From: a virus
DNA length: 64,000 nt
Direction: 5' to 3' (one strand)
Virus record (IMG/VR): IMGVR_UViG_3300031834_001450
Span: 1 to 64,000 of that record
Within the stretch, counting starts at the first letter, position 1. Every line of letters starts with the position of its first letter. The position numbers were made by a program, and so were the translations under genes. The notes under the pieces are model-generated. The model had not been told where the DNA came from. It ran no database searches and saw only the letters and a program-made list of their open reading frames with translations. Positions 1 through 64,000 of the stretch are shown piece after piece.

Positions 1-394
1 TCAAATCAAATATAGTATCTTTAGATGTTAAAAAATTTATGCTTTGTAAAGGAATAAAAAATCCTTCTGATTTAAATCCTCTTAATTTCACACATCTTAC
101 TCTACCATTTAATTCAAAAAATCCAGATTTAGTTTTATCCTCATTAAGTTCTTTATCCCTATATAGATTATTTGCTCTAAGAAATATTTCTTTGATAGAG
201 CATTCAATAGGAAAAAATATACCTATATCATTTATTCTTGCATCCTCACTTATTTTTACATCTTTAGATATTATTACATGATTACCTTGAATAATAGTTC
301 CTTGTATTTGTGTACAATCTTCAAGTTCAATTATACTATCTATTTGTACTATAGTTGCACAATAATTTGGATTTCCTTTAAGTTCTATTTTCAT
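1..394 (-). CDS. RNA ligase, DRB0094-like family (N-terminal part; runs off the window start)
   Basis: Not in the ORF track. My translation from ATG at 394: MKIELKGNPNYCATIVQID...GIFFPIEC...GFFELNGRVRCVKLRGFKSEGFFIP, open to the window edge. RxxKLRGxxSxG is typical of this family. Confidence 0.7.
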   Translation of the reverse strand, partial: MKIELKGNPNYCATIVQIDSIIELEDCTQIQGTIIQGNHVIISKDVKISEDARINDIGIFFPIECSIKEIFLRANNLYRDKELNEDKTKSGFFELNGRVRCVKLRGFKSEGFFIPLQSINFLTSKDTIFDL

Positions 395-604
395 TTATTT
401 TCCTTTTTCTAATTTCAAATGAAATATTTTTGGTTTATCTATAAACATTCCTTCATTATTTATTTTTCTATTTTTAAAATAATTTGATTTTTTAAAAACA
501 GTATAAAAATTAGCATTTTGTTCTCCACCACCATCTATATACTATTCAAGCCATTCATTCATATCTTTAAGAGATTTGAATTCTAAATTTAATACTTTAG
601 ACAT
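395..604 (-). pseudogene. 69-codon phage protein interrupted by an in-frame TAG at codon 21
   Basis: MSKVLNLEFKSLKDMNEWLE*YIDGGGEQNANFY...KLEKGK. Tiles exactly between its neighbours (TAA-ATG junctions at 605/604 and 395/394). Confidence 0.65.
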
Positions 605-1009
605 TTATTTATTCTCCTTTTTAGTTGTAGTATAAGAATAAGAAATATAAGTTTCTATATTAAATTCATTTCCACAATTACTACATTCTATATTCTCATC
701 TCCATCATTATAAAAATAAGAACTTTCACTATCTGGTTTATGCAAATAACCACAATATGGACAAATTGCTCCATCATCACTATATTGATAATCATCCTCT
801 TCATGTTCTTTTTGGAAGTTTTCTATTTCAGATTGTATTCTTTTCTCTTCACAATCTTGACATCTAAATCCACCAAGAGTTCCCCATCGATTCATAGTAC
901 CTAATTCTAAAGTGTGTTTTCCACAAGACAAACATACGTCATGTTTTTCACATCTATTAAAATATTCTGGTTTTGTTTCATCACATATATAACATTTTTT
1001 ATCTTTCAT
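605..1009 (-). CDS. Cys-rich zinc-finger/zinc-ribbon protein
   Basis: Multiple CxxC pairs (CYIC, CLSC, CQDC, CPYC, CSNC). Confidence 0.7.
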   Translation of the reverse strand: MKDKKCYICDETKPEYFNRCEKHDVCLSCGKHTLELGTMNRWGTLGGFRCQDCEEKRIQSEIENFQKEHEEDDYQYSDDGAICPYCGYLHKPDSESSYFYNDGDENIECSNCGNEFNIETYISYSYTTTKKENK

Positions 1010-1169
1010 TTTTTATTCTTCCTTGTTATTTTCTTTATCTATTATTTAGTGAACTAAATACAACTCTAACTATATTTATTTTATTTTATTTTTGAAATCG
1101 GTGAACCAAACATAACTCATCAATTGGTTTTATTTTATTTTTTCCTTATTTAATTTAATTTTATTTATA

Positions 1170-1223
1170 ATATATAAAATACTTTTAAAAAATTAAATTA
1201 TTTTTTAAAAGTATTTTATATAT
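1170..1223. repeat. Perfect inverted repeat (24-bp arms, 6-nt loop) overlapping an early-type promoter
   Basis: atatataaaatacttttaaaaaat-taaatt-attttttaaaagtattttatatat. Confidence 0.85.
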
Positions 1224-1224
1224 A

Positions 1225-2499
1225 TTAGGCTGTTCTTTTAATACTTAATTTATTAAATATATCTATTTTATTTATAATATTAAAATCTAATATAGTTTCT
1301 AATTGAGTATATACATTTTCCCAAAGGTATTTTTGTCCTTCTTCTTGATTTCTTTTTTTAATAATATCTAATTCAGTTAAATTTAATTGAATTACTTCTA
1401 ACATTTTTTCAACTGTTTCATTTATATTGGGTATTTTCCAATCACAGAAATAATTATTTGGTCTTATAGTAGCAACACTTGATATAGGAAAACCAAAATC
1501 TTGTATATATTGTGATATACCACCTACATTATGATATATAATAGGAAGACCATTTATCATTGCTTCCATAAATCCATATCCAAACCCTTCTGCAAGAGGC
1601 AATCCTATATAGCAATTACAACATCGATATCTTTTATATAATTCTCTTTTTGATATTTGTTCAGGCTTAGATAGTATAATATTATCTGATATTTTCAATT
1701 CATAAATCATAGATTTTATATCAGTTCCTGCATCTACTGTATCTACCATTCCATGAAGATACAATTTATATTTTTCTTTATTATCTACTTTTTGTAAAAA
1801 TTTATAAAAAGCTTCTATGACAAAATCTAATCCTTTTCTATTGAAATTATGTCCAACTGTAATAAAAACAAAATCATCCTCTTTAATTGCTCCACGAAAA
1901 ACTAATTGTTTAGTTAATTCTTCTTCTTCAAAATAAAAATTATCTAACCCATTTGGTAAAGATTCTAAAGTATTAGCTCCAAATTTATTTAATTGTATTT
2001 TACCAACTTCATTATAAGCAATAGAATAATCTATATTTTTACATATATCACTTAAAGATTTTCTTATATTTGGATCTATTTGTGTTGGATTAATTACATA
2101 TCCAGAATAGAAATCACTTTCTATTGGACAATATGCTATCCATGTAAATGTATCTCTATATGCAGATAATATGATATTTTCAAATTGCCATAAATCATGA
2201 ATTGTTAAAACTATATTAGGTTTAAATTCTTTTATACAATCATTTAAGATAGTTAAAGAATCTTGTTTTTTATTTTGACAATTATAAATTTTTGAATCAA
2301 ATAAATTTTCATAAAAGAAATGCCCTTTATTAGGAAGATCATTTATCGTACAATCTTCTCCACTCAAAATGCAATAATTTACTAAATATTCTTTTTGAAT
2401 AAAAAAATTACATAAATTCAAAGCTACATATGATAAACCAGTTATATTCTTAAATGAATCACTACATATTAATATTCGAGGACTATTTTTAGATTTCAA
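1225..2499 (-). CDS. Glycosyltransferase, GT4/GT-B fold
   Basis: TVGHNFNRKGLD and AEGFGYGFMEAMINGLPII (EX7E). Confidence 0.9.
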   Translation of the reverse strand: MKSKNSPRILICSDSFKNITGLSYVALNLCNFFIQKEYLVNYCILSGEDCTINDLPNKGHFFYENLFDSKIYNCQNKKQDSLTILNDCIKEFKPNIVLTIHDLWQFENIILSAYRDTFTWIAYCPIESDFYSGYVINPTQIDPNIRKSLSDICKNIDYSIAYNEVGKIQLNKFGANTLESLPNGLDNFYFEEEELTKQLVFRGAIKEDDFVFITVGHNFNRKGLDFVIEAFYKFLQKVDNKEKYKLYLHGMVDTVDAGTDIKSMIYELKISDNIILSKPEQISKRELYKRYRCCNCYIGLPLAEGFGYGFMEAMINGLPIIYHNVGGISQYIQDFGFPISSVATIRPNNYFCDWKIPNINETVEKMLEVIQLNLTELDIIKKRNQEEGQKYLWENVYTQLETILDFNIINKIDIFNKLSIKRTA

Positions 2500-2525
2500 A
2501 AAATTCTCCTAATGATCTATTTTTT

Positions 2526-2557
2526 AAAAAAACTCCTTTATATTTCAAAAGGAGTTT
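2526..2557 (-). terminator. Rho-independent terminator after the small virion-like gene
   Basis: aaactccttt-atatttca-aaaggagttt hairpin followed by a T-run on the minus strand. Confidence 0.7.
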
Positions 2558-2567
2558 AACTGGTGGG

Positions 2568-2849
2568 TTACACGTAAGTACCTATAATAGTAACTACATC
2601 CCCTGCTGTGAGAACATAATCGGAACTATTATTATAAATAACAACTGCTCCTGATGCAGTACTATATGCATGTTTTGTTTTAAATGAATAATCTACTTCT
2701 CCTCTTTTAATTCCAAGTGTATATGCAAAAGGATCTGTTGCATGTGCTGGAACTCCTGTACCTACAAACATAATTTTTTTTGTAGCTGTTACTTCTGCAG
2801 CAGTTACAGTGTCTTGAAGAGTTTTAACTTTTCTCCATGTTTTAACCAT
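2568..2849 (-). CDS. Small Thr/Ala/Val-rich beta-type protein, probable virion decoration protein (93 aa; likely start 2849)
   Basis: AGGGG Shine-Dalgarno before the ATG at 2849; own late-type promoter and terminator; ends ...YVLTAGDVVTIIGTYV. Confidence 0.55.
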   Translation of the reverse strand: MVKTWRKVKTLQDTVTAAEVTATKKIMFVGTGVPAHATDPFAYTLGIKRGEVDYSFKTKHAYSTASGAVVIYNNSSDYVLTAGDVVTIIGTYV

Positions 2850-2944
2850 TAAAAATACCCCCTGATAAAATTGTTTTATAAAACAATTAGGAATTACTTC
2901 CATATCATTTGATTATCGTTCATACTGTAAAGCATGAATAATAT

Positions 2945-2956
2945 TATTTATTAGTA
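2945..2956 (-). promoter_or_regulatory. Late-type promoter motif TACTAATAAATA
   Basis: Identical 12-mer lies upstream of the sheath, tape-measure and gp25-like genes. Confidence 0.6.
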
Positions 2957-4177
2957 AAAACCTTTTAAATAATATATTTCTTGGGCTGAGTTATTTAAAT
3001 CTTCACTCATATTTCCACAAGCGTAACTTTCTGTTTTGATAACAGTAGAATTTTTTAAAAGGTTTATTCCTTCTCTTTTAATATTTATTGAAGCATTTAA
3101 ATCCCTATCAATTTCTAGTCCACAATCACAAATATACGTCCGTTCTGACAATAAAAGTTCTTTCTTAACTTGTCCACAATTTGAACAAAGTTTACTACTT
3201 GGAAACCATCTGTCAGTTGTTACAAAATGTTTATTTGCTTTAAATGCTTTCCATTTGAGATTGGTTAAAAATTCTGAAAAACTAAAATCAAGTGTTACTG
3301 TTTTTGAAATACCTTTATTGAATTGCTTCATTCCTTCAATATTTAAATCCTCAAATATTAAAACATCAAACTTTGAAACTAATTCATGGGCTAAATTCCA
3401 TTGAAACCCTGTTCTTTGATTTGTAATGTTCAAATAAGTTTTAGCTAAAACCACTCTTTGTTTTTCAAAATTATTTGAATCGTTCTTTTTCTTTGAAAAT
3501 TTTCTATGTCTAATTTTTAATCTTCTTTCTTTTCTTCGATAAAATTTTTGATTTTCAAATTCCATTTCTGAACTTACAAGAAAATTTTTACAAGACATAT
3601 CAGCACTAAAAACTTTTGATTCTTGAATCTCAATTGGAAGATTTATTTCAAAATCTTTTTCAACTAAAATAGAAGCAAAGTATTGATTACATTTGTTTTT
3701 TGAAATTGTAATAGATTTTATTTTTGAATCGAAAATTCTCTTATCCTTAAATTTAATCCAATCAATTTTTGGAATTTTAATTTTTTTATTTTTAAAATCT
3801 ATTTTAAAATCCTTGGGTACTCTAAAAGAATTTTGTCTTTTATGTTTACTCTTAAATTTAGGAAAACCTAATTCTTTTTTACCTTGTTTTACTCTTCTAA
3901 AAAAGTTTAAATAGGCTTTTTCTAGATTTAAAATTGATTGCTGTAAAACCTGAGAATCTATTTCATTCATCCATTCATAACCTTCTAATTTTTTAATAAT
4001 AGTAAAATCTTTTATAGCATTATAGGCTGAATATTTTATTCCATGTTTATAGGAGTCAATTTTATAACCTAAGACTGAATTCCAAACAAATCTACAGACA
4101 CCAAAATACTTCTCAAAAGTTTCTTTTTGAATTATATTTGGATAGATTCTTATTTTATAGGCTTTATTTATTTTCAT
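2951..4177 (-). mobile_element. tnpB: IS200/IS605-family TnpB RNA-guided endonuclease, solo (no TnpA)
   Basis: N-terminal KAYKIRIYP HTH, GFPKFKSK, RuvC residues SADM / FEDLNI / RDLNASINI, zinc finger CSNCG...CDCG. Confidence 0.93.
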
Positions 4178-4186
4178 AATTTTAAT

Positions 4187-4936
4187 TTAATTGAAAGTTA
4201 TTTTATTTGAATCAAATTCATAAAAATTAGTATTATTTAAATAGTGTTTAGTATTACAACTATCTCCTCGTATTTCTTTACACCCTTCTCGAAGTAATAA
4301 TTTTCTTAATATCCAATCTGGAGCATATCTTCTATATAATTTTTCACCGTCATTTATTACTTCATAAAGATTTTGTGTTATATCTATTATATTATTTAAT
4401 ATTTTAATAGGTAAAATAAAACAACCAAAACTATCAGACATTACTTGTTTTTTAGATTTTATAATATATGGGATATTTATAATATATGGAATTATTTCTT
4501 TATTTTTTCTTTCAAGAATTTTACATAATTTATATATATCATTAGCATCAATTTTTATATCAGCATCAATATAAAAAATATAATCAAAAGAAGTAAGTAC
4601 TTTCTTAATATTCATAAACATATATATTCTTTGTTTTGCCCATCCAACTTCATGAGCATTTTTTTCATTCATATTTTCTTTATAAATAGCATCAAAAGGT
4701 AATTTTGTAACTTGTATATTATATGTTTCAAAATTAAATAAATTCTCTTCAGGGCATTCTGTGCATGATAAAATATCTTGAAGATTTTTTGTCATTTGAT
4801 TATGACAAGAAAATAATCGATAAGTAAATAAATTAGATATTTTATTATATTTAGATGACTCCATAAAATAGTTTAAATTTTCTATTTCATGACAATTATT
4901 TTGCTCTGGAAAAAGACTCATATATAAAATTTTCAA
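4187..4936 (-). CDS. Putative GT-A glycosyltransferase
   Basis: FDYIFYIDADI DxD motif, SFGC; cluster context. Confidence 0.55.
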   Translation of the reverse strand: MKILYMSLFPEQNNCHEIENLNYFMESSKYNKISNLFTYRLFSCHNQMTKNLQDILSCTECPEENLFNFETYNIQVTKLPFDAIYKENMNEKNAHEVGWAKQRIYMFMNIKKVLTSFDYIFYIDADIKIDANDIYKLCKILERKNKEIIPYIINIPYIIKSKKQVMSDSFGCFILPIKILNNIIDITQNLYEVINDGEKLYRRYAPDWILRKLLLREGCKEIRGDSCNTKHYLNNTNFYEFDSNKITFN

Positions 4937-4969
4937 CTTAACTTCTCCTTATAATTTAAAAATAATTGT

Positions 4970-5944
4970 TTAGTCTGAATATAGAGTATTCATAATTCGT
5001 TGTATAGCATTATCAAAATAATCTTCTTCTGCTAATTGTTCTGATTTTTTAAGTATTTCTTCTCTATTTGAATTTAATAATTTATCATATTGATTAACTA
5101 TTTTTTCTATATTCATATGATTATAAGTAAAATCTGGATAATATTTTGAAGCATAGCACATAGTACTGCTAATATAAGGGGTTCGTGAATAAAAAGATTC
5201 TATTATCGCTCTTCCTGGTCCTGGTCTAGCATCAGGATTTATATATACTTTTGATTTAGATAACCAAGGAATTAATCCTCGATTATTAGTAGTTATTGCA
5301 TCTTGAAATTCAATTTCAGGGTATAATGGTTGTAAAATATTTTTTCTATTTGTAGGATAAACAATTCTTTTATCTGGATATTTCTCTTTAAGCATCAACA
5401 TTATTTCAATAGCAAAGGCTAATGTTATTTCATTTCTATTAATTGATCCTGATAAAAGAATATCGATATCTCTTTGTTCATATGGTAAAGAAAAATTTAC
5501 CCTTTCAAGAAACATTCCCATATCTATAACTTTATGTTGATATCTACCAAAGAATTTCATGTGTGATGGAATTCCAGACATAATAATATCAACTTCTTTA
5601 CATAATGCTGTATATATAATACCATTTTTATTTATTAAATTATCACCTGTAAGAAATTTATAATCAGATGATATTGATAAGATTACTTTAGATCCATTTG
5701 CTTTAACTTTTCTAATAAATTCTATTTCATGTTCATAAGTATGTGTATAAGCTGAAAGTAAAATATATATATCAGCTGTCATATCTATATCTACATTATT
5801 TATATGACTTGCTCCACATTGTAATAATTTACCTAAAGCAATATTGCAATCATCATTCCAAGGTGCATTAAAATTAGGAGTAGACCATCTTCCTCCTTCT
5901 ATTGGTTGCATTATTAACCATTTTTTATCCCTATAATCTATCAA
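4970..5944 (-). CDS. Putative glycosyltransferase (GT-B-like)
   Basis: SKSKVYINP...GRAIIESFYSRTPYISS donor-binding-like motif. Confidence 0.55.
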   Translation of the reverse strand: MIDYRDKKWLIMQPIEGGRWSTPNFNAPWNDDCNIALGKLLQCGASHINNVDIDMTADIYILLSAYTHTYEHEIEFIRKVKANGSKVILSISSDYKFLTGDNLINKNGIIYTALCKEVDIIMSGIPSHMKFFGRYQHKVIDMGMFLERVNFSLPYEQRDIDILLSGSINRNEITLAFAIEIMLMLKEKYPDKRIVYPTNRKNILQPLYPEIEFQDAITTNNRGLIPWLSKSKVYINPDARPGPGRAIIESFYSRTPYISSTMCYASKYYPDFTYNHMNIEKIVNQYDKLLNSNREEILKKSEQLAEEDYFDNAIQRIMNTLYSD

Positions 5945-7583
5945 AATTATAACCTTCTTTTTTAAATTTATCTATTATTTTTTTATAAAATTCATTATTA
6001 ATTTTTAAATTATTAAACAAATTATAATGATATTCAGCTTTTTCTATATTATTTAATATTTTACTTTTAATATATATTTTATATAACATATAATGAGCAA
6101 TTGCATGACTAGGATAATGATTAACTACATTTTGAAAATAAGGTAAACAAATATCATATCTATTATTTTTATAATTAGTATTTTCTAAAAAATTTACAAT
6201 TAAATTCATATACTGAGCATATTCTTCTATTTGTTCTGGTTTTACTCCAGGTGCTTTGATATTACAATTAGATACAGTATATTTATTATAGTCAGTAGTT
6301 AGTAAATATCCATTATCTTTACATTGTTGATATAATCGGCTTCCAGCAATAGGAACAACAATAAATATATGAGCCCAATCTATCCCTATATCAAGTAATA
6401 AATCTAAAGTTTCTTTTCTATGTTTATCATATTCATTGGGAAAACCAATTACAATAAATGCATGAAGTCTTATATTATATTTTTTTAATAATTTTACAGC
6501 TTTATATATTTGTTCTTTTTTAAGAGGTTTATTTATTATTTTATGTAAAACATATTCTGACCCAGATTCAATAGCTAAAGGAAGTAATTTTATTTTAGTA
6601 TCTGCCAATGCTTTTGCTATTTCTTCATCTATTTTAAAAACAGCAATACCATTAGGGAATTCTATATTAATATTTAATTTTCTAATTTCTTCTAATAAAT
6701 ATAAAGCTCTTTCTTTATTAGCAAGAAAATGATCATCTTCAATAAGAAGAGTATTCATTTTATAATTATTAATGTAATATTTAATAGTTTCTAAAAATCT
6801 TTCATTAGACATTATTCTAATTTTTTTACCATGAACGATATAATTACTACAATAACAACAATTATAAGGGCATCCACGTGAAGTATGAATACTTACTTCT
6901 ATTTTATTAGAATCTTTATCTACATAAGATCGTCCATTATATTTTTTTAAATTTATATAAGTAAAATTAATAATTGGAATATCATCAAGATTATAAATAA
7001 AATCATATTCAGGTTTAATATTTAATTTTAATGATTTTTTTGTTATTAAAGATTTACTTATTTCATGTACTTGCTTATTCTCTTTATCATCTAATAATTT
7101 TTTAAAAGGTAATTCTCCTTCACCATAACATAGAATATCAATACAAGAAATTTCAGTAAATAAATCTTCATATAAATTTGTAGCTAATCCACCACCAATA
7201 ATAAGAATATTTTCTGGTAATATTTCTTTAATTATAGGACATAAATATTTCATATGAGGAAAACTAGTATTAAATAGAGCTGAAATACAGATGTATTTAG
7301 GATCAAAAGATTTTAATTTTATTGTAACTATGTTAATAATATATTCTTGATATTTATTTACTTCTAAATTGGGTGTATTTAATATCTCATAATTTAAATC
7401 TAAAATTTCTATATTATATTCTTTATTTTGATTTATGTATGAAATAATAGATAATACTCCATAAGGTGGTGTTAAGGTTGGTAATTTTTGTCCTACTTTA
7501 GAAGGTTTATATTCATCAAATGGAAGATAGGGAGGAATTATAAATAATATTTTATTGTTGAGCATGTATATCCAACCATCCAA
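5931..7583 (-). CDS. Cobalamin-binding (class B) radical SAM methyltransferase
   Basis: PPYGVLSI B12-binding N-domain, GEGE, TSRGCPYNCCYC. Confidence 0.9.
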   Translation of the reverse strand: MDGWIYMLNNKILFIIPPYLPFDEYKPSKVGQKLPTLTPPYGVLSIISYINQNKEYNIEILDLNYEILNTPNLEVNKYQEYIINIVTIKLKSFDPKYICISALFNTSFPHMKYLCPIIKEILPENILIIGGGLATNLYEDLFTEISCIDILCYGEGELPFKKLLDDKENKQVHEISKSLITKKSLKLNIKPEYDFIYNLDDIPIINFTYINLKKYNGRSYVDKDSNKIEVSIHTSRGCPYNCCYCSNYIVHGKKIRIMSNERFLETIKYYINNYKMNTLLIEDDHFLANKERALYLLEEIRKLNINIEFPNGIAVFKIDEEIAKALADTKIKLLPLAIESGSEYVLHKIINKPLKKEQIYKAVKLLKKYNIRLHAFIVIGFPNEYDKHRKETLDLLLDIGIDWAHIFIVVPIAGSRLYQQCKDNGYLLTTDYNKYTVSNCNIKAPGVKPEQIEEYAQYMNLIVNFLENTNYKNNRYDICLPYFQNVVNHYPSHAIAHYMLYKIYIKSKILNNIEKAEYHYNLFNNLKINNEFYKKIIDKFKKEGYNFDRL

Positions 7584-8232
7584 AACTTAAATTTTCTCTA
7601 TCTAATCCTCGTAATTCATTAAATTTTATATACCTATCTAAAGCGATATCAGCACTAACCCATTTATCTAAAGGAAGTAATTGCCCAAATAAACCTGAAC
7701 TTAATGGTGTATTATTGGCCTGATTTCTTAACTGAAAATATTTATACCCAGCTTTTTGAAGATTTATAAATAAATGCATATAATCTATTTTATTTAATTC
7801 AAAAGAAACAAATTTAGGTTTTTCTTTAGCAAACCTTAAATGAAAGGAAGTTATTATATCACAACCTTCTATATCAACTTTCATATAATATGGTATTCCA
7901 TACTTTTCAAAAAGACTACTTATATTTATTGACTCAACTATTATTTTAGTACTTGTTTCTCCATCTTGTTCTGCAATATGTTGATAGATACTTCCCCATT
8001 CTAATTTAGTTGGATGAATATAAAAATCTATTTTAGTTATTTCATCAGATACTACATTATTTAAAAGAATTAATTGACCTTTATTTATTTCATCTTTAAA
8101 TTTTTTATTTCCTATTTCAGTTAAATTGGGGTTACCTTCTACTGCTATTACTTTAAATCCCTGCTCTAAATAATAAGCAGTATCTGTACCATCACAAAAA
8201 CCTAAATCAAATATTAATTTATTGTTTTGCAT
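7552..8232 (-). CDS. FkbM-family methyltransferase
   Basis: FDLGFCDG...VIAVEGNP...YMKVDIEGCD. Confidence 0.85.
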   Translation of the reverse strand: MQNNKLIFDLGFCDGTDTAYYLEQGFKVIAVEGNPNLTEIGNKKFKDEINKGQLILLNNVVSDEITKIDFYIHPTKLEWGSIYQHIAEQDGETSTKIIVESINISSLFEKYGIPYYMKVDIEGCDIITSFHLRFAKEKPKFVSFELNKIDYMHLFINLQKAGYKYFQLRNQANNTPLSSGLFGQLLPLDKWVSADIALDRYIKFNELRGLDRENLSFGWLDIHAQQ

Positions 8233-8242
8233 CTTAACCTCT

Positions 8243-9091
8243 TTATCTACTACAATACCATGGAGAAATTATAGGATTTCCAGCAAAAGCATATTGATGT
8301 GGAGCTTGATCTCTTAAAGAATTTATTTGTTTTTTTGCACACATCATTACATAATATATATTATCAGATAACTGTCCAAAACTATTTTTACCAAAAAAAT
8401 AAGGATCATATTCAATTAATCTATAATAATCCCATCTATCGACAAAAAAAGTAGATCTTGAATATTTATTTGGAAGTAATTCTAAAATAATATTATTTAT
8501 TATTTCATATTTATTCGTCAGATAATAATCATTAAATAATGTTGGAGAAAATTGATAAAATCCATGATCCATAGTATTATTAGCTGGTAATATATGTATT
8601 ATATATCCTTCAGGAGTTAATAAATCAGTAGAATTTAAAAATACACTACGTATATCAAATACATGTTCCATTACTCCTGCGTCAATAACTAGATTATATC
8701 TTTTATCAATAATATCAATAATACCTTTATTATTTAAATTAAAAATAATTGTTGCTGTACCTTGAACATCAATTGAATCCATTATTTCAAAACCTAAAGC
8801 TGTATAAAAAAGAGTATCACTTATACAAGGATATGCTATTACTGTTTGTTTTGAAAGACTCATATGTTTATGTTGTTCAATTAAGTTCTTAACAGCAGTA
8901 TCTATTTTTGAATCAAAAAATTTTAATGTAGTATTAACATAATATGCTAATTCATATTTTATCATTAATTTTTCAAATTGTTCAAAATTAATAAAATAAT
9001 CTAATCTTCCTAAACTTAATATTGATCCTGTTATATTATTTTCTTTACATGTTTTAATTGTATATTCTATTTGAGGAAGTAATAATCCCAT
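8243..9091 (-). CDS. Class I SAM-dependent methyltransferase-like protein
   Basis: YNLVIDAGVMEHVFD...GYIIHILP...DHGFYQFSP. Confidence 0.7.
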   Translation of the reverse strand: MGLLLPQIEYTIKTCKENNITGSILSLGRLDYFINFEQFEKLMIKYELAYYVNTTLKFFDSKIDTAVKNLIEQHKHMSLSKQTVIAYPCISDTLFYTALGFEIMDSIDVQGTATIIFNLNNKGIIDIIDKRYNLVIDAGVMEHVFDIRSVFLNSTDLLTPEGYIIHILPANNTMDHGFYQFSPTLFNDYYLTNKYEIINNIILELLPNKYSRSTFFVDRWDYYRLIEYDPYFFGKNSFGQLSDNIYYVMMCAKKQINSLRDQAPHQYAFAGNPIISPWYCSR

Positions 9092-9102
9092 TTTAATATT
9101 TC

Positions 9103-10107
9103 CTAAAAATTATATTTTTTTATTAATTCTTCTGCATAATTATCTATATTTGATGGCATACCTTTTTTTAATTGATCACAATTTTTACAATAACGATGTG
9201 ATTTACGTTTGCCTTCTAACATAAAATTTCTAAAATTTTTTAATTGTTCTCCATTCCATATATCATAAATTGAAGTAGTATTAATATCTCCTATTTTCAA
9301 TTTTCTATTCCAATCTAAAAAACAAGAAGATACCAATCCATCACTATGTATAAAAAGAGAATACATTATATATGGACAAACCAGAGCTTCTTCTTTGAGT
9401 GATTGTCCATAAATTCCTATAGTATCATCTGATCTTAAAAATCCTTTTGGTTTAAAACTTTGCCAACAGGCCATAGATTTTTCAACTGCTACTGCATCCG
9501 CAATTGGTTCAAATATTTCTAAAAATTTTTGTTCATCCTCTTTAGAAATTGTATCTCCATTTATTTTTATAAATATATAACACTGTTTTTTATTTTCATA
9601 TAAATGTTTTATATGCTCAACATATTTTTTAAAATCTATTTTAACTCTAGTAAATTTGTGATATTGTTCATCACTCAATCCATTAACTGAAATATTTATT
9701 CTATCTATTCCTGATGCAATTAATTCTAAGTTTAATTGAGGATATAAACAAATAGCATTAGTTGTAGTATCTACCATTTCTACTCTATTTGATTGTTTAG
9801 CATATTTAATCATTCTACTAAAATTAATATTAAGTAGTGGTTCACCATGTCCATAAAGTCTAACTACTTTAATTTTAGTTTTAAATTGTAATAGATCATC
9901 TATAATTGAAGTAAATAATGAAAAATTCATTGATTGTAAGGGACGATTAACTTTCTTCATTAATTTTTTATCAGAGGTTGGACAAAATAAACATTTAAGA
10001 CAGCACCAATCAGAAGGGTCTATAAAAAGTACTAATGGAGCCTCTAATGGCAATAGAGTTTCTAATGGTTTTCTATTTTCAAGAATAATACGAGTTCCAA
10101 TAGTCAT
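9103..10107 (-). CDS. Radical SAM protein with SPASM/twitch domain
   Basis: CCLKCLFC, GHGEPLLN, C-terminal CPY...DGLVSSC...IGDIN...IWNG...CKNC. Confidence 0.9.
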   Translation of the reverse strand: MTIGTRIILENRKPLETLLPLEAPLVLFIDPSDWCCLKCLFCPTSDKKLMKKVNRPLQSMNFSLFTSIIDDLLQFKTKIKVVRLYGHGEPLLNINFSRMIKYAKQSNRVEMVDTTTNAICLYPQLNLELIASGIDRINISVNGLSDEQYHKFTRVKIDFKKYVEHIKHLYENKKQCYIFIKINGDTISKEDEQKFLEIFEPIADAVAVEKSMACWQSFKPKGFLRSDDTIGIYGQSLKEEALVCPYIMYSLFIHSDGLVSSCFLDWNRKLKIGDINTTSIYDIWNGEQLKNFRNFMLEGKRKSHRYCKNCDQLKKGMPSNIDNYAEELIKKYNF

Positions 10108-10120
10108 TGATTTTTCAACC

Positions 10121-11227
10121 TCAAATAGTTTGTATTAATATTGATATAAAGGCATTTAGATTTTCATTTGTTGTTGTTGTATATTCATTAAAATCAATAG
10201 GAATTACTTCTGATTGTTCAGTAATAAAAAAATTCCAAGTATGTGGATCTGTATGATTGGTAGAATTATATTTTGTAAGTTGAGTTTTTATTTTAAATCT
10301 ATCATAATAAGGAAGTAATCCAAATTTAATTATATCACTTAATAAAAATCCATTAATAAATTTTGATTTTTTAGTTAAAACATTATTAATAAATTTTAAA
10401 AAATATTTTTCATTTAATATATCTTTTGCAAAAGCATATGATATTCCTTGTTTTTCTCTTTTTCCATGAGCTAGTTTTCCTTGAGGAGTTAAAGAAAAAT
10501 CTCCAAAGTCTATATAAGGCAATAAAAATCTATCATAAATAATTCCCGTAAATAATTCAGTTTCTATTTTTTCTGAAATATGTTTTTTTAATTGAAATAA
10601 TGGTCTAAGACTCCCTATATGAGTTTTATGTACACCAATAAGTCTAACTGTATGAGTTAAAAATTGATTAGTTATATAATTAAATAATGTGTGAATAGGG
10701 GAAAGAGATTCATAATCTTCAGGAAGTAGTTTATTTGCCCAACTAGGTGATTCATTACAATGCGCTAATTCTAAATAAATAGTAGTTGAGTTTTTTATTT
10801 TTTCATAAACTTCATTGGGTAATTTATAATTTTTTTGAAAATGATGTAGGGTTGATAAAATAATATGAGATTCATAATTTTCAGGAATTGCTTCTGGTAT
10901 TATACCAGTTAAAAATTCTACATTTTTAATTTGATTAAATTTTCTTATTTCATTACATAATAATATATTATTATAGTCGTAATCAATAGCAGTTATTATT
11001 TTTTTTGTTTTTTCTGCTAATTTAAAAGAAAAATAACCAAGACTACATCCCCAATCACAAATACTACCTTCAAACATTTTATTGTTATTATATCCTTCTT
11101 CTGCTTGTAGAATAGTTTTCCATCTATCATTACTATTTCTTTTATACTCTTGTACTTCATTAAAATTATAAATAGGTTGATATAACTCTGCAATTTCAAA
11201 GGGTATATTATTATAAATTATTTGCAT
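10121..11227 (-). CDS. WbdD-like methyltransferase with a C-terminal kinase-like remnant
   Basis: ELYQPI...DRW...DWGCSLGYFS...LSTLHH...LELA...THIGSLRP resembles the WbdD MTase; HTDPHTWN...IDF is a kinase-like motif. Confidence 0.6.
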   Translation of the reverse strand: MQIIYNNIPFEIAELYQPIYNFNEVQEYKRNSNDRWKTILQAEEGYNNNKMFEGSICDWGCSLGYFSFKLAEKTKKIITAIDYDYNNILLCNEIRKFNQIKNVEFLTGIIPEAIPENYESHIILSTLHHFQKNYKLPNEVYEKIKNSTTIYLELAHCNESPSWANKLLPEDYESLSPIHTLFNYITNQFLTHTVRLIGVHKTHIGSLRPLFQLKKHISEKIETELFTGIIYDRFLLPYIDFGDFSLTPQGKLAHGKREKQGISYAFAKDILNEKYFLKFINNVLTKKSKFINGFLLSDIIKFGLLPYYDRFKIKTQLTKYNSTNHTDPHTWNFFITEQSEVIPIDFNEYTTTTNENLNAFISILIQTI

Positions 11228-11229
11228 TA

Positions 11230-12534
11230 CTATTTATTCATTATTTTTTGAAATTTATTTAAATATTTATCATTAGGAAAATATTGTAGATATTGTTTTA
11301 TACTACCTTTACTGGTTGATTGCCACTGTAAATTAGAATTAAATATGTTTTCTATTTGTTGTTCATAAGTTATATATTTTTGAAATGCAGTAGCTATTTT
11401 ATAATCTAATGATTCTAAAAAAGCTATTGTACCTTCTCCATACATATCTTTAAAATTAGTAAACCATTGTCTTTCTTTTTTAGGTAAAAGAATAACTTCA
11501 TTAAATAATTTATTCCAATCATTAATCATTATTTCTATTGAATATTTTTCTTGCGCACTTATTGAAGCATTTAAAGAAATAGAAGATGTAGTTAATTTAT
11601 CTTTATCATTATATATTTGTTGTACAACGGACAAACATTCATCATCAGTTGATATTATATAACCATTTATATTATTTTCTACTATTTGTTTTTCACATTT
11701 ATTTCTAAATACAACTGGAATAATTCCACTAGCCATAACTTCACCAAGTATTTGCTCTGCTGTTCCAAAATGAGTTGGTTCTAATAAATATAAAAATATA
11801 TCTGCTATTTCAAAATAAGGAATTAAATTTTTAACTAACCCTGCAAATATAAATTTATCTCTAATTCCATAAAATTCAGTTTGTTCTATAATTTCTTGTT
11901 CAGAAGACCCAGTTCCACAAATAATAAAATTTGCTTCTGGTATTTGTTTACTTATTCTAAAACAAACTTCAACAAAATTATTATACATTTTTGCAAAATC
12001 TAAAGTACCTACATAAAGTATATTAAATCCTTCATGTTTATTTTGTTTTATATCTTTATATTTTTCTATTCCTCCTGTAGACCAAATGCATCCTAATTTA
12101 TCTTTTGATTCTTTAGGTAAATTAGTAATTACTTCTAACTCATAACTTATAGGAGAAGTAAATATAAACTTATCTGAATATTCTATTATTTCTTTTGGTA
12201 AATTATATGGTGCATAAAAACCAGAATTATGAAACCATGTTATAACTCTACATTTAGGTAAAGTTTTTTGTATTAAAAAATCTAATAGTAATGGAAAATT
12301 CCAATAATGAATAACAACTATATCTGCAAAATCTTGTACATATTTACAAATTAAATTATATTCTGCATTACTAAATATTTTAATATTATTTTTATTACAG
12401 AGCTGCTCTACTTGTTCATCTGCATATCCTAATGACATAAATATATGATTATTAATATTATCATTAATTGCCCAACTAAGAAGCACAACCTTAACGCCTC
12501 CTCCAAGATGTGGAACTAGATGTAGTATGTTCAC
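11230..12534 (-). CDS. Glycosyltransferase, GT4
   Basis: MNILHLVPHLGGG, ILYVGTLDFAK, GEVMASGIIPVV. Confidence 0.85.
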   Translation of the reverse strand: MNILHLVPHLGGGVKVVLLSWAINDNINNHIFMSLGYADEQVEQLCNKNNIKIFSNAEYNLICKYVQDFADIVVIHYWNFPLLLDFLIQKTLPKCRVITWFHNSGFYAPYNLPKEIIEYSDKFIFTSPISYELEVITNLPKESKDKLGCIWSTGGIEKYKDIKQNKHEGFNILYVGTLDFAKMYNNFVEVCFRISKQIPEANFIICGTGSSEQEIIEQTEFYGIRDKFIFAGLVKNLIPYFEIADIFLYLLEPTHFGTAEQILGEVMASGIIPVVFRNKCEKQIVENNINGYIISTDDECLSVVQQIYNDKDKLTTSSISLNASISAQEKYSIEIMINDWNKLFNEVILLPKKERQWFTNFKDMYGEGTIAFLESLDYKIATAFQKYITYEQQIENIFNSNLQWQSTSKGSIKQYLQYFPNDKYLNKFQKIMNK

Positions 12535-13580
12535 TTACTTCTCTCCTTTGGTATACAGTACATTACTGCTCCTTGCCCCATATAGTTATGATTTCTCCAA
12601 TAAAAATTATAATTTTTAAGATTCTTAATTAAATATAGTGGAAGTTTATATAATCCTTCTTTTGTATGATAAGTAGTAACTGCTATAATTGGTCTATATT
12701 TTTTAATAGTTTTAATTGATCCTTTAATTGCTTCTAATTCATATCCTTCTAAGTGATATTTGATAAAAGTTGGTGTAAGTTCAATATTATCTAATTTATT
12801 TATTGGAACTTTATTTTTTGATCTTTTATCTACTTTTGATAAATATTTACAATTATTGAAATTGACATAACCTTTCTTATTTCCAAGTGCTATATTATAT
12901 AAATATAAAAATTCTATATCCCCTATTGATTGAGAAAGATTAAAACAATTTTCTAAATCAGGTTCAAAACAATAAATTGAATTAAATCTACCATGTATAT
13001 TTTCAATAAATTTTTTAATGACTCTTCCATCATAAGTACCTACATCTACAAATACTTCATGATCATGTAATACAGATATAATTTCAGGAATAAAATATCT
13101 ATTATTACAATTTATTGTTTGATTATATAGAAATTCAGTATAATAAATATGCCAATGAATAAAGGAATAATACTGTTTAATTGAAGCTTCATCATTTAAA
13201 TTATGTGCAACTTTATCACAATAGATTTCTTCTGATTCTTTCCATTTTTCTTTTCTCCATCCATTAGTTAAAGGGTGTTTATAATCATTAGCTTTATTTA
13301 TTTCTTCAGCTACTTCAAAGAATGATTTAATATTATTAAATCCCTTATTTTGTAATTTATTTAATATCTCTATATATGAAGTAGTAGAGATACAAATAAT
13401 AACTAAAGGATTATCTTCAATAATAATATCTTCTATTCTAAATATATTTTCATTTTGTGGGGTATCTTCACATAAAATATATTTAATATTGTAAAAATCA
13501 AAGAATTGACTAGCTAATTTACCAAGTTCTCCTGCTCCATATAAGATATATTTTTGATTATTTTCTTTTTTGTTCTGCAT
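12531..13580 (-). CDS. FkbM-family methyltransferase with an N-terminal Rossmann-like domain
   Basis: LYGAGELG; FVDVGTYDG, FEPD, FIKYHLEGYE. Confidence 0.85.
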   Translation of the reverse strand: MQNKKENNQKYILYGAGELGKLASQFFDFYNIKYILCEDTPQNENIFRIEDIIIEDNPLVIICISTTSYIEILNKLQNKGFNNIKSFFEVAEEINKANDYKHPLTNGWRKEKWKESEEIYCDKVAHNLNDEASIKQYYSFIHWHIYYTEFLYNQTINCNNRYFIPEIISVLHDHEVFVDVGTYDGRVIKKFIENIHGRFNSIYCFEPDLENCFNLSQSIGDIEFLYLYNIALGNKKGYVNFNNCKYLSKVDKRSKNKVPINKLDNIELTPTFIKYHLEGYELEAIKGSIKTIKKYRPIIAVTTYHTKEGLYKLPLYLIKNLKNYNFYWRNHNYMGQGAVMYCIPKERSK

Positions 13581-14589
13581 GTATCATTTCTTCAATTATA
13601 GTATCAATTGTATACTGTACTTGCCAATTTAAAAATTGTTTTGCTTTTGAATTATCTCCTATAAGATTATCAACTTCACATGGTCGATAAAATTTATTAG
13701 ATATTTCTATAATTTTTACATTATCTATTGTTGCATATTCTTCTATTCCTTTATTTTCATTATGCCATATTAAATTTAAATTTAATTTATTACAAATTTT
13801 ATTAATAAAATTTTTAATACTAATTGATTCTCCACTAGAAAGAATAAAATCATTTGGAATAGATTGTTGTAACATTAACCACATTCCATTTACTATATCT
13901 TTAGCGTGAGAAAAATCTCTTTCTGAATAAATATTACCTATTTTTAAAGGAAGAAATCCTCTATCTTCAATAATGCTTTTTTGTATTTTATATAATTCTT
14001 TTACGCATTTTTGAGAAATAAATTCTATTCCTCTTAATGATCCTGTATGATTAAACGAAATACTATTACTTATAAACATTCCATAACTTTCTCTATAGTT
14101 TATTCCTAAATAAAAACTAGCAACTTTTGATACTCCATAAGGGCTACGAGGATAAAAAGGAGTTGTTTCTGTTTGAGGAATTTCTTTAACTTTACCAAAC
14201 ATTTCACTAGTTGCTGCAAAACATATCTTTGTATTAAAACTATAATTTTTAACTGCTTCTAATATATTTAAATGTCCATAATAATTTACATCATTTGTAA
14301 CATATGGCATTTCAAATGAAGATCCTACAAAACTTTGTGCAGCTAATTGATATAATTCATTAGGTTTATATTTTTTTATAATAGAATTAACATTGTTTTG
14401 TTCTGTAATATCCATATATTCATAAATTAAATATGGATGATTGGCAATACCTAATTCTTCTAATCTCCAATTACTTGAACCTCCACTTCTTCTATCTGTT
14501 CCAATAATTCTATACCCTTTATCTAAAAGAAGTTTTGTTAACCAAGCGGCATCTTGTCCTCTTATACCAGTTATTAAAGCAGTTTTCAA
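13558..14589 (-). CDS. gmd: GDP-mannose 4,6-dehydratase
   Basis: ALITGIRGQD, LAAQSFV, ATSEMFG, PFYPRSPYGVSK, RPCEVDNLIGD. Confidence 0.95.
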   Translation of the reverse strand: MKTALITGIRGQDAAWLTKLLLDKGYRIIGTDRRSGGSSNWRLEELGIANHPYLIYEYMDITEQNNVNSIIKKYKPNELYQLAAQSFVGSSFEMPYVTNDVNYYGHLNILEAVKNYSFNTKICFAATSEMFGKVKEIPQTETTPFYPRSPYGVSKVASFYLGINYRESYGMFISNSISFNHTGSLRGIEFISQKCVKELYKIQKSIIEDRGFLPLKIGNIYSERDFSHAKDIVNGMWLMLQQSIPNDFILSSGESISIKNFINKICNKLNLNLIWHNENKGIEEYATIDNVKIIEISNKFYRPCEVDNLIGDNSKAKQFLNWQVQYTIDTIIEEMIHAEQKRK

Positions 14590-14592
14590 AAA

Positions 14593-15723
14593 TTATTCTC
14601 CTATGAGTTTATTTATTTGTTCAATAAAATTTTTTTTACCAAATTTTTTAATAATTTCAAGATCATTATTATTAGTATTCATATAATATTCTTGTTTATT
14701 TAACTTCCACATATTATAACAATCTCTTAAATTTTTAATAATATCTTTTATTGATGGAATAGCATAAATTGAATTTGATTCATACTCATAATGAGACATA
14801 CCTTGAGCAGTATCAAGAATACAAGAGATAGATTTATTTCCCTTAAATTTTCCAGTTTCAATAGTTGATGACCAATTCGTATAAATGCAAGGTAATCCAA
14901 TCATTCCAGCTTCTATTAAAGGTAATCCAAATCCTTCACCTCTAGAAGGAAATAATAATATAGATGATTCTGTATATAGAGAATAAATTTCATCTTTATT
15001 TAAATTTTGAGTAATTTCATAAATTTTTGCTTTCATTTCTTTTGAATTTGTACTAACTAATGTTTTTAATAATAATGGAATTTCTAACTCTTTATTAGAT
15101 AGTGGATGATATTTTAATATCAATCTACAATCTTTATATTGAGATAATGCATGTAAAAATCCTATTATTGCATCTTCCATTCCTTTTCTTTTAGTATATT
15201 GCCCTATATATAAAACAGTAAATATATTTTCATTATTTTTATTTTCTATTTTTATTTTATATTTAGAAAAATCATCTTTAAATATTGGGCAATATATAAG
15301 ATGATTTTCTTTATTTGTTCCTTTTATTTCATCTTTAATCATATCATAAATAAATTTAGATGGTGATATAAATCCAGTAAATAAATTAGATGCCCATAAC
15401 CATTTCCACTTAGAAGGTAAAGGAATAGTTTCCCAAAATAAATGTAAATAAATTTTAATACATGAAGTTGTAACTTGTTCTATATTTTGTTTAACTATTT
15501 TATTTTCAAATGATAATGGATGAGTTAATATAATACAAATATCATATTTATTAACAATATTCTTATATATTCCCATACTTAATTCATTTATATTTATATA
15601 AGTTACTTCTATATTTTCTATAATATCAAACATTTTCTTAAATGATTCTGCTATCACTCCATATCCACCATTTTGTGCTAAAATAAATTCTTCATATGGT
15701 GAAATATATAAAATTTTTTTCAT
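14593..15723 (-). CDS. Glycosyltransferase, GT4
   Basis: YIGQYTKRKG, PSRGEGFGLPLIEAGMIGLP. Confidence 0.9.
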   Translation of the reverse strand: MKKILYISPYEEFILAQNGGYGVIAESFKKMFDIIENIEVTYININELSMGIYKNIVNKYDICIILTHPLSFENKIVKQNIEQVTTSCIKIYLHLFWETIPLPSKWKWLWASNLFTGFISPSKFIYDMIKDEIKGTNKENHLIYCPIFKDDFSKYKIKIENKNNENIFTVLYIGQYTKRKGMEDAIIGFLHALSQYKDCRLILKYHPLSNKELEIPLLLKTLVSTNSKEMKAKIYEITQNLNKDEIYSLYTESSILLFPSRGEGFGLPLIEAGMIGLPCIYTNWSSTIETGKFKGNKSISCILDTAQGMSHYEYESNSIYAIPSIKDIIKNLRDCYNMWKLNKQEYYMNTNNNDLEIIKKFGKKNFIEQINKLIGE

Positions 15724-15746
15724 CTATTCTTTATCCCTTACTATTT

Positions 15747-16019
15747 TTATTTATTATTTAAAATTATTTTAAATTTATGCCAAATTTGTGGAAGTACTAA
15801 TGACCAAAAATTATGTTTAAAATTTATACAATTATTATTTTTATTTTGAGGATAAGAAAAAGGGCGTTTTTGTATACAAATATAAGTTGGTATTAATTTT
15901 AAAGTATTTAAAAATTTATTATTATAAGAAATAGTACTACTACTACTACTATTATAATAAATTCTATAATATTTACATTTTTTACAAAATGTAATTTTAT
16001 TCATTTTTATTTTTTCCAA
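15747..16019 (-). CDS. Hypothetical Cys-containing protein
   Basis: ORF in operon orientation, CKKCKY. Confidence 0.45.
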   Translation of the reverse strand: MEKIKMNKITFCKKCKYYRIYYNSSSSSTISYNNKFLNTLKLIPTYICIQKRPFSYPQNKNNNCINFKHNFWSLVLPQIWHKFKIILNNK

Positions 16020-16101
16020 TAATAAGGTTTATTTTTTCAAAAATACTGTAAAAGAATTCCATTTAGTTTTAAACAGATAATAATAATTAAGTTTAATAAT
16101 T

Positions 16102-17400
16102 TTACCACATTTCTCCTTTACCAGCTTTAACCATTATTCCATACACTCCAGCAACACTACTTCTTCTTAAGTAATAAAGACCTACAGAAAAGTCAAAACT
16201 TGCAATAGATACATTTGTAAATAAAGCAGGAGCAGTTTCAAACCCCGTACCTACTGGACAATAAGATTCTACAAAATCAGTAATTATTTTACTTTGAAAT
16301 GTATTAGATGAATTAAATCCCCGAACTTGAGATGTATCTGTGTATGAGTTATAAGTAATTGTAAAGTTTACTGTTGAACCAGTTACCAGTGATTTTATTG
16401 GTCTTATAGGAAGAGTTACAATTTCTGTAATAATTCCATTTTGTTGTTTATAATTTTTATTATCTATTGTAAAATATAATACTTTATTTATTCCAAGTCC
16501 TATAGAAAAGAAATCTGTAAAAGTATATATAATTGGATCAGATGTAATTGAACTGACAAATATTCCATTAGAATATGTTGATATTGTTTCAGTATATGAA
16601 CAAATGTATTTACTTAATGTTTTAGTTCTATAATACCAAAGTTCTTTAGTTGCTTCTATTAAATAGAAGAAATTTGAATCAATTGGAATTAAAGGAATAT
16701 TTCTTGTAATACTATAAGTAATTATTGATTCTGCTATAGTTACAGTCACTAAATATTCTTGTTCACTTAAATTTGCCGCTATTACTTTATAAGTTACAGG
16801 ATTTGTAAAATTATTTGTAGTTTCCTCACTAATTTGAATTGTACTTCCAATTTTAATAGTAGTTCCTGATATTGAAAAAGTAGCTACCATAGAAGTTACA
16901 TCTGTTCCATTTGGAACAATTAAATCAATAGTTTTTAATGTTTCATTGATAGTAGCATTTATTCCATTTAAAGAAAAAGATAATATACTTTTATCTACAC
17001 TAGTTGCAGTTATAACTGTTATAGTATAGTTTACTGTTGAAGTATCTTCTGCATGTATAGTATAAATAACGGAATTTGTAAAATCATTAGGTGTTTCTTC
17101 AGTTATTTGTTCAATTCCATTTATTGTTGTTTTTACTCCAGTTGTTTCAAAAGCAGTAATAAGATTTACTTTATTTGTTCCTATTGGTACTATTATAGAA
17201 ACTGTTTTCATTGTTTCATCTATTAGACCAACAACTTCGGGAGTTATAATAGAAAATGATATTAATGCCTTAGAATTAGAGGTTATAGGATTATCATTTT
17301 CTTCTTTTCCATTACTGTCATTATTATTGCTACTACTACCACCACAAGAAATAAGAAAAATAATTGTTATAAAACTTAGTAAATATTTAAAATTTTTCAT
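16102..17400 (-). CDS. Lipoprotein with two DUF5018-like Ig domains
   Basis: Signal peptide ending FLISC, Ser/Asn linker, two repeats of the form S.K.I.SFS...G.I.ET..T....VP.GT....L.A.F. Confidence 0.8.
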   Translation of the reverse strand: MKNFKYLLSFITIIFLISCGGSSSNNNDSNGKEENDNPITSNSKALISFSIITPEVVGLIDETMKTVSIIVPIGTNKVNLITAFETTGVKTTINGIEQITEETPNDFTNSVIYTIHAEDTSTVNYTITVITATSVDKSILSFSLNGINATINETLKTIDLIVPNGTDVTSMVATFSISGTTIKIGSTIQISEETTNNFTNPVTYKVIAANLSEQEYLVTVTIAESIITYSITRNIPLIPIDSNFFYLIEATKELWYYRTKTLSKYICSYTETISTYSNGIFVSSITSDPIIYTFTDFFSIGLGINKVLYFTIDNKNYKQQNGIITEIVTLPIRPIKSLVTGSTVNFTITYNSYTDTSQVRGFNSSNTFQSKIITDFVESYCPVGTGFETAPALFTNVSIASFDFSVGLYYLRRSSVAGVYGIMVKAGKGEMW

Positions 17401-17432
17401 CTTTAATCTCCTTTATTTAATTTTTTATAATT

Positions 17433-17464
17433 TATAATATATAAAAATATTTAAAAAATTAAAC
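17433..17464 (-). promoter_or_regulatory. Early-type promoter GTTTAATTTTT-N-TATATTATA
   Basis: Recurrent intergenic motif just upstream of the lipoprotein start. Confidence 0.6.
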
Positions 17465-17533
17465 TATTTATTATAATTTTTATAGTTTATTTTATTAGTA
17501 CCTTGAAGTAAACTACTATAAAAAATTTTATTC

Positions 17534-17572
17534 GTAAACTGCTACGAAGCTAAAGACTTCGTGAATTTCTTG
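17534..17572. mobile_element. Orphan IS200/IS605-type end hairpin (collapsed element)
   Basis: gtaaactgctacgaag-ctaaaga-cttcgtgaatttcttg; the CTAAAG-loop hairpin is typical of IS200/IS605 ends. Confidence 0.6.
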
Positions 17573-17622
17573 TAACATCCATTTAAAACTATAACAATTT
17601 TTAAATTTTTAAATTTTTTTCT

Positions 17623-17634
17623 TACTAATAAATA
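17623..17634 (+). promoter_or_regulatory. Late-type promoter TACTAATAAATA
   Basis: About 50 nt upstream of the tail sheath start. Confidence 0.65.
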
Positions 17635-17684
17635 AAAGTAGGAAAAAAAAGACAAATTATGACAAAAACGAGGTATAAAATCAT

Positions 17685-19835
17685 ATGAGTAGAACACAAA
17701 TTATAGAAAAAGATCTTTCAGGATTTATAAATACTCTTGTTGATGAAACAGGAGCGATGGTTTTAACTACAGCAAAAGGAAAATCAACTCCAATGTATTT
17801 ACAATCAGAAGAAGATTGTTTAAGAGAATTGGGTAGACCTTCTGCAACTTATCATGGAGTTTTTGAAGCAATTGCATTTACACGAAGAGCCCCTTTATAT
17901 GTAGCTTGTGCAATTGGAACTGGAGCAGTTTATGGTGGAGTAGATGTAGGTGCAGCAACTGTAACTACTTTTGGAGTTGGTAGAACACCTAGTACCTTTA
18001 ATTATGGATCTACTTTAAAAGGAGCAACTCATTCAGTTGGGATAGGTACAGGTATTACAGCTACTTATTCAGGAATTATAACAAATATTCCAGTAGCTGA
18101 TGAAGCTAATTTTAAAGTATTAGTTAATGGTTATGAAAAAGTTGTTACAATGGCGACAGGTGGTGCATTATCTGGAACAGATATTACAGCAGGTTCAGTA
18201 GTATTAGCAACAGGTGTATATTCAATTACATTTGCTGGAGTTGTTGGAAGTTATGCAACTGTTATTACGAATGTAAATTTTAGTTCAACTTTAGATTTAA
18301 GTTTAGGATCAACAGATAAATATATTAAAATATCTATTGATGGTAATATTCAAACTATTAATCTTGGTCAATCTGCGACTACTTCAAGAGCTTCTGTAAT
18401 TTCTGCCATTAATTCAGCTTTTGGATATACTGCAGCAGTAGTCGATACAAATTATATTAGATTAACAGGAAGAAATGGAAGTACCATTGGTAGTATAACA
18501 GTTGAAACTCCTACAACAGGAGATTCAGCATTAACAATAGTTTTCAGTTCTGGTGGAACAAGTTTAACAGATATTGGATCTAACCCAACTTTATCAATTC
18601 CTAAATATGGAGAAGCAGTTATTTTTAATTATCATTATACAGTTGATACTTCTTCTGTAGTTTCTCATAGTTTTTTTACAACTTCTCCCTATATAGATGA
18701 TTTAGCAGCTTCAATAACTTATGTATCTGGGAGTAAATTTACCTTAACCCTTTATAGAGTTCTTTCAACAGGCAATTCACTTCTTAATACTTATAATTAT
18801 TCACTCATAAATGAAAAAGATGCATTTGGTAAATCTTTATATTATATAGACGTATTTGATGAAAATCCATATGTAACTTTTAAACTTAATTCTGCTTTTG
18901 TTTCTACTCCATATACAGTTGCTTCTACAGCAATTGCATTTTCTGGTGGATCTAGGGGAGCTACTCCATTAACAGGGGATTATACTACAGCATGGAATCA
19001 ATTTCAATATGCTAATAAATATAAAGCTAAAATATTTATGGATGTATATGGTACACATGCATCAACAATAAATACTCTTATTCAAACTTATCAAACACAA
19101 GCACAAGGTATTACATGTGTTCCACTTGGTTATAGTGCTTCACAAGCTTTATCTTTTAGATCTGCACTAGCTCTTGATACAGATGATATAGGACTTTATC
19201 ATAATTGGGCTAAAATTCAAGATGATTATAATAATAGTTTTGCATGGATATCTCATGTAGGATCAGTAGGTAAAAAATTTGCTTATATGTCAGATGTTTA
19301 TGATGCTGCTGCTCCTGCAGGACTTGATGAAAATGGACATGGTGGACAATTAAATGATTGGTCAGTGAAAGAAGTAGAAATAGATTATACTCAAGCAGAA
19401 TTAGATTCTTTTTATAATGCTCAAATAAATCCATTACTACTTGATCCTTCTTATGGTTTATTAGCTTATGGAGATCAAACTCTTCAAGTAACGAATAGCG
19501 ATACAAGTTTTGTAGGAACAAGACGAGTATATAAATATATGCTAGATGTTATTTCTAAACAAATTCTTAGAAAACAAGAATTTAAAATAAATGATCCTCT
19601 TCATAGACTTATGGCAAAAGTTCAAACAGAAGAATTTGTTGAACCTATTAGAGCGAATGGTTGGATCCGGGAATTCAAAATTGTGTGTGATTCTAGTAAC
19701 AATACTGATATTGTTTTAAATAATCGTCAATTTATTTTGGATTTTTACTGTAAAATAACTCCAACAAGTGAGTGGATTATTTTAAGACTTACACGAGTTT
19801 CTCAAACAATTTCTATTGAAAGTTTAATAATTTAA
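17685..19835 (+). CDS. Contractile tail sheath protein
   Basis: C-terminal AAPAG...G, LDSFYNAQINP, AYGDQTL, SFVGTRR, FKIND, CDSSNNT. Confidence 0.92.
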   Translation: MSRTQIIEKDLSGFINTLVDETGAMVLTTAKGKSTPMYLQSEEDCLRELGRPSATYHGVFEAIAFTRRAPLYVACAIGTGAVYGGVDVGAATVTTFGVGRTPSTFNYGSTLKGATHSVGIGTGITATYSGIITNIPVADEANFKVLVNGYEKVVTMATGGALSGTDITAGSVVLATGVYSITFAGVVGSYATVITNVNFSSTLDLSLGSTDKYIKISIDGNIQTINLGQSATTSRASVISAINSAFGYTAAVVDTNYIRLTGRNGSTIGSITVETPTTGDSALTIVFSSGGTSLTDIGSNPTLSIPKYGEAVIFNYHYTVDTSSVVSHSFFTTSPYIDDLAASITYVSGSKFTLTLYRVLSTGNSLLNTYNYSLINEKDAFGKSLYYIDVFDENPYVTFKLNSAFVSTPYTVASTAIAFSGGSRGATPLTGDYTTAWNQFQYANKYKAKIFMDVYGTHASTINTLIQTYQTQAQGITCVPLGYSASQALSFRSALALDTDDIGLYHNWAKIQDDYNNSFAWISHVGSVGKKFAYMSDVYDAAAPAGLDENGHGGQLNDWSVKEVEIDYTQAELDSFYNAQINPLLLDPSYGLLAYGDQTLQVTNSDTSFVGTRRVYKYMLDVISKQILRKQEFKINDPLHRLMAKVQTEEFVEPIRANGWIREFKIVCDSSNNTDIVLNNRQFILDFYCKITPTSEWIILRLTRVSQTISIESLII

Positions 19836-19841
19836 AAATAA

Positions 19842-19880
19842 ATTAGTACTGTAAATAAAACTTTTATTTACAGTACTAAT
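19842..19880. repeat. Perfect palindrome (19-bp arms, 1-nt spacer) containing the late motif
   Basis: attagtactgtaaataaaa-c-ttttatttacagtactaat; TACTAATA at 19874. Confidence 0.9.
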
Positions 19881-19919
19881 ATAAAATAATGAATTTGAAA
19901 AAGATAAGAGGTAAAATAA

Positions 19920-20432
19920 ATGACAATTTCTACTGATCAGATACTTTCGCTTGGTGATGACGCTTTGGCCAGCCAGTTCTCAATTATATTTCCAAATGGT
20001 ATTCCAGGTGGTGGAGATGCAAATGCAATATCTTTAAGATGTGACCAAACTTTTGATCCACCTGAAGATGTAGTAAATGTATATGAAATATTTAGAAAAG
20101 GTTTTAAAATTCCTAAAACAGGTATGTTACAAGAAACTACTAAAGAATTTACAATAGATATAAGACTTGATCAAGCTTGGAAAGTATATGATGATATGCG
20201 AAAATGGGCTGATATGTCTTATGATCATAGTAATGGTACAGCTCTTCCAGAAATAATGGCTAGAAGTACTGTTATAATTCAAGCAGAAGATAGAACACAA
20301 GCAGGAGTAAAATCAATTAGTTTTAAATATGCCAAGCCAAAGTCTGTTAAAATTCAAACATTTGACAATCAATCAGGCGATCCTTTACGAATTACTGTTA
20401 TTTTTATTTATGTAGTAATGACGGTAGAATAG
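19920..20432 (+). CDS. Tail tube protein (T4 gp19-like)
   Basis: 170 aa directly after the sheath; gp19-like pattern (YDDMRKWAD, FKYAKPKSV). Confidence 0.75.
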   Translation: MTISTDQILSLGDDALASQFSIIFPNGIPGGGDANAISLRCDQTFDPPEDVVNVYEIFRKGFKIPKTGMLQETTKEFTIDIRLDQAWKVYDDMRKWADMSYDHSNGTALPEIMARSTVIIQAEDRTQAGVKSISFKYAKPKSVKIQTFDNQSGDPLRITVIFIYVVMTVE

Positions 20433-21064
20433 TGGCAATAGCAAACAATATTATAAATACTTATAAAAAAGGAGTAGATACTGCAGGAATACTTAATGAA
20501 GCTGATATTGCTATATTAAGTAATACTTCTATGCAGCATAAGTGTTTATTTGAAATGATTATTTATCCAGAAACTTTTCCTTCTACTGCTGGTGGAATTG
20601 TTTTAACTTCATTAGATACAATAATCATGAAATTTAATTTATATTCGATCAATGATATTCCTTTAGTTGGATTTGAATATCAACGATACGGTGGAATGAA
20701 TTATATAAAAGATATGATATATCCAGATACTTTTAATTGTACTTTTATTGAGAATGGAACTGGTAGTGTAAAAGGATATTTTAGAAAATGGCAAGATGCA
20801 ATAGCTGTATATACTCCAGCATTAGGAACATTAAAGAGAGATTATCTTTTTAAAGATAATCAAGATGATAGTAAAAGAACAGGTTTAATTATTCCTCTTC
20901 AAACAGATATGTTACCTTCTCCAGAATGGATAAAAATAGATGGAATGAAATTTAAAAATATAACGGGTATTGGTTATGATCATACTTCAGGAGAAAATGA
21001 GATATTAACTACAGAATTTACTTGTGATAGTATCAGATTATCATTAGGCACGTCTGCATTATAA
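20432..21064 (+). CDS. Tube-fold baseplate/tube initiator (gp48/gp54-like)
   Basis: Tube-like pattern TFIE...YFRKWQ...GYD...TTEF; position after the tube gene. Confidence 0.55.
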   Translation: MAIANNIINTYKKGVDTAGILNEADIAILSNTSMQHKCLFEMIIYPETFPSTAGGIVLTSLDTIIMKFNLYSINDIPLVGFEYQRYGGMNYIKDMIYPDTFNCTFIENGTGSVKGYFRKWQDAIAVYTPALGTLKRDYLFKDNQDDSKRTGLIIPLQTDMLPSPEWIKIDGMKFKNITGIGYDHTSGENEILTTEFTCDSIRLSLGTSAL

Positions 21065-21110
21065 GTCAACATACTAATAAAAAGTATTTAATAATTAAAG
21101 GAGAATATAC

Positions 21111-22283
21111 ATGGCTGAAAGTTTTATATTAAAACCAGAAGAGGTAGCAAGAAGAAGAAATCAAACAATAGAAAATAAAAAATTAGAAGAACAAACAGAA
21201 AAAGAAAATGAATTTCAAAATACAGCAGGATTAGTTAAAATTAATTATGAATCCCAAGGAAGATTTGGAACACCTACTACTCTTTATTTTGATGATTTTA
21301 ATGGTCAACACATTAATGATATTGAATTATCTACTCAAGATAATCTTCTAGAAAATTTAATTGTTATTCTTAACAATTTAAAAAGAAATGAACCAAATTT
21401 TAATATTAAAGATATGAGTGCAGAAGATTTATTAGAAACACTCATTGCAATAAAACAACAATTTGAAGGTAATACTCATATTCATTATTGGGTATGTAAT
21501 TGTCAATCTGAAAAAAGCGATAAAGATAGAATCATAAATGAACTTATTCTTGAATTATCAGATCTTAATTTTAACTCAATGACTCAGGTTGATGAAGAAA
21601 TGAAAAAATTCTTAACTGAAAGATTTGCTGAAATGACTTCAGATGAATTTAAACAATATCTATTAGTTAAATATAAAACTAATCCTTTAGATGATATTGA
21701 TACTTATACCAAAGAAGAGGAAATATCAAAAGTATTAGTGAAGGAACCCTTCCATATTATTGCACAAAAAGATATATATACAATAAGATATCCTAGACTT
21801 GAAGATATAATTAAAGCAAAAAAATATGCAGATAAATTATATGGATCTAAAATAAAAAATATTCAAAATAGACGAGAAGCAAATGTTCCTCTTTATGAAT
21901 TAAAAGAAAAAAAAGAAAATGAAATAAAAGAATTAAAAGACGAACAAGCAAAAGTAATAGTTCTTTATGCAAAATCAATGATGTTAATAACTAAAAATAA
22001 TTTAATTCTTTCTGATAGTGAAAAATATGAGGAATTTAAAAATGTTATTAAACGTAAAACAATGAGAAATATAGAAGATTTATTTGAAAATATTTCTTTT
22101 GGTCTACAAACGGAAACAGAGCTGATTTGCCCTTTATGTGGTGAATCGGAAAAGAGGTTACTTCGGGATTTCATCGATCCAAGACAACTTCTCCCCCTCA
22201 ATTATCGTAAACAAGATTCAGGAAATGATGCCCAGAGAAAATCTCAACTCAATTCAGGACTTGATTTTTATTTTGGTATATAG
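21111..22283 (+). CDS. Baseplate hub assembly protein (gp26-like)
   Basis: IRYPRLED, C-terminal CPLCG, position before the tape measure; late motif at 21072. Confidence 0.6.
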   Translation: MAESFILKPEEVARRRNQTIENKKLEEQTEKENEFQNTAGLVKINYESQGRFGTPTTLYFDDFNGQHINDIELSTQDNLLENLIVILNNLKRNEPNFNIKDMSAEDLLETLIAIKQQFEGNTHIHYWVCNCQSEKSDKDRIINELILELSDLNFNSMTQVDEEMKKFLTERFAEMTSDEFKQYLLVKYKTNPLDDIDTYTKEEEISKVLVKEPFHIIAQKDIYTIRYPRLEDIIKAKKYADKLYGSKIKNIQNRREANVPLYELKEKKENEIKELKDEQAKVIVLYAKSMMLITKNNLILSDSEKYEEFKNVIKRKTMRNIEDLFENISFGLQTETELICPLCGESEKRLLRDFIDPRQLLPLNYRKQDSGNDAQRKSQLNSGLDFYFGI

Positions 22284-22422
22284 AGTTGGATTGTCTGAAA
22301 CTGAAATACTTAAAATGAAAAGATGGATTCTTAAAAAAAGACTGAATCAATATGAAATTTATCAAAAAGCTAAACAAGCTGAAATGAAAAAAGCAACAAG
22401 TCAAATACCTTCTTTCAAATAG
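22225..22422 (+). CDS. Small hub/tail assembly chaperone (gp51-like); likely start 22225 or 22228
   Basis: LIFILVYRVGLSETEILKMKRW pattern, overlapping the end of the gp26-like gene. Confidence 0.55.
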   Translation: MMPRENLNSIQDLIFILVYRVGLSETEILKMKRWILKKRLNQYEIYQKAKQAEMKKATSQIPSFK

Positions 22423-22447
22423 AAGGTATTATTTTTACTAATAAATA
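22404..22447 (+). terminator. Terminator hairpin immediately followed by late promoter TACTAATAAATA (22436)
   Basis: aataccttct-ttcaaat-agaaggtatt-attttt. Confidence 0.6.
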
Positions 22448-22465
22448 AAAATAGGAGGTTTATAA

Positions 22466-24034
22466 ATGGAAGATAGTTTTGTAATGCCTGATTTTAATAA
22501 ACCTCTTAGTAAGGAATTAAAAAAAGAAGAAATAAAAGTTAATAAAATATACACCCCTTTTATGATAAAATTTTTTGGTGGCAATGGTATGTTTACTATG
22601 GCTATCAAAGGTCTACATAATATGCTTATTACTAGATTTACTCGTTTAATAGAAATTGTAGAAAAAGTATATGGAGAAACAGAATCAGGAAATAAATTCG
22701 ATAAAAAAAATGAACCAAAAGATGGAGATAAGAAAAAACAATCTTGGATAACAGAAAAATGGCAAAAAGTTATTAAATCTAATTTCTTTCAAAAAACTTT
22801 AGGATTTTTAAAAGGAATGGCATCAGTAAGTTTTATTACTACTCTTATTGCCTTTTTAATATTACTTAGAATGGGAATTATACAAAAATTTCTTCCTTGG
22901 TTCCTCAGTATTATTGGAAGTGCTATAACAGGGTTAATTAAATTTATACCGACTCTCTTAAAATTCTTTTGGAATTTATTAACTAAAATTATACCTAGTA
23001 TTTTAAAAACAATTTTTAGAACTATTTTTAAAATGTTAGGTATAGAAAATAAAACATTACTTAAATTTGCTGATTTTATTGCACAATGGTTACCACTTCT
23101 AATAGCAGGTATTTGGTTAATATCTACAATAATGCCAATAATAACTACTGTAGCTGGTGTTATAGGTGCTCTAAGTCTACCCATTGTTGCATTAGTTGCA
23201 GCTGTTGCATTATTAGGATATTTAATATATGATAATTGGGCTCTTATTAAACCAATGTTAATGGATATGTTTAATGAAATTAAATCATTTTTTAATAATT
23301 ATATAGTTCCTATGTTACCATATTTAAAGATAGTTGGTAAATTTTTATTTAAAATTCTTGGCATTATTTTTATGGGAATAATAAAAGTAATTAAAGCTAT
23401 TATATTATTTCCTATTAGACTCATTAAAGGATTATATACTTTTATAATAGGAGCAATTGCTGTTTTCAAAACAGGATATATTGTACTTAGTAATATATTT
23501 AGATCTATTTTTATAGACCCTATTAAAAGATTATTTAAAGCATTATCTAAAGCAGCCGCTCCAGTACTTAAAAAATTAACTCCTGTAATAAATATGATAA
23601 GTAGTCTTTTTAGTACAGTTGCTAGTGGAGTAACTTCTGCAATGTCTACTGTAACTAAAGTTATAAGTGATTTATTAGATTGGATTGGAGCTGTTTCTGA
23701 TTATGGTATAATGGATTATAAAGAACATAAACAACAAATAGAGGCTTCTGAAAAAGAAGCTGCACAATCAATTGTTGTTCAAGCGGCAAAAACAGATGCA
23801 ACAGAAAAACAATTAGTAGCAACTGGTCAATTAACAGCTGCAGAAGCTAGAGATGCATTAAAGTTAAGAGAATTATCAAAAGAAACTGGAATGTCTGCTA
23901 CTAGATTAGCTGCGGCTAAACAAACTGGTTTATTATCAGATTTGGAAATAAGTTCAAAACAAACTCAAACTGTTAAAGCAATGAATTTTTCATTAAGTAA
24001 AACAGGAACTTTAAAATTAGCTGAAAAGGGGTAA
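22466..24034 (+). CDS. Tape measure protein (short)
   Basis: Long amphipathic/hydrophobic helical repeats; position in the tail operon. Confidence 0.7.
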   Translation: MEDSFVMPDFNKPLSKELKKEEIKVNKIYTPFMIKFFGGNGMFTMAIKGLHNMLITRFTRLIEIVEKVYGETESGNKFDKKNEPKDGDKKKQSWITEKWQKVIKSNFFQKTLGFLKGMASVSFITTLIAFLILLRMGIIQKFLPWFLSIIGSAITGLIKFIPTLLKFFWNLLTKIIPSILKTIFRTIFKMLGIENKTLLKFADFIAQWLPLLIAGIWLISTIMPIITTVAGVIGALSLPIVALVAAVALLGYLIYDNWALIKPMLMDMFNEIKSFFNNYIVPMLPYLKIVGKFLFKILGIIFMGIIKVIKAIILFPIRLIKGLYTFIIGAIAVFKTGYIVLSNIFRSIFIDPIKRLFKALSKAAAPVLKKLTPVINMISSLFSTVASGVTSAMSTVTKVISDLLDWIGAVSDYGIMDYKEHKQQIEASEKEAAQSIVVQAAKTDATEKQLVATGQLTAAEARDALKLRELSKETGMSATRLAAAKQTGLLSDLEISSKQTQTVKAMNFSLSKTGTLKLAEKG

Positions 24035-24037
24035 TAA

Positions 24038-24757
24038 ATGAATAGAATGATTATAACTTTTCAAACTCCTGATTTGGCATCTACTTTAACTTATCCTATT
24101 ATGGAAGATTTTCAAATAGAAACATCAACTGAATTTAGTAATTTTGCTGAATTATGTCCAACAATATCATCTCTTGTAGATTTAGGTATTACTTATGAAT
24201 CTGCCTCTTCGGGTGGAGTTTCTACTGCTGGATTTAATATAAGATCTATACTAGATGCCCCCAGATGGCGAAAAACTAATCCAGTAAAAATAACTCTTGA
24301 TTTGTTTTTTTACACAAAAACAAATCCAGTAACAGATGTACTTATTCCTATGAATGCATTACTTGGAGCTCATTTACCTAGATTTGTAGAAGGAAAAATT
24401 AAAGTTCCAGGGCTGAATGCAACAAATGTTAGTGATGTTAATAAAATAATTGGTGCGGCTAAAGAAAAAAGTACCGCATTAATTGAGGAATTGGGTGGTG
24501 GAAAAACAGGAGAAAAAGAACTTAGAAATATTCTTGAATCTCAATATAGTGCTTTATTTTCTGTTTTAATTCCTGGAGTTGTTTTTCTTCCTGTAGCTTT
24601 TATTTTTGCAATTGCTCCAACATATTCTAAACATGTTACAGAAAAAGGATATCCACTATGGGCAAGTGCTAATTTACAAATACAAAGTTTAACTCCTGCA
24701 TTAGCTGAATATTTTAGAGATGGAATGAATTATACTGCTGGTGGAATTGAAAGATAG
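24038..24757 (+). CDS. Putative tail/baseplate protein
   Basis: Synteny only. Confidence 0.45.
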   Translation: MNRMIITFQTPDLASTLTYPIMEDFQIETSTEFSNFAELCPTISSLVDLGITYESASSGGVSTAGFNIRSILDAPRWRKTNPVKITLDLFFYTKTNPVTDVLIPMNALLGAHLPRFVEGKIKVPGLNATNVSDVNKIIGAAKEKSTALIEELGGGKTGEKELRNILESQYSALFSVLIPGVVFLPVAFIFAIAPTYSKHVTEKGYPLWASANLQIQSLTPALAEYFRDGMNYTAGGIER

Positions 24758-24765
24758 GAATATTT

Positions 24766-25065
24766 ATGAGAGAAAAAGTACAATTAATATTAGATGAAAC
24801 AGATGGAAATGTAATAAGAGATTCAGTATCTGTTGTATGGAAAGACTTTAAATGGACAAATGGATATTATAAACATAAAATATCTAAAATAGAGATAGAA
24901 CGCCCATATTTAATTTCTCAAAGTTATTATGGTATAATAGATTATTGGGATATTATATTACTTTTAAATAATATTGAAGATATATTTGAAATTGTTCCTT
25001 TAAGTGAATTATTTATTCCAAAATTAGACGATATAAAACAATTCATTTTAGATAATCGTAAATAA
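24766..25065 (+). CDS. Baseplate wedge gp53/LysM-like protein
   Basis: ERPYLISQSYYG..DYWDIILLLNNI.D....L.IP. Confidence 0.8.
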   Translation: MREKVQLILDETDGNVIRDSVSVVWKDFKWTNGYYKHKISKIEIERPYLISQSYYGIIDYWDIILLLNNIEDIFEIVPLSELFIPKLDDIKQFILDNRK

Positions 25066-25077
25066 AAGGAGTTTATA

Positions 25078-25776
25078 GTGCAAGGACCATTTCCAGCTAA
25101 AGTTATAAATAATAATGATACAAAAAAGAAAGGAAGAATTCAAATAAAAATTGAACATCTTCATTATAATATAAAAAATTCTGAACTTCCATGGGCAAAA
25201 CAGTATTCACTTGCAACAGGTGGAAGCGGTACTTATGGTAAATCAAGTATACCTGAAAATAACTCTTATGTATGGATAGGATATGAAGATGTAGATGAGT
25301 TAATGAGACAACCCTATTATTTAGCAGATATTCATTTTAGTAATTTACATCCTCATAATTTATTTGAAAATAATATTAAATCTTCTATTGGATCAGCAGC
25401 AGCATACCCTAATGCTAAATATACTTATTATCCTAATGGAATATGTATAGGAGTAGATAGTAGTTCAGGAAATAAAGAAATTTTTATTTATCATCCAACA
25501 GCTTCTATATTTATAGATAAAAATGGTAAAATTAAAATAAAAGCTACAGAGATAGAATTACTTGGAGGAACAACTCCTTCTGAAAGTTCTATTTTAGGAG
25601 AAACTTTAAAAACTACATTAGAAGCAATACTAGATCAAATTATTGCACATACTCATCCTTATATAAATGTTGCTGCACCTGCAGTTACTTCTCCTCCTGG
25701 AAATGCTGCTGCATTTACATTAATAAAAACAACACAAGTACCAACTACTTTATCTTTAAAAATAAAAAATAATTAA
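25078..25776 (+). CDS. Baseplate central spike (gp5/gpV-like)
   Basis: VINNND..KKGRIQIKI...LPWA OB fold; HTH metal-binding apex motif (AHTHP). Confidence 0.8.
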   Translation: MQGPFPAKVINNNDTKKKGRIQIKIEHLHYNIKNSELPWAKQYSLATGGSGTYGKSSIPENNSYVWIGYEDVDELMRQPYYLADIHFSNLHPHNLFENNIKSSIGSAAAYPNAKYTYYPNGICIGVDSSSGNKEIFIYHPTASIFIDKNGKIKIKATEIELLGGTTPSESSILGETLKTTLEAILDQIIAHTHPYINVAAPAVTSPPGNAAAFTLIKTTQVPTTLSLKIKNN

Positions 25777-25781
25777 ATTAT

Positions 25782-25793
25782 TACTAATAAATA
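25782..25793 (+). promoter_or_regulatory. Late-type promoter TACTAATAAATA
   Basis: Intergenic, upstream of the gp25-like gene. Confidence 0.6.
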
Positions 25794-25812
25794 ATATAAT
25801 TAGGGGTATAGA

Positions 25813-26400
25813 ATGGCGGTTTTTCAAGATATTGATTTGTATGGAAGAGATAATGCAGATGGAACTCCTATAACTTATTATTCTGCTGATGCCATTAAAA
25901 ATGCACTTACTCAATGGGCGAATTCTAAAAGAGGAGATTATTTAATGGCACCAGGAGCTGGTGGAGCATTAGATAATTTTGTATTTAAAACACTAACAAC
26001 TGAAAATCTTTTAATTTTAAAAACTCAACTACTTACAGCATTAGTAAATCAATTTAGTCCTTCTATTACAGTTATTGATATAACTATTACTCCTGATTAT
26101 CAAAATAGAATAACAGAAATTGAAGTAACATATTCTATTCCAGAAGAAGGAATAACTGATTCAATAGCATTATTTATAAATACAGCTTTTAGTACTACTT
26201 CTTTTGAATATGAAATTGTTAGTTATATTGAACATAATTTATTAGAATTTGTAACAATTAAGAAACCAGATCAAAGCTCTAATCGTTTAATATATGATTA
26301 TGATATAAATAGTTGGAAATATGGAAAATATAAATTTGTTAATCTTTTACCAACAGATCCATATTTTACAGATATATTATTTATTTGCAATGGAAGTTAG
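25813..26400 (+). CDS. Baseplate wedge/sheath initiator (gp25-like)
   Basis: AIKNAL...SKRGDYLMAPGAGG.L...F. Confidence 0.8.
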   Translation: MAVFQDIDLYGRDNADGTPITYYSADAIKNALTQWANSKRGDYLMAPGAGGALDNFVFKTLTTENLLILKTQLLTALVNQFSPSITVIDITITPDYQNRITEIEVTYSIPEEGITDSIALFINTAFSTTSFEYEIVSYIEHNLLEFVTIKKPDQSSNRLIYDYDINSWKYGKYKFVNLLPTDPYFTDILFICNGS

Positions 26401-26409
26401 AGGTTTAAT

Positions 26410-28254
26410 ATGATATACACGTACGATGGGTTAGTAACAGAAATAAAAAACAGATTATCACTTCTATCTGATTGGAATACAATATTATATTATGGAGTAT
26501 ATCAACGTATAGTAGATATGCTTGCGTATACTGGAGAAAAACTTGTATATTTAGCAGAATTTTTATATAGGGAAGCTAAGTGGATAACAGCAGAAAAAAG
26601 AGATTCTCTTGTTAAACTTGCAATATGGTTAGGCTATATTCCATATAGAAAAACTGGAGCAATAGGAGAATTAAAATTAAATTATGATCCTACTTTTAAT
26701 TCAATGTCAATATATACAGGAAAAGAAGTAAATATTCCACGATGGGCAATTTTTACAAATACTGATAGTGATTTAATTACATATTGTACAGAAAGTACTT
26801 TCTATTATACTGGATTTATAGGTAACGTAATTATTCCAGTAAAAGAAGGAACACCCAAAGAATTTTTATATATTGCTCAAGGAATAGTTAATGAATGTGT
26901 TTATGTATATTCTGATTCAACTGATAATACGGAAATTCAAGTTCAGATAGTTGATACATCAGGTAATTTTTTATATGAAGCTATCATTACAACTAATTTA
27001 TATCTTATAAATAATGTTGTAGACTATTACTGTGAAATTTCAAATTCTGCTGCTTATGATTATATTAAAATTTGTTTTGGTGATGGTATAAATTCTAAAA
27101 AATTAATTGCTGGAGAAAGAGTTCTTGTAAAATATGCAGATACAAAAGGAGCATCAGGAGATATTACATCTAGTAATGTAATAACTGTTCTTGTAACAAC
27201 TTTAGTTGACGAAGATAATCTTCCAGTTACTTTATATGTTACAAATGATGAAGGTATAGTTGGTGGATCTGAAATAGAAAATATTGAATCAATTAGAAAT
27301 AATGCCCCTAATTTATTTCAAATAGGATCTTTATTATCATCTACTGCAAATTGGGAAGCTGCAATTAATCTTGCTTCTTATGTAAATAAATCAATTGTAT
27401 GGACAATAGAAAGTCTTGGACTATCAACTACTGTATCTGATCAAAATATTGTATATTTTACTGCAGTTTCTACAACTGGAGAAAATTTAACTACCATTCA
27501 ACAGGGAGATATTATAGTAACTTATTTAACACCTAAAAAATGTTTAACTGAAATGGTAGCATATACAGCCTTGCAAAAAATATATGTACGATTTGATATT
27601 ACTGCTAAAATTGCACTAACTCAAACTTTTACAGTATTAGATGCGGTTATTAAAACAGCATTAAATACAGAATATGATATATTAACTACAACATTTCAAA
27701 AAAATATATATGAATCTAATTTCTATAGAATTATTGATGAAATACCAAATATTATCTATCATACAACTAAAATTTATTATATGGAATCAGATATTAATAT
27801 AATAACAAGTAATTTAAAATTAAAACCAAGTTATACTTCTATTGACACCCCTAATTTAGATAAACAAAATTATTTAGTTCTTGATAGTTTTGAAATTTGG
27901 ATAAAACGAAAAATTGCAAATGCTTGGGTTGCTCCTTTACAAATAGCATATACCTCAGGAATTACTATTTTAGGTATGAATGGATATACAATAACTGGAG
28001 GTTTTGTATCATATTCAACAAATCAAGTTTCATTTACAATAGCAGAAATTGTAGCAGATGTTACTCATGTAATATATGGTATTGCAGATCCAGGAGATTC
28101 TGATCCTTTAGGATATAAAATATTTATTTCATATAAAATGCAAGATGGTAATACTCCAGCAACTCAACAAAATAGTATTAGACTTCCATATTTTTATCAG
28201 ATAACAGACATTGAAGATTCATTCATTAATGCTGATTTATCTTATATATCTTAA
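26410..28254 (+). CDS. Baseplate wedge protein (gp6/J-like)
   Basis: TA..RDSLVKLA..LGYIP, FGDG, GGSEIENIESIRNNAP. Confidence 0.88.
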   Translation: MIYTYDGLVTEIKNRLSLLSDWNTILYYGVYQRIVDMLAYTGEKLVYLAEFLYREAKWITAEKRDSLVKLAIWLGYIPYRKTGAIGELKLNYDPTFNSMSIYTGKEVNIPRWAIFTNTDSDLITYCTESTFYYTGFIGNVIIPVKEGTPKEFLYIAQGIVNECVYVYSDSTDNTEIQVQIVDTSGNFLYEAIITTNLYLINNVVDYYCEISNSAAYDYIKICFGDGINSKKLIAGERVLVKYADTKGASGDITSSNVITVLVTTLVDEDNLPVTLYVTNDEGIVGGSEIENIESIRNNAPNLFQIGSLLSSTANWEAAINLASYVNKSIVWTIESLGLSTTVSDQNIVYFTAVSTTGENLTTIQQGDIIVTYLTPKKCLTEMVAYTALQKIYVRFDITAKIALTQTFTVLDAVIKTALNTEYDILTTTFQKNIYESNFYRIIDEIPNIIYHTTKIYYMESDINIITSNLKLKPSYTSIDTPNLDKQNYLVLDSFEIWIKRKIANAWVAPLQIAYTSGITILGMNGYTITGGFVSYSTNQVSFTIAEIVADVTHVIYGIADPGDSDPLGYKIFISYKMQDGNTPATQQNSIRLPYFYQITDIEDSFINADLSYIS

Positions 28255-28268
28255 TGGAGAATGATTAA

Positions 28269-29435
28269 GTGAATTTTTCATTTAAAAAATTTATACCAAA
28301 AGTAATGCAAGAGACCAAATGGGGGTCTCTTACTGAAGTATGGCAATCTATTTATGTAGATATTAAAAATGATAAAATAAAAGCAATTTTTAATCAATAT
28401 GATTTTGATAATATTACAGAACAAGAATTAAGGGATTTAGCTGTAATGTTAGGATTCAATTTAAAAACTTTAAATGGTTATACTTCTACCTTAAATTTTA
28501 TAAAAAAAGAAATGTTATTTTTAATTCCAAGATTAAAAACAAAAACAACTCCAACTTGTTATCAATTACAAGGAATTCCATTTAATATAATAGCAAATGG
28601 ATATTCAATTATTTATGATAATAATTTAGATAAATATATTGGAGATGAAACTTTAATTGGATCAGATGTACAAGGTACAGTTACTTTAGATAGAGAAGAT
28701 AAAAATTATACATATATGGGAAGTCTTATTAATTTAGACAATTATATTAATTTAGATAACTCTCCATTCTATCATATGGACACTTTATATCGAATATCTA
28801 TAGGAACATATACTGAATTAGCAGAATCATATTTAGATTTTTATGAATTTCCAACACTGGATGGATCTTCTACTTTATATTCATTAACAAGAAACATGTT
28901 ATTTAATTATACGCATAAATTTGTTGAATCTGCGACAGAATTTATTTCTTTAAATACGCTTAAAGTTCTTAAAAGTGATATAGATCAATTTAAAAGAATG
29001 ACAGATAGATGTTATTATGAACCATATTTACATTTTGATTTAAATTCTGATCATTCAATCACTAATAAAACTTGGACAGATTATTTAGGAGTAGCAACAG
29101 CAATACAAAAAAATATTTTAATAGAAAATTCTTTTACTGATTGGTCTGGTATAAGATTTGGAACAAGCGCGCATTCAGTAATTACTACATCGATTACTGA
29201 TGTAAATAATTACTCTTTTTCATGGGATTATAGAAGTGGTACTAATAAAATAATAGAAACAGATATTAACTATACTTTTAGATTATTAATAACAGAAATG
29301 CAAAAAATAACAGAATTTACTGAATTAGCTGTTATAAATATGTCAGGAACTTGTGTATTATATAGTACATTTCCAAAAGTTCAATGGGATGAAGGAATGT
29401 ATAATAACTTAAAATTTGAATTTAAAATTATTTAA
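28269..29435 (+). CDS. Baseplate wedge protein (gp7/P2 gpI-like)
   Basis: LRDLAVMLGF; follows the gp6-like gene. Confidence 0.5.
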   Translation: MNFSFKKFIPKVMQETKWGSLTEVWQSIYVDIKNDKIKAIFNQYDFDNITEQELRDLAVMLGFNLKTLNGYTSTLNFIKKEMLFLIPRLKTKTTPTCYQLQGIPFNIIANGYSIIYDNNLDKYIGDETLIGSDVQGTVTLDREDKNYTYMGSLINLDNYINLDNSPFYHMDTLYRISIGTYTELAESYLDFYEFPTLDGSSTLYSLTRNMLFNYTHKFVESATEFISLNTLKVLKSDIDQFKRMTDRCYYEPYLHFDLNSDHSITNKTWTDYLGVATAIQKNILIENSFTDWSGIRFGTSAHSVITTSITDVNNYSFSWDYRSGTNKIIETDINYTFRLLITEMQKITEFTELAVINMSGTCVLYSTFPKVQWDEGMYNNLKFEFKII

Positions 29436-29451
29436 ATAAGAGGTTTTTTAA

Positions 29452-30792
29452 ATGTCAGCAACAAATCTAGGGGATCAATATATTACATTTGATTATAAAC
29501 ACCCAGCAAAAGGAAGTGATTTTAATACTCTTCTTAGAGAAGCAATTACTCCTGGTGTTTATAAAGGTGGTCTTATTACTTATTCTGGTACAGGAATAAC
29601 AATAGCTCCCTTTGTTATATATATAAATACAAGTACAGACAAACTTGTAAGAATTGAAACTAGAGCGAATGTAAATATAACAGTTACAGAATCTACACCA
29701 GTAATAGCACTTACGTATACTTGGCAAGATGTTTCAGAAGATTGGTTAGATTTTAATCAAAGAGCATCTGGATCTGGAGCATTAACAAATGAAGTATGTT
29801 TAGGTGAATGTGTATTTGGTGGTGGAGTAATTACAAGTATAACTTATGCTAGTAAAACTTGGGGTAAAAAATTTACAAATGATGTTCCTATTGGAACTTC
29901 TCCTTTTATAATAACCTCTACAACTAAAGTATCAAATCTTAATGTAGATCAAGTTGATGGAGCAGATTTAAGTACAGACGTAACTTTTGCTGGAAATAGT
30001 GATGTTTTAATACCTAGTCAAAAAGCAGTAAAAACATTAACATCACATCCTATAACAGCATATAAACAAGCAACATATCCTATAACAGATACAGATGGAT
30101 TACAAGTTATCGAAGTAAATACGACAGCGGGGGCAGTTACAATTACTCTCCCTCTTATGGCTAATAATCTAGGAAGACAAATACGAATCCAATTTGTAAA
30201 AAATGATGCTTCTCTTGATGTAGTTACAATCTCTCCTCATGCTACAGATGCTGGTAAATTATCAAATGATTTACTCGCATCGATTATACTTCCAAAAGTT
30301 GGAGATTTTATAGTAGTTCAACAAAGTGTAAATTCAGATTGTTGGGAGATTGTAAATGAAAGAATTACAAGTCAGTTGAGATTAGACACATATGCGGGTT
30401 ATGGATCAACTGATACAAAAATTATGAGATTTACAACTGTTACTGAAAATTTTGGAAATATGTTTTCAGAAAACCATGTTAGTGGGTATTCTGGTAATGC
30501 TAAAGGGTTGGAAATTACTATAAATCGATCAGGAAGATATGCTTTTATACATTCTGGAGTAGAAAGTGGGACAGCTGCATTTTATGGTCTTTCACTTAAT
30601 TCAGCACAACGTACAACTGATGTAACATCAATTACAGCTAATACTATTTGCTCAATAAGTTTTGGGTCAGCTACAGCTGGAATTGTTATGGCTTATACAG
30701 CGTATCTTAAAAAAGGAGATATTATGAGACCACACTCAACAGCAATAGCTCCGGGGAATATATTTTTTTCTTGCACATATTTAGGAAATTAA
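29452..30792 (+). CDS. Tail fibre/receptor-binding protein 1 with a C1q/TNF-like tip
   Basis: VSNLNVDQVDG, NTTAGAVTITLP, C-terminal ITINRSGRY...LKKGDIMRPH. Confidence 0.75.
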   Translation: MSATNLGDQYITFDYKHPAKGSDFNTLLREAITPGVYKGGLITYSGTGITIAPFVIYINTSTDKLVRIETRANVNITVTESTPVIALTYTWQDVSEDWLDFNQRASGSGALTNEVCLGECVFGGGVITSITYASKTWGKKFTNDVPIGTSPFIITSTTKVSNLNVDQVDGADLSTDVTFAGNSDVLIPSQKAVKTLTSHPITAYKQATYPITDTDGLQVIEVNTTAGAVTITLPLMANNLGRQIRIQFVKNDASLDVVTISPHATDAGKLSNDLLASIILPKVGDFIVVQQSVNSDCWEIVNERITSQLRLDTYAGYGSTDTKIMRFTTVTENFGNMFSENHVSGYSGNAKGLEITINRSGRYAFIHSGVESGTAAFYGLSLNSAQRTTDVTSITANTICSISFGSATAGIVMAYTAYLKKGDIMRPHSTAIAPGNIFFSCTYLGN

Positions 30793-30793
30793 A

Positions 30794-31183
30794 ATGAAAA
30801 GATATATAAAAATAAATGAAAAAAATGAAATTATAGACTTATTTCATGAACATGTTGTTTCTAAGTTTGATGGAACGGAAATATTTTTTGATGAAGTTCA
30901 AGAACAATCAATATGGATAGAAAATAAATGTATTTCAGATGAAATGGGAAATCCAATATTTAAATTTATAAATAAAGAAATTATTGAAATAGATACTTCT
31001 GTAAATTTAAAAGAATTTAGATATAATAGAGATTTAGAAATATGTATATCTCAAAGAAAATCTGCTTATATAAACGAAAGTGATGGATTATTTTTCGATT
31101 TTCAACGAGGGGAAATAGAAAAATCAGTATGGATAGCTAAAGTTGAAGAAATAAAAACTAGATTTCCAAAACCAATAGAATAA
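30794..31183 (+). CDS. Tail fibre assembly chaperone 1
   Basis: RKSAYINESDGLFFDFQRGE...W.AKVEEIKTRFP. Confidence 0.7.
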   Translation: MKRYIKINEKNEIIDLFHEHVVSKFDGTEIFFDEVQEQSIWIENKCISDEMGNPIFKFINKEIIEIDTSVNLKEFRYNRDLEICISQRKSAYINESDGLFFDFQRGEIEKSVWIAKVEEIKTRFPKPIE

Positions 31184-31194
31184 AAAGGTATAAC

Positions 31195-32466
31195 ATGGGA
31201 ACAACAGATTATGGAACACAGACAATAACTTTTAGATATAATCAAGCACTTATATCTTCTGATTTAGGAAAACTACTTTATAATATTACTAAACCAGGTA
31301 TATATGATGGTGGTAATCTTACAATAAATTCTGGAAATAATGTTAATATAGCACCTCTTGATTTATTGGTAGAAACATCAGCACTACAAATGATGCATGT
31401 AAAAACTACAACAAACATAGTATTTCCTATTACTGAATCTACTCCATATATAACGTGTCAATTTACATGGGTAGATTCTACAACTAATTATATGGATTTT
31501 ACTGCTAAAGCCGTAGGGGACTTACTTACTTCTGATGTAGTTGTTGGTATGGGAGTATATGTAGCAAGTACTTTAACTTCATTTTCTTATACATCTAAAA
31601 CATGGGGTACATTTGATAGAAGTGGTAATATGAGAAGTACAAATGTTATTGCTGCTACAGATGTTACTATTTTAGGAGCTAATGGATTATATAATAGTAC
31701 TAAAGCACTTACAACATATGGTAATACAACAGTAGCAAAAACAGCTAATTATGTTATGTTAGATAATGATGGATATTCAAGAATTGAGTGTGACACAACT
31801 TCTAATGCAATTACTATTACGCTTCCAGCAGTTGCAACAAACAGAGGTAGACGCATAGAAATTGCCTTGGTTAAAAATGATGCTTCTTTGGATAAGGTAA
31901 TTATTCAAGGAGCAGCAGGGTCTATAATGTCCGAAGATTTACTTGCTGCAATTTGGCTTACGAAAGTTGGAGATTTTATTTGCGTGCAAGAATCCGCAAC
32001 AAGCGGTGCTTGGAATATAGTAAATGAAAGAATTACAAGTCAGTTGAAATTAAACACATATGCTGGCTATGGATCAACAGATAATAAAATTATGCGATTT
32101 ACGAATGTTGTAACAAATTTTGGAAATATGTTTTCAGAAAATCATGTTTCTGGATATACGGCAAATGCCAAAGGGCTAGAAATTACCATAAATCGATCAG
32201 GGAGATATGCTATTTCTTTTTCAGCTCAAGGAGGAGCTGCGACAAATAATGGATTAAGTCTAAATTCAACAGAACTAACGACTTCATTAGAGACTATCAC
32301 GGTGACAGATAGACTCGTAATTACTGTGGCATTATCCTCCTGTGGTTCAATAACAGTAAATATGTTTTTTAAAAAAAATGATATAATTAGACCCCATACT
32401 GCTGGACTAGCTCCAGCTTCAAATAATGCGCTAACTCATTTCAACGTAGAATATATAGGAAACTAA
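31195..32466 (+). CDS. Tail fibre/receptor-binding protein 2 (paralog of 29452-30792)
   Basis: Shares IVNERITSQL..TYAGYGSTD.KIMRFT...NFGNMFSENHVSGY..NAKGLEITINRSGRYA. Confidence 0.75.
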   Translation: MGTTDYGTQTITFRYNQALISSDLGKLLYNITKPGIYDGGNLTINSGNNVNIAPLDLLVETSALQMMHVKTTTNIVFPITESTPYITCQFTWVDSTTNYMDFTAKAVGDLLTSDVVVGMGVYVASTLTSFSYTSKTWGTFDRSGNMRSTNVIAATDVTILGANGLYNSTKALTTYGNTTVAKTANYVMLDNDGYSRIECDTTSNAITITLPAVATNRGRRIEIALVKNDASLDKVIIQGAAGSIMSEDLLAAIWLTKVGDFICVQESATSGAWNIVNERITSQLKLNTYAGYGSTDNKIMRFTNVVTNFGNMFSENHVSGYTANAKGLEITINRSGRYAISFSAQGGAATNNGLSLNSTELTTSLETITVTDRLVITVALSSCGSITVNMFFKKNDIIRPHTAGLAPASNNALTHFNVEYIGN

Positions 32467-32480
32467 AGGGATAAAAAAAA

Positions 32481-32890
32481 ATGAAGCGATACATCAAAAC
32501 AAACAATGAAAATTTTATAATAGATATTTTTCATGAACATCAAAAAGAAAAATTTGATGGAAGCGAAATATTTTTAGACGAAGTAGAAAAGCAATCTGTT
32601 TGGATAGATGGAAAAGTAATTTTTGATGAAACTAACAATCCAATATTCAAACTAATATCTAATAAACCCATCTTACAACCAGAAAATATTTTATATACTG
32701 AATATAAACAAAAAAAATAGACAATAAAAAATTACAAGATGCTAAAGATTATCTATTTGAAACTGATCATAAAATTATAAAACAAATAGAACTTGGAGAA
32801 GCTTGTCCGCCAGATGTTTTAAACAAACGGCAAGCAGCTAGAGCAACAATTTCAGAGATAGAAGGAACTGATAAAAAAAAGCTAAAATAA
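32481..32890 (+). CDS. Tail fibre chaperone 2, split by a frameshift at an A8 run (32710-32717)
   Basis: Frame 0 stops at TAG 32718. The -1 frame continues 57 codons: IDNKKLQDAKDYLFETDHKIIKQIELGEACPPDVLNKRQAARATI... Confidence 0.7.
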
Positions 32891-32949
32891 AAATAATCTT
32901 AGTTTAAAAAAAGTTTAAAAAAAGTTTAAGAGAATAATAATTTAAAAAA

Positions 32950-34269
32950 ATGTCAATATCTAAATATGAATTTGAAATGCTCTCAACTCCTAGTTGTATC
33001 AATTTTTATAAAGAAGATTATAAAGATGGAGATAAATTAGGTACACCTATTAGAAATTGGTCAAAGATTCTTTTTAAAGATTCTTTATTTGATTTCTTTC
33101 CGTACAGTGAAATATATTTTAAAGATTCTGCTGGTCAAATAGTTGATAGTGTTTATTTTGTAGAAGGTCTTGAATTTCATTGTAAATTAGGTTTTCAAGA
33201 AGAAATAGTAAAAGATAAAGATGATAATGATAAAAAAATTGGTGGATATCTAGAATATGATTATATTTGGTCTGCTTTTGAAATAAACAATATTACATTT
33301 GCCCAATCAATATCTGGTGATAATATGTTTATGATGGTATCTAAACATTTTTATAATGATTATCCACAATCTAGAACTTTTAATCATGAAAGTTCTACTA
33401 AACAAACAATAAGTAATATACTTATCAATACAATATTACCTGCTTGGGGAATAGATAAAAGTAAATTTAGAGGTGGAGAAAAAGGTAAAGAAATAAATTC
33501 TATTACTGATACTACTGGTACGCCATATTTAAATCAAAACAATATATCTAATAAATTATTTATTTCTAAATTAGCAGAATATGCATATAGTCAAAATAAT
33601 AAAGCATCTGGGTTTTATACATTTATAAATTGTAATGGTGAATTTTATTTTATGACTATACAAGGTATGTTAAATCAACCCCCTGTTAGAAAATATAAAA
33701 TAGATTTACATCAAGATATGATGACAGATGAATATTATATTAAAGATTATCGAGTATTAAATGGTGGAGTTCCAGTTAATTTTGAAAATTATAAAAGAAA
33801 AATATATAGATATAAAGCAGATGGAACGAATATCGCAGAAATAAAAAATATTCAAACTTATGCAAATGAATCTGAATTAGATACAGCAACTCAACTTCTT
33901 ATTAGAAAACAATATATACCAACTGTAAATAGTAAAGTAACATATGGTGGAATACAAGAAGAAGAAAATGGATTAGAATTTTATCAAGGTTTTGTAAATT
34001 ATTTTTATAGAGATACACTTTTATGTTATAGAATGGTAATTGTAGTTGATTTTTATGCTGGGCTAGTATCAGGAAAAACTATAGAAATAGAAGTAGAAAA
34101 ACAAACTAAAACAAATGAAATAGCTGGAGAGTTTTCTGGTAAATGGTTAATATGTGAATCAATACATATCATGGATAAAAATGGTATTCCTTATTCACAA
34201 CTTACAATAAGTAAACCTCAAATAAAAATAGATCAATCCCATCCATTTAAAAAAGATTTTACTCCATGA
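32950..34269 (+). CDS. Baseplate hub protein (gp27/gpD-like)
   Basis: GKTIEIEV...FSGKWLICESIH...YSQLTI. Confidence 0.65.
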   Translation: MSISKYEFEMLSTPSCINFYKEDYKDGDKLGTPIRNWSKILFKDSLFDFFPYSEIYFKDSAGQIVDSVYFVEGLEFHCKLGFQEEIVKDKDDNDKKIGGYLEYDYIWSAFEINNITFAQSISGDNMFMMVSKHFYNDYPQSRTFNHESSTKQTISNILINTILPAWGIDKSKFRGGEKGKEINSITDTTGTPYLNQNNISNKLFISKLAEYAYSQNNKASGFYTFINCNGEFYFMTIQGMLNQPPVRKYKIDLHQDMMTDEYYIKDYRVLNGGVPVNFENYKRKIYRYKADGTNIAEIKNIQTYANESELDTATQLLIRKQYIPTVNSKVTYGGIQEEENGLEFYQGFVNYFYRDTLLCYRMVIVVDFYAGLVSGKTIEIEVEKQTKTNEIAGEFSGKWLICESIHIMDKNGIPYSQLTISKPQIKIDQSHPFKKDFTP

Positions 34270-34646
34270 ACAAAAAAACAATACTCCTTGTTGAAGATGA
34301 AATTATTATAGCAATAACAACTAAAATAATTCTTGAAAATTATGGGTATATTGTTATTGTTGTTAATACTGGAGAAGACGCAATAAAAACTATAAAAAAT
34401 ATACCTAATATTCAACTTCTTCTTATAGATATTGATTTAGGAAAAGGACTAGATGGTATTGAAACTGCAGAAATAATTTTAAAAAATTATGACATTCCAA
34501 TAATTTTTCGTTCAAGTCATATAGAACAAGATATTATAGAAAAGATTAAAAATATAAAAAAAATAACTTCATATAGTTATATAACAAAAAATTCAAATAA
34601 TGTCGATCTTGACATCTCAATAAAAATGGCATTTAAATTATTGTAA
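34266..34646 (+). CDS. Stand-alone response regulator receiver (CheY-like)
   Basis: ILLVEDE, LLIDIDL (phospho-Asp), DGIETA, IPIIFRSS, YITK. Confidence 0.92.
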   Translation: MNKKTILLVEDEIIIAITTKIILENYGYIVIVVNTGEDAIKTIKNIPNIQLLLIDIDLGKGLDGIETAEIILKNYDIPIIFRSSHIEQDIIEKIKNIKKITSYSYITKNSNNVDLDISIKMAFKLL

Positions 34647-34651
34647 ACAAA

Positions 34652-34906
34652 TTATATTTTATGTTGATGTTTATGTTTAGAAATTAAAAAAATAGATTTT
34701 ATAAAAAGTTCTATTTTTTTTTGAATCTTTTTTCTCATATATCTATTAAATGATTGTCTAAGTAATTCAATTTCTTGTACTATAATTTCTTTAGGTGCAT
34801 GAAATTCAATTAATTGCAAAAATCTTTTTTTTCTTCTATTTATTAAATAATTATAGTAGAAATTTCTTTCTCTTCTTATATAATGCTTAATAGTCTTGAT
34901 GAACAT
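34652..34906 (-). CDS. Hypothetical basic protein
   Basis: ORF at the convergent operon end. Confidence 0.4.
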   Translation of the reverse strand: MFIKTIKHYIRRERNFYYNYLINRRKKRFLQLIEFHAPKEIIVQEIELLRQSFNRYMRKKIQKKIELFIKSIFLISKHKHQHKI

Positions 34907-35787
34907 TCTTCTGATACCTCCTTTGATAAAATTTTTTCAATAGAATATTTTTTAAACTTTTCAAGTATTGTTGCTTTTTCAAATTCTTGTTTAAAAGAAC
35001 TTTCTGTATTTTCTGTTCTTAATAGTTTAATACCAGCTTCTCTTATATAATAATCTTTATATTTTTCGTATACTAATTTTTTATTTGGTACATTTATAAT
35101 ATTAAGTATATTATTTTTATTTGATGGTTCTTCTCCATAATTAATAGTTTCATATTGAAAATAAATTGGAACTTTAATAATTTCTATTTGTTTATTATTT
35201 ATTTTAAATATCTTATGATTTTGATCTTCTAAGTGTCGAGTGCTTACTGGAATACCTACGATATGATGTTGATTATTATAATTATCAATAAAAGAAGATT
35301 GTAGATGATGATGGCCATGAAAAAAACATCCTTTTAAATTTGGAAAAGATACGCCTTCATCTGCAAATTGAGTTTCTTGTGGCATTAAATGAGTAAAAAT
35401 AAAATCAAAATTACCTTCTAAATCTTGATATGTTTTATAATCATATTTAAAAGGAAGCATAAGACAATTCATATTATCTATAATAACAGATGTTGCATCT
35501 TCATAAACAAATACATTATCTATTAATTGAAATGCAGATAAAGCACTCCCTTTGTTTTTTGATAGATCATGATTGCCCTCTAATATATGAGTTATATTTT
35601 TTCTTTTCAAAAGAAATTCTTTAAAAATTTTATAAACTGACCAAACTGGAGTTGAATTATCAAAAATATCACCTAACAAAATTAATTCTTCATTACAATA
35701 ATTATCATTTAACCAATTTAAAAATTGTTTAGTTGATTTTAAAAAAGGTTCTTTATTTTTTAAATGTAAATCAGAACAACAAATCAT
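34876..35787 (-). CDS. SbcD/gp47-like recombination nuclease (metallophosphoesterase)
   Basis: SDLH, LGDIFD, GNHD, GHHH. Confidence 0.8.
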   Translation of the reverse strand: MICCSDLHLKNKEPFLKSTKQFLNWLNDNYCNEELILLGDIFDNSTPVWSVYKIFKEFLLKRKNITHILEGNHDLSKNKGSALSAFQLIDNVFVYEDATSVIIDNMNCLMLPFKYDYKTYQDLEGNFDFIFTHLMPQETQFADEGVSFPNLKGCFFHGHHHLQSSFIDNYNNQHHIVGIPVSTRHLEDQNHKIFKINNKQIEIIKVPIYFQYETINYGEEPSNKNNILNIINVPNKKLVYEKYKDYYIREAGIKLLRTENTESSFKQEFEKATILEKFKKYSIEKILSKEVSEECSSRLLSII

Positions 35788-35930
35788 AGTTTATTTTCCT
35801 CATATGCCTTATATTTATTAATTAGTTTATCTATAACAGGAACAAGACCACTTATACTATTAACATTATCTTCAAAATCTTCAATTAAATATTTTAATAT
35901 TTCTAAATCTTCTATAAGAGTAGTATTCAT
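35784..35930 (-). CDS. Hypothetical 48-aa protein (not in ORF track)
   Basis: ATGA overlaps with both neighbours; MNTTLIEDLEILKYL... Confidence 0.5.
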   Translation of the reverse strand: MNTTLIEDLEILKYLIEDFEDNVNSISGLVPVIDKLINKYKAYEENKL

Positions 35931-36181
35931 ATTATTCCTTTTTCCTTATATCTTTGACAAATTCCTTTTAAAGTATTATATAATATATTAAGTTGTATTC
36001 TATTCTTTCTAATATATTTCATATCATACTCATTTAATGCCATACATATTAATTTAGTAGAAAAATTTTTTTGTAAATTTTGTAATAATTTAAGTTTTTG
36101 ACTATAAGAAATTTCAATTATATTAGACAATATATCATTTATATTTTGTTCTCGAATAAAATTATAATATATTTGTCTCAT
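35927..36181 (-). CDS. Hypothetical protein
   Basis: AGGAG SD; early motif upstream (36200-36231). Confidence 0.55.
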   Translation of the reverse strand: MRQIYYNFIREQNINDILSNIIEISYSQKLKLLQNLQKNFSTKLICMALNEYDMKYIRKNRIQLNILYNTLKGICQRYKEKGII

Positions 36182-36227
36182 TTCTATTTTCTCCTATTAA
36201 TAAAATATAAACTAATTATAAAAAATT

Positions 36228-36265
36228 AAACTTTAAATAAGAATTTAAATTCTTATTTAAAGTTT
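36228..36265. repeat. Perfect 38-bp palindrome with no spacer
   Basis: aaactttaaataagaatttaaattcttatttaaagttt. Confidence 0.9.
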
Positions 36266-36279
36266 TTTTATTATTTAAA

Positions 36280-36573
36280 TTATTTAGTTTTTTTAAACAA
36301 TAATAAAATAGCTAACAATGTAATAAATTGCCAACCATTACTTTTTAGTTCAGTGCTTATAATTGTTATTACATCTTTAGATACTGTAAGAATATATGCT
36401 ATCATTCCTACTTTACCTGTAAAAATTACATCTATTATAAGAGCAGTTACAAAAATTAAAATTAGCGCTCCTTTAAAACTCGCTAATTGTAATGTAATAG
36501 AACTTATAATTACATCAAAAACTCCTAAAATCTTAATACCAAATGCTGTTAACCATGCTACAAGCTTAACCAT
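36280..36573 (-). CDS. Small membrane protein, holin candidate
   Basis: 2-3 hydrophobic segments, basic C-terminus KKTK, late-like motif TACTAATT at 36613-36620. Confidence 0.45.
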   Translation of the reverse strand: MVKLVAWLTAFGIKILGVFDVIISSITLQLASFKGALILIFVTALIIDVIFTGKVGMIAYILTVSKDVITIISTELKSNGWQFITLLAILLLFKKTK

Positions 36574-36678
36574 ACAAAATTACCTCAAAATTAAATTTTA
36601 AAACTTAATAATAATTAGTATTTATTTTATTTTATTTTAATTTTTAATGAATTATTATAACTTCAATTAAAATAATAA

Positions 36679-37818
36679 TTAACTTCTCCTTCTTATTATA
36701 TTTCCTTTATTTTGTAATATATCAATTTCAGATATTCTTTTTTTAGTTTCATTTTTTTCTTTATTCTGATTAAAAATATCCACTAGAATAAAATCTATTA
36801 TCTCCTGGTTGACATAGGGATATTTATTTAATTCGAATAATTTGTTAAGTGCATATTCAACTTGTTGAATACTAATTGTTTTATCTATACCTTGAAGTTG
36901 TTGAGTTTGCCAATAGGGAACTTCAATTCCAGATAAACTTTTATATATAGTACCTAACATATATCTTAATTTATCTTTTAACTCTATTGTATATTGAATA
37001 TTAAAAGCTTCTGAATTTCCCTTGAATAAATAATTTATACTTGTTATTAAATCACTACTAGATATTATTTCAAGTTCTTTTGTAACTTCATTAACTGTCC
37101 ATAATTCTGAATAGATAATTCTTTCTAAGTAACTTAATGCTTGTCTCATACTACCATAACTATTTTCTGCTATAGTTAATAATACATTTATTTTTTCTTC
37201 ATTATCAATTAATACATTTTCTTGTTTACATATAAAGTATAATTGTTTAGATATTTCTTCAATAGTATGTGGTTTAAGTTTATAAGTTGTACAACGATTA
37301 ACAATAGCTTTTGGAATATCTTTCAAATCTCCCATTGATCCTAATATCCAATACACATTTTTATAATTTTTTTCAATTGGTTTTAATAAATTATTAAGTG
37401 CTGCTTTCGTCTTTGACATTTCTTGTATTTCATCAAGGCAAAATACTTTAGCATTAGCATTAGAAAAACTTTTAATTTCCGCATTTTCTGCAATTTCTCT
37501 AGCAGTATCTATTCCAATATTTGATGAATTGTATTCAAAATAAAAATTAGAAATTTTTTCGTCTATAATAGTTTTACAAATATTACAAATATTACAACTA
37601 TTACCATTTTCATCTTTATCCCTACATAAAATATTTTTAGCTATTATTCTTTGTAAGGTCGTCTTACCCACACCAGTATTACCAGTTAATAATAATACTC
37701 TTGGTATTGTACTTTCTTTAGATCTTTTTTGTAGATCTTTTATTGTTGCTATATGACCAATTACTTCAGATAATTGATTTGGTCTATATTTATTATAGAG
37801 TAAAGTATTATTATTCAT
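36679..37818 (-). CDS. dnaX: DNA polymerase III gamma/tau-like clamp loader
   Basis: LYNKYRP...EVIGH, GNTGVGKTT, C-C-C-C zinc module, LDEIQEM, GSMRQALS. Confidence 0.85.
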   Translation of the reverse strand: MNNNTLLYNKYRPNQLSEVIGHIATIKDLQKRSKESTIPRVLLLTGNTGVGKTTLQRIIAKNILCRDKDENGNSCNICNICKTIIDEKISNFYFEYNSSNIGIDTAREIAENAEIKSFSNANAKVFCLDEIQEMSKTKAALNNLLKPIEKNYKNVYWILGSMGDLKDIPKAIVNRCTTYKLKPHTIEEISKQLYFICKQENVLIDNEEKINVLLTIAENSYGSMRQALSYLERIIYSELWTVNEVTKELEIISSSDLITSINYLFKGNSEAFNIQYTIELKDKLRYMLGTIYKSLSGIEVPYWQTQQLQGIDKTISIQQVEYALNKLFELNKYPYVNQEIIDFILVDIFNQNKEKNETKKRISEIDILQNKGNIIRRRS

Positions 37819-37824
37819 TTATCC

Positions 37825-38139
37825 TTATCCTTTTTCAATTCCAGAAAATTCGCAATCTGCCAACCCTTGTAAACCTCTAAATTCAATTGTAGATATACAA
37901 TCAGAAATATTTAAACAATCAATACATAATCGTGGTAATTTAATATTTTTAAGAATTGGACAATCTTGTACGTATTTTGGACAAATAGCGTTATCTATAT
38001 TACACCAATTATAATAATCTACTTTTGAAATTGTTTCATTTATTTTTAATTCAGAATTATATTCAATATGACAATTATTATTTATTTTATGAGAGGATAG
38101 ATGTATACAATATCGACAAAATGTATCTAAATCTAACAT
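37825..38139 (-). CDS. Cys-rich hypothetical protein
   Basis: Multiple Cys including CRYC and CIDC. Confidence 0.55.
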   Translation of the reverse strand: MLDLDTFCRYCIHLSSHKINNNCHIEYNSELKINETISKVDYYNWCNIDNAICPKYVQDCPILKNIKLPRLCIDCLNISDCISTIEFRGLQGLADCEFSGIEKG

Positions 38140-38576
38140 AATAAACCCCTTTTTTATTTTTCAATCTATCTTATATTCTATTAATATTTTTGCAATTTCT
38201 ACAACATCTATTATTTCCCAATCTTTTTCTCTAGTTCCTTGCTTTGGAAAAACAACTGCAATTTTTTATAGATATAAAATTCTCATCTTTCTTTTGGAGT
38301 CTCACCAATTAATTCTTATATTATTAATCTTTCATATAGCATTTCATTTTATTTTATTTCTCCTTTAATAAGTATTAAATTTATCAAAATAAATTTAATA
38401 AAATTATTTTTTTTTAATTCCCATTATTTTATATACTTTTCGATCACTGATTTTAGAAATAATATATGCAACGAAAATAACAATAAAATAAAAACCAAGA
38501 ATTATTCCAAGACAAATTCCAACAAATAATAGTACATTCTCATTAATTTCATTCATAGTTGCAAATATCCTCTTTT

Positions 38577-38978
38577 TTAATTTATTGCAGACATCCCCAA
38601 AATAAATCTCATTTGTTCTGTATTATTTTCAACAATCATTACTTTAAACATAATAGAATTTGCACTAGTGTCGTGTAAAACATAATAAAATTTACAATCT
38701 TTCATTAAAATAGTAGTTATTTTAATTCCTTGAGAATCTATTTTAACTGTTATTGATTTAATTTTTTTAGGTGTTTCATCAATACCTACAACGGTAATTT
38801 CATCTGCGTCTATTATAACCATATTTCTCATATCACCATTTAAATAAGCTTCACTTCCACCAGCAGAAATACCAAGTAATTGCCAAGTACCTATATACTT
38901 AAAATTTAAAAAACTTTCTTCTGTTGCATATAGGACAGAACTTACAAATAACAATACTATCATTAAATATGTTTTCAT
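38577..38978 (-). CDS. Secreted/periplasmic hypothetical protein
   Basis: Signal peptide MKTYLMIVLLFVSSVLYA; early motif at 39016-39048. Confidence 0.6.
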   Translation of the reverse strand: MKTYLMIVLLFVSSVLYATEESFLNFKYIGTWQLLGISAGGSEAYLNGDMRNMVIIDADEITVVGIDETPKKIKSITVKIDSQGIKITTILMKDCKFYYVLHDTSANSIMFKVMIVENNTEQMRFILGMSAIN

Positions 38979-39179
38979 TTTTTAACCATCCTTTTTTTAA
39001 TTTTAATATCTTATATATAATATATAAAAAATTTATGAAAAATTAAACTTTTTTACTTAATTTCTTCTAGTGTAAACTATTATCTCGATTCATTTTTTGA
39101 ATCTTTTAAAAATAAAAAAATATAATTTGTTCTATTATTATTATTATAATTAGAATAATAAAAAGAAATATCATTTTTT

Positions 39180-39461
39180 TCATAAATCTAAAAATTCTTG
39201 AATTGTTATTAATTTATGTTCACGTTCTTTTTGAAAATATTTAATATCATTAGAAAAAAAGATTGTACCATTTTTATTTAAATATAAATAAGAAAAATTA
39301 AATTTACAAGATTCATCTTTAATAAGTTGATTTACTTCCCAATAATACCCCAACTTAAAACTTTTTAATCGAATTGTATCTAGTACTTCATTATTTATAT
39401 CTATCTTATATGCAAACATTATTTTTTTCCTACAAATTATGTCTTCTTGCCCATTCTGCAA
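39180..39461 (-). CDS. Hypothetical protein
   Basis: Operon context; real start probably MFAYK. Confidence 0.45.
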   Translation of the reverse strand: MQNGQEDIICRKKIMFAYKIDINNEVLDTIRLKSFKLGYYWEVNQLIKDESCKFNFSYLYLNKNGTIFFSNDIKYFQKEREHKLITIQEFLDL

Positions 39462-39945
39462 TTAATAAACCATCAGCATCTTTATGTAAAGTAATTACCT
39501 CTTTATGTTGAGGAAACATTCTAATTCCTATATCCATAGATGCTTTTTTTTGTTGAGCTGCCCCTTTAATACCTAAAGGTAATAATTCATGTTGCCATAA
39601 TTTACTATCTACAAAAAAATAGGAAATATTTAATTCTTCTAAACAAATTAAAGTACATTCAAATGCTCTTAACGCTGAGGTTGTTGCCTCAAATCTCATT
39701 GGATTTACCATTGGTCGTTCTATAAAAACTTTCCAATTTTTTAATTCATTTTTTGAATAAGTAGTAAATATTTCAACAAGTTTAGGATAATCTATTCGTG
39801 TGATATTTTTTGCTTTTGTTTTTTGATAGTTTGTTACTACTTTTATTGGAGTTTTTCTAAAACTAGAAGTATTATCTGGAAATATAATGCCTATCGTACC
39901 AGAACTACCATTATCGATAGCTACATATACAGTATTGTTTATCAT
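39430..39945 (-). CDS. RuvC-like Holliday junction resolvase
   Basis: VAIDNGSSG, VFIERP, LWQ, DADGLLIAEW. Confidence 0.75.
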   Translation of the reverse strand: MINNTVYVAIDNGSSGTIGIIFPDNTSSFRKTPIKVVTNYQKTKAKNITRIDYPKLVEIFTTYSKNELKNWKVFIERPMVNPMRFEATTSALRAFECTLICLEELNISYFFVDSKLWQHELLPLGIKGAAQQKKASMDIGIRMFPQHKEVITLHKDADGLLIAEWARRHNL

Positions 39946-39984
39946 TATAATACTCCAATTTTTTAATTATTAGTATTAATATTA

Positions 39985-40260
39985 TTATAGTTTATTATTA
40001 TTTTTTAATTTTTTTTTAATAGAAGGTAATTTATCTTCTTTTGTAAAATTCCTAATAAGACATAATTCTATATCTTGGTAATAAATAATAATTTCATCTT
40101 CATTTGCAGAAACTAAATGTATATTACCTTTACTATCTACTGTAATAAATTGAGAAACATTAATTTTAACTACTTCTAAATATTGAATTTTTAATTTATC
40201 TTCTTGATTACTACAAGATATTAAAAATAATACAATAAAAATAATAAATAATCTTTTCAT
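39985..40260 (-). CDS. Small lipoprotein
   Basis: MKRLFIIFIVLFLISC lipobox. Confidence 0.65.
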   Translation of the reverse strand: MKRLFIIFIVLFLISCSNQEDKLKIQYLEVVKINVSQFITVDSKGNIHLVSANEDEIIIYYQDIELCLIRNFTKEDKLPSIKKKLKNNNKL

Positions 40261-40607
40261 TTTTTTAATTCTTCCTTCATTTTTATGAAAATTTCAGGAT
40301 ATATTAAATCTACCCAAGCAGAATTAGAATGCAATGTAATTTTACAGTAAAAACTAGAAATAGGATGAAGTCGATTAAGTTCTTCTGGAACATCTTCTAG
40401 TAAGCATTTAACAAGTTTCCATTCTATAATATTACCTTGAGCAGCCCATTGATTAATAAGTAATTGTCCTTGAAATTGTTGTTGATATTGATATTGTCTT
40501 GTATAATTAAAATTATTTATTTCAATACCCTTACCACTAAAGAACCAAATATTTATCCCTATTGATACTGCCAATAATAATCCTATTATTACTATTATTT
40601 TATTCAT
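40257..40607 (-). CDS. Membrane-anchored hypothetical protein
   Basis: N-terminal TM helix; Gln-rich segment. Confidence 0.55.
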   Translation of the reverse strand: MNKIIVIIGLLLAVSIGINIWFFSGKGIEINNFNYTRQYQYQQQFQGQLLINQWAAQGNIIEWKLVKCLLEDVPEELNRLHPISSFYCKITLHSNSAWVDLIYPEIFIKMKEELKK

Positions 40608-40634
40608 TTTTTATTCTCCTTTTTATAAAAATTT

Positions 40635-40681
40635 GTTATCATTCATCCACGAAGTTGAAGACTTCGTGGATGAATGATAAC
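40635..40681. repeat. Perfect hairpin (21-bp arms, 5-nt loop) resembling an IS200/IS605 end
   Basis: gttatcattcatccacgaagt-tgaag-acttcgtggatgaatgataac; shares the acgaag...gacttcgtg core with 17544-17563. Confidence 0.85.
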
Positions 40682-40684
40682 TTT

Positions 40685-40861
40685 TTAATCATTCCATACT
40701 AAACTCCCTTGACTAAAATATTTTTCAACTACATTTATGTTAAAATATTCTTTCTTTTTTACATTACCAAACAAAATATATAACCCTTTGTTAAACATTC
40801 CCTTACAAGAATATCTCTCACCTTTAGTCCAAAATAGATCTAAAGGTTGAATTATACTTCC
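40685..40861 (-). pseudogene. Start-less 3' gene remnant, possibly an IscB C-terminus
   Basis: Open frame IQPLDLFWTKGERYSCKGMFNKGLYILFGNVKKKEYF...GSLVWND*, ending just before the IS-like hairpin. Confidence 0.35.
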
Positions 40862-41100
40862 TTATATTTTTTTAAAAATCTTTCTGGTGATATAGAATAA
40901 TATATTCCTAAGATATCTTTAACAATATAATCATTAATTTCACCAGTATGAATACCTAATATAACTTGATTATTAATTACTTCACCAAAAATTCCAATAA
41001 ATTCTTCTATTTCAGTTTTATTTTTTCCTGTCCATTGAATAACATTTAATTTTTGAGTAATTTTCATTTTTCCAACTAATTTGACGTATTGTTTTTCCAT
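40852..41100 (-). CDS. Conserved small phage protein
   Basis: IQWTGKN..EI..F...DYIVK....Y...PE.F.K.Y family pattern. Confidence 0.65.
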   Translation of the reverse strand: MEKQYVKLVGKMKITQKLNVIQWTGKNKTEIEEFIGIFGEVINNQVILGIHTGEINDYIVKDILGIYYSISPERFLKKYKEV

Positions 41101-41306
41101 ATATCCTCTAATTTTTTAAAATAATATTTTTATTTCTTTATAAAAAATACAATAAAAAATAAACCTATGCATAAACAAGTAATGAATAAATTATTTTGTA
41201 ACCACATTAACAATTCAACTAAATTATATTGATTCATTTTTATTTTTTTACCATTTTTACCATTTATTTTTTTATCACTTCTTACTAATGAATTCCTTTT
41301 ATCTAG

Positions 41307-41969
41307 TTATAAAAATAAATATTTATACCAATCTTCATCTGGCATCATATTTAAACATACCCATTTAGTATTAGTTTTTTTATATATATTTTCTAAATAT
41401 TTATGCCAATGTCCAAATATCCAAATTTTAGGTTTATATTTTTGACATATTAAATTTAAAATTTGTCTTGATGGATCATTTACTTCATCATAGCATGGTA
41501 CTTCAACATTAAAAAATATTGGACATGTATGAGATATTACAATATCAGCTTTTTTAACATTTTCTTTAATATATTTAAAATCTTCATATGTTAATATTTC
41601 TTGATTCCACCATGAAATTTTAGGAAGTCTATATTTTTTATCAATACTATCAGCACCACCTATAAATAAAATAGTTAGTTTGTTTATTATTAATGTAGAC
41701 CCTATTGGACACATAAATATATTTTTTTCTATTTCAATTGGGTCTTTACCATATCTTCCAATTTTTTCTTCAAAAAGATCCCAATTGTCATGATTACCTG
41801 GAATAAAATATATTTTAGTATTTTGTGGTTTAATTACTCCCTTATTCTCTTTTTTCCAATAATAAGCATTATCTCCACATTGTATTATAATATCTGGTTT
41901 TTCTAAAAAAATAAATTCATTGAATATATCAAATTTACCATGTATATCTCCTACTACTATAATTTTCAT
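41307..41969 (-). CDS. Calcineurin-like metallophosphoesterase
   Basis: GDIHG, CGD, GNHD, SHTCP, GHWH. Confidence 0.9.
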   Translation of the reverse strand: MKIIVVGDIHGKFDIFNEFIFLEKPDIIIQCGDNAYYWKKENKGVIKPQNTKIYFIPGNHDNWDLFEEKIGRYGKDPIEIEKNIFMCPIGSTLIINKLTILFIGGADSIDKKYRLPKISWWNQEILTYEDFKYIKENVKKADIVISHTCPIFFNVEVPCYDEVNDPSRQILNLICQKYKPKIWIFGHWHKYLENIYKKTNTKWVCLNMMPDEDWYKYLFL

Positions 41970-42197
41970 TTATTCTATTCCTAAATCAATAAGATACATA
42001 GCACTTACAAGACACTTAGTAAATTTACCACAATTTTTACAAATAAAAGTATGATAGATAAGAGAAGTGTTTTTTAAAGAAATATTTATATTTTTAATAT
42101 AAATAGTTCCTTTAGGAAATTTATCCCCAGTTACAGAAATTAGTTCTAATTGATTATTACACTCTTCACAATTAATGTGATCAAGTTGTAATATCAT
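41970..42197 (-). CDS. Zinc-ribbon protein
   Basis: CEEC...CKNC. Confidence 0.55.
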   Translation of the reverse strand: MILQLDHINCEECNNQLELISVTGDKFPKGTIYIKNINISLKNTSLIYHTFICKNCGKFTKCLVSAMYLIDLGIE

Positions 42198-42229
42198 TAT
42201 CTACTCCTATACAACTATAGACCTTTTAT

Positions 42230-42463
42230 TTATTTATATATGTCAAAAATTCCTTTTTCAGAAAAAAAATGATTTTGTAAATTACTAAAATGTTTAATTG
42301 CAAATCCATGAAAAATATAAATATGATTTTTTCTTTCTGCATCATATGAAATATTTTTAATTTCATAAAAACAATCATCCAACTTTCTTTTTAGTATATC
42401 ACCTATTTTTAAATCTGAATAAGATTTTGTTTCTTGTAAAATAAAATTAGAACTTAATAACAT
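42230..42463 (-). CDS. Hypothetical protein
   Basis: Operon context. Confidence 0.45.
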   Translation of the reverse strand: MLLSSNFILQETKSYSDLKIGDILKRKLDDCFYEIKNISYDAERKNHIYIFHGFAIKHFSNLQNHFFSEKGIFDIYK

Positions 42464-42464
42464 T

Positions 42465-42722
42465 TTATTTTTTTATCCTTTTTCCTTTAAAATTTCCATA
42501 TTTACTTGGCATTGGTGTTATATTATTTTCAAAACCATTATTACTATTTCCTAACATACCCCCAGCAACAGAAAAATCACCAATTCCCCAAATTCTATAA
42601 GTATCAATACTTCCACATAAAGAACATTTGTAAGAACTTTCAAAATTTTCTTCTATTGTTTTTTTCCAAACATCAAAAGGTTGAGAACATTTTGAACATT
42701 TAAAAGTTGTTTGAATAGTCAT
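42465..42722 (-). CDS. FmdB-like zinc-ribbon protein (likely start 42722)
   Basis: MTIQTTFKCSKC...F....CSLCGS. Confidence 0.6.
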   Translation of the reverse strand: MTIQTTFKCSKCSQPFDVWKKTIEENFESSYKCSLCGSIDTYRIWGIGDFSVAGGMLGNSNNGFENNITPMPSKYGNFKGKRIKK

Positions 42723-42801
42723 TATATTTTTTCCATATTTATTATTTTTAATATTTTTAATTAGTAGTATTAAGAAATTCCTTCTTTTAATTAAAAAATA
42801 A

Positions 42802-44184
42802 TTATTTTTTATTTTCTCGATAAGGAAAAAGTTTAAAAGAATTATCTCCAAAAATAAAGGGAGTTCGACTAAGATAAGGAGAATCATTTTGTTTGCATAT
42901 ATTTACCCAAATTAAATCAGTAGAAATATTCCATTCCTCCTCCCGATTTGGAAAATATCTTCTTTTTAAAGTCAATGGTCGATTAATAGCCATTACTACT
43001 CGTGATCTTGCTGCATAAACACTTCCACCTTCTACCATTTCTGGTTGAAGACAAAAAGTATCACAAACTTCTGGAGTAGAAAACATTTTTCCTCCACGAA
43101 AGAGGTTTTCGTTAGATTGTAAAATATTTATAATATGTATTTTATGTTTTTTTGCTATTTGTAATAATCTATTAACTCCAGGTTTTAAATCTGTTCCTGC
43201 TTTACCAGATAATTCTTCAATTTGTTCTGTAAGATCTATTGTAACTACACAATATCCATCTTCTGGTAATACTCCTGCTTTATTAAATTTTTGTTTACAT
43301 TTATAAATATAAGTATCTAATTCATTTAATGTTAACATTGGTTCTGCGTAATAAGCAAAATTTTTTCTAGTTTCTTTTAATTTTAAATTATCTTCTATTA
43401 TTTGTTTAGTTTCTTCTGATTTATTATTAGATAATAATTCTTCAAGTGATAAATTAGTTTCCATAGAAACAAATCGATCCATATTACTTTCTTCTATCAT
43501 TTCAAGATTTATTGAAATAACACAAGTACCCTTATTAACAAGAATATTTTCTATACATTTACATAGAATACTTTTTCCACTCCCTTTCATACCAAAAATA
43601 ACTGTCATTTCTCCAACAGCAGCAGGTCTTATTAACATTTTATCAATTACTTTAAAACCATAACTTCTTTTATTTAAACCATCTTCTCTTTTTCTTAAAA
43701 TTTCCCTATATGTTGTAGAAAGTTCATCATAAGTTCTTACTGTTTTATCATCATCAAGTTTAATAGAATTATAAAGTATACTATCAGCAAGATTTCTGAT
43801 AATATCATAATTAAGCCCACCATCTGAAACACTTTGAGTTAAAAATTGTTCAATAGTATTTCCTATTTTTAATTTTATTGTATAATCTTTAATATTTTTA
43901 ATATATGTTTTAATAATATTAAAATCTATACTTGGTTTATTAAAAATAGATTCTATAAATTCTTGACTAACTTCTTGACAATATTTTTGGATGGCTCTTT
44001 TATCAATTACTTGTACATCTTTTTTTGTATGTAAATCAATAATAGTATTATATATTATTTTACTATTTTTATTTATAAAATCTTTTTCAGAAATAAAAAA
44101 ATAATCTTTAGGAGTTTTTAAAAAATATGACAATACCCATAATTCATCTTCTTCTACAGAGGGAACAAATTTAACAAATGACAT
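42802..44184 (-). CDS. Replicative DNA helicase, DnaB-like
   Basis: GMKGSGKS Walker A, SINLEM, ICKQN; early motif at 44203-44235. Confidence 0.8.
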   Translation of the reverse strand: MSFVKFVPSVEEDELWVLSYFLKTPKDYFFISEKDFINKNSKIIYNTIIDLHTKKDVQVIDKRAIQKYCQEVSQEFIESIFNKPSIDFNIIKTYIKNIKDYTIKLKIGNTIEQFLTQSVSDGGLNYDIIRNLADSILYNSIKLDDDKTVRTYDELSTTYREILRKREDGLNKRSYGFKVIDKMLIRPAAVGEMTVIFGMKGSGKSILCKCIENILVNKGTCVISINLEMIEESNMDRFVSMETNLSLEELLSNNKSEETKQIIEDNLKLKETRKNFAYYAEPMLTLNELDTYIYKCKQKFNKAGVLPEDGYCVVTIDLTEQIEELSGKAGTDLKPGVNRLLQIAKKHKIHIINILQSNENLFRGGKMFSTPEVCDTFCLQPEMVEGGSVYAARSRVVMAINRPLTLKRRYFPNREEEWNISTDLIWVNICKQNDSPYLSRTPFIFGDNSFKLFPYRENKK

Positions 44185-44229
44185 AAAATTTCCTTTATAC
44201 TATATAGTATATAAAATTTATTTAAAAAA

Positions 44230-45174
44230 TTAAACAGTCAATACTCTCTTATATCTCTTTCTTTCTAAAAAATTATGTGAATCTCTTTTAGGATCAATCA
44301 TAAAATTAAAAAATGGAATATCTAAAAGTGCAAACCAACTCCTTAATTTTTCAATGTTTAATAAACATTTATAAGCAATATCTGTAAAAGTTAAATCTAA
44401 GGTAATAAAATCAACTAATTGATAATTTATTTTTAATTGAATTTGTGCTTCTTGTATTTTTAATTTCCATTGTTTTGGAATTTCTTCATTTTTCCACATA
44501 TTAGCAAGTAAGTCATAAATACTATCATAATTTTCTATAATATGACTTAAAATTATTTTTGGTAAATAAGGTACAGCATTTTCAATGCAATCACTTTTAT
44601 CTCCATGAATTGCTTTATATATTTTAACACCGTTACCAGAAGGATTAAATCCATAATCGTCAATAAAAGTGTCTACATCATATACTTTATGATAATTAAA
44701 CCAATAAATTCTATTTTCTTGTGAAACGCTTCTTGCCCAGTCAAGATCAGCACTTATAAGTAAACAAGAATTTTTTACTTTATTAATAATTGGCAATACT
44801 AAATCATCTGCTTCACATTTATTATGTGAAACTATATAAAAATTATTATCATAAGATTTTAATATTTCTATAAGTTTTTCTAAAGATTTATAAAATACTT
44901 GAGGAATATTTTTATTTTTTCTCGCATGTTTATAAGATGAATCAATTAATTCTCTTTCATTTATTTTTGAAAAGGGATTATCATGCAGTATATATACATT
45001 AGTTTCATTATTTCCATAAACATTTTTAAGTTGATTTATTCTTTCAAGAGAATCTTGAATAATCATAGAATAAAATTTATCTTCCTCTTCTTGTTCTATA
45101 ATTTTTTTAATTGTGTTTGTTATAGAACGCCAATATAAATTATTAAGGTCGATTATTACATTAGCAAATTTCAA
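44230..45174 (-). CDS. 5'-3' exonuclease / flap endonuclease (T4 RNase H-like)
   Basis: IIDLNN, YKHAR, EADD, ISADLD, GDKSDCI. Confidence 0.85.
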   Translation of the reverse strand: MKFANVIIDLNNLYWRSITNTIKKIIEQEEEDKFYSMIIQDSLERINQLKNVYGNNETNVYILHDNPFSKINERELIDSSYKHARKNKNIPQVFYKSLEKLIEILKSYDNNFYIVSHNKCEADDLVLPIINKVKNSCLLISADLDWARSVSQENRIYWFNYHKVYDVDTFIDDYGFNPSGNGVKIYKAIHGDKSDCIENAVPYLPKIILSHIIENYDSIYDLLANMWKNEEIPKQWKLKIQEAQIQLKINYQLVDFITLDLTFTDIAYKCLLNIEKLRSWFALLDIPFFNFMIDPKRDSHNFLERKRYKRVLTV

Positions 45175-45642
45175 TTATTTTTCTCCTTCAGTAAATTCAC
45201 TTTGTTTTAATTTATTGTGAACATCTATTAGATCAAGTAATTCCTTGAGTTTTTTAGTTTGTTCTATTGTTACAATTCCATCAAGTCCAAGTAGAGGTTT
45301 ATCTGGTGGAAACATTTCAGATTCTTTTTCCATTTTAATAGAAGCTTCTAATATTTTTAAAATTGGAGTAGCTGCTTCAGTTTCTCCTTTAGATAATATT
45401 TCAACTAATTTTATTAAAACTCCATAAGGAACATCTTCATCTTCTTTTTCTAATTTAGCAAGAAGCAGAGTATCTACTTTTTGTTTTAATACTGAAGTAC
45501 TTGTTGATTTTTTAATATATGCATTTACAAAATTAAATATATTTTCCTTAGCAATTTCTTTTATATTATTTCTATCAATTTGAGAATTTGATTCAGTTGT
45601 TATATCATCTATTTTTGTTATTAACTCTTTTTCAATATTCAT
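45175..45642 (-). CDS. Hypothetical helical protein
   Basis: Operon context. Confidence 0.5.
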   Translation of the reverse strand: MNIEKELITKIDDITTESNSQIDRNNIKEIAKENIFNFVNAYIKKSTSTSVLKQKVDTLLLAKLEKEDEDVPYGVLIKLVEILSKGETEAATPILKILEASIKMEKESEMFPPDKPLLGLDGIVTIEQTKKLKELLDLIDVHNKLKQSEFTEGEK

Positions 45643-46114
45643 TTAGTTCTTCTTCCTTAACAGAATTTAAAGTTCTATAAAAATTTACAAATTCTTTTTC
45701 ATCTATATTATTAAGTGTATTAATTAAATCTTGTCCTAACGCCTCTTTAATTTTATTTATTTTACCTCCAATACTTATAGAGCTTAATAATTCTTTATGA
45801 GAATCAGGAATGTCTAAATAATCTTTTATATCTGTCCAAGTATACCCTTTAAAAATTTTTAGCCAAAAACATAAAGCAGTAAGAACACTTGTTTTATATG
45901 CTTCTCTAGAAGGAAGTCTTAAAATATCTCCATCATAATAAATTAAAAGTTTTTGTAGGGATTCATTATCTAAAATTTTAGCAAGTAAATATAAATCATG
46001 TTGTTTATGATCTAAAGAATAAATATATAAAGATAACTCATTAAATATTTGTTCATTTAATATATTTTCTTTTTTAAAATAATTCTCTAACGTAGCATGC
46101 AAAAATTTATTCAT
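45632..46114 (-). CDS. Possible Mor/C-like transcription regulator
   Basis: LAKILDNESLQKLLIYYDGDILRLPS resembles the Mor dimerisation motif; late motif at 46138-46148. Confidence 0.4.
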   Translation of the reverse strand: MNKFLHATLENYFKKENILNEQIFNELSLYIYSLDHKQHDLYLLAKILDNESLQKLLIYYDGDILRLPSREAYKTSVLTALCFWLKIFKGYTWTDIKDYLDIPDSHKELLSSISIGGKINKIKEALGQDLINTLNNIDEKEFVNFYRTLNSVKEEELNEY

Positions 46115-46204
46115 AAAAGTATAATTCCTCTAATTTTTTATATTAGTATTCTTTTGTTTTTCTCAGAACTAATATTAAAAAAGAAGTATTTTTTATGAAT
46201 AAAA

Positions 46205-47122
46205 TTAAGAAAGTAATTGTTTATTTATTTGAAGCATTTTATTTAATAGAGGATATTTTAAATTTTTATTTATTGGTATTATTTTTTCTTTTGGATAAAA
46301 ACAATTTATTGCTTGTCCATAACAAAGTTCAGATGAATTTTCTAATTCTTTTCTTAATATTTCTAAAGTATCAAGTGATTTCATTCGGCCCTCTCTTCCA
46401 AATGCCTGAAATAATCTATCAAATGAATTTTCTCCATATTTAAAATTTAAATGCATTGCAATAGTTCTTATATAATCTTCATATGGATTTTTACAATAGT
46501 TGCTAACTCCTTCTATAAGATCCATTATTTTATAATAAAGTCTTATTGTATCTTCTTCCACTTCTACTTTATGTATTGTATCTTTATCACATGGAATAAG
46601 TTCATGTAAATTATTTCCATCTTCAAATTGAAAATCAAGGGAGATATCTTTTGATTCTAATTCAGATGGATGAAATATAGCTTGTTTAATTTTCCATATT
46701 AAATAACCACCAAAAGAAAAATCAACTTTAAAATCATCTCTTGTTAAATATTCTTCTATGAAAACAACAACAGAATTATAACTATAATATTCTAACGCCC
46801 CTATCCATGTTAAATATATTTTATAATTTTTTTTAATAAGTGATTGAGTATATAAATCAAGTAATCTTATAAATGGAGTTATTGTTTTTTCACATCGGTT
46901 ATTTAAATAATCTGCTTGTAAATATTTTAATTTTCTTTCAGTTGGTGGTAATATACACCATTGTTCATTGCATTTAGGACAAATACAATTATTATTTTGC
47001 CATTGTTTTTTTATCTCAATATTAGAAATTTTAAATTCATTATTACAATATTTACATTTAAGAGGTTTTCCTCTATTTTCAATTAATTTAGTTTCTTCAA
47101 ATAGAATATCTATTTTAAGCAT
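46205..47122 (-). CDS. Phage sigma-70-family factor with an N-terminal zinc ribbon
   Basis: Region 2-like FKVDFSFGGYLIWKIKQAI; region 3-like ISLDFQFEDGNNLHELI; CKYC...CPKC. Confidence 0.65.
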   Translation of the reverse strand: MLKIDILFEETKLIENRGKPLKCKYCNNEFKISNIEIKKQWQNNNCICPKCNEQWCILPPTERKLKYLQADYLNNRCEKTITPFIRLLDLYTQSLIKKNYKIYLTWIGALEYYSYNSVVVFIEEYLTRDDFKVDFSFGGYLIWKIKQAIFHPSELESKDISLDFQFEDGNNLHELIPCDKDTIHKVEVEEDTIRLYYKIMDLIEGVSNYCKNPYEDYIRTIAMHLNFKYGENSFDRLFQAFGREGRMKSLDTLEILRKELENSSELCYGQAINCFYPKEKIIPINKNLKYPLLNKMLQINKQLLS

Positions 47123-47203
47123 TTTTTTTTCCTTAAAAAAATTCTTCTATTTAATATAATAGAAGAATTTTAAGTTAATTTATTTAAATTAAATTAAATT
47201 AAA

Positions 47204-47383
47204 TTAACAATAACTACTATCAGAGAATTTACAAAGATTTTGATTTTCACACCATATCATTACTTGAGCTCTTGGAAGTTTAAGTTTTTCTGCAATTTTT
47301 CTTGCATTTTTTGTTGTTTTCCATTCTTTCATTACTTCTTTTTGTTCTTTTGTAGTGAGAGTGACTGTTGTTGGTCTTGACAT
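47204..47383 (-). CDS. 59-aa homeodomain-like HTH protein (not in ORF track)
   Basis: AGGAG SD; MSRPTTVTLTTKEQKEVMKEWKTTKNARKIAEKLKLPRAQVMIWCENQNLCKFSDSSYC. Confidence 0.6.
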   Translation of the reverse strand: MSRPTTVTLTTKEQKEVMKEWKTTKNARKIAEKLKLPRAQVMIWCENQNLCKFSDSSYC

Positions 47384-47502
47384 TAAAGTCTCCTATAAAT
47401 TTAATTTTATTATTAACTATCTAATGATAGCAAATAGTTTATTCATAGTTTATTCATAATCTTTTATAAAAAGGTTTTATAAAATATAACTCATATTTTT
47501 TA

Positions 47503-47688
47503 TTATTCTTTAAAAGATCCTTCTGCTTTTAATTCATCAAGTATATATTCTTTATCTGCAAAAGATAATTTCATAAATTCTTTATCTTTCTTTACATCTT
47601 TAAATGAACCATATTTTCCTTTAAATTCTCCTACAAGCTCATTTAAATCTTTTTTACTTGCCTCTTTATACTTTACATATTTTTTCAT
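47503..47688 (-). CDS. Putative internal head protein (N-terminus MKKYVKYKEA)
   Basis: Shares an N-terminal peptide with the adjacent ORF; resembles the T4 capsid-targeting sequence. Confidence 0.5.
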   Translation of the reverse strand: MKKYVKYKEASKKDLNELVGEFKGKYGSFKDVKKDKEFMKLSFADKEYILDELKAEGSFKE

Positions 47689-48063
47689 TTAATTACCTCG
47701 TTTAAATGCTACTTTTTTCTTATCAAAATTAAAAAATTCATCTGAAACTAAAAATATATTATTTTGTTTTGAATTATCATTAAATGAGGAATCTTCAACA
47801 GAAGGTATAATCTTCATTAATTTTCCCATAATCTCTTTTGCTACTTTTTCATTTTGCTGTTTTTGCTGTTTTAAACTTTGTCCTAAGCTAGTATCTTTAT
47901 TTCCCATGGAAACAACTTGTCCAGATCCTCCTGTTATAGTTTTTAAATTAATAAACATAAAATTATCTTCTATTCTATAACTTACTACTTCTTCATAATC
48001 TTTTAAATAATTATAAACTTTTAATTCTACAGCACTTTCTTCATATTTTACGTATTTTTTCAT
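47689..48063 (-). CDS. Putative internal head protein (N-terminus MKKYVKYEES)
   Basis: As above; GAGGT SD; late-like motif TATTAATATA near 48092-48101. Confidence 0.5.
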   Translation of the reverse strand: MKKYVKYEESAVELKVYNYLKDYEEVVSYRIEDNFMFINLKTITGGSGQVVSMGNKDTSLGQSLKQQKQQNEKVAKEIMGKLMKIIPSVEDSSFNDNSKQNNIFLVSDEFFNFDKKKVAFKRGN

Positions 48064-48107
48064 TTTTTACCTCAAGTTTATTTTATTTTTCTATATTAAT
48101 AGAAAAA

Positions 48108-48611
48108 TTAACTATAAAATATTTTTATATCTATTTCATTTTCATTACAGTAATCTACAATAAATTCAGGTATTCTATGTATTGGCCATTTACAAAAACC
48201 TAGTTTTTCTCCTAAATAATATTGTCTATAGGATTTTACAGCATCTTTACATTTATATTGTTCTGGCATAGCTAATTTAAATTGAGTAAGTCCTCTAGAT
48301 TTTAACTTTGATTGGTTAAAATTATGAATTACTTGTTCACTTTTATGAACTCTACCATATCTATAAGTATATTCTTTACAAAGTCCTAATGTATATATTT
48401 TAAGCCATTCAAAATTATCTAAACTTTCTCTCGCCCATATACAACAAGGATGATTATAATGTGTCCTTTTATAAAGTACTTCTGATTGATCAAAACAATT
48501 ACATAGAATTTGAACACTCTCCAATATCATTTTCACATTATGTTTATTACAAAGCATAATTGAATTATCTATTGGATTTTCATTTAATACAAAAATATTC
48601 AAAATATCCAT
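48108..48611 (-). CDS. Pyrimidine-dimer DNA glycosylase/endonuclease V family protein
   Basis: NIFVL..NP......CNKHNVKMILES.Q, YKRTHYNHPC..W, LCKEYTYRYG..H, AMPEQYK..DAV.SYRQYY. Confidence 0.8.
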   Translation of the reverse strand: MDILNIFVLNENPIDNSIMLCNKHNVKMILESVQILCNCFDQSEVLYKRTHYNHPCCIWARESLDNFEWLKIYTLGLCKEYTYRYGRVHKSEQVIHNFNQSKLKSRGLTQFKLAMPEQYKCKDAVKSYRQYYLGEKLGFCKWPIHRIPEFIVDYCNENEIDIKIFYS

Positions 48612-48668
48612 CCTTAGTTAATTTAAAAACAATGTAAAATAATTATATAAATAACTTTTTAAAAATTA

Positions 48669-48950
48669 TTATGAACAAGTATTACAATTTATAATATTTA
48701 AATCTATATTACCAAAAAGTGTAACTTTACATCCACAATTACATAAAAAACTTCTTGATAATACTTTTTCTTGTTCAAGAATTTCTTTTTTTTCATCTCG
48801 TTTTTCTTTTATTACAGTAAGTACTGCTTGATTTTCTTCATGTTTAGTAAGTTTTTTATTTTTTATTTTATTATCTTTTTTTAATTTTTCAACTTCTTTT
48901 TTAAGTTTTTTTTTCTTTTCTTTTCTTTTTATAGTTTCTGGTCTTTCCAT
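48669..48950 (-). CDS. Basic hypothetical protein with C-terminal Cys
   Basis: Lys-rich, CNCGC...CNTC; early motif at 48981-49012. Confidence 0.5.
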   Translation of the reverse strand: MERPETIKRKEKKKKLKKEVEKLKKDNKIKNKKLTKHEENQAVLTVIKEKRDEKKEILEQEKVLSRSFLCNCGCKVTLFGNIDLNIINCNTCS

Positions 48951-49006
48951 TTTAATATCCCTTTTTTAAAAGCTTATATTTATAATATATAAAAAAATTT
49001 AAAAAA

Positions 49007-51679
49007 TTAAACTATTATTTTAAAATTATTAGTATTTCTTACATTTAATCTTTGTAAACATTCATTCCATTCTTCTTGATGTAAATCCCAATATTGTTTA
49101 CCATATCCATATTTCCATATTTCACCATATTTAATATCAGCCATTAGTTTCACTTGATTATTATCAATATTTTTATAATATGGTATTTCCATCCAATATT
49201 TAATAATTTTACAAACTTCTTCTATTTCATTTAAGTCTAGTTCAAATACAATCTCATCATGTACATTTATAAGTATTTTAGATTTTAGATTTTTTTCTTT
49301 AAATTCTTTCCAAATATTAATCATTGCAATAATAGTAGTTTGACCACTCGTTCCTTGTACTGGAGCATTTATTGCAGCATTTAATAAGTTACCAACATCA
49401 AAAGAAGATTGTTTTTTATTATAAAAACTATCTTTTCCAATATAAGTTAATTGAGGCAATCTTCTTTTTCTTCCTAATAGAGATTTCACCCATCCATATT
49501 TTTTAGCATGTTCACGATTATTTGTTATATATGTTGCTACTTCTGGATATGATTTATAAAATGCATCCAAAAATTTATTTCCTTCATCATTAGAAATATT
49601 AAACATATTTGCTATTCCATAATTTGTAGACCCATATAGAGCACTAAAATTTAATGACTTGGATTTACCTCTCCATTCTACAAATTCTTTATCTTCTTGA
49701 CCATCTATTTTAGTTTTTGAAAATACTTCTTCATATGTTGTTTTTTTATTTAATAATTCAAATAATTGTACGCAAGTATAACAATGCATATCTTTATTTT
49801 CAAGTATAAGAGATTCAAGAATACCAGGACCTGATATTTGAGAAAATATACAAACTTCCATTGCATCATAATCTGCAAAAGCCATAACCATATTTTTTGA
49901 CGGTAAAAATATTTTTCTAAATTCTTTTGTTTTTGGCATATTTTGCCAATTTATAGAAGACCCTAAACCACCTCCTCCTGACATTCTACCAGTTTCAGTT
50001 CCATGTAATTTATATCCACCATATAATCTATTATTATATATAGAAGCTAAAAATCCTTTTTCATTTTCTTCAAGTTCATCTTCATTACCAAATAATGCGT
50101 CTCTAGTAGATTCTTTTTGTTGTAATGAATATCCAAATTGAGAAATTTCTTTTGTAATATGATTATATTCTGCAATTTTTTTCATGAATGGTAAATTAGA
50201 TTCTTCTGCATATCTTTCTAGTGTTTCTTTATCAAGTGTTAAATCACCATTTTTATTTAAAAGTTCTTTGCCATCAGAATTTGTTAATACTTTAAAATTT
50301 TCTAAATTTCTTAAAACTTTACTTAATTCTTTACCACTTTTTAAATTAAAAGTATATCCAGCAATTTTATATAATTCTTGTTCTGTTTCTAATGCTTGTA
50401 TTTTTAATTGTTTTACATATTCATTTAAATATTTAATATCAATTTGAACACCAGTCATTTCTATATCTATAATCATTGGTATTGCTGGCATTATAAACTT
50501 ATAAAAATTATCTTTTATAAATAAATCTTCTAATTCTAATCGATTTTTAAAATATACATATAATTGATATGTTATTATACTATCATAACAAGCATATTCA
50601 AGTAATAATTGTTCTGGTAATTTTGTAAAATCAGTATTTTTATTCTGTTTAATATATTGTTTTAACTTAATATCATATCCACCTAATTGTGTATAAATCC
50701 AAGTTAATTGTTTTAATCCATTGGGGGTATTTTCATTAAGAAGATGAGAAGCTAACATAGTATCAAAAGTACATTTTGCATTATATATTCCATTACTAAT
50801 TAAAAACTTCAAATCAAATTGGGAATGATGCAAGCAAAAATCAATATCAGTTCTATTAAATAATTCAATTAATAAATTTTTATCTATTTGATCAAAATAA
50901 CAAAAATATCCAGATCTACCATCAAAAGAAAATTGAATACTATACAATTTTCCTTCTATATAATTTAAATTAGAAGTTTCAATATCTATAGCAATTGCAA
51001 TAATATCTTTATTTTTTATAAGTTCTTTAAGAAAAGAATTTGGATTTTTTTCTAAAAATAAATTATATTTTGAAATTCTTCTTTTATTTTCTACTATAGA
51101 AGATAAAATAAATTTAAATTGTTGAGTAATAAATTTATATTCATAGACATCTTTTATAGTGTCACTTATCCATTGATATAAAGCAGGAATTGGAAATATT
51201 TTACAATTAAATTCTTGAGAATATAACCAACAATCATCTTTTTGATATTCTTGTAATGAATTATTAACTGGAATAAAAAAATGTTCAGCTCGTAATCCTT
51301 TACTTTCTGTAATAGAATATAATGCTCTACCTGTAGTTATAATACATTTTGGATTATATTTTTCTATTATTTTTTTTATATTATATTCTTTACATTTTAC
51401 GTAAGTATTTATTGTATCTTGTGAAGAAAACCCAATAGGAGTACATCCAAGAGCTGGAATAATAGCATATTTTATATTTTTAAAATAATTTTCACATAAT
51501 TTTAAAAAAGGATTTAATTTATCAAATGTTTCTTTAAATTCAAGCAATATTAAAACATCTATATTTTCTTGATTTATTGAATTTCCATAATGTTCATTAT
51601 ATGTATTTGTATAAATAGTACTTTTATTTGCAGCACAACTACATTTTTGTATTTTCTTTTTTTGTAAAAAATCTTCCAT
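49007..51679 (-). CDS. polA: Family A DNA polymerase with 3'-5' exonuclease and an SPO1-type UDG-like N-terminal domain
   Basis: DIETS, FDTMLASHLL, YACYD; TETGRMS, ADYDAME, KSLNFSALYG, NAPVQGT, VHDE. Confidence 0.93.
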   Translation of the reverse strand: MEDFLQKKKIQKCSCAANKSTIYTNTYNEHYGNSINQENIDVLILLEFKETFDKLNPFLKLCENYFKNIKYAIIPALGCTPIGFSSQDTINTYVKCKEYNIKKIIEKYNPKCIITTGRALYSITESKGLRAEHFFIPVNNSLQEYQKDDCWLYSQEFNCKIFPIPALYQWISDTIKDVYEYKFITQQFKFILSSIVENKRRISKYNLFLEKNPNSFLKELIKNKDIIAIAIDIETSNLNYIEGKLYSIQFSFDGRSGYFCYFDQIDKNLLIELFNRTDIDFCLHHSQFDLKFLISNGIYNAKCTFDTMLASHLLNENTPNGLKQLTWIYTQLGGYDIKLKQYIKQNKNTDFTKLPEQLLLEYACYDSIITYQLYVYFKNRLELEDLFIKDNFYKFIMPAIPMIIDIEMTGVQIDIKYLNEYVKQLKIQALETEQELYKIAGYTFNLKSGKELSKVLRNLENFKVLTNSDGKELLNKNGDLTLDKETLERYAEESNLPFMKKIAEYNHITKEISQFGYSLQQKESTRDALFGNEDELEENEKGFLASIYNNRLYGGYKLHGTETGRMSGGGGLGSSINWQNMPKTKEFRKIFLPSKNMVMAFADYDAMEVCIFSQISGPGILESLILENKDMHCYTCVQLFELLNKKTTYEEVFSKTKIDGQEDKEFVEWRGKSKSLNFSALYGSTNYGIANMFNISNDEGNKFLDAFYKSYPEVATYITNNREHAKKYGWVKSLLGRKRRLPQLTYIGKDSFYNKKQSSFDVGNLLNAAINAPVQGTSGQTTIIAMINIWKEFKEKNLKSKILINVHDEIVFELDLNEIEEVCKIIKYWMEIPYYKNIDNNQVKLMADIKYGEIWKYGYGKQYWDLHQEEWNECLQRLNVRNTNNFKIIV

Positions 51680-51724
51680 TTATTTTTTCCTTATTTTGAT
51701 AATATATAAACTAATTATAAAAAT

Positions 51725-52165
51725 TTAAATTTTTTCTACTTCAATCCCTCTATTTTTTAAAAAATCTATTCCAGAAGAATCTCTATATTCTTCTCTATAA
51801 AAAACTTTTTTAATACCAGCAGATAGAATTTGTAAACTACAATTAAAACATGGAGATAATGTTATATAGATTGTTGATCCATTAGGAGAAATACCCTGTT
51901 TTACTGCTTTATGTATGGCATTAAGTTCTGAATGCATTACTTCTTTTCTAGTAACTAATTCTCCCAGTTCATTAATATATTCACATTCATTGTCCATTCC
52001 CATGGGCATACCATTATATCCATATGCTATAATATTATGATCTTTAACAATAACGCATCCAACCTTATTACGAGTTGCATAAGACATCTGAGATGTATTA
52101 ACTGCAATAGACATATATAATTGATCATATTGTTTTATTCGTTCCTTATTCATTATAACTCTCAA
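51725..52165 (-). CDS. dCMP deaminase
   Basis: KVGCVIVKD, GYNG, HSELNAI, TLSPCFNC. Confidence 0.93.
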   Translation of the reverse strand: MRVIMNKERIKQYDQLYMSIAVNTSQMSYATRNKVGCVIVKDHNIIAYGYNGMPMGMDNECEYINELGELVTRKEVMHSELNAIHKAVKQGISPNGSTIYITLSPCFNCSLQILSAGIKKVFYREEYRDSSGIDFLKNRGIEVEKI

Positions 52166-52865
52166 CTATTTTTTGTAATAAATCAAAATGTCTATCATAT
52201 ATATGAAAAGATCCAAAAAAGAAATTAATAATTCCCATTTGTAAAGTTGGATATATTTCTTTTAATTCTAAATATAATTTATTATAAACATAACAATGCC
52301 AATAAAAATCATTAAAAAAGCCATAAATTCCATCGCAACTTCTTTGATCTACAAAATATATCAATGAATTATTTCTAATAAAACATTGAACACTATTGGT
52401 ACATACAAAATCTGACATTCCATTTCTATTATAATCTATATGCATAGATGGTCTTGTATATAACATTAATGCTCTTCTTGATAGAGGATTAAATATTAAT
52501 TCTTGTTTACAATTATTAAATTGATTATAATTCTCTTCAGAAAAAATTAAATAACCATAATTAGAATTTATTTCTTTTTTTTCATCTTTAGTACAAACAT
52601 CGTTCCATATTTTAATATCATCAACATAATCAATAATAGATAATGATTCTGAAAGATACCAATTTAATTCTTTTTCTACATATTGAATAGAAGTTTTTTT
52701 AATTTCATTAAAATTTAAAATTGATTGTACTGGATTTAATCCTTCTATTTTACATCCAATAATTTCAACAACTTTAATACCAGTTTTATCTATTACAAAC
52801 TTTTTATTTTGTATATCACTATATAATTTTTTAAAACTCGGTAACAATATTTGTTCATTAGTCAT
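52146..52865 (-). CDS. dCMP hydroxymethylase, T4 gp42-like (thymidylate synthase fold)
   Basis: DKTGIKVVEIIG, EINSNYG, SRRALMLYTRPSM..DYN..GMSDFVCTN, RSCD..YGFFND, GSFHIY match T4 gp42 as recalled. The Asp that specifies dCMP is kept. Confidence 0.88.
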   Translation of the reverse strand: MTNEQILLPSFKKLYSDIQNKKFVIDKTGIKVVEIIGCKIEGLNPVQSILNFNEIKKTSIQYVEKELNWYLSESLSIIDYVDDIKIWNDVCTKDEKKEINSNYGYLIFSEENYNQFNNCKQELIFNPLSRRALMLYTRPSMHIDYNRNGMSDFVCTNSVQCFIRNNSLIYFVDQRSCDGIYGFFNDFYWHCYVYNKLYLELKEIYPTLQMGIINFFFGSFHIYDRHFDLLQKIVESYNE

Positions 52866-54070
52866 TTTAATAATCCTTCAATATCTTTAATTACATTATT
52901 TGAAATTTCTTCAAAAGCTCCTTGATTATTTCTAATTTTAATTTCTTTAAATTCATTTGTATTAATATAATCTAAAGAATCTAGTGCATAATTTAATTTT
53001 TGTACTATGCTATCAACTATAGGTGAATCACCATCATGATCGATATAATAAGGATACTTTTTACCACCTCTTCTAGCATATTCAAAAACCATAGGCATTA
53101 TAGTAATATTATTACAATAAAGAGACTCCACTTGACTACACCCCCCCATTCTCTCAAGAATAAATCCATGAAAGCTAATATCTGCTTTCCATAATAATTC
53201 AAAGTATTCTTGTCTATTAAGAGATCCTTCTTTATAAATATAGAGAGGTTTAACTAATTCTTTTAATTCATCTATGGAATATTTTCCAGATGGATTTGTA
53301 AATATAACTTGAAAATCTTTTCTTTTTTCATAAAGTTTATTTACTGCTTCAATAAATTCTATGTGATGAGTATAGTTTATACCACTTAATCTATTGAGAA
53401 ATAATATAGTTTTCTTTTCAAATTTTTCTTCTAATTTATAAGTATCAGCCTCTTTTTTAGAAAATCCAAAATCCCAAATAAAACTTTTCTTTTTAATTTG
53501 ATTTATTTTATTTGATTTAAAAACTAATTTAGCATTATTAAAAAAAGCTTCTTTTGTTGATTTACAAGTAAAAATACAAAGATCAGAACATTCATATCCA
53601 TCAAATTGTCTATATTGATAACTTATTTCAGTAGCCACTTTTGCTTCATTAATTTCAGGAGTATCCATCCAATAACAACAAGAAATTAACTTTGTTTCTT
53701 TTGATTTTTGAAATAAATATGTTTTTATATTTCTAGAAAGTTCTATAATATTATTCCATACAATATCAATCTTTGGAAGTTCTTTAAAAATAGAATCAAA
53801 TTCAATAATATTAAAATGTTGTCGTATTGTAAATGCATCAATAGGATAAGTATAGGGAATAAAAATAACATTTTTGTGTTTAAAGATATTATCATAAGAT
53901 TTTATGTCAGCAAAATCTTTAAGTGGTGCAATAAGAATATAAACTGTCCAATTTATCTTTTCAACAATTTCAGTTAAAATCCCAACTAGCATATTAATGT
54001 TACTATCAGCGCTAATCCATTTATTTTCATTATTATAAATACTTTGTTGCAAAATATATAAAATATTCAT
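52862..54070 (-). CDS. GT-B glycosyltransferase, probable DNA (hmC) glycosyltransferase
   Basis: ILFLNRLS, LNRQEYFELLWKAD, GGCSQVES; translationally coupled (ATGA) to the gp42-like gene. Confidence 0.7.
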   Translation of the reverse strand: MNILYILQQSIYNNENKWISADSNINMLVGILTEIVEKINWTVYILIAPLKDFADIKSYDNIFKHKNVIFIPYTYPIDAFTIRQHFNIIEFDSIFKELPKIDIVWNNIIELSRNIKTYLFQKSKETKLISCCYWMDTPEINEAKVATEISYQYRQFDGYECSDLCIFTCKSTKEAFFNNAKLVFKSNKINQIKKKSFIWDFGFSKKEADTYKLEEKFEKKTILFLNRLSGINYTHHIEFIEAVNKLYEKRKDFQVIFTNPSGKYSIDELKELVKPLYIYKEGSLNRQEYFELLWKADISFHGFILERMGGCSQVESLYCNNITIMPMVFEYARRGGKKYPYYIDHDGDSPIVDSIVQKLNYALDSLDYINTNEFKEIKIRNNQGAFEEISNNVIKDIEGLLK

Positions 54071-54753
54071 TTATTATCTCCTATTATATTTTTTAAATGC
54101 GCTTCACTTCTATTTCTTAATTTAATTTTATGTTTTCTAAGTATTTTGCTAATAGGCCCACCATAGACATTATATCTTTTTCCTATTGTATAAGGTGATT
54201 CTTTTAAATTTAAATATGAAAAAATTATTTCTTTTTCTTGCTCATCTGTAAAAAATTTACCACTAGCTTCTTGTAAATTTCTTTTATGCACATTATTTTC
54301 TTTTAATATTCTTTCAATAACCGCACCACTAACATTAAATATTTTTCCTATATTTTTTAAAGATATTTTGTCATTATACATATTTAAAATAGATATAGTT
54401 TGTGATTGAGAAAATTGAATTTTACTTCTTCCAGGACAATCTGTATTATCTGGATCCTGTTTATTATACCCAAATTCACTATTTTTTGTTTTATAAAAGT
54501 CTATATAATATTTTTCCTTTTGTCTAAGAGTATCTTCATTATATTCTGATAGTAATTCGATAATATAAAAATTAAAATTTTCTTTGCCGTATTTTAATAA
54601 TGAAAATCTTAAATGTTTATTTATGGCCTCATTTTTTAAAAATAATTGCATATGATCTTTTAACCTTGACTGAACATATTTAGAACTTCCAATATATTTT
54701 TTGTTATTTATTTTATTTTCAATACAATATATTCCAGGTTGTACAAATAGCAT
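54067..54753 (-). CDS. Free-standing GIY-YIG homing endonuclease
   Basis: PGIYCIENKINNKKYIGSS...R, EKYYI, GYN; two C-terminal HTH repeats. Confidence 0.9.
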   Translation of the reverse strand: MLFVQPGIYCIENKINNKKYIGSSKYVQSRLKDHMQLFLKNEAINKHLRFSLLKYGKENFNFYIIELLSEYNEDTLRQKEKYYIDFYKTKNSEFGYNKQDPDNTDCPGRSKIQFSQSQTISILNMYNDKISLKNIGKIFNVSGAVIERILKENNVHKRNLQEASGKFFTDEQEKEIIFSYLNLKESPYTIGKRYNVYGGPISKILRKHKIKLRNRSEAHLKNIIGDNK

Positions 54754-55254
54754 TTATTCTCCTATGAATTCTTTTATTTTTAATATTTGATTTTCTAAAT
54801 TTTCATCTGTAGTATCTAATATAAGATATTCACATTTTGTTTTTTTAAGAAATTCAATATAATATTGTTTTATTAATTTTATTTTATTTTGATTAATAAC
54901 ATCATCAATATATATTTTATATTCTTTTTTAAAACAATAAATAAGTTTTAATTTCAACTTAGAAAACTCTTCATCTATTTGCCATATAAAATTTTCATTA
55001 AATTGTCTATCTAATGCTAAGGAATATGAAAAATGACAAGCAATTCCACGATCCATAATTAAATTAGTTGGAACTTGTTTTAAATAATCTATAAAAAATC
55101 TACTTTCATATTCTACTGAAAGATCAATTTCATTATTTTTAAAATATTCTTTTGTATTATTATTTCTATAATATGAAATATTTAATAACTTAGATATTAT
55201 TTGAGCAATTGTTGTTTTTGCTGTTCTATCAGGACCAATAAATTGAATCAACAT
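54754..55254 (-). CDS. dNMP kinase (thymidylate kinase-like)
   Basis: FIGPDRTAKTT P-loop variant, IMDR. Confidence 0.75.
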   Translation of the reverse strand: MLIQFIGPDRTAKTTIAQIISKLLNISYYRNNNTKEYFKNNEIDLSVEYESRFFIDYLKQVPTNLIMDRGIACHFSYSLALDRQFNENFIWQIDEEFSKLKLKLIYCFKKEYKIYIDDVINQNKIKLIKQYYIEFLKKTKCEYLILDTTDENLENQILKIKEFIGE

Positions 55255-55265
55255 TAAATTTTTCC

Positions 55266-55955
55266 TTATATTTTTTCTAAAAAATAAATCACATCTCTAC
55301 TTAATTTATAATTATTCCAAGCAAATAAAACTCGTTGAATTTCAATTGGTAAAATAGTAAACTCTTCTATTGCACAATTATTTAAATAATTATCATTTGA
55401 CATACTCCATCCATGTACATCTAATATTTTGAGTCCACTTTGATTAAAACAATCTTCAAGTTCTTTATAAGTATATTCATAATTATGATATTTTGGCCAA
55501 TTTACAATATTTGATATTTGATTTGGTGTACTTATAATTAAATATTTAAAAGGTAAATTACAAATTTTATTAAAAATTTCTATTCCTTTTTCTTTTGAAT
55601 TAAAATGTTCAATTACATCTAATAATAATAAACAATCAATTTTATTTTTTAAAATAATTTCTTGAATAGTTAAAAATACATTTTCTGTTTTATAAAAAAT
55701 TCCATTACTACAAAGATTATCATATATAATTGAATCTCTATAATCAATACCAAAATAAGAAATAATTTTATTTGATTCAATTAATAATTTATTAATATAT
55801 GCTGTATCACAACCCACATCAATAATTGATTCAATATTATTTTTAATAATAAATTCTCTAACAGATTGATCTTTAAATAATTTACTTATATATCCAGGAT
55901 CAAGATCTATTTTAGATAATTGTTGTCTTAATGATGACATATCAACAATAGTCAT
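55266..55955 (-). CDS. Class I SAM-dependent methyltransferase
   Basis: IIDVGCD, YFGIDY, DVIEHF, IISTPN. Confidence 0.8.
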   Translation of the reverse strand: MTIVDMSSLRQQLSKIDLDPGYISKLFKDQSVREFIIKNNIESIIDVGCDTAYINKLLIESNKIISYFGIDYRDSIIYDNLCSNGIFYKTENVFLTIQEIILKNKIDCLLLLDVIEHFNSKEKGIEIFNKICNLPFKYLIISTPNQISNIVNWPKYHNYEYTYKELEDCFNQSGLKILDVHGWSMSNDNYLNNCAIEEFTILPIEIQRVLFAWNNYKLSRDVIYFLEKI

Positions 55956-56992
55956 ATTTTTTCTAAATTTACCATTTCAATTACCCATGGTATAATTTCA
56001 TCTAATGCTTTATTTAATGAAGTTTCTGCTTTAAATCCTAATAACTTTTCTGCTTTATCAATAGAAGGAATTCGGCATTGTACATCATATTCATACGGGT
56101 TATCTGAAATATAATTAAACTCTACATTAGAATTTAATCTATCCCAAATAATTTTTGCAAGTTCTAATACAGTATAACTTTCAGGGGTACTTAAATTAAA
56201 ATCAGTATTTAATGCATTTTCATTAAAAATGGCTTGATAAATCCCTTCTGCTAAATCTCCTGCATATGTATAATGGCGTATTTGATTTCCTTTTCCAAGA
56301 ATATGAAGCGGGTTTTGACCTTTAATTATTTTTTGTATAAGATCAGGTATTACATGGCTAAGAGCTAATTTAATATTACCAGACATAACTACTGTTTCTG
56401 TCATAGCTGCTTGTTCCCCAATTCCAGCTGCATTAAATGGTCTTACAATAGTATATGGAAGTTTATATTGTTCATATGCACCTTTAACAAAATATTCAAT
56501 TGCAAGTTTTTGAAATCCATATGTTGATAATGGAGGTGGGCAAATCAATTGATCTCCTTCTTTTGAAGGAAAAGTTTCTGTTGATTCAAAAACCATACTT
56601 GAAGATATTGCAATTATTTTTTTAAGAAATCCTTCTTTATGCGCTTTAATTGCAATATCAAAAATAGATGCGGTAAGTCTTTCATTTTCAGCAAGTAAAT
56701 CATAAGCCAATTCATGAAAGAAACTTATACCACCAATCCACGCAGCTCCATGCACAATATAATCTATTTTATTAGAAAAAATTATATTTTCTAAAATATC
56801 TTTATTTTTTGCATCACCATAAAAATGAAAATAATTTGGATGTTTATCAAAACTTTTTTCTAATGGACCATATTTCCAATCATTATCTACTCCATAAACA
56901 ATATGACCTTCATTTAATAATTTTTGTATTGAATATCCTGCAATAAAACCTCGATCACCAGTCCAAAATATTTTAGCCATTAATTTCTCCAA
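55952..56992 (-). CDS. NAD-dependent NDP-sugar epimerase/dehydratase (extended SDR)
   Basis: TGDRGFIAG, SSSMVF, YGFQK, RPFN. Confidence 0.92.
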   Translation of the reverse strand: MEKLMAKIFWTGDRGFIAGYSIQKLLNEGHIVYGVDNDWKYGPLEKSFDKHPNYFHFYGDAKNKDILENIIFSNKIDYIVHGAAWIGGISFFHELAYDLLAENERLTASIFDIAIKAHKEGFLKKIIAISSSMVFESTETFPSKEGDQLICPPPLSTYGFQKLAIEYFVKGAYEQYKLPYTIVRPFNAAGIGEQAAMTETVVMSGNIKLALSHVIPDLIQKIIKGQNPLHILGKGNQIRHYTYAGDLAEGIYQAIFNENALNTDFNLSTPESYTVLELAKIIWDRLNSNVEFNYISDNPYEYDVQCRIPSIDKAEKLLGFKAETSLNKALDEIIPWVIEMVNLEKI

Positions 56993-58212
56993 TTATTATA
57001 TAAATTTTCTTTTAATATATTCCATCCATCAATTACTATTTTATCATTAAATTCTTCTTTAGTAAAAGTAAGATATTCTTTATGATTTATTGCTATAATA
57101 ATAATATCACATTGTTTAACTTCTTCTATTGAATAATTTATAAAAATCATATTATTATATTTATCATTATATTCTCCTAACGGAAGATTAGGTTCATTTA
57201 TTTTAATTTGTTCTGGTAAATTACGTTCTAAATATCTAATTAATTTAGGTGTTAAATTATCTCTAGTATCATCAGTATTACTTTTAAATGTAAATCCAAA
57301 AATTCCAATAGTTTTATTTTTAATATCATTTTGAATTAAATCAACATAAAATTTTGGTGTAAATTCATTAATTTTGTAAGCTTGTAATATTAAATCTGTT
57401 TGTGGAAAATTTTCATTAATCATTCCCCAATCTTTCGTTAAACATGTGCCTTTTGCAAAACCAGGAGTCAATAATCCTTTATTTCTATCATATCCAGGAT
57501 TCATTAAAGAAAATAATTTATATATATCAACTCCAAATGATTGTGACATATATGAAAAATAATTAGGAATTGCCATATTTATGTAACGATAAATATTTGT
57601 AAATAATTTACTTAATTCAGCTTCAATAAAAGTTGATTTAAAGATTTGAATTCCTAAAATAGAAAAAATATTTTTTGCAAGATCAAAACTAATATCATCT
57701 TTTACTCCAATAACTTGAGGTAATTCTAATAATTCTTTATATGCTTCGCCTTCAACTATTCTTTCAGGACACATTGCTAAATAAAAATCTTTACCAAGAA
57801 TATAGTTTGTTTTATTTTCAATAATATTTTTGATATACTCAGTTGTATTAGGTGCAACTGTTGATCTAAGAATAATTAATTTATTTTTAATATCTATTTT
57901 AGAAATTAAATCATTAATTACGAATGTTACTTGAGATAAATCTGTTTCAATATGTTCTCCTAGTGGAGTTCCAACAGTTAGTATATATGCTTTTGCATCA
58001 GGGTAATTTTCATATTTTGAATTATAAATTGTAAAAGTTTCTTTAACTAATTCATCATATCCTGGTTCATAAAATGGCATTTTATTATTTTTAATACCCT
58101 CTATCATTTCATCATTAATATCTACACCACAAACATTTAACTTTTTTTCTCGTAAAGATAATGCCAATGGAAGACCAACTCTTCCACATCCTATTACACA
58201 AATATCATACAT
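56980..58212 (-). CDS. NDP-sugar 6-dehydrogenase (Ugd/WecC family)
   Basis: VIGCGRVGLP, TVGTP, RSTV, PERI, KLFTN, GTCLTKD, FKSNTDD.R. Confidence 0.92.
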   Translation of the reverse strand: MYDICVIGCGRVGLPLALSLREKKLNVCGVDINDEMIEGIKNNKMPFYEPGYDELVKETFTIYNSKYENYPDAKAYILTVGTPLGEHIETDLSQVTFVINDLISKIDIKNKLIILRSTVAPNTTEYIKNIIENKTNYILGKDFYLAMCPERIVEGEAYKELLELPQVIGVKDDISFDLAKNIFSILGIQIFKSTFIEAELSKLFTNIYRYINMAIPNYFSYMSQSFGVDIYKLFSLMNPGYDRNKGLLTPGFAKGTCLTKDWGMINENFPQTDLILQAYKINEFTPKFYVDLIQNDIKNKTIGIFGFTFKSNTDDTRDNLTPKLIRYLERNLPEQIKINEPNLPLGEYNDKYNNMIFINYSIEEVKQCDIIIIAINHKEYLTFTKEEFNDKIVIDGWNILKENLYNNWRN

Positions 58213-58234
58213 ATATTAACTCCATTTTTATTTT

Positions 58235-58729
58235 CTATTTTATTCCCGTACTTCCAAAACCACCACTTCCTCTTGAAGATTCTTTATCTATATAAAGTTC
58301 TGAAAATTCTACTTCATATGGTAAAAGATAAGAAATAGGAATTAGTATAAATTGAATTATTTTTTCATTTTGTTCTATAACCACTATTTCATTAGAAGAA
58401 TTAATAAGAGAAATATGTATTTCACCTAAATAATCTTCATCTATAGTTTCTGCTGCTTTTATTAAACCTCTTCTTGAACTTATTCCAGATTTATTAAATG
58501 CGTTTAACATAAATCCATCTGGTATATTTGCATGAATACCTGATGGAATTAAACATCTTTCATTTGGATTTAGGATAATTGCTGTATTATTTATTTGAAT
58601 ATTTGAATTTTTTAATTTAAAATCTAATAAAAATTGTGAATCAAATACAGGAATAAAAAAATCTATTCCAGCAGATTTTGGAGTTGATCTAATTGGACTT
58701 TTTACCTCTCTAATTTTCGAAAATTTCAT
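58235..58729 (-). CDS. dut: Trimeric dUTPase-family pyrophosphatase 1
   Basis: SAGIDF, KSG, IDEDYLGE, RGSGGFGSTG. Confidence 0.88.
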   Translation of the reverse strand: MKFSKIREVKSPIRSTPKSAGIDFFIPVFDSQFLLDFKLKNSNIQINNTAIILNPNERCLIPSGIHANIPDGFMLNAFNKSGISSRRGLIKAAETIDEDYLGEIHISLINSSNEIVVIEQNEKIIQFILIPISYLLPYEVEFSELYIDKESSRGSGGFGSTGIK

Positions 58730-58757
58730 TAACTATATTCTCCTTATTATTAATTCT

Positions 58758-59051
58758 TTATTTTATTAAAAATCTTATTTGATCAGAATCCCCTTTAGAA
58801 GAAATTTTCATAAATGATAAAAATTCAGCAGGTAGAGACTTATAAGTTTGAGAATAATATCCACTAAGTGTTTTATTACCAATACTATGCCAAATTCCTA
58901 CACCTTCTTGTATAAATTCTTTTAAACTCTTAGTTGATTCATATTCAGTATATTCTTTTGAAATAAGGTAAGTACTCAGCATAAAATAAAATTTTAAACT
59001 ATTTATTATTTCATATCTTGAAGAATCTTCATTATTATTCAAAATTACCAC
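58758..59051 (-). CDS. Hypothetical protein
   Basis: First ORF after the early motif at 59068-59099. Confidence 0.45.
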   Translation of the reverse strand: MVILNNNEDSSRYEIINSLKFYFMLSTYLISKEYTEYESTKSLKEFIQEGVGIWHSIGNKTLSGYYSQTYKSLPAEFLSFMKISSKGDSDQIRFLIK

Positions 59052-59067
59052 CTTTTTAATATATTTT

Positions 59068-59099
59068 TATATATATAAAATTTTTATAAAAAATTAAAC
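59068..59099 (-). promoter_or_regulatory. Early-type promoter heading the DNA-modification operon
   Basis: GTTTAATTTTTTATAAAAATTTTATATATATA. Confidence 0.6.
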
Positions 59100-59101
59100 T
59101 T

Positions 59102-59296
59102 TTAATTTTCTTTTATTGCATTCGCTGGACATTCAAAATTTATAATACAAGTTTTACAATTTTTACATTTAGTTTGATCTATAGTACTTTGTAAATATCC
59201 TTTCTTAATTATATTTAAATGATCTATTTGAATAGCTTCAAAAGGACATTCTTCTACACACATCCCACACGAAATACAGTCTTCTATAATTCTCAA
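59102..59296 (-). CDS. 2x[4Fe-4S] ferredoxin
   Basis: CISCGMCVEECP...CKNCKTC....CP. Confidence 0.9.
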   Translation of the reverse strand: MRIIEDCISCGMCVEECPFEAIQIDHLNIIKKGYLQSTIDQTKCKNCKTCIINFECPANAIKEN

Positions 59297-60120
59297 TCTA
59301 TTTCTCCTATTTTATAATAGCAAATTTCATTTAATACGGTTTCTCTTTTTCTATTAGGACTTATATTTTTTAATTTATTCAAATAGATTTTATTTTTAAA
59401 ATATTTATTACCTATTTCATTCTCTATATCAAAATAAATAATATCATTGGAAATAAAATCTAATTGTTTAAACATTTCTTCCAAATCCTGTATACTCCAT
59501 CCATTAGAATTAACCATTTTATTTATTTGATAGGGGGGATCTAAAATATATAAACTATTTTTTAAATTTATAATATTAAAAGCATTATTTGATATAAATA
59601 ATTTATCTTTAATGAGTTTAAAGTTTTTTAAAGAATATTCAAAATCTCTACATGTATAATTACTAATAAACCTGTTCCCAAAACTTTGATTAAATCCATT
59701 AGGTCCAAATCTATACATAGTATTTATACAACTATTTACTAAAATTATTAAACCAAATGCTTCTTCTTTAGTCTGCTTTTTCCATAAAATATTATTAAAA
59801 TAATCTCTAAAATTATAATATCCATTATAAGTTGAAACATTATATTGAAGATTATTTACGTAAGTAGTAAACTCACCTTCATCTATTAAGAATAGATGTT
59901 CATAAATATTTAATAAATTAATATCTATTTCTGAAACATAATAACTATTAAATTGTTTTTGTAAATTTAATAATATTTGTGCAGAACCTAAAAAAGGTTC
60001 AACATAAATATTTTTATTTGATTTTTTTACAAGATCATTTATCATATCTAAATGAATAAGTTTATTACCCATATATTGGAATAGTCTAGATATAATTTGT
60101 TTTCTTTGTAAAAAACTCAA
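59293..60120 (-). CDS. Dam-like (D12 class) N6-adenine DNA methyltransferase
   Basis: YMGNK, YVEPFLGS, LDPPY. Confidence 0.85.
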   Translation of the reverse strand: MSFLQRKQIISRLFQYMGNKLIHLDMINDLVKKSNKNIYVEPFLGSAQILLNLQKQFNSYYVSEIDINLLNIYEHLFLIDEGEFTTYVNNLQYNVSTYNGYYNFRDYFNNILWKKQTKEEAFGLIILVNSCINTMYRFGPNGFNQSFGNRFISNYTCRDFEYSLKNFKLIKDKLFISNNAFNIINLKNSLYILDPPYQINKMVNSNGWSIQDLEEMFKQLDFISNDIIYFDIENEIGNKYFKNKIYLNKLKNISPNRKRETVLNEICYYKIGEID

Positions 60121-60413
60121 TCTATTTCCTCCTCAAAAGTAAGCCAATCTTTTTCAATCATTAGTAATGATAAATAGCCAAATAAATCACAAACATCCGA
60201 TTTACGTAATCCTTCATTACTATTTTTTATTCTATTTAGCTTATCGTCTATTCTTATACATATTGAATTACTTGCATCTAATTTAGAAAATAATTGCATA
60301 GGACTTATTGCAGAATCTCCATAACGTTTATTTTTCTCTTTAAGGAATTCTCCAAAATTAAACATAAGTCTATCTATTTTTTCTTGAGTAGTATATTTTT
60401 TTTCTGTTGACAT
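60117..60413 (-). CDS. Nucleotide-modification-associated domain protein (Nmad1/DUF1599-like)
   Basis: KNKRYGDS....F......IRIDDKLNRI....D...DL.GY. Confidence 0.7.
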   Translation of the reverse strand: MSTEKKYTTQEKIDRLMFNFGEFLKEKNKRYGDSAISPMQLFSKLDASNSICIRIDDKLNRIKNSNEGLRKSDVCDLFGYLSLLMIEKDWLTFEEEID

Positions 60414-60422
60414 AAGCTCTCT

Positions 60423-60845
60423 TTAATTTAAATTTGAAATTATTGGTGTTTCTTTGTTCTCTGTTAAATTTTTATTCAATATCTCTTTCATAAGAATATC
60501 TCTAATATCTTCATAGCTTTTTTTAGTATCAAACATTTTTTCTATTATTGTAGTTTCCCATAATATATCTATGCATACCCCAGTCTCATCAAAAATAGTA
60601 TAAAAAGAACTATCCATTACACACATAATTTGATGATTTGCTAATTCTATAATAATAGTTGAAAATAGAATCATGTCTCTAGGATCAGAGATATAAGCAA
60701 GATCAAATGAAATATGCCATTTATTATCAAATTCTGCTATTATTCCCATAGGTATTTGGAAGCTATTATCTTTTTTATTATAAAAAATATATTCTTCTTC
60801 AAAATAGTTCATAAATATAGTTTTTATTATTTTATATTCTTGCAT
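60423..60845 (-). CDS. Hypothetical protein
   Basis: Operon context. Confidence 0.5.
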   Translation of the reverse strand: MQEYKIIKTIFMNYFEEEYIFYNKKDNSFQIPMGIIAEFDNKWHISFDLAYISDPRDMILFSTIIIELANHQIMCVMDSSFYTIFDETGVCIDILWETTIIEKMFDTKKSYEDIRDILMKEILNKNLTENKETPIISNLN

Positions 60846-60848
60846 ACT

Positions 60849-61007
60849 TTATTCCTTTATTTTATTAAATTTTGGACAAACTATTTGTACAACTAAATGA
60901 GATTGTTTACATCTTTCTTTACATTTTTTACATAATTCTGAAAAATTAGACCAATACCATTTACTATATTGTTTATCTGACATTGAATTAATATTTATAT
61001 TTTCCAT
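60849..61007 (-). CDS. 52-aa Cys-rich protein (not in ORF track)
   Basis: TAATG coupling; CKKCKERCKQS...CPKF. Confidence 0.5.
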   Translation of the reverse strand: MENININSMSDKQYSKWYWSNFSELCKKCKERCKQSHLVVQIVCPKFNKIKE

Positions 61008-61441
61008 TATTTTGTACCTGTTGACCCAAAACCACCTCTTGGATTATCTGTCATATGTTCTACTTCTGTAATAAGTATTTGAGGCATTTTTTCTACTACT
61101 CGAAATTGACAAACTCTATCATTCTTTTTTATATAAGATTCTCTTGTTGCATATATTGGCATTTTTACAATATCAGATTCTCCACAAAACGATTCATCTA
61201 AAATTCCCATAGAATTTATTTGTAAAATTCCCCAAATTTTAAAAGTAGAAGATCTTGGTAATATATGCATTTCATATCCAGGAGGAACTTTAACAGATAC
61301 ACCTAAATCAATAAGTCTAAAATCACCTTGTTCTATATGATAATCATAAGCACTTCTTAAATCTATCCAATCTCCTTTCTCTATTTTTTCTATTTTAATT
61401 AAATCTAATACATGATATTTTACTTTTAATTCAAGAATCAT
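61007..61441 (-). CDS. dut: Trimeric dUTPase 2 (DWIDL type)
   Basis: GDWIDLR, PRSST, GILDESFCG, RVCQFR, RGGFGSTG. Confidence 0.9.
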   Translation of the reverse strand: MILELKVKYHVLDLIKIEKIEKGDWIDLRSAYDYHIEQGDFRLIDLGVSVKVPPGYEMHILPRSSTFKIWGILQINSMGILDESFCGESDIVKMPIYATRESYIKKNDRVCQFRVVEKMPQILITEVEHMTDNPRGGFGSTGTK

Positions 61442-61529
61442 TTTACTTCTCCTAAATCATAGCTTTCAAATCTTTCTTATTATTTAAATTAATCAAAAAA
61501 TAAAATTCTTATAAAATATCATTTATCTT

Positions 61530-61949
61530 TTAAAGTACTTCTATTTCTTTTTTTTCTTTAAAGGTCATTTTGTTAATATTTATTAAAGGTATACCTGGTA
61601 TTACTCTAGTATTCTTTAAAAATATTAAATGAATAAGATTTTGAATATTTTTATCTGAAATATCATCAATTTGAGATTTATTTGTTTTTACTATTTTTGG
61701 AAAAAGATCTTTAATACCTTCTCTAAGCATATCAATATAAATTTCCATTACATTATATTCTAAAGAACTTTCACCTCTAGTTAAAAAAATTTTACTATCT
61801 AATTCAGGATAATAAAGAGTTTTAGATAATTTACGATTTATGAGTTCTTGTTCTCCTTCTTTAAATTGCAATTCTAATTCTTCTATTATTTTTTTAATTT
61901 CAATTAATTCTTTTCCTATCTGTTCAATGGATTTTTCTAAAATATCCAT
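61530..61949 (-). CDS. Hypothetical protein
   Basis: SD and early motif upstream (61972-62003). Confidence 0.5.
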   Translation of the reverse strand: MDILEKSIEQIGKELIEIKKIIEELELQFKEGEQELINRKLSKTLYYPELDSKIFLTRGESSLEYNVMEIYIDMLREGIKDLFPKIVKTNKSQIDDISDKNIQNLIHLIFLKNTRVIPGIPLININKMTFKEKKEIEVL

Positions 61950-62019
61950 AATCTTTTCTCCTTGTTTTTTTTATATTATATAAAAAAATTTTTAAAATAA
62001 AACTTTTAAAAAAATTATA

Positions 62020-62577
62020 TTATATACATAATGAAGTAAAATAAATAAAATTATTTATATTTATATAATCTTCAAATAAAACTCCAATACCTCTATTAGA
62101 AGTATCACTTATGAACATTATCCCATTTATTTTATATACAATTAAAGAATGTCTACCAGTTTTTTTAGCATTTATTATTCGTAATGTCCCAATAAATTCT
62201 GTTTGTGTTAATGACCAAGTAATAAATTCTTCATAATTATTAGATCCAATTACATCTATTCCAAATTTTTTAGCAAATAATATTTGAAAAACTCCATCAT
62301 AAAAACCAAATGATTCTAAAAGATAACTATCTTCTGGTTTTATCCAATGATTATTTTTACACTTACTAAGAAAAGCAATAACACTATCTTCAATTAAATT
62401 TTTGGATATTGCTTCTAACCCAAATGTAATTAATTTACAGATAGATCCTATACTTTTTTTAGCTTGTATATCATTAAATTCGAATGCAGTTTTTACTTCT
62501 TTTAAAAGGAGATTTTTTGAATCAAATACAAATTGATTTCTTGTTGCGATACTATTATTTAATTTTATTATATCCAT
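62020..62577 (-). CDS. Hypothetical protein, possible papain-like (C39-type) peptidase
   Basis: Cys (SICKL), His (GRHSL) and Asp (ISDT) in C39-like order. Confidence 0.35.
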   Translation of the reverse strand: MDIIKLNNSIATRNQFVFDSKNLLLKEVKTAFEFNDIQAKKSIGSICKLITFGLEAISKNLIEDSVIAFLSKCKNNHWIKPEDSYLLESFGFYDGVFQILFAKKFGIDVIGSNNYEEFITWSLTQTEFIGTLRIINAKKTGRHSLIVYKINGIMFISDTSNRGIGVLFEDYININNFIYFTSLCI

Positions 62578-62592
62578 AATTCCTCTTTTCTA

Positions 62593-64000
62593 TTAATTCA
62601 CAATTTCACGATCAAAATCTCCATTACTAAATTCTCTTCTTATTGTATGATCATAAATTTGTTTAAATGTTGACATATCACTTACATCTACGAAAAAACC
62701 TACTACTCTAGCAATTTTCTTTTTAATTAATTTACCACATTTAGCACAAGTCTCTCTATTACCTATAATTACATGTCCATCAACACACTGACAAAAAGTT
62801 CCAGTTATTGCAAAATGTTCTAAATTACATTCTATTGCATAATTAATAAGTTTTTCAGCTTGTTTAGATGTAATGTGTTCCCCTGTATTTATATGTGATA
62901 TACCTCCACCAGTTAAACTATTAAGATATTTACCATCTATTTCCATTTTTTCCCATATTGTATGCTTTTGATCAGTTAGTGGCACAAATTGATTAGAGTA
63001 AATATTGTAAGGAATATTTTTTTCACCAAATAACAATTTATCTATTCTTGGTAATCTATGAGACATAGATTCTCCAGGTACTTGTTCAATATTAAAAGTA
63101 CATCCAATAAAATTTTCATTATTTGAATTTACCTCATTATTAAAATAATCAAGAAATTCTTTTAATATATCTATATTTTTTAATTGTTTAAATTTATTTT
63201 TTAAAATTTCCTCTGCTTCTACATATCCTAATATTCCAAGAGTAGAAAACATTCTTTCTAACCGAATCCAACCAATTTGAAGAAATAATTGAGAATGTTT
63301 AGAATCTTCTAATAGTTGTTTATGAGAATATAATATTTTTTTAGCATTATTTGTATGTACTTTTATTAATTCAAAAAATTCTTCATATGTTTTACTCATT
63401 AATGCAAATCTAGCAAAATTTAATGTTAGTACTCTATGACTACCAAGAGATATAGATCCACCTGCACCAAAACTATTTGCTTGAGCAGCTAATTCTATCA
63501 TTTCTATAGAATTAATTAGGCGGCAACAAGATGCAATTTTATTTCCTTCACTTACAAAAACATTATATCTATAAATATCTTTTTTACAAACAGATTTAAG
63601 AAATGATTTATCTTCTATAACCCATTTTCCTTCTTTATCTCTTTTCTTAGATATATTTAAAGTCGCGATTGGAAAACGATAAGGAATTCCATCATTCATT
63701 GGATCCCCTTTATCGAAAAATTCCATAAAAATATTTTGTAATTCTAAAATAAAATCTATCACTGTATCTAAATCATATGGATAATATCCATCTTCTTGCA
63801 TATAATACCAATTATATTCTTCTTTAACAAGTTTATTAAGTTTTTCTCTATCAAATAAAGATATATTTGTAAATGGGCATTCAACTCCTCCACTTCTACT
63901 TAAAGAATTAAAGCCATGTATTACTTTTTGATATTGATTTTTTATATATTTTCTATAAATGGGATCTTGTAAATCTTCTATTTTTTTATTTTCTTTTAAT
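62593..64000 (-). CDS. nrdD: Anaerobic ribonucleoside-triphosphate reductase (5' end lies beyond the window)
   Basis: Frame is open upstream of 63801 (..CPFTNISLFD..); FPIAT, SCCRL, EQVPGES, GGGISHI, zinc site, RVVGF glycyl-radical loop. Confidence 0.93.
   Translation of the reverse strand, partial: LKENKKIEDLQDPIYRKYIKNQYQKVIHGFNSLSRSGGVECPFTNISLFDREKLNKLVKEEYNWYYMQEDGYYPYDLDTVIDFILELQNIFMEFFDKGDPMNDGIPYRFPIATLNISKKRDKEGKWVIEDKSFLKSVCKKDIYRYNVFVSEGNKIASCCRLINSIEMIELAAQANSFGAGGSISLGSHRVLTLNFARFALMSKTYEEFFELIKVHTNNAKKILYSHKQLLEDSKHSQLFLQIGWIRLERMFSTLGILGYVEAEEILKNKFKQLKNIDILKEFLDYFNNEVNSNNENFIGCTFNIEQVPGESMSHRLPRIDKLLFGEKNIPYNIYSNQFVPLTDQKHTIWEKMEIDGKYLNSLTGGGISHINTGEHITSKQAEKLINYAIECNLEHFAITGTFCQCVDGHVIIGNRETCAKCGKLIKKKIARVVGFFVDVSDMSTFKQIYDHTIRREFSNGDFDREIVN

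Follow-up and report, generated by a model that had tools for sequence, protein, structure and literature searches.

The O-polysaccharide of Escherichia coli O9a is made by an ABC-transporter-dependent pathway in which GT4 glycosyltransferases using GDP-sugars (WbdA, WbdB and WbdC) build the chain wholly in the cytoplasm, and WbdD, a two-domain methyltransferase-kinase with a conserved catalytic loop, terminates it. Viruses encode comparable enzymes: in chloroviruses and mimiviruses, a GDP-mannose 4,6-dehydratase (GMD), glycosyltransferases and methyltransferases encoded by the virus itself serve to glycosylate the particle. To our knowledge, neither radical SAM enzymes nor a WbdD-type capper form part of the glycosylation systems of mycobacteriophages, chloroviruses or mimiviruses. 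In mycobacteriophages, subunits of the capsid and of the tail tube are reported to bear glycans (Freeman et al. 2023, cited in PMC12619734). For pelagimyophages and cyanomyophages, a host recognition cluster, which is a hypervariable island with tail-fibre genes, and LPS-gene islands have been published (PMC7029224).

Here we analyse a glycan-enzyme cluster in a 64,000-nucleotide stretch (the window) of an 83-kb contig from an uncultured sediment phage, using as comparison genome a relative, G001, whose 155.6-kb genome is complete. As in ABC-transporter-dependent O-polysaccharide loci, the cluster combines cytoplasmic GT4 chain-builders with a two-domain terminator that keeps the catalytic loop, and we propose that its chain is likewise made wholly in the cytoplasm; it differs in that the terminator is 368 aa long without a coiled-coil ruler or membrane-binding end, in that Wzm/Wzt and a primer enzyme are absent, and in the additional presence of GMD, FkbM enzymes and two radical SAM enzymes. 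As in virion glycosylation systems, virus-encoded soluble glycosyltransferases, methyltransferases and sugar-nucleotide enzymes lie near structural genes, with GMD shared with the giant viruses; there the products decorate particle proteins, whereas here such a target is proposed, and the comparisons made detected no homology of the cluster enzymes to mycobacteriophage or giant-virus glycosylation enzymes. With the pelagimyophage and cyanomyophage islands the locus shares a myovirus with T4-type tail genes and large glycosyltransferase and LPS-type sets with radical SAM cassettes beside structural genes (PMC7029224). It differs from them in being divergent from the sheath gene and in that its sequences have diverged between the two phages no more than their genomes have on average (median 61% versus 64.5%), with differing gene content. 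No tail-fibre genes were found inside the cluster.

Enzymes of the glycan cluster

The cluster occupies ~14.5 kb of tightly packed genes on the minus strand (1225-15723) and is divergent from the tail sheath gene (17685-19835) on the opposite strand, as an earlier sequence-only reading of this DNA had stated. The glycan-enzyme block described in that reading proved real: Pfam and NCBIfam searches, fold comparison and a WbdD profile together identify three GT4 glycosyltransferases, one GT-B glycosyltransferase, GMD, two FkbM methyltransferases, a B12 and a SPASM radical SAM enzyme and a WbdD-like methyltransferase-kinase, all on this strand. A TnpB insertion and the gene of a conserved 93-aa protein lie within the same interval.

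The block opens with a GT4 glycosyltransferase of 376 aa (14593-15723; Pfam Glycos_transf_1, 46 bits; 70% identical to its G001 homologue), followed by the GMD (13558-14589), which matches Pfam GDP_Man_Dehyd over its full length with 331 bits, in agreement with the gmd gene recognised earlier. The other two GT4 enzymes are of 434 aa (11230-12534; Glycos_transf_1, 70 bits) and 424 aa (1225-2499; 63 bits; 65% identity in G001). The fourth glycosyltransferase (4970-5944) belongs to a family without a Pfam model, no Pfam domain being found in it or in any of its 20 relatives. Its AF2 model (pLDDT 90.8) has two Rossmann-like domains as in solved GT-B enzymes and gave Foldseek matches to SenB, BshA, Asp1, MshA and TarM (E about 1e-8), those to SenB and BshA with a probability of 1.0 and TM about 0.64; its G001 homologue matches Glycos_transf_1 weakly. 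Four of the five glycosyltransferases originally proposed are thus supported, while the fifth, a conserved 249-aa protein (4187-4936; 56% identity in G001), had no match in Pfam, PHROG, NCBIfam or PDB and yielded a weak 'putative glycosyltransferase' lead in the Atlas.

Two of the three methyltransferases proposed earlier belong to the FkbM family by both Pfam and NCBIfam, one with a 170-aa N-terminal extension (12531-13580) and one of 226 aa (7552-8232; 68% identity in G001). The third, a 282-aa protein (8243-9091) with no counterpart in G001, is possibly a class I methyltransferase, its matches to Methyltransf_12 and Methyltransf_23 being sub-threshold (E 0.007 and 0.056). Both radical SAM enzymes were recovered by Pfam. 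The radical SAM/SPASM enzyme (9103-10107; Radical_SAM and SPASM) is the best-conserved protein of the cluster, with 73% identity in G001, 45-55% across many bacterial and archaeal phyla, and invariant CxxxCxxC cysteines (C35, C39 and C42). The class B enzyme (5931-7583) has an N-terminal B12-binding domain (46 bits) and a radical SAM core (74.5 bits) with the CxxxCxxC motif CPYNCCYC; it has no counterpart in G001, its top NCBIfam match (138 bits) lies far under every equivalog cut-off, and it is probably a methylase.

We tentatively favour, at somewhat less than an even chance, a reading in which a 6-deoxyhexose glycan, methylated and capped with methylphosphate, is assembled in the cytoplasm late in infection on a phage protein that joins the particle. 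In this pathway, whose sugar chemistry, whole-block timing and acceptor we infer, GMD would convert host GDP-mannose to GDP-4-keto-6-deoxymannose, and the three GT4 enzymes and the new GT-B enzyme, perhaps with the 249-aa protein, would make an oligo- or polysaccharide. The two FkbM enzymes, perhaps with the 282-aa protein, would O-methylate it, the B12 radical SAM enzyme would C-methylate a sugar and the SPASM enzyme would oxidise or epimerise one; the WbdD-like enzyme would then phosphorylate the terminal sugar and methylate the phosphate, capping the chain. The methylated deoxysugar pathway supposed in the sequence-only reading is plausible, and its soluble, cytoplasmic character is supported. 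The prime candidate acceptors would be the embedded 93-aa protein and tail proteins.

A short WbdD-like protein and soluble enzymes

The WbdD-like protein (10121-11227), with a Pfam methyltransferase match (Methyltransf_31) and a weak kinase match, bears a real likeness to WbdD at the sequence level, as had been proposed for it. Its N-terminal SAM-dependent methyltransferase domain (residues 6-192) matched WbdD in a phmmer search of the PDB (E 1.6e-9), and the family profile aligns with WbdD across both domains (E 3.5e-86). The kinase domain contains the HxDxxxxN catalytic loop and the metal-binding Asp, with D327, W331, N332 and D345 invariant among 17 sequences, but only 23 residues follow D345 and the C-lobe is much reduced. 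Full-length relatives measure 337-375 aa, as against 569 residues even in truncated crystallised WbdD constructs, and the phage protein, which ends at residue 368, contains no coiled-coil ruler, membrane helix, membrane-binding region, or hydrophobic or long extra segment. The loss of anchor and ruler, by which WbdD is held at the membrane, is new here and favours a phage-protein target. Against such a target, we know of WbdD-type capping solely for chains built on undecaprenyl diphosphate. As a lead only, the nearest Atlas clusters of the protein are viral.

The cluster enzymes look soluble, with Kyte-Doolittle values of at most 1.6 in 19-residue windows and a single exception, a peak of 1.87 at residue 395 of the B12 radical SAM enzyme, close to the end of its radical SAM domain. 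HMM searches of the 83-kb contig and the complete G001 genome gave no match to the families of the ABC-2 permease (PF01061, used for Wzm/Wzt), WecA/MraY, WbaP, Wzx or Wzy/WaaL, while control genomes matched; tblastn with cellular Wzm and Wzt gave no match in the window. These searches bear out the earlier statement that no flippase, Wzy, exporter or priming transferase is visible, and the hydropathy scan answers the question of transmembrane segments, which the sequence-only reading had left to prediction, in favour of solubility. Both results favour a phage-protein target. The main argument of that reading, which went from missing membrane parts to a protein target, is nevertheless weak, because the cellular relatives lie in surface-polysaccharide loci, some with Wzm/Wzt, and because in the ABC-exporter pathway soluble GT4 chain-builders work on a lipid primer, which here could come from the host.

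A cassette from cellular surface-polysaccharide loci

Five genes of the cluster, encoding the SPASM radical SAM enzyme, both FkbM enzymes, the B12 radical SAM enzyme and the 434-aa GT4 enzyme, correspond to a cassette that bacteria and archaea of many phyla share, within surface-polysaccharide loci; this correspondence is new here. All five have phage homologues with 30-55% identity to the cellular proteins. Among 80 cellular loci, relatives of the GT4 enzyme occur in 68 and of the B12 radical SAM enzyme in 21, relatives of the longer FkbM enzyme adjoin the SPASM gene in 47, an RmlC-like gene is present in 61, Wzm and Wzt together in at least five, and NeuB in one. In one locus annotated in full, the cassette comes after genes for Wzm and Wzt, for a 6-deoxyhexose pathway and for a rhamnosyl O-methyltransferase. 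The cellular cassette is contiguous and accompanied by NDP-6-deoxyhexose genes, whereas in the phage its genes are rearranged, and GMD, additional glycosyltransferases and the WbdD-like gene stand among them. By homology, the core of the cluster was taken from such cellular loci, and this counts against a phage-protein target, as does the finding that no protein O- or N-glycosyltransferase is recognisable among the cluster enzymes and that a search for a Ser/Thr-tract acceptor found none.

The main alternative, which we consider real but doubtful, is that the host undecaprenyl-diphosphate primer receives a capped polysaccharide, new or altered, from the phage enzymes and that a host ABC exporter and ligase display the product on the cell surface; superinfection would then be blocked, or progeny kept from sticking to infected cells or debris. 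The recurrence of the cassette in bacterial and archaeal surface-glycan loci, including those with Wzm and Wzt, and the extension of WbdD homology over both domains are consistent with such a role, and since GT4 enzymes are soluble or peripheral in that pathway, the absence of membrane genes is no counter-argument. Conversion of the host surface is also the published reading for glycosyltransferase-rich pelagimyophage islands (PMC7029224). However, no phage primer enzyme, exporter or ligase was found even in the complete G001 genome, the WbdD-like protein is without the anchor and ruler, and late expression, suggested by a tail-type motif inside the block and a variant in front of it (see below), fits this role poorly. 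Known phage seroconversion modules, moreover, are small and membrane-bound.

Separation from the DNA-sugar locus

The window also holds a hydroxymethylase, glycosyltransferase and sugar locus (51.7-58.7 kb), 36 kb from the glycan cluster. G001 keeps the cluster, but a search of its genome found no thymidylate-synthase-like hydroxymethylase (PF00303) and no homologue of the 51.7-58.7 kb locus, and the two loci are therefore separate, as the sequence-only reading, which placed them more than 35 kb apart, had supposed. We consider it very improbable that the cluster enzymes act on phage DNA, lengthening and decorating a sugar carried by a modified base. Glycans on phage DNA can contain as many as three sugars, and genes for secondary glycosyltransferases, epimerases and a kinase-like protein lie close by (bioRxiv 10.1101/2023.12.21.572611), and another phage contig (L006) encodes GT-B and WbdD-like homologues with an NDP-aminosugar pathway ~7 kb from a DNA-methylase-like gene. 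In the present phage, however, at least four glycosyltransferases, two radical SAM enzymes and a capping enzyme surpass known DNA glycan pathways, and replication genes do not adjoin the cluster.

An embedded small protein behind a tail-type promoter motif

Within the cluster, a gene on the minus strand (2568-2849) encodes a 93-aa Thr/Val/Ala-rich protein without a signal peptide and with a predicted beta-sandwich fold (AF2 pLDDT 81.7), which is conserved at the same position in G001 (62% identity) and has 10 database relatives. Its fold matches are weak (Z of at most 6.0), which counts against a phage-protein target; proteins of the phage tail, baseplate and neck account for many of them. Upstream of the gene lies the 13-mer TACTAATAAATAA (2944-2956, minus strand), which occurs exactly four times in the window, its remaining copies standing ahead of the sheath, tape-measure and gp25-like (baseplate-wedge) genes. 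The motif had 15 matches in G001 versus one in the control, 14 of the 15 just 5' of a co-oriented ORF, and by its distribution it is a genuine promoter-like signal there. A promoter motif common to tail genes would thus drive the embedded gene, which is new here. At the head of the block, the candidate promoter core TAATAAATAA (15747-15756, minus strand) ends 23 nt 5' of the first glycosyltransferase start codon; it is one of only 10 exact copies in the window and, with its flanks, agrees with the tape-measure promoter at 21 of 23 positions, suggesting a promoter function.

Assembly on a phage protein is favoured by the tail-type motif within the cluster and its variant before the first glycosyltransferase, by the embedding of a small beta-sandwich gene, late by its motif, which both lineages have kept at the same position, and by the divergent orientation of cluster and tail operon in the two phages alike; in G001, motifs stand back to back where the sheath gene meets the cluster-bearing strand. 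Against it, the late timing is read only from a sequence motif, and in G001 that motif also precedes several genes for which no structural role is known.

It is unlikely that the product is instead a glycosylated small protein, peptide or small molecule acting in or outside the infected cell, for example the 93-aa protein as a heavily modified, RiPP-like or lectin-like product. Peptide maturation is a common role of SPASM and B12 radical SAM enzymes in the NCBIfam match lists, and directly after the embedded gene comes the 424-aa GT4 enzyme, whose top NCBIfam match is TIGR04157, by name a radical-SAM-associated glycosyltransferase family, at 48 bits, well under the cut-off. The 93-aa sequence, though, has no Cys or leader-like region and its predicted fold is compact; the cellular cassette accompanies sugar-nucleotide genes, and the two fully annotated cellular loci showed no gene noted as encoding a precursor peptide.

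Downstream of the 93-aa gene, an 8-bp hairpin with a T-run (2526-2557, minus strand) was read from the sequence; the hairpin is kept in G001 through one compensatory pair (T-A to C-G), while the T-run is absent there. The TnpB (IS605 OrfB) insertion (2951-4177, minus strand; Pfam OrfB_IS605, HTH and TNB) lies outside the pathway, and its site is uninterrupted at the same place in G001.

Gene content of the glycan cluster

The window covers the initial 64 kb of a viral IMG/VR contig of 83,334 bp (CheckV completeness 54%) and has a GC content of ~23%; sediment metagenomes from at least nine studies contain the stretch. A contractile tail module on the plus strand at 17.7-34 kb encodes sheath, tube, tape measure, baseplate hub, and gp25-like and gp6-like wedge proteins, and the closest sheath among GenBank phages, that of a Campylobacter phage, is merely 27% identical. 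The glycan cluster (1225-15723, minus strand) lies on the strand opposite to the sheath gene and is transcribed away from it, and comprises 12 close-packed or overlapping genes together with a TnpB gene and a small ORF. A megablast search of GenBank phages with the cluster as query returned no match.

Pfam and NCBIfam searches identified, all on the minus strand, three GT4 glycosyltransferases (14593-15723, 11230-12534, and 1225-2499), a GDP-mannose 4,6-dehydratase (GMD; 13558-14589, 331 bits), two FkbM methyltransferases (12531-13580 and 7552-8232), a B12-binding radical SAM enzyme (5931-7583), a radical SAM/SPASM enzyme (9103-10107), and a WbdD-like methyltransferase with a weak kinase match (10121-11227). 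The gmd gene, both FkbM methyltransferases, and both radical SAM enzymes named in the sequence-only reading are thus borne out by family matches. The 324-aa product of 4970-5944 (minus strand) matched no family; its AlphaFold model (18 relatives, pLDDT 90.8) has a clear GT-B fold resembling SenB, BshA, Asp1, MshA, and TarM, which brings the glycosyltransferases in the cluster to four. Five had been claimed: the three GT4 enzymes and, by fold, the GT-B protein stand, while the presumed fifth (4187-4936, minus strand, 249 aa) is conserved and matched nothing. The gene read as a further methyltransferase (8243-9091, minus strand, 282 aa) gave a sub-threshold match only and is at best a possible methyltransferase. 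Searches of PHROGs, NCBIfam, Pfam (up to E 5), and PDB sequences yielded nothing usable for these two genes, nor for a 93-aa protein (2568-2849, minus strand), a 90-aa ORF (15747-16019), or a lipoprotein (16102-17400).

A complete relative retains the cluster with altered gene content

Two further viral contigs represent the same phage as the window, one with 99.5% nucleotide identity across window positions 1-17583 and the other matched solely via an identical WbdD-like protein. A more distant relative, IMGVR_UViG_3300032397_000003 (hereafter G001), is a complete genome of 155,573 bp bounded by terminal repeats; the two phages share 81% identity in the sheath and 96% in the tube, and the median for proteins across the whole genome is ~64%. 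G001 carries a syntenic cluster that likewise diverges from the sheath gene. Common to both are the three GT4 enzymes, GMD, both FkbM methyltransferases, the SPASM radical SAM enzyme, the GT-B protein, the 249-aa protein, for whose G001 homologue a sub-threshold DUF1647 match was all that was obtained, and the 93-aa protein, with identities that include just 43% for GMD and 73% for the SPASM enzyme. G001 has no counterpart of TnpB, the 282-aa gene, the B12 radical SAM gene, or the WbdD-like gene, and in turn has two genes of its own, an SDR and a gene fragment carrying a TPP-binding motif; cluster content thus varies by cassette. Sequence hypervariability of the cluster was considered and rejected, as the median identity between the two phages is 61% within the cluster versus 64.5% elsewhere.

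The genes unique to G001 occupy a segment (10987-12990 of L008, the stretch of G001 carrying its cluster) inserted before the homologue of the 249-aa gene, the SDR gene encoding an epimerase/reductase and the first 63 residues of the TPP-binding-motif ORF duplicating the start of that homologue. The TnpB gene of the window (2951-4177, minus strand) is placed exactly between the stop codon of the 249-aa gene and a promoter-like 13-mer ahead of the 93-aa gene, its own stop codon overlapping the 13-mer. As the site is uninterrupted in G001, the TnpB insertion is recent, and it has broken no gene.

The cluster lacks membrane machinery and is independent of the DNA-sugar locus

HMM searches of the 83-kb contig and of complete G001 for ABC-2 permeases, WecA/MraY-type and WbaP-type transferases, Wzx flippases, and Wzy/WaaL found none, while control genomes did match in the same searches. 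None of the cluster proteins has a convincing membrane segment. The earlier impression that membrane and export genes are missing therefore holds, now for a complete genome as well.

A separate locus at 51.7-58.7 kb of the window encodes a dCMP deaminase, a thymidylate-synthase-like enzyme, a GIY-YIG nuclease, a methyltransferase, an SDR, a UDP-glucose dehydrogenase, and a dUTPase-like protein. G001 has a homologue of none of these genes and no PF00303 gene whatsoever, and it retains the glycan cluster, indicating that the cluster is independent of that pathway, as had been proposed. DNA as the target of the cluster is accordingly a reading to which we give very little credence. Within window 49007-58729, the whole dCMP-hydroxymethylase and sugar locus is missing from G001, and the family-A DNA polymerases of the two phages are just 27% identical; the replication and DNA-modification module has thus been exchanged between phages with 96% identical tail tubes.

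The WbdD-like protein lacks the ruler and the membrane-binding end

WbdD is the two-domain methyltransferase-kinase chain terminator of E. coli O9a. As a single sequence, the WbdD-like phage protein matched WbdD crystal structures with an E-value of 1.6e-9 across the methyltransferase domain. Among 1.8 billion representative proteins scanned in full with HMMER, a dozen were relatives over the full length (337-375 aa) and many were longer proteins of 500-1100 aa, in a few of which both halves aligned. A profile built from 17 relatives matched WbdD with an E-value of 3.5e-86 and reached through the kinase catalytic loop, with D327, W331, N332, and D345 invariant; the WbdD likeness proposed from sequence alone thus holds. 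Unlike WbdD, the phage protein ends 23 residues past the metal-binding Asp and lacks both the coiled-coil ruler and the membrane-binding end. Its sequence thus describes a WbdD-type catalytic core from which two defining features of the family are absent.

A short WbdD-like protein (52% identity) also occurs in another phage contig, IMGVR_UViG_3300029288_004214, where a compact six-gene set (126-6285 of that locus) encodes an SDR, a GT-B protein (39% identical to 4970-5944), the WbdD-like protein, a sugar nucleotidyltransferase, a 4,6-dehydratase, and a DegT aminotransferase. The set is an aminodeoxysugar module complete in itself, with one glycosyltransferase.

The core genes belong to a cassette widespread in cellular polysaccharide loci

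Hundreds of proteins are related to the SPASM radical SAM enzyme at 45-55% identity. Taking one genome per species gave 80 cellular loci, from organisms including Halarcobacter, Arcobacter, Brachyspira, candidate-phyla bacteria, Prochlorococcus, Pelagibacterales, Lachnospiraceae, Methanospirillum, and Promethearchaeota. The best cellular matches (52-53%) were to Halarcobacter and Arcobacter, and we rejected a host assignment on this basis because many other phyla scored equally. Beside the radical SAM gene, a homologue of the GT4 gene 11230-12534 was found in 68 of the 80 loci, of the FkbM gene 12531-13580 in 47, of the B12 radical SAM gene in 21, and of the second FkbM gene in 8, mostly in one orientation. 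SPASM radical SAM, FkbM, (FkbM), (B12 radical SAM), and GT4 thus recur as a cassette at ~50% identity in more than 10 phyla, within 6-deoxyhexose surface-glycan loci; we found no described function for it.

Neighbours across the loci included RmlC-like proteins (61/80), sugar nucleotidyltransferases (49/80), C-methyltransferases (31/80), and CmcI-type O-methyltransferases (28/80), and at least five loci carried both Wzm and Wzt, the ABC polysaccharide exporter. In a Falkowbacteria locus the cassette is preceded by a GMD-like gene, an SDR, Wzm, Wzt, and an NDP-6-deoxyhexose pathway with a C-methyltransferase, RmlC, and RmlD, and followed by a rhamnosyl O-methyltransferase and a GT2; in Halarcobacter it accompanies NeuB, a cytidylyltransferase, an aminosugar pathway, and a GT2. 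These loci place the origin of the phage core in surface-polysaccharide gene sets centred on 6-deoxyhexoses.

This residence in polysaccharide loci, some with Wzm/Wzt, favours conversion of the host surface, in which the target would be a host surface polysaccharide. WbdD-type capping is, moreover, known solely on lipid-linked chains, and the soluble GT4 enzymes of such a pathway require no membrane genes of their own. To our knowledge, large LPS-like gene sets have been known in lytic myoviruses for about 20 years and their product has never been demonstrated. Islands of glycosyltransferase and LPS-type genes with radical SAM cassettes lie beside structural genes in pelagimyophages and cyanomyophages, and host conversion is the published view of the similar pelagimyophage islands (PMC7029224). 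We regard it as a serious possibility, at roughly a third of our overall belief; if true, a lytic phage would rewrite an entire polysaccharide via the host exporter.

A small protein within the cluster follows a tail-type promoter motif

The 93-aa protein is Thr/Val/Ala-rich, has no Cys and no signal peptide, and is encoded between the 249-aa gene and the last glycosyltransferase gene, in the same position as in G001 (62% identity); ten relatives were found in databases. It was modelled as a small beta-sandwich (pLDDT 81.7) whose fold matches were weak and included many phage tail, baseplate, and neck proteins, none of them significant (best E 0.048 in Foldseek PDB, best E 0.013 in BFVD, best Z 6.0 in VIA-align). 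The model thus depicts a generic beta-sandwich without family assignment.

The window contains exactly four copies of the 13-mer TACTAATAAATAA, which precede the sheath, tape-measure, gp25-like, and 93-aa genes. In G001 the motif TACTAATAAWWAA gave 15 matches versus one for a reversed control, and 14 of the 15 lie immediately upstream of a co-oriented ORF, including the sheath gene, the gp25-like gene, and the small-protein gene; a back-to-back motif pair separates the sheath gene from the cluster-bearing strand. A copy of the 10-nt motif core ends 23 nt upstream of the first glycosyltransferase gene of the window and, with its flanks, shares 21 of 23 positions with the promoter of the tape-measure gene. 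Judging from the tail genes that carry the motif, expression would be late. The motif was rejected as a marker of structural genes alone, since most other genes that it leads in G001 are without known function and one is DHH phosphoesterase-like.

A hairpin lies 3' of the small-protein gene (window 2526-2557, minus strand), with a counterpart at ~14135-14170 of L008 in which a single compensatory change (T-A to C-G) preserves the pairing. Of the two, only the window version has the T-run needed for a terminator.

A phage protein as the favoured acceptor

We lean, at a little under even confidence, towards a phage protein as the acceptor of the glycan. Even the complete genome has no priming or export genes, and both anchor and ruler are gone from the WbdD-like protein. 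A promoter motif of the tail type occurs within and ahead of the block, a small, putatively late protein is conserved inside it, and the cluster adjoins the tail operon in both phages; mycobacteriophages and giant viruses provide precedents. Should a virion protein prove to be the acceptor, phages would make O-antigen-style capped protein glycans without a lipid carrier. A more specific and rather unlikely form of the phage-protein reading has the 93-aa beta-sandwich or a tail protein bearing a methylated glycan with an O-antigen-type methylphosphate cap; the phage would coat itself with a bacterial-style capped polysaccharide made without lipid carrier or exporter, the truncated WbdD acting as a soluble capper adapted to a protein-linked chain. 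Targets other than phage protein, host surface, or DNA seem improbable.

A WbdA/WbdD pair has been noted in an Asgard virus preprint. New here are a viral WbdD with two domains but no anchor, five genes traced to a widespread cellular cassette, a conserved and putatively late small protein, and a clean dissociation of the cluster from DNA modification. Experimental handles are offered by a complete relative genome without any export or priming genes, by the anchorless viral version of an O-antigen chain terminator, by the five-gene radical SAM/methyltransferase/GT4 cassette found in many bacterial and archaeal phyla, and by the small protein behind a tail-gene promoter motif, which is a candidate acceptor. 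We know of no one who has studied the chemistry of the cassette.

Other genes flanking the cluster and in the tail region

Directly downstream of the cluster, 605-1009 (minus strand) encodes a protein of 134 aa that has 11 Cys residues and several CxxC pairs of zinc-ribbon-like type, and whose matches are confined to PHROGs of unknown function. Between the tail operon and the cluster, 16102-17400 (minus strand) encodes a 432-aa protein that bears a classic lipoprotein signal, a lipobox (LISC) followed by a Gly/Ser/Asn-rich linker, and has no homologue in complete G001. In the distal tail region, the ORFs 29452-30792 and 31195-32466 (plus strand) form a tandem paralogue pair, both members of which match a single G001 gene (100,575-101,861), at 47% and 59% identity, respectively.

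Follow-up and report, generated by a model that had tools for sequence, protein, structure and literature searches.

A phage gene cassette predicted to decorate hydroxymethylcytosine with a self-made acidic sugar

What does a compact cassette of nucleotide- and sugar-metabolism genes do for an uncultured sediment phage? The cassette lies in the 64,000-nucleotide stretch analyzed here (hereafter the window; positions 1–64,000 of IMG/VR record IMGVR_UViG_3300031834_001450), which covers about 54% of the phage genome. Nine co-directional ORFs were found on the minus strand between 51725 and 58729, with gaps or overlaps of no more than 22 nt between neighbors. In transcription order, they were predicted to encode a dUTPase-family protein, an NDP-sugar 6-dehydrogenase, an extended SDR, a class I SAM methyltransferase, a P-loop TMK-like kinase, a GIY-YIG homing endonuclease, a 402-amino-acid GT-B protein, a gp42-type enzyme, and a dCMP deaminase. 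The tight nine-gene operon described by a sequence-only reading was therefore present in full, and it is followed by polA (49007–51679, minus strand), encoding a family A DNA polymerase with a 3′-5′ exonuclease (PF00476, 2.8e-63; PF01612, 1.7e-15). We propose that the cassette probably directs pre-replicative replacement of cytosine and then glycosylation, for which the phage makes the sugar donor itself.

A search for the same neighborhood in other phages showed that the gene set recurs around a homologue of the 402-amino-acid protein (GT) at nine separate IMG/VR loci, with GT identities ranging from 35% to 100%. Because of this recurrence, the gene order of the cassette is not due to chance. 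The SDR and the TMK-like kinase accompanied the GT in all nine loci, as did the gp42-type thymidylate synthase (TS) gene, the L002 copy of which was interrupted by the contig end, and an NDP-sugar dehydrogenase, which was WecC-like in seven loci but short and Ugd-like in the other two. Orthologues of the dUTPase-family protein were located in or beside the cassette in L003, L004, and L008; a dCMP deaminase occupied the corresponding place, or one close to it, in L003, L005, L006, L008, and L009; and a polA homologue lay downstream of the cassette in L003 and L009. This comparative genomics ties the genes together. The earlier proposals are supported in that the genes form a DNA hypermodification cassette based on a gp42-type dCMP hydroxymethylase, with a nucleotide-sugar pathway of its own, a transferase of the GT-B type, and a methyltransferase in an accessory role.

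The gp42-type enzyme (239 amino acids; 52146–52865, minus strand) showed 44.9% identity to T6/T4-like gp42 over 96% of its own length and matched PDB 1b49 (4e-52). Its Cys155 (in DFVCTN) and Asp186 aligned with Cys148 and Asp179 of the T4 enzyme, respectively, confirming the earlier statement that the catalytic Cys and the dCMP-selecting Asp are both present. Cys155, Asp152, Asp178, and Asp186 corresponded to the C146, L143, D169, and N177 positions of E. coli ThyA, respectively, and the same four-position signature was found in all eight complete TS homologues of related cassettes. The diagnostic-position rules were taken from Lee et al. 2026 (PMC13326640), in which Asn occupied the ThyA D169 position in all 5hodCMP synthases tested. 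Asp was kept at this position in the window enzyme and in 8/8 complete homologues from related cassettes. The view that hydroxymethylase and hydroxylase cannot be told apart is out of date, since Asp rather than Asn at the D169 position makes the question decidable under this rule. The assignment of the TS homologue as a predicted dCMP hydroxymethylase is well supported by these signatures.

Two further genes probably concern pyrimidine supply. The dUTPase-family protein (164 amino acids; 58235–58729, minus strand) matched Pfam dUTPase (1.9e-16) and also DCD (3.3e-5), and scored 90.3 bits against TIGR00576, whose cut-off is 102.55. A second dUTPase paralogue, 27% identical, was found at 61007–61441. 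Similarity to T4 gp56 was not detected, and the protein scored close to canonical dUTPases. It is proposed to be a dCTPase/dUTPase, a functional counterpart of T4 gp56 that would remove dCTP and supply dCMP, its activity on dCTP being putative. The dCMP deaminase (146 amino acids; 51725–52165, minus strand) was identified by PF00383 (2.9e-23) and phrog_174 (2.1e-52).

For the 402-amino-acid protein (52862–54070, minus strand), no match was obtained in Pfam, PHROGs, NCBIfam, or PDB sequence searches. Its AF2 model had a pLDDT of 95.5 and a pTM of 0.92, and the top Foldseek matches were MshA, PglA, BshA, PimA, and OtsA, with E-values down to 6e-13 and TM-scores up to 0.71–0.74. Structure prediction and Foldseek thus bear out the earlier GT-B claim where sequence searches were silent. 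The family was small and discrete, with 580 representatives at E ≤ 1e-3 among 1.84 billion, and all of the 102 homologues were metagenomic. No match was obtained by tblastn against 50,697 GenBank phage records, and none was found when GTDB species genomes were scanned by pattern; in these searches the homologues were limited to metagenomic, virus-like contigs. Judged by its model, the protein is a GT4-like glycosyltransferase of GT-B fold in an uncharacterized, virus-only family, and we propose that it acts as a DNA 5hmC glycosyltransferase.

The methyltransferase (229 amino acids; 55266–55955, minus strand; Methyltransf_23, 6.4e-6) belonged to a subfamily whose profile best matched Hen1 methyltransferase domains in PDB (3jwi, 9.5e-11, then 3jwg, 3jwj, 3htx, and HENMT1). 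Its DIGCD aligned with Hen1 DFGCG, and D113, E116, H117, and H157 aligned with the E, E, H, and H metal ligands of Hen1 (identities from PMC10781085), all four positions being kept. In Foldseek searches with its AF2 model (pLDDT 89.8), Hen1 was among the top matches, mixed with generic class I enzymes including carboxyl methyltransferases. The protein is probably a Hen1-like, metal-dependent SAM O-methyltransferase serving as an accessory tailoring enzyme. The subfamily had 24 members, separated by a sharp score gap from other methyltransferases, and 12 of the 13 members on contigs longer than 4.5 kb shared a contig, matched by length, with a GT-family member. The gene was present in about a quarter of the cassettes; L003, L004, and L008–L010 carried the GT without it, and L007 had an FkbM-type methyltransferase at its position. 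GT cassettes lacking the methyltransferase are the pattern expected for a sugar-dependent tailoring step. Since Hen1 enzymes methylate a metal-held hydroxyl (PMC10781085), the enzyme might instead spare the sugar and cap the hydroxymethyl group, giving 5-methoxymethylcytosine in the nucleotide or at some fraction of sites, or might have another target. We regard this as unlikely, because the set-apart subfamily was on contigs with GT cassettes in 12 of the 13 cases that could be assessed, because the Hen1 metal site binds two neighboring hydroxyls, a pair present in a pyranose but lacking in CH2OH, and because a methyltransferase capping the hydroxyl that the GT uses would be its competitor.

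The kinase (166 amino acids; 54754–55254, minus strand) matched phrog_761 (4.6e-5) and TIGR00041 (2.7e-5), and its P-loop (G7-D9-K13) and D68-R69 motif were invariant in nine orthologues. In PDB, its profile matched SPbeta YorR kinase best (2axp, 2.2e-9), with dN kinases and TMKs coming next. The earlier assignment as a dNMP kinase held in that a P-loop TMK-like (d)NMP kinase is present, but the protein is not a T4 gp1 homologue. It is proposed to be an hm-dCMP kinase. The GIY-YIG homing endonuclease gene (54067–54753, minus strand; Pfam GIY-YIG, 2.4e-10; phrog_7168, 1.3e-21) is inserted precisely at the kinase–GT gene junction and was found only in the window and the near-identical L002, whereas these two genes abut or overlap in L003–L006 and L010. 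It is a mobile passenger outside the pathway.

The kinase gene was at most two genes away from the GT in 9/9 loci and directly adjoining in six. Together with the difference from T4 gp1, the small or lipid acceptors usual for GT4 enzymes, and the isoelectric points of the GT family (4.6–9.5, with no consistent basic DNA-binding signal), this is compatible with glycosylation at the nucleotide level, in which the GT would act on hm-dCMP or the free pool, and the kinase, translationally coupled in this reading, would phosphorylate the glycosylated nucleotide for incorporation by the polymerase. We consider this improbable. To our knowledge, bases of phage DNA receive their sugars in the polymer, after replication. 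A kinase beside gp42 is required anyway for hm-dCDP, and the window kinase and GT are split by the homing endonuclease gene with no sign of harm. Moreover, the phage GT-B enzymes studied by Pyle et al. act on 5hmC DNA (10.1101/2023.12.21.572611).

Which sugar would be transferred depends on the dehydrogenase and the SDR. The dehydrogenase (410 amino acids; 56980–58212, minus strand) contained a GCGRVG NAD motif and a catalytic Cys257 in GTCLTKD, and scored 269.6 bits against TIGR03026 (cut-off 189.8). It fell below every equivalog cut-off among the NCBIfam/TIGR models, including the best ones, two UDP-ManNAc dehydrogenases (177 and 152 bits). Its PDB matches were 4r16 (2e-46) and Cap5O 3ojl (7e-41), compared with 4e-24 for the best UDP-glucose dehydrogenase, and it scored 133 bits against E. 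coli WecC and 45 bits against Ugd. By these scores, it is placed on the WecC/Cap5O-like branch, nearer to UDP-N-acetylmannosamine than to UDP-glucose dehydrogenases; as a predicted product, an N-acetyl-hexosaminuronic acid is therefore no less likely than a plain hexuronic acid. The idea of an NDP-hexuronic acid donor stands as far as a phage-encoded uronic-acid route is concerned, with the N-acetylated form equally plausible or more so.

The SDR ORF (55952–56992, minus strand; PF01370, 3.6e-34) probably starts at ATG 56980 rather than TTG 56992, giving 55952–56980 and 342 amino acids, the form of the ESM Atlas entry. Its best PDB matches were 8vr2, for which we found no described function, 6dnt, Thermotoga GalE (4zrm), and UXS1. 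It has a Ser/Tyr/Lys triad, and SSSM(V/I)(F/Y)E and YG(F/M)QK were conserved in 10/10 orthologues. The enzyme thus has SSSM where UXS has TSE, and also differs from the TDE of 4,6-dehydratases. The noted absence of TSEVY was upheld as to TSE. These features support a 4-epimerase-type rather than decarboxylase-type active site, motifs alone being unable to fix the chemistry. Dehydrogenase followed by decarboxylase is the standard UDP-xylose route, UXS1 structures were among the best PDB matches (6e-17), and 8vr2, the best match, carries TSE. A UXS/ArnA-like decarboxylase yielding a pentose (xylose, arabinose, or 4-keto-pentose) as the final sugar is nevertheless improbable, as is the decarboxylated donor suggested earlier, because SSSM replaces TSE in every orthologue, which removes the Glu on which UXS and ArnA rely, and because the dehydrogenase resembles the N-acetyl-hexosamine type. 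We know of no UXS-like decarboxylation of the products of such dehydrogenases.

Comparison with L002 singled out the same two genes. Identity was about 100% over 52.9–55.9 kb and 57.8–62.0 kb, and 52–76% inside a recombination patch at 55960–57720. The patch edges were sharp, at the SDR/methyltransferase junction and at about codon 164 of the dehydrogenase, enclosing the entire SDR and two-thirds of the dehydrogenase, namely its central and C-terminal (sugar-nucleotide binding) portion. The dehydrogenase, SDR, GT, and methyltransferase proteins were 78.6%, 49%, 99.75%, and 99.1% identical, respectively. Exactly the sugar-donor genes were thus exchanged between the two contigs.

The GT and gp42 genes overlap by 4 nt, which suggests translational coupling. 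That the gp42, kinase, dUTPase-like, and deaminase genes yield plain hmC while the dehydrogenase, SDR, GT, and methyltransferase, all standard capsule/O-antigen parts, alter a host surface glycan or virion glycoprotein is highly improbable, given this overlap, the placement of the GT gene after that for the kinase and before that for gp42, an interleaving kept even in divergent phages, the absence of GT-family members from cellular genomes in the homologue search and GTDB scan, and the lack of a flippase, polymerase, or lipid-carrier gene in the cassette or neighboring ORFs scanned.

The favored pathway, cytosine replacement followed by glycosylation of DNA, would proceed in seven steps. The dUTPase-family enzyme and dCMP deaminase may reshape the pyrimidine pool, and the gp42-type enzyme, by its signatures, would convert dCMP to 5-hydroxymethyl-dCMP. 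By analogy with T4, the TMK-like kinase and then host NDP kinase would act, and the family A polymerase would place hmC into DNA. The WecC-like dehydrogenase would oxidize C6 of a host UDP-sugar, most likely UDP-GlcNAc or UDP-ManNAc and less likely UDP-glucose, to the uronic acid. The SDR, whose class is supported and whose substrate is presumed, would epimerize C4 to give, for example, UDP-GalNAcA or UDP-GalA. The GT4-like enzyme would move the acidic sugar to hmC in DNA, at the hydroxymethyl group, probably retaining the anomeric configuration of the donor, as retaining GT4 enzymes do. Finally, in about a quarter of cassettes, including that of the window, the Hen1-like enzyme may add a methyl group to the transferred sugar, on a hydroxyl or possibly on the carboxylate. 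If this is true, bulky, negatively charged, partly methylated cytosines would block restriction enzymes and CRISPR nucleases, and an acidic sugar made by the phage itself would hide its DNA from bacterial nucleases.

The suggestion that such a sugar-cytosine base had not been described went too far, since TET-type phage gene clusters have already been used to reconstitute 5hmC carrying a hexuronic acid; the same study also noted the association of GT-B, ThyS, and epimerase genes (Pyle et al., bioRxiv 10.1101/2023.12.21.572611). In that work, Hex, HexNAc, HexA, Hep, and Kdo were attached to 5hmC by phage enzymes of the GT-B and GT-A types, which often needed a partner epimerase. What the sequence predicts here is therefore a different version of a known modification rather than one of a new kind.

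All nine ORFs that the sequence-only reading had placed in a cytosine hypermodification operon at 51725-58729 on the minus strand were found to exist, with gaps or overlaps of at most 22 nt. Pfam, PHROGs, and NCBIfam confirmed seven of them, assigned to the dUTPase family, nucleotide-sugar dehydrogenases, extended SDRs, class I methyltransferases, GIY-YIG endonucleases, the thymidylate-synthase fold, and dCMP deaminases (51725-52165), respectively, as well as polA downstream. The same reading had suggested looking for this neighbourhood in other phages, and it recurred in nine IMG/VR loci encoding homologues of the candidate glycosyltransferase (GT) with identities from 100% down to 35%. The SDR and the thymidylate kinase (TMK)-like kinase accompanied the GT in all nine loci, as did the nucleotide-sugar dehydrogenase and the gp42-type gene, the latter being cut by the contig end in the near-identical locus L002. 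The dCMP deaminase gene, the dUTPase-like gene, and a large polymerase gene were usually located near the cassette in these loci. Mainly because the sugar genes are interleaved with DNA genes across divergent phages, they are considered to serve a DNA pathway rather than a surface glycan.

A GIY-YIG homing endonuclease gene (54067-54753, minus strand) was inserted precisely at the junction of the kinase and GT genes in the window lineage only, and part of it resembled, at the DNA level, an endonuclease gene of cr1_1, an uncultured phage from human faeces (71.6% identity). Of the nine related loci, six had a gene for a UDG-superfamily protein of about 190 aa within the cassette (Pfam UDG, 2e-8 to 1e-18), namely at L003 6947-7507, L004 6827-7423, L005 6204-6755, L006 6263-6826, L008 9146-9739, and L009 9131-9709; no such gene was found in the 83-kb contig of the window. 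This protein might remove hmC deamination products or act as a base-flipping helper.

The window represents the first 64 kb of an 83,334-bp IMG/VR viral contig, about 54% complete as estimated by CheckV, and its G+C content is 22-30%. Genes for a contractile tail (sheath and baseplate), a DnaB-like helicase, and an anaerobic ribonucleotide reductase (NrdD) were present, and contigs containing the same stretch were found in sediment metagenome runs from several studies. The contractile tail, NrdD, low G+C content, and sediment runs therefore indicate a large myovirus that probably infects an anaerobic, AT-rich host in sediment. No RNA run was among the sequencing runs listed for the stretch, and a promoter and terminator scan remained at chance level, with 135 promoter-like sites against 139.6 expected. 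A Dam-like D12-class N6-adenine DNA methyltransferase gene was located five genes upstream of the cassette (59293-60120, minus strand; Pfam 3.5e-15) and may provide the phage with a second, independent DNA modification. A gene for a T4 endonuclease V-like pyrimidine-dimer DNA glycosylase (48108-48611, minus strand; Pyr_excise, 9e-7) was located just downstream of polA. A large HNH homing endonuclease was encoded in the replication region, in the remainder of the contig (L011 15647-16930, minus strand, corresponding to contig positions 79647-80930; phrog_119, 1.3e-46); with the GIY-YIG gene, the contig thus carries at least two free-standing endonucleases.

The gp42 homologue (52146-52865) was 44.9% identical to the T6/T4-type gp42, and the structure of the T4 enzyme was aligned with it at 4e-52. 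The catalytic Cys was present as Cys155 in MSDFVCTN (MSDFMCTN in T4; E. coli C146, T4 C148), and the dCMP-selecting Asp as Asp186 in GFFND (GFRND in T4; E. coli N177, T4 D179), the T4 positions being marked by the PDB mutants C148S (6a9a) and D179N (6l18), respectively. An acidic residue, Asp152, occupied the position of E. coli L143, three residues ahead of the Cys as in T4. In TS-fold enzymes, C146 is catalytic, N177D selects dCMP, and L143D/E accompanies a non-methyl product, an acidic residue at this position admitting water and yielding a hydroxymethyl product, while D169N was found in every 5-hydroxy-dCMP-making enzyme tested, a reaction that requires O2 and flavin (Lee et al. 2026, PMC13326640). 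Although the sequence-only reading had considered a hydroxymethylase and a hydroxylase indistinguishable, these signature residues allow the two to be told apart: the D169N mark of 5-hydroxy-dCMP synthases was absent, and Asp178 in QRSCD was retained at that position. All eight complete gp42-type homologues in the related cassettes showed the same four-position pattern, including the Asp at the D169 position. This pattern, the presence of an anaerobic NrdD, and the origin from sediment jointly point to 5-hydroxymethyl-dCMP as the predicted product.

The kinase (54754-55254) was weakly recognized by the family libraries, and the alignment of nine orthologues revealed a TMK-type P-loop (G7, D9, and K13) and a DR motif. 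Its profile matched SPbeta YorR best in the PDB, followed by deoxynucleoside and thymidylate kinases, and T4 gp1 (PDB 1dek) was absent among the 60 best PDB matches listed. When the dUTPase-family protein of the cassette was compared with phage records by tblastn, phage dUTPases were matched, and no T4-like coliphages appeared in the organism tally. A second dUTPase-family gene was observed outside the cassette (61007-61441, minus strand; 144 aa), with 27% identity to the cassette copy. The presence of two old dUTPase-family paralogues suggests a division of labour, for example between a dUTPase and a dCTPase.

The dehydrogenase (56980-58212) passed the TIGR03026 cut-off (269.6 vs 189.8 bits), contained PF03721, PF00984, and PF03720, and carried the catalytic Cys257 in GTCLTKD. 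The nearest characterized enzymes were of the UDP-N-acetylmannosamine type, namely Pyrococcus 4r16 (2e-46) and Staphylococcus aureus Cap5O (7e-41), and the best UDP-glucose dehydrogenase in the PDB was matched at 4e-24. In the comparison with characterized enzymes in genomes, which covered E. coli WecC and Ugd, the scores were 133 and 45 bits, respectively. The protein fell short of every equivalog cut-off, including those for WecC (NF040825, 177 vs 750 bits; NF008286, 152 vs 459 bits). Judging from these similarities, an N-acetyl-hexosamine would be at least as likely a substrate as glucose. UDP-GlcNAc should be at hand in almost every bacterium. Two of the related loci encoded short Ugd-like dehydrogenases of 246-266 aa without the C-terminal domain (L007 5443-6243 and L009 5693-6433), and the GT-cassette family as a whole is therefore probably not restricted to a single sugar.

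The SDR (55952-56980) contained the NAD motif TGDRGFIAG and a Ser/Tyr/Lys triad, with SSS at residues 130-132 and Y158-G-F-Q-K162 (numbering of the 346-aa protein), all of which were kept in ten orthologues. The observation in the sequence-only reading that it lacks the TSEVY motif of UDP-xylose synthases was borne out: SSSM was found where human UXS1 has STSE in all ten orthologues, the Met being invariant. Both the decarboxylase Glu and the dehydratase Asp-Glu were missing, and a C4 epimerase would be the best reading of this protein. The predicted donor would then be UDP-GalNAcA or UDP-GalA, or an isomer of either. The literature on PDB 8vr2, the closest solved SDR structure, yielded nothing relevant and no functional clue, and the ESM Atlas returned generic names alone for the SDR and the methyltransferase.

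The 402-aa candidate GT (52862-54070) had no match in Pfam, PHROGs, NCBIfam, or PDB sequences (phmmer), and its family profile gave at best weak glycogen-synthase matches in the PDB (E = 0.017). The AlphaFold2 (AF2) model, built from a 36-homologue alignment, consisted of two Rossmann-like domains with an inter-domain cleft (pLDDT 95.5, pTM 0.92). Foldseek related this model to the GT4-like GT-B enzymes MshA, PglA, BshA, and PimA with a probability of 1.00 and TM scores up to 0.71-0.74, and to the GT20 enzyme OtsA. Thus, the GT-B assignment made in the sequence-only reading was upheld by the model and the structural search where the sequence libraries were silent. The invariant E306 and E315 form an E-x8-E motif, one residue longer than the E-x7-E motif of GT4. 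PF00534 (Glycos_transf_1) did not match the GT of the window, and a precomputed match was present in five homologues. Neither Pfam nor PHROGs linked the protein to the T4 alpha- or beta-glucosyltransferase, and neither enzyme was among the top Foldseek matches listed, all of which belonged to GT4, GT5, or GT20.

A collection of 5.8 billion proteins contained 102 GT homologues, all metagenomic and many on contigs of 150-250 kb. An exhaustive profile search of 1.84 billion representatives returned 580 matches at E<=1e-3 (107 at E<=1e-30), so few that the family appears to be a small island outside the huge GT4 continuum. There was no tblastn match in 50,697 GenBank phage records, and a pattern scan of GTDB species genomes, which is pattern-limited and thus weak evidence of absence, found no relative. 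The isoelectric points of the family ranged from 4.6 to 9.5 and gave no DNA-binding signal.

The methyltransferase (55266-55955) showed a weak Methyltransf_23 match and no other in Pfam. When a profile of 15 orthologues was searched against the PDB, the Hen1 domain of Clostridium thermocellum (CthHen1) was the best match (1e-10), followed by Anabaena Hen1, Arabidopsis HEN1, and human HENMT1. In Hen1, four residues (E, E, H ... H) bind a metal, by which the ribose of the substrate is held at its 2' and 3' hydroxyls (PMC10781085). D113, E116, and H117 of the phage protein aligned with E-V-I-E-H of CthHen1, and H157 aligned with the His of DHRFEW; these four residues were invariant in the 15 sequences, the first ligand being Asp instead of Glu. 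The AF2 model had a pLDDT of 89.8, Foldseek did not single out Hen1, and the TIGR04074 score was 15.2 bits against a cut-off of 340. The subfamily comprised 24 members, after which the score fell from 229 to 72 bits. Among the 13 members on contigs longer than 4.5 kb, 12 were on a contig equal in size to one carrying a GT-family member, a co-occurrence based on the matching of contig sizes. GT cassettes without the Hen1-like methyltransferase were common, and in L007 an FkbM-type methyltransferase (7362-8000) was encoded beside the GT in its place. A scan of viral contigs for the methyltransferase pattern returned three loci, all of them known already. This nested distribution, in which the methyltransferase occurs with the GT and the GT often occurs without it, fits a predicted role as a tailoring enzyme acting on the sugar.

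The 10.4-kb contig L002 matched 9.4 kb of the window at approximately 100% identity. The exception was a patch with sharp edges at about 55,960-57,720 (L002 3783-6119), where the nucleotide identity was 52-76%. The patch extended from about codon 164 of the dehydrogenase gene, where the NAD domain ends, through the final codon of the SDR gene, replacing the C-terminal two-thirds of the dehydrogenase and the whole SDR. The catalytic motifs were kept in both alleles, and the GTs differed by one residue. The exchange would be neutral if both alleles give the same sugar; if they do not, the GT would have to accept either product. In a contig from a different sediment sample, the window-type donor allele was present with three differences, but the 5' part of the gp42 gene was diverged and an insert of 357 nt separated this gene from that of the GT; contigs of other sediment samples (runs X2 and X6) showed these last two features (window 52171-52869). 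The contigs of four sediment runs were fragmented, and the parts without cover over the swapped patch were left out as evidence. The patch in L002 and the differences in X2 and X6 therefore show that the cassette region is mosaic in nature.

Beyond gene identity, the functions of the cassette are inferred from sequence. Our combined proposal, which is tentative and held at low confidence, is that the virion DNA carries an undescribed base, 5hmC bearing an O-methylated N-acetyl-hexosaminuronic or hexuronic acid; that the GT represents a new virus-only family of DNA glycosyltransferases; that a methyltransferase derived from the RNA-end enzyme Hen1 acts on the DNA-linked sugar; and that the donor genes recombine between otherwise identical phages. 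If this is true, the exchange of donor genes would amount to a "serotype switching" of the DNA coat under pressure from modification-recognizing host nucleases. Sugar-coated cytosines are a main means of phage escape from restriction enzymes and CRISPR nucleases, and they are the target of type IV restriction and DNA-glycosylase defence. The cassette would add a pre-replicative hmC pathway outside the T4 family with its own acidic donor, independent of host sugar pools, and a new sequence-isolated family of candidate DNA glycosyltransferases. The Hen1-type methyltransferase is a candidate for the first enzyme methylating a sugar on DNA, and the L002 comparison would add direct evidence of a natural exchange of donor-making genes between near-identical phages. 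The enzymes could possibly be used for labelling 5hmC with charged or methylated sugars.

The literature search turned up no paper in which a dCMP hydroxymethylase was combined with a nucleotide-sugar dehydrogenase, nor one connecting Hen1 to the glycosylation of phage DNA. In the Vi-antigen (TviB/TviC) and Pseudomonas aeruginosa O6 (WbpO/WbpP) pathways, a UDP-HexNAc 6-dehydrogenase and an SDR 4-epimerase feed a GT4-type transferase, and this UDP-GalNAcA route follows the same two-enzyme logic as the one proposed for the cassette. However, the TviB model scored 78 bits against a cut-off of 592, WbpP-type epimerases were not among the best PDB matches, and the acceptor there is a polysaccharide, whereas DNA is proposed here. 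The methyltransferase resembles Hen1/HENMT1 in having acidic-x-x-E-H and a later His at the metal-ligand positions and D-x-G-C in the SAM loop. Unlike Hen1, it consists of the catalytic domain alone, with no Pnkp partner or RNA-binding domain, and is embedded in a DNA-modification cassette, a context that points to a sugar on DNA and not to an RNA end.

With T-even phages, the cassette shares a gp42 homologue (45%) with the same catalytic and specificity residues, a dCMP deaminase, and the logic of dCTP depletion, hm-dCTP synthesis, and glycosylation. It differs in that the kinase is TMK-like and apparently not gp1, the putative dCTPase is of the dUTPase family with no detectable similarity to gp56, and the GT is GT4-like without a Pfam match, the T4 GT families included. 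Furthermore, T-even phages use host UDP-glucose, whereas the window phage would make the donor itself, and it has an extra methyltransferase and a family A polymerase.

In phage clusters with TET/5mYOX enzymes, host-like GT-A and GT-B enzymes have been repurposed for 5hmC (Pyle et al., bioRxiv 10.1101/2023.12.21.572611; Burke et al. 2021, PMC8256090). From TET-type metavirome clusters, a hexuronic-acid 5hmC (433 amu) was reconstituted, the donor requiring a partner epimerase, and GT-B enzymes were statistically more frequent alongside thymidylate-synthase homologues, dCMP deaminase, epimerases, and methyltransferases (10.1101/2023.12.21.572611). In those clusters, 5hmC arises post-replicatively through a C5-methyltransferase and TET, whereas the gp42-based route of the window would be pre-replicative. 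Pyle et al. described neither a nucleotide-sugar dehydrogenase nor a Hen1-like methyltransferase, both of which are present in the window; without that dehydrogenase, the acid sugar there therefore came from E. coli pools.

Phage-made sugar donors are known from RB69, DLP3, and RL38JI (Lee et al. 2026, PMC13326640). The arabinosyl-5-hydroxycytosine systems of RB69 and DLP3 resemble the cassette in combining a TS-fold enzyme, a dNMP kinase, an NDP-sugar pathway, and DNA GTs near the polymerase. However, their TS homologue is a flavin- and O2-dependent hydroxylase with D169N, whereas the enzyme of the window keeps the Asp, and the window phage carries the anaerobic NrdD and comes from sediment. 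The sugar routes also differ, RB69 and DLP3 using an arabinose route and the window encoding a dehydrogenase and a predicted epimerase.
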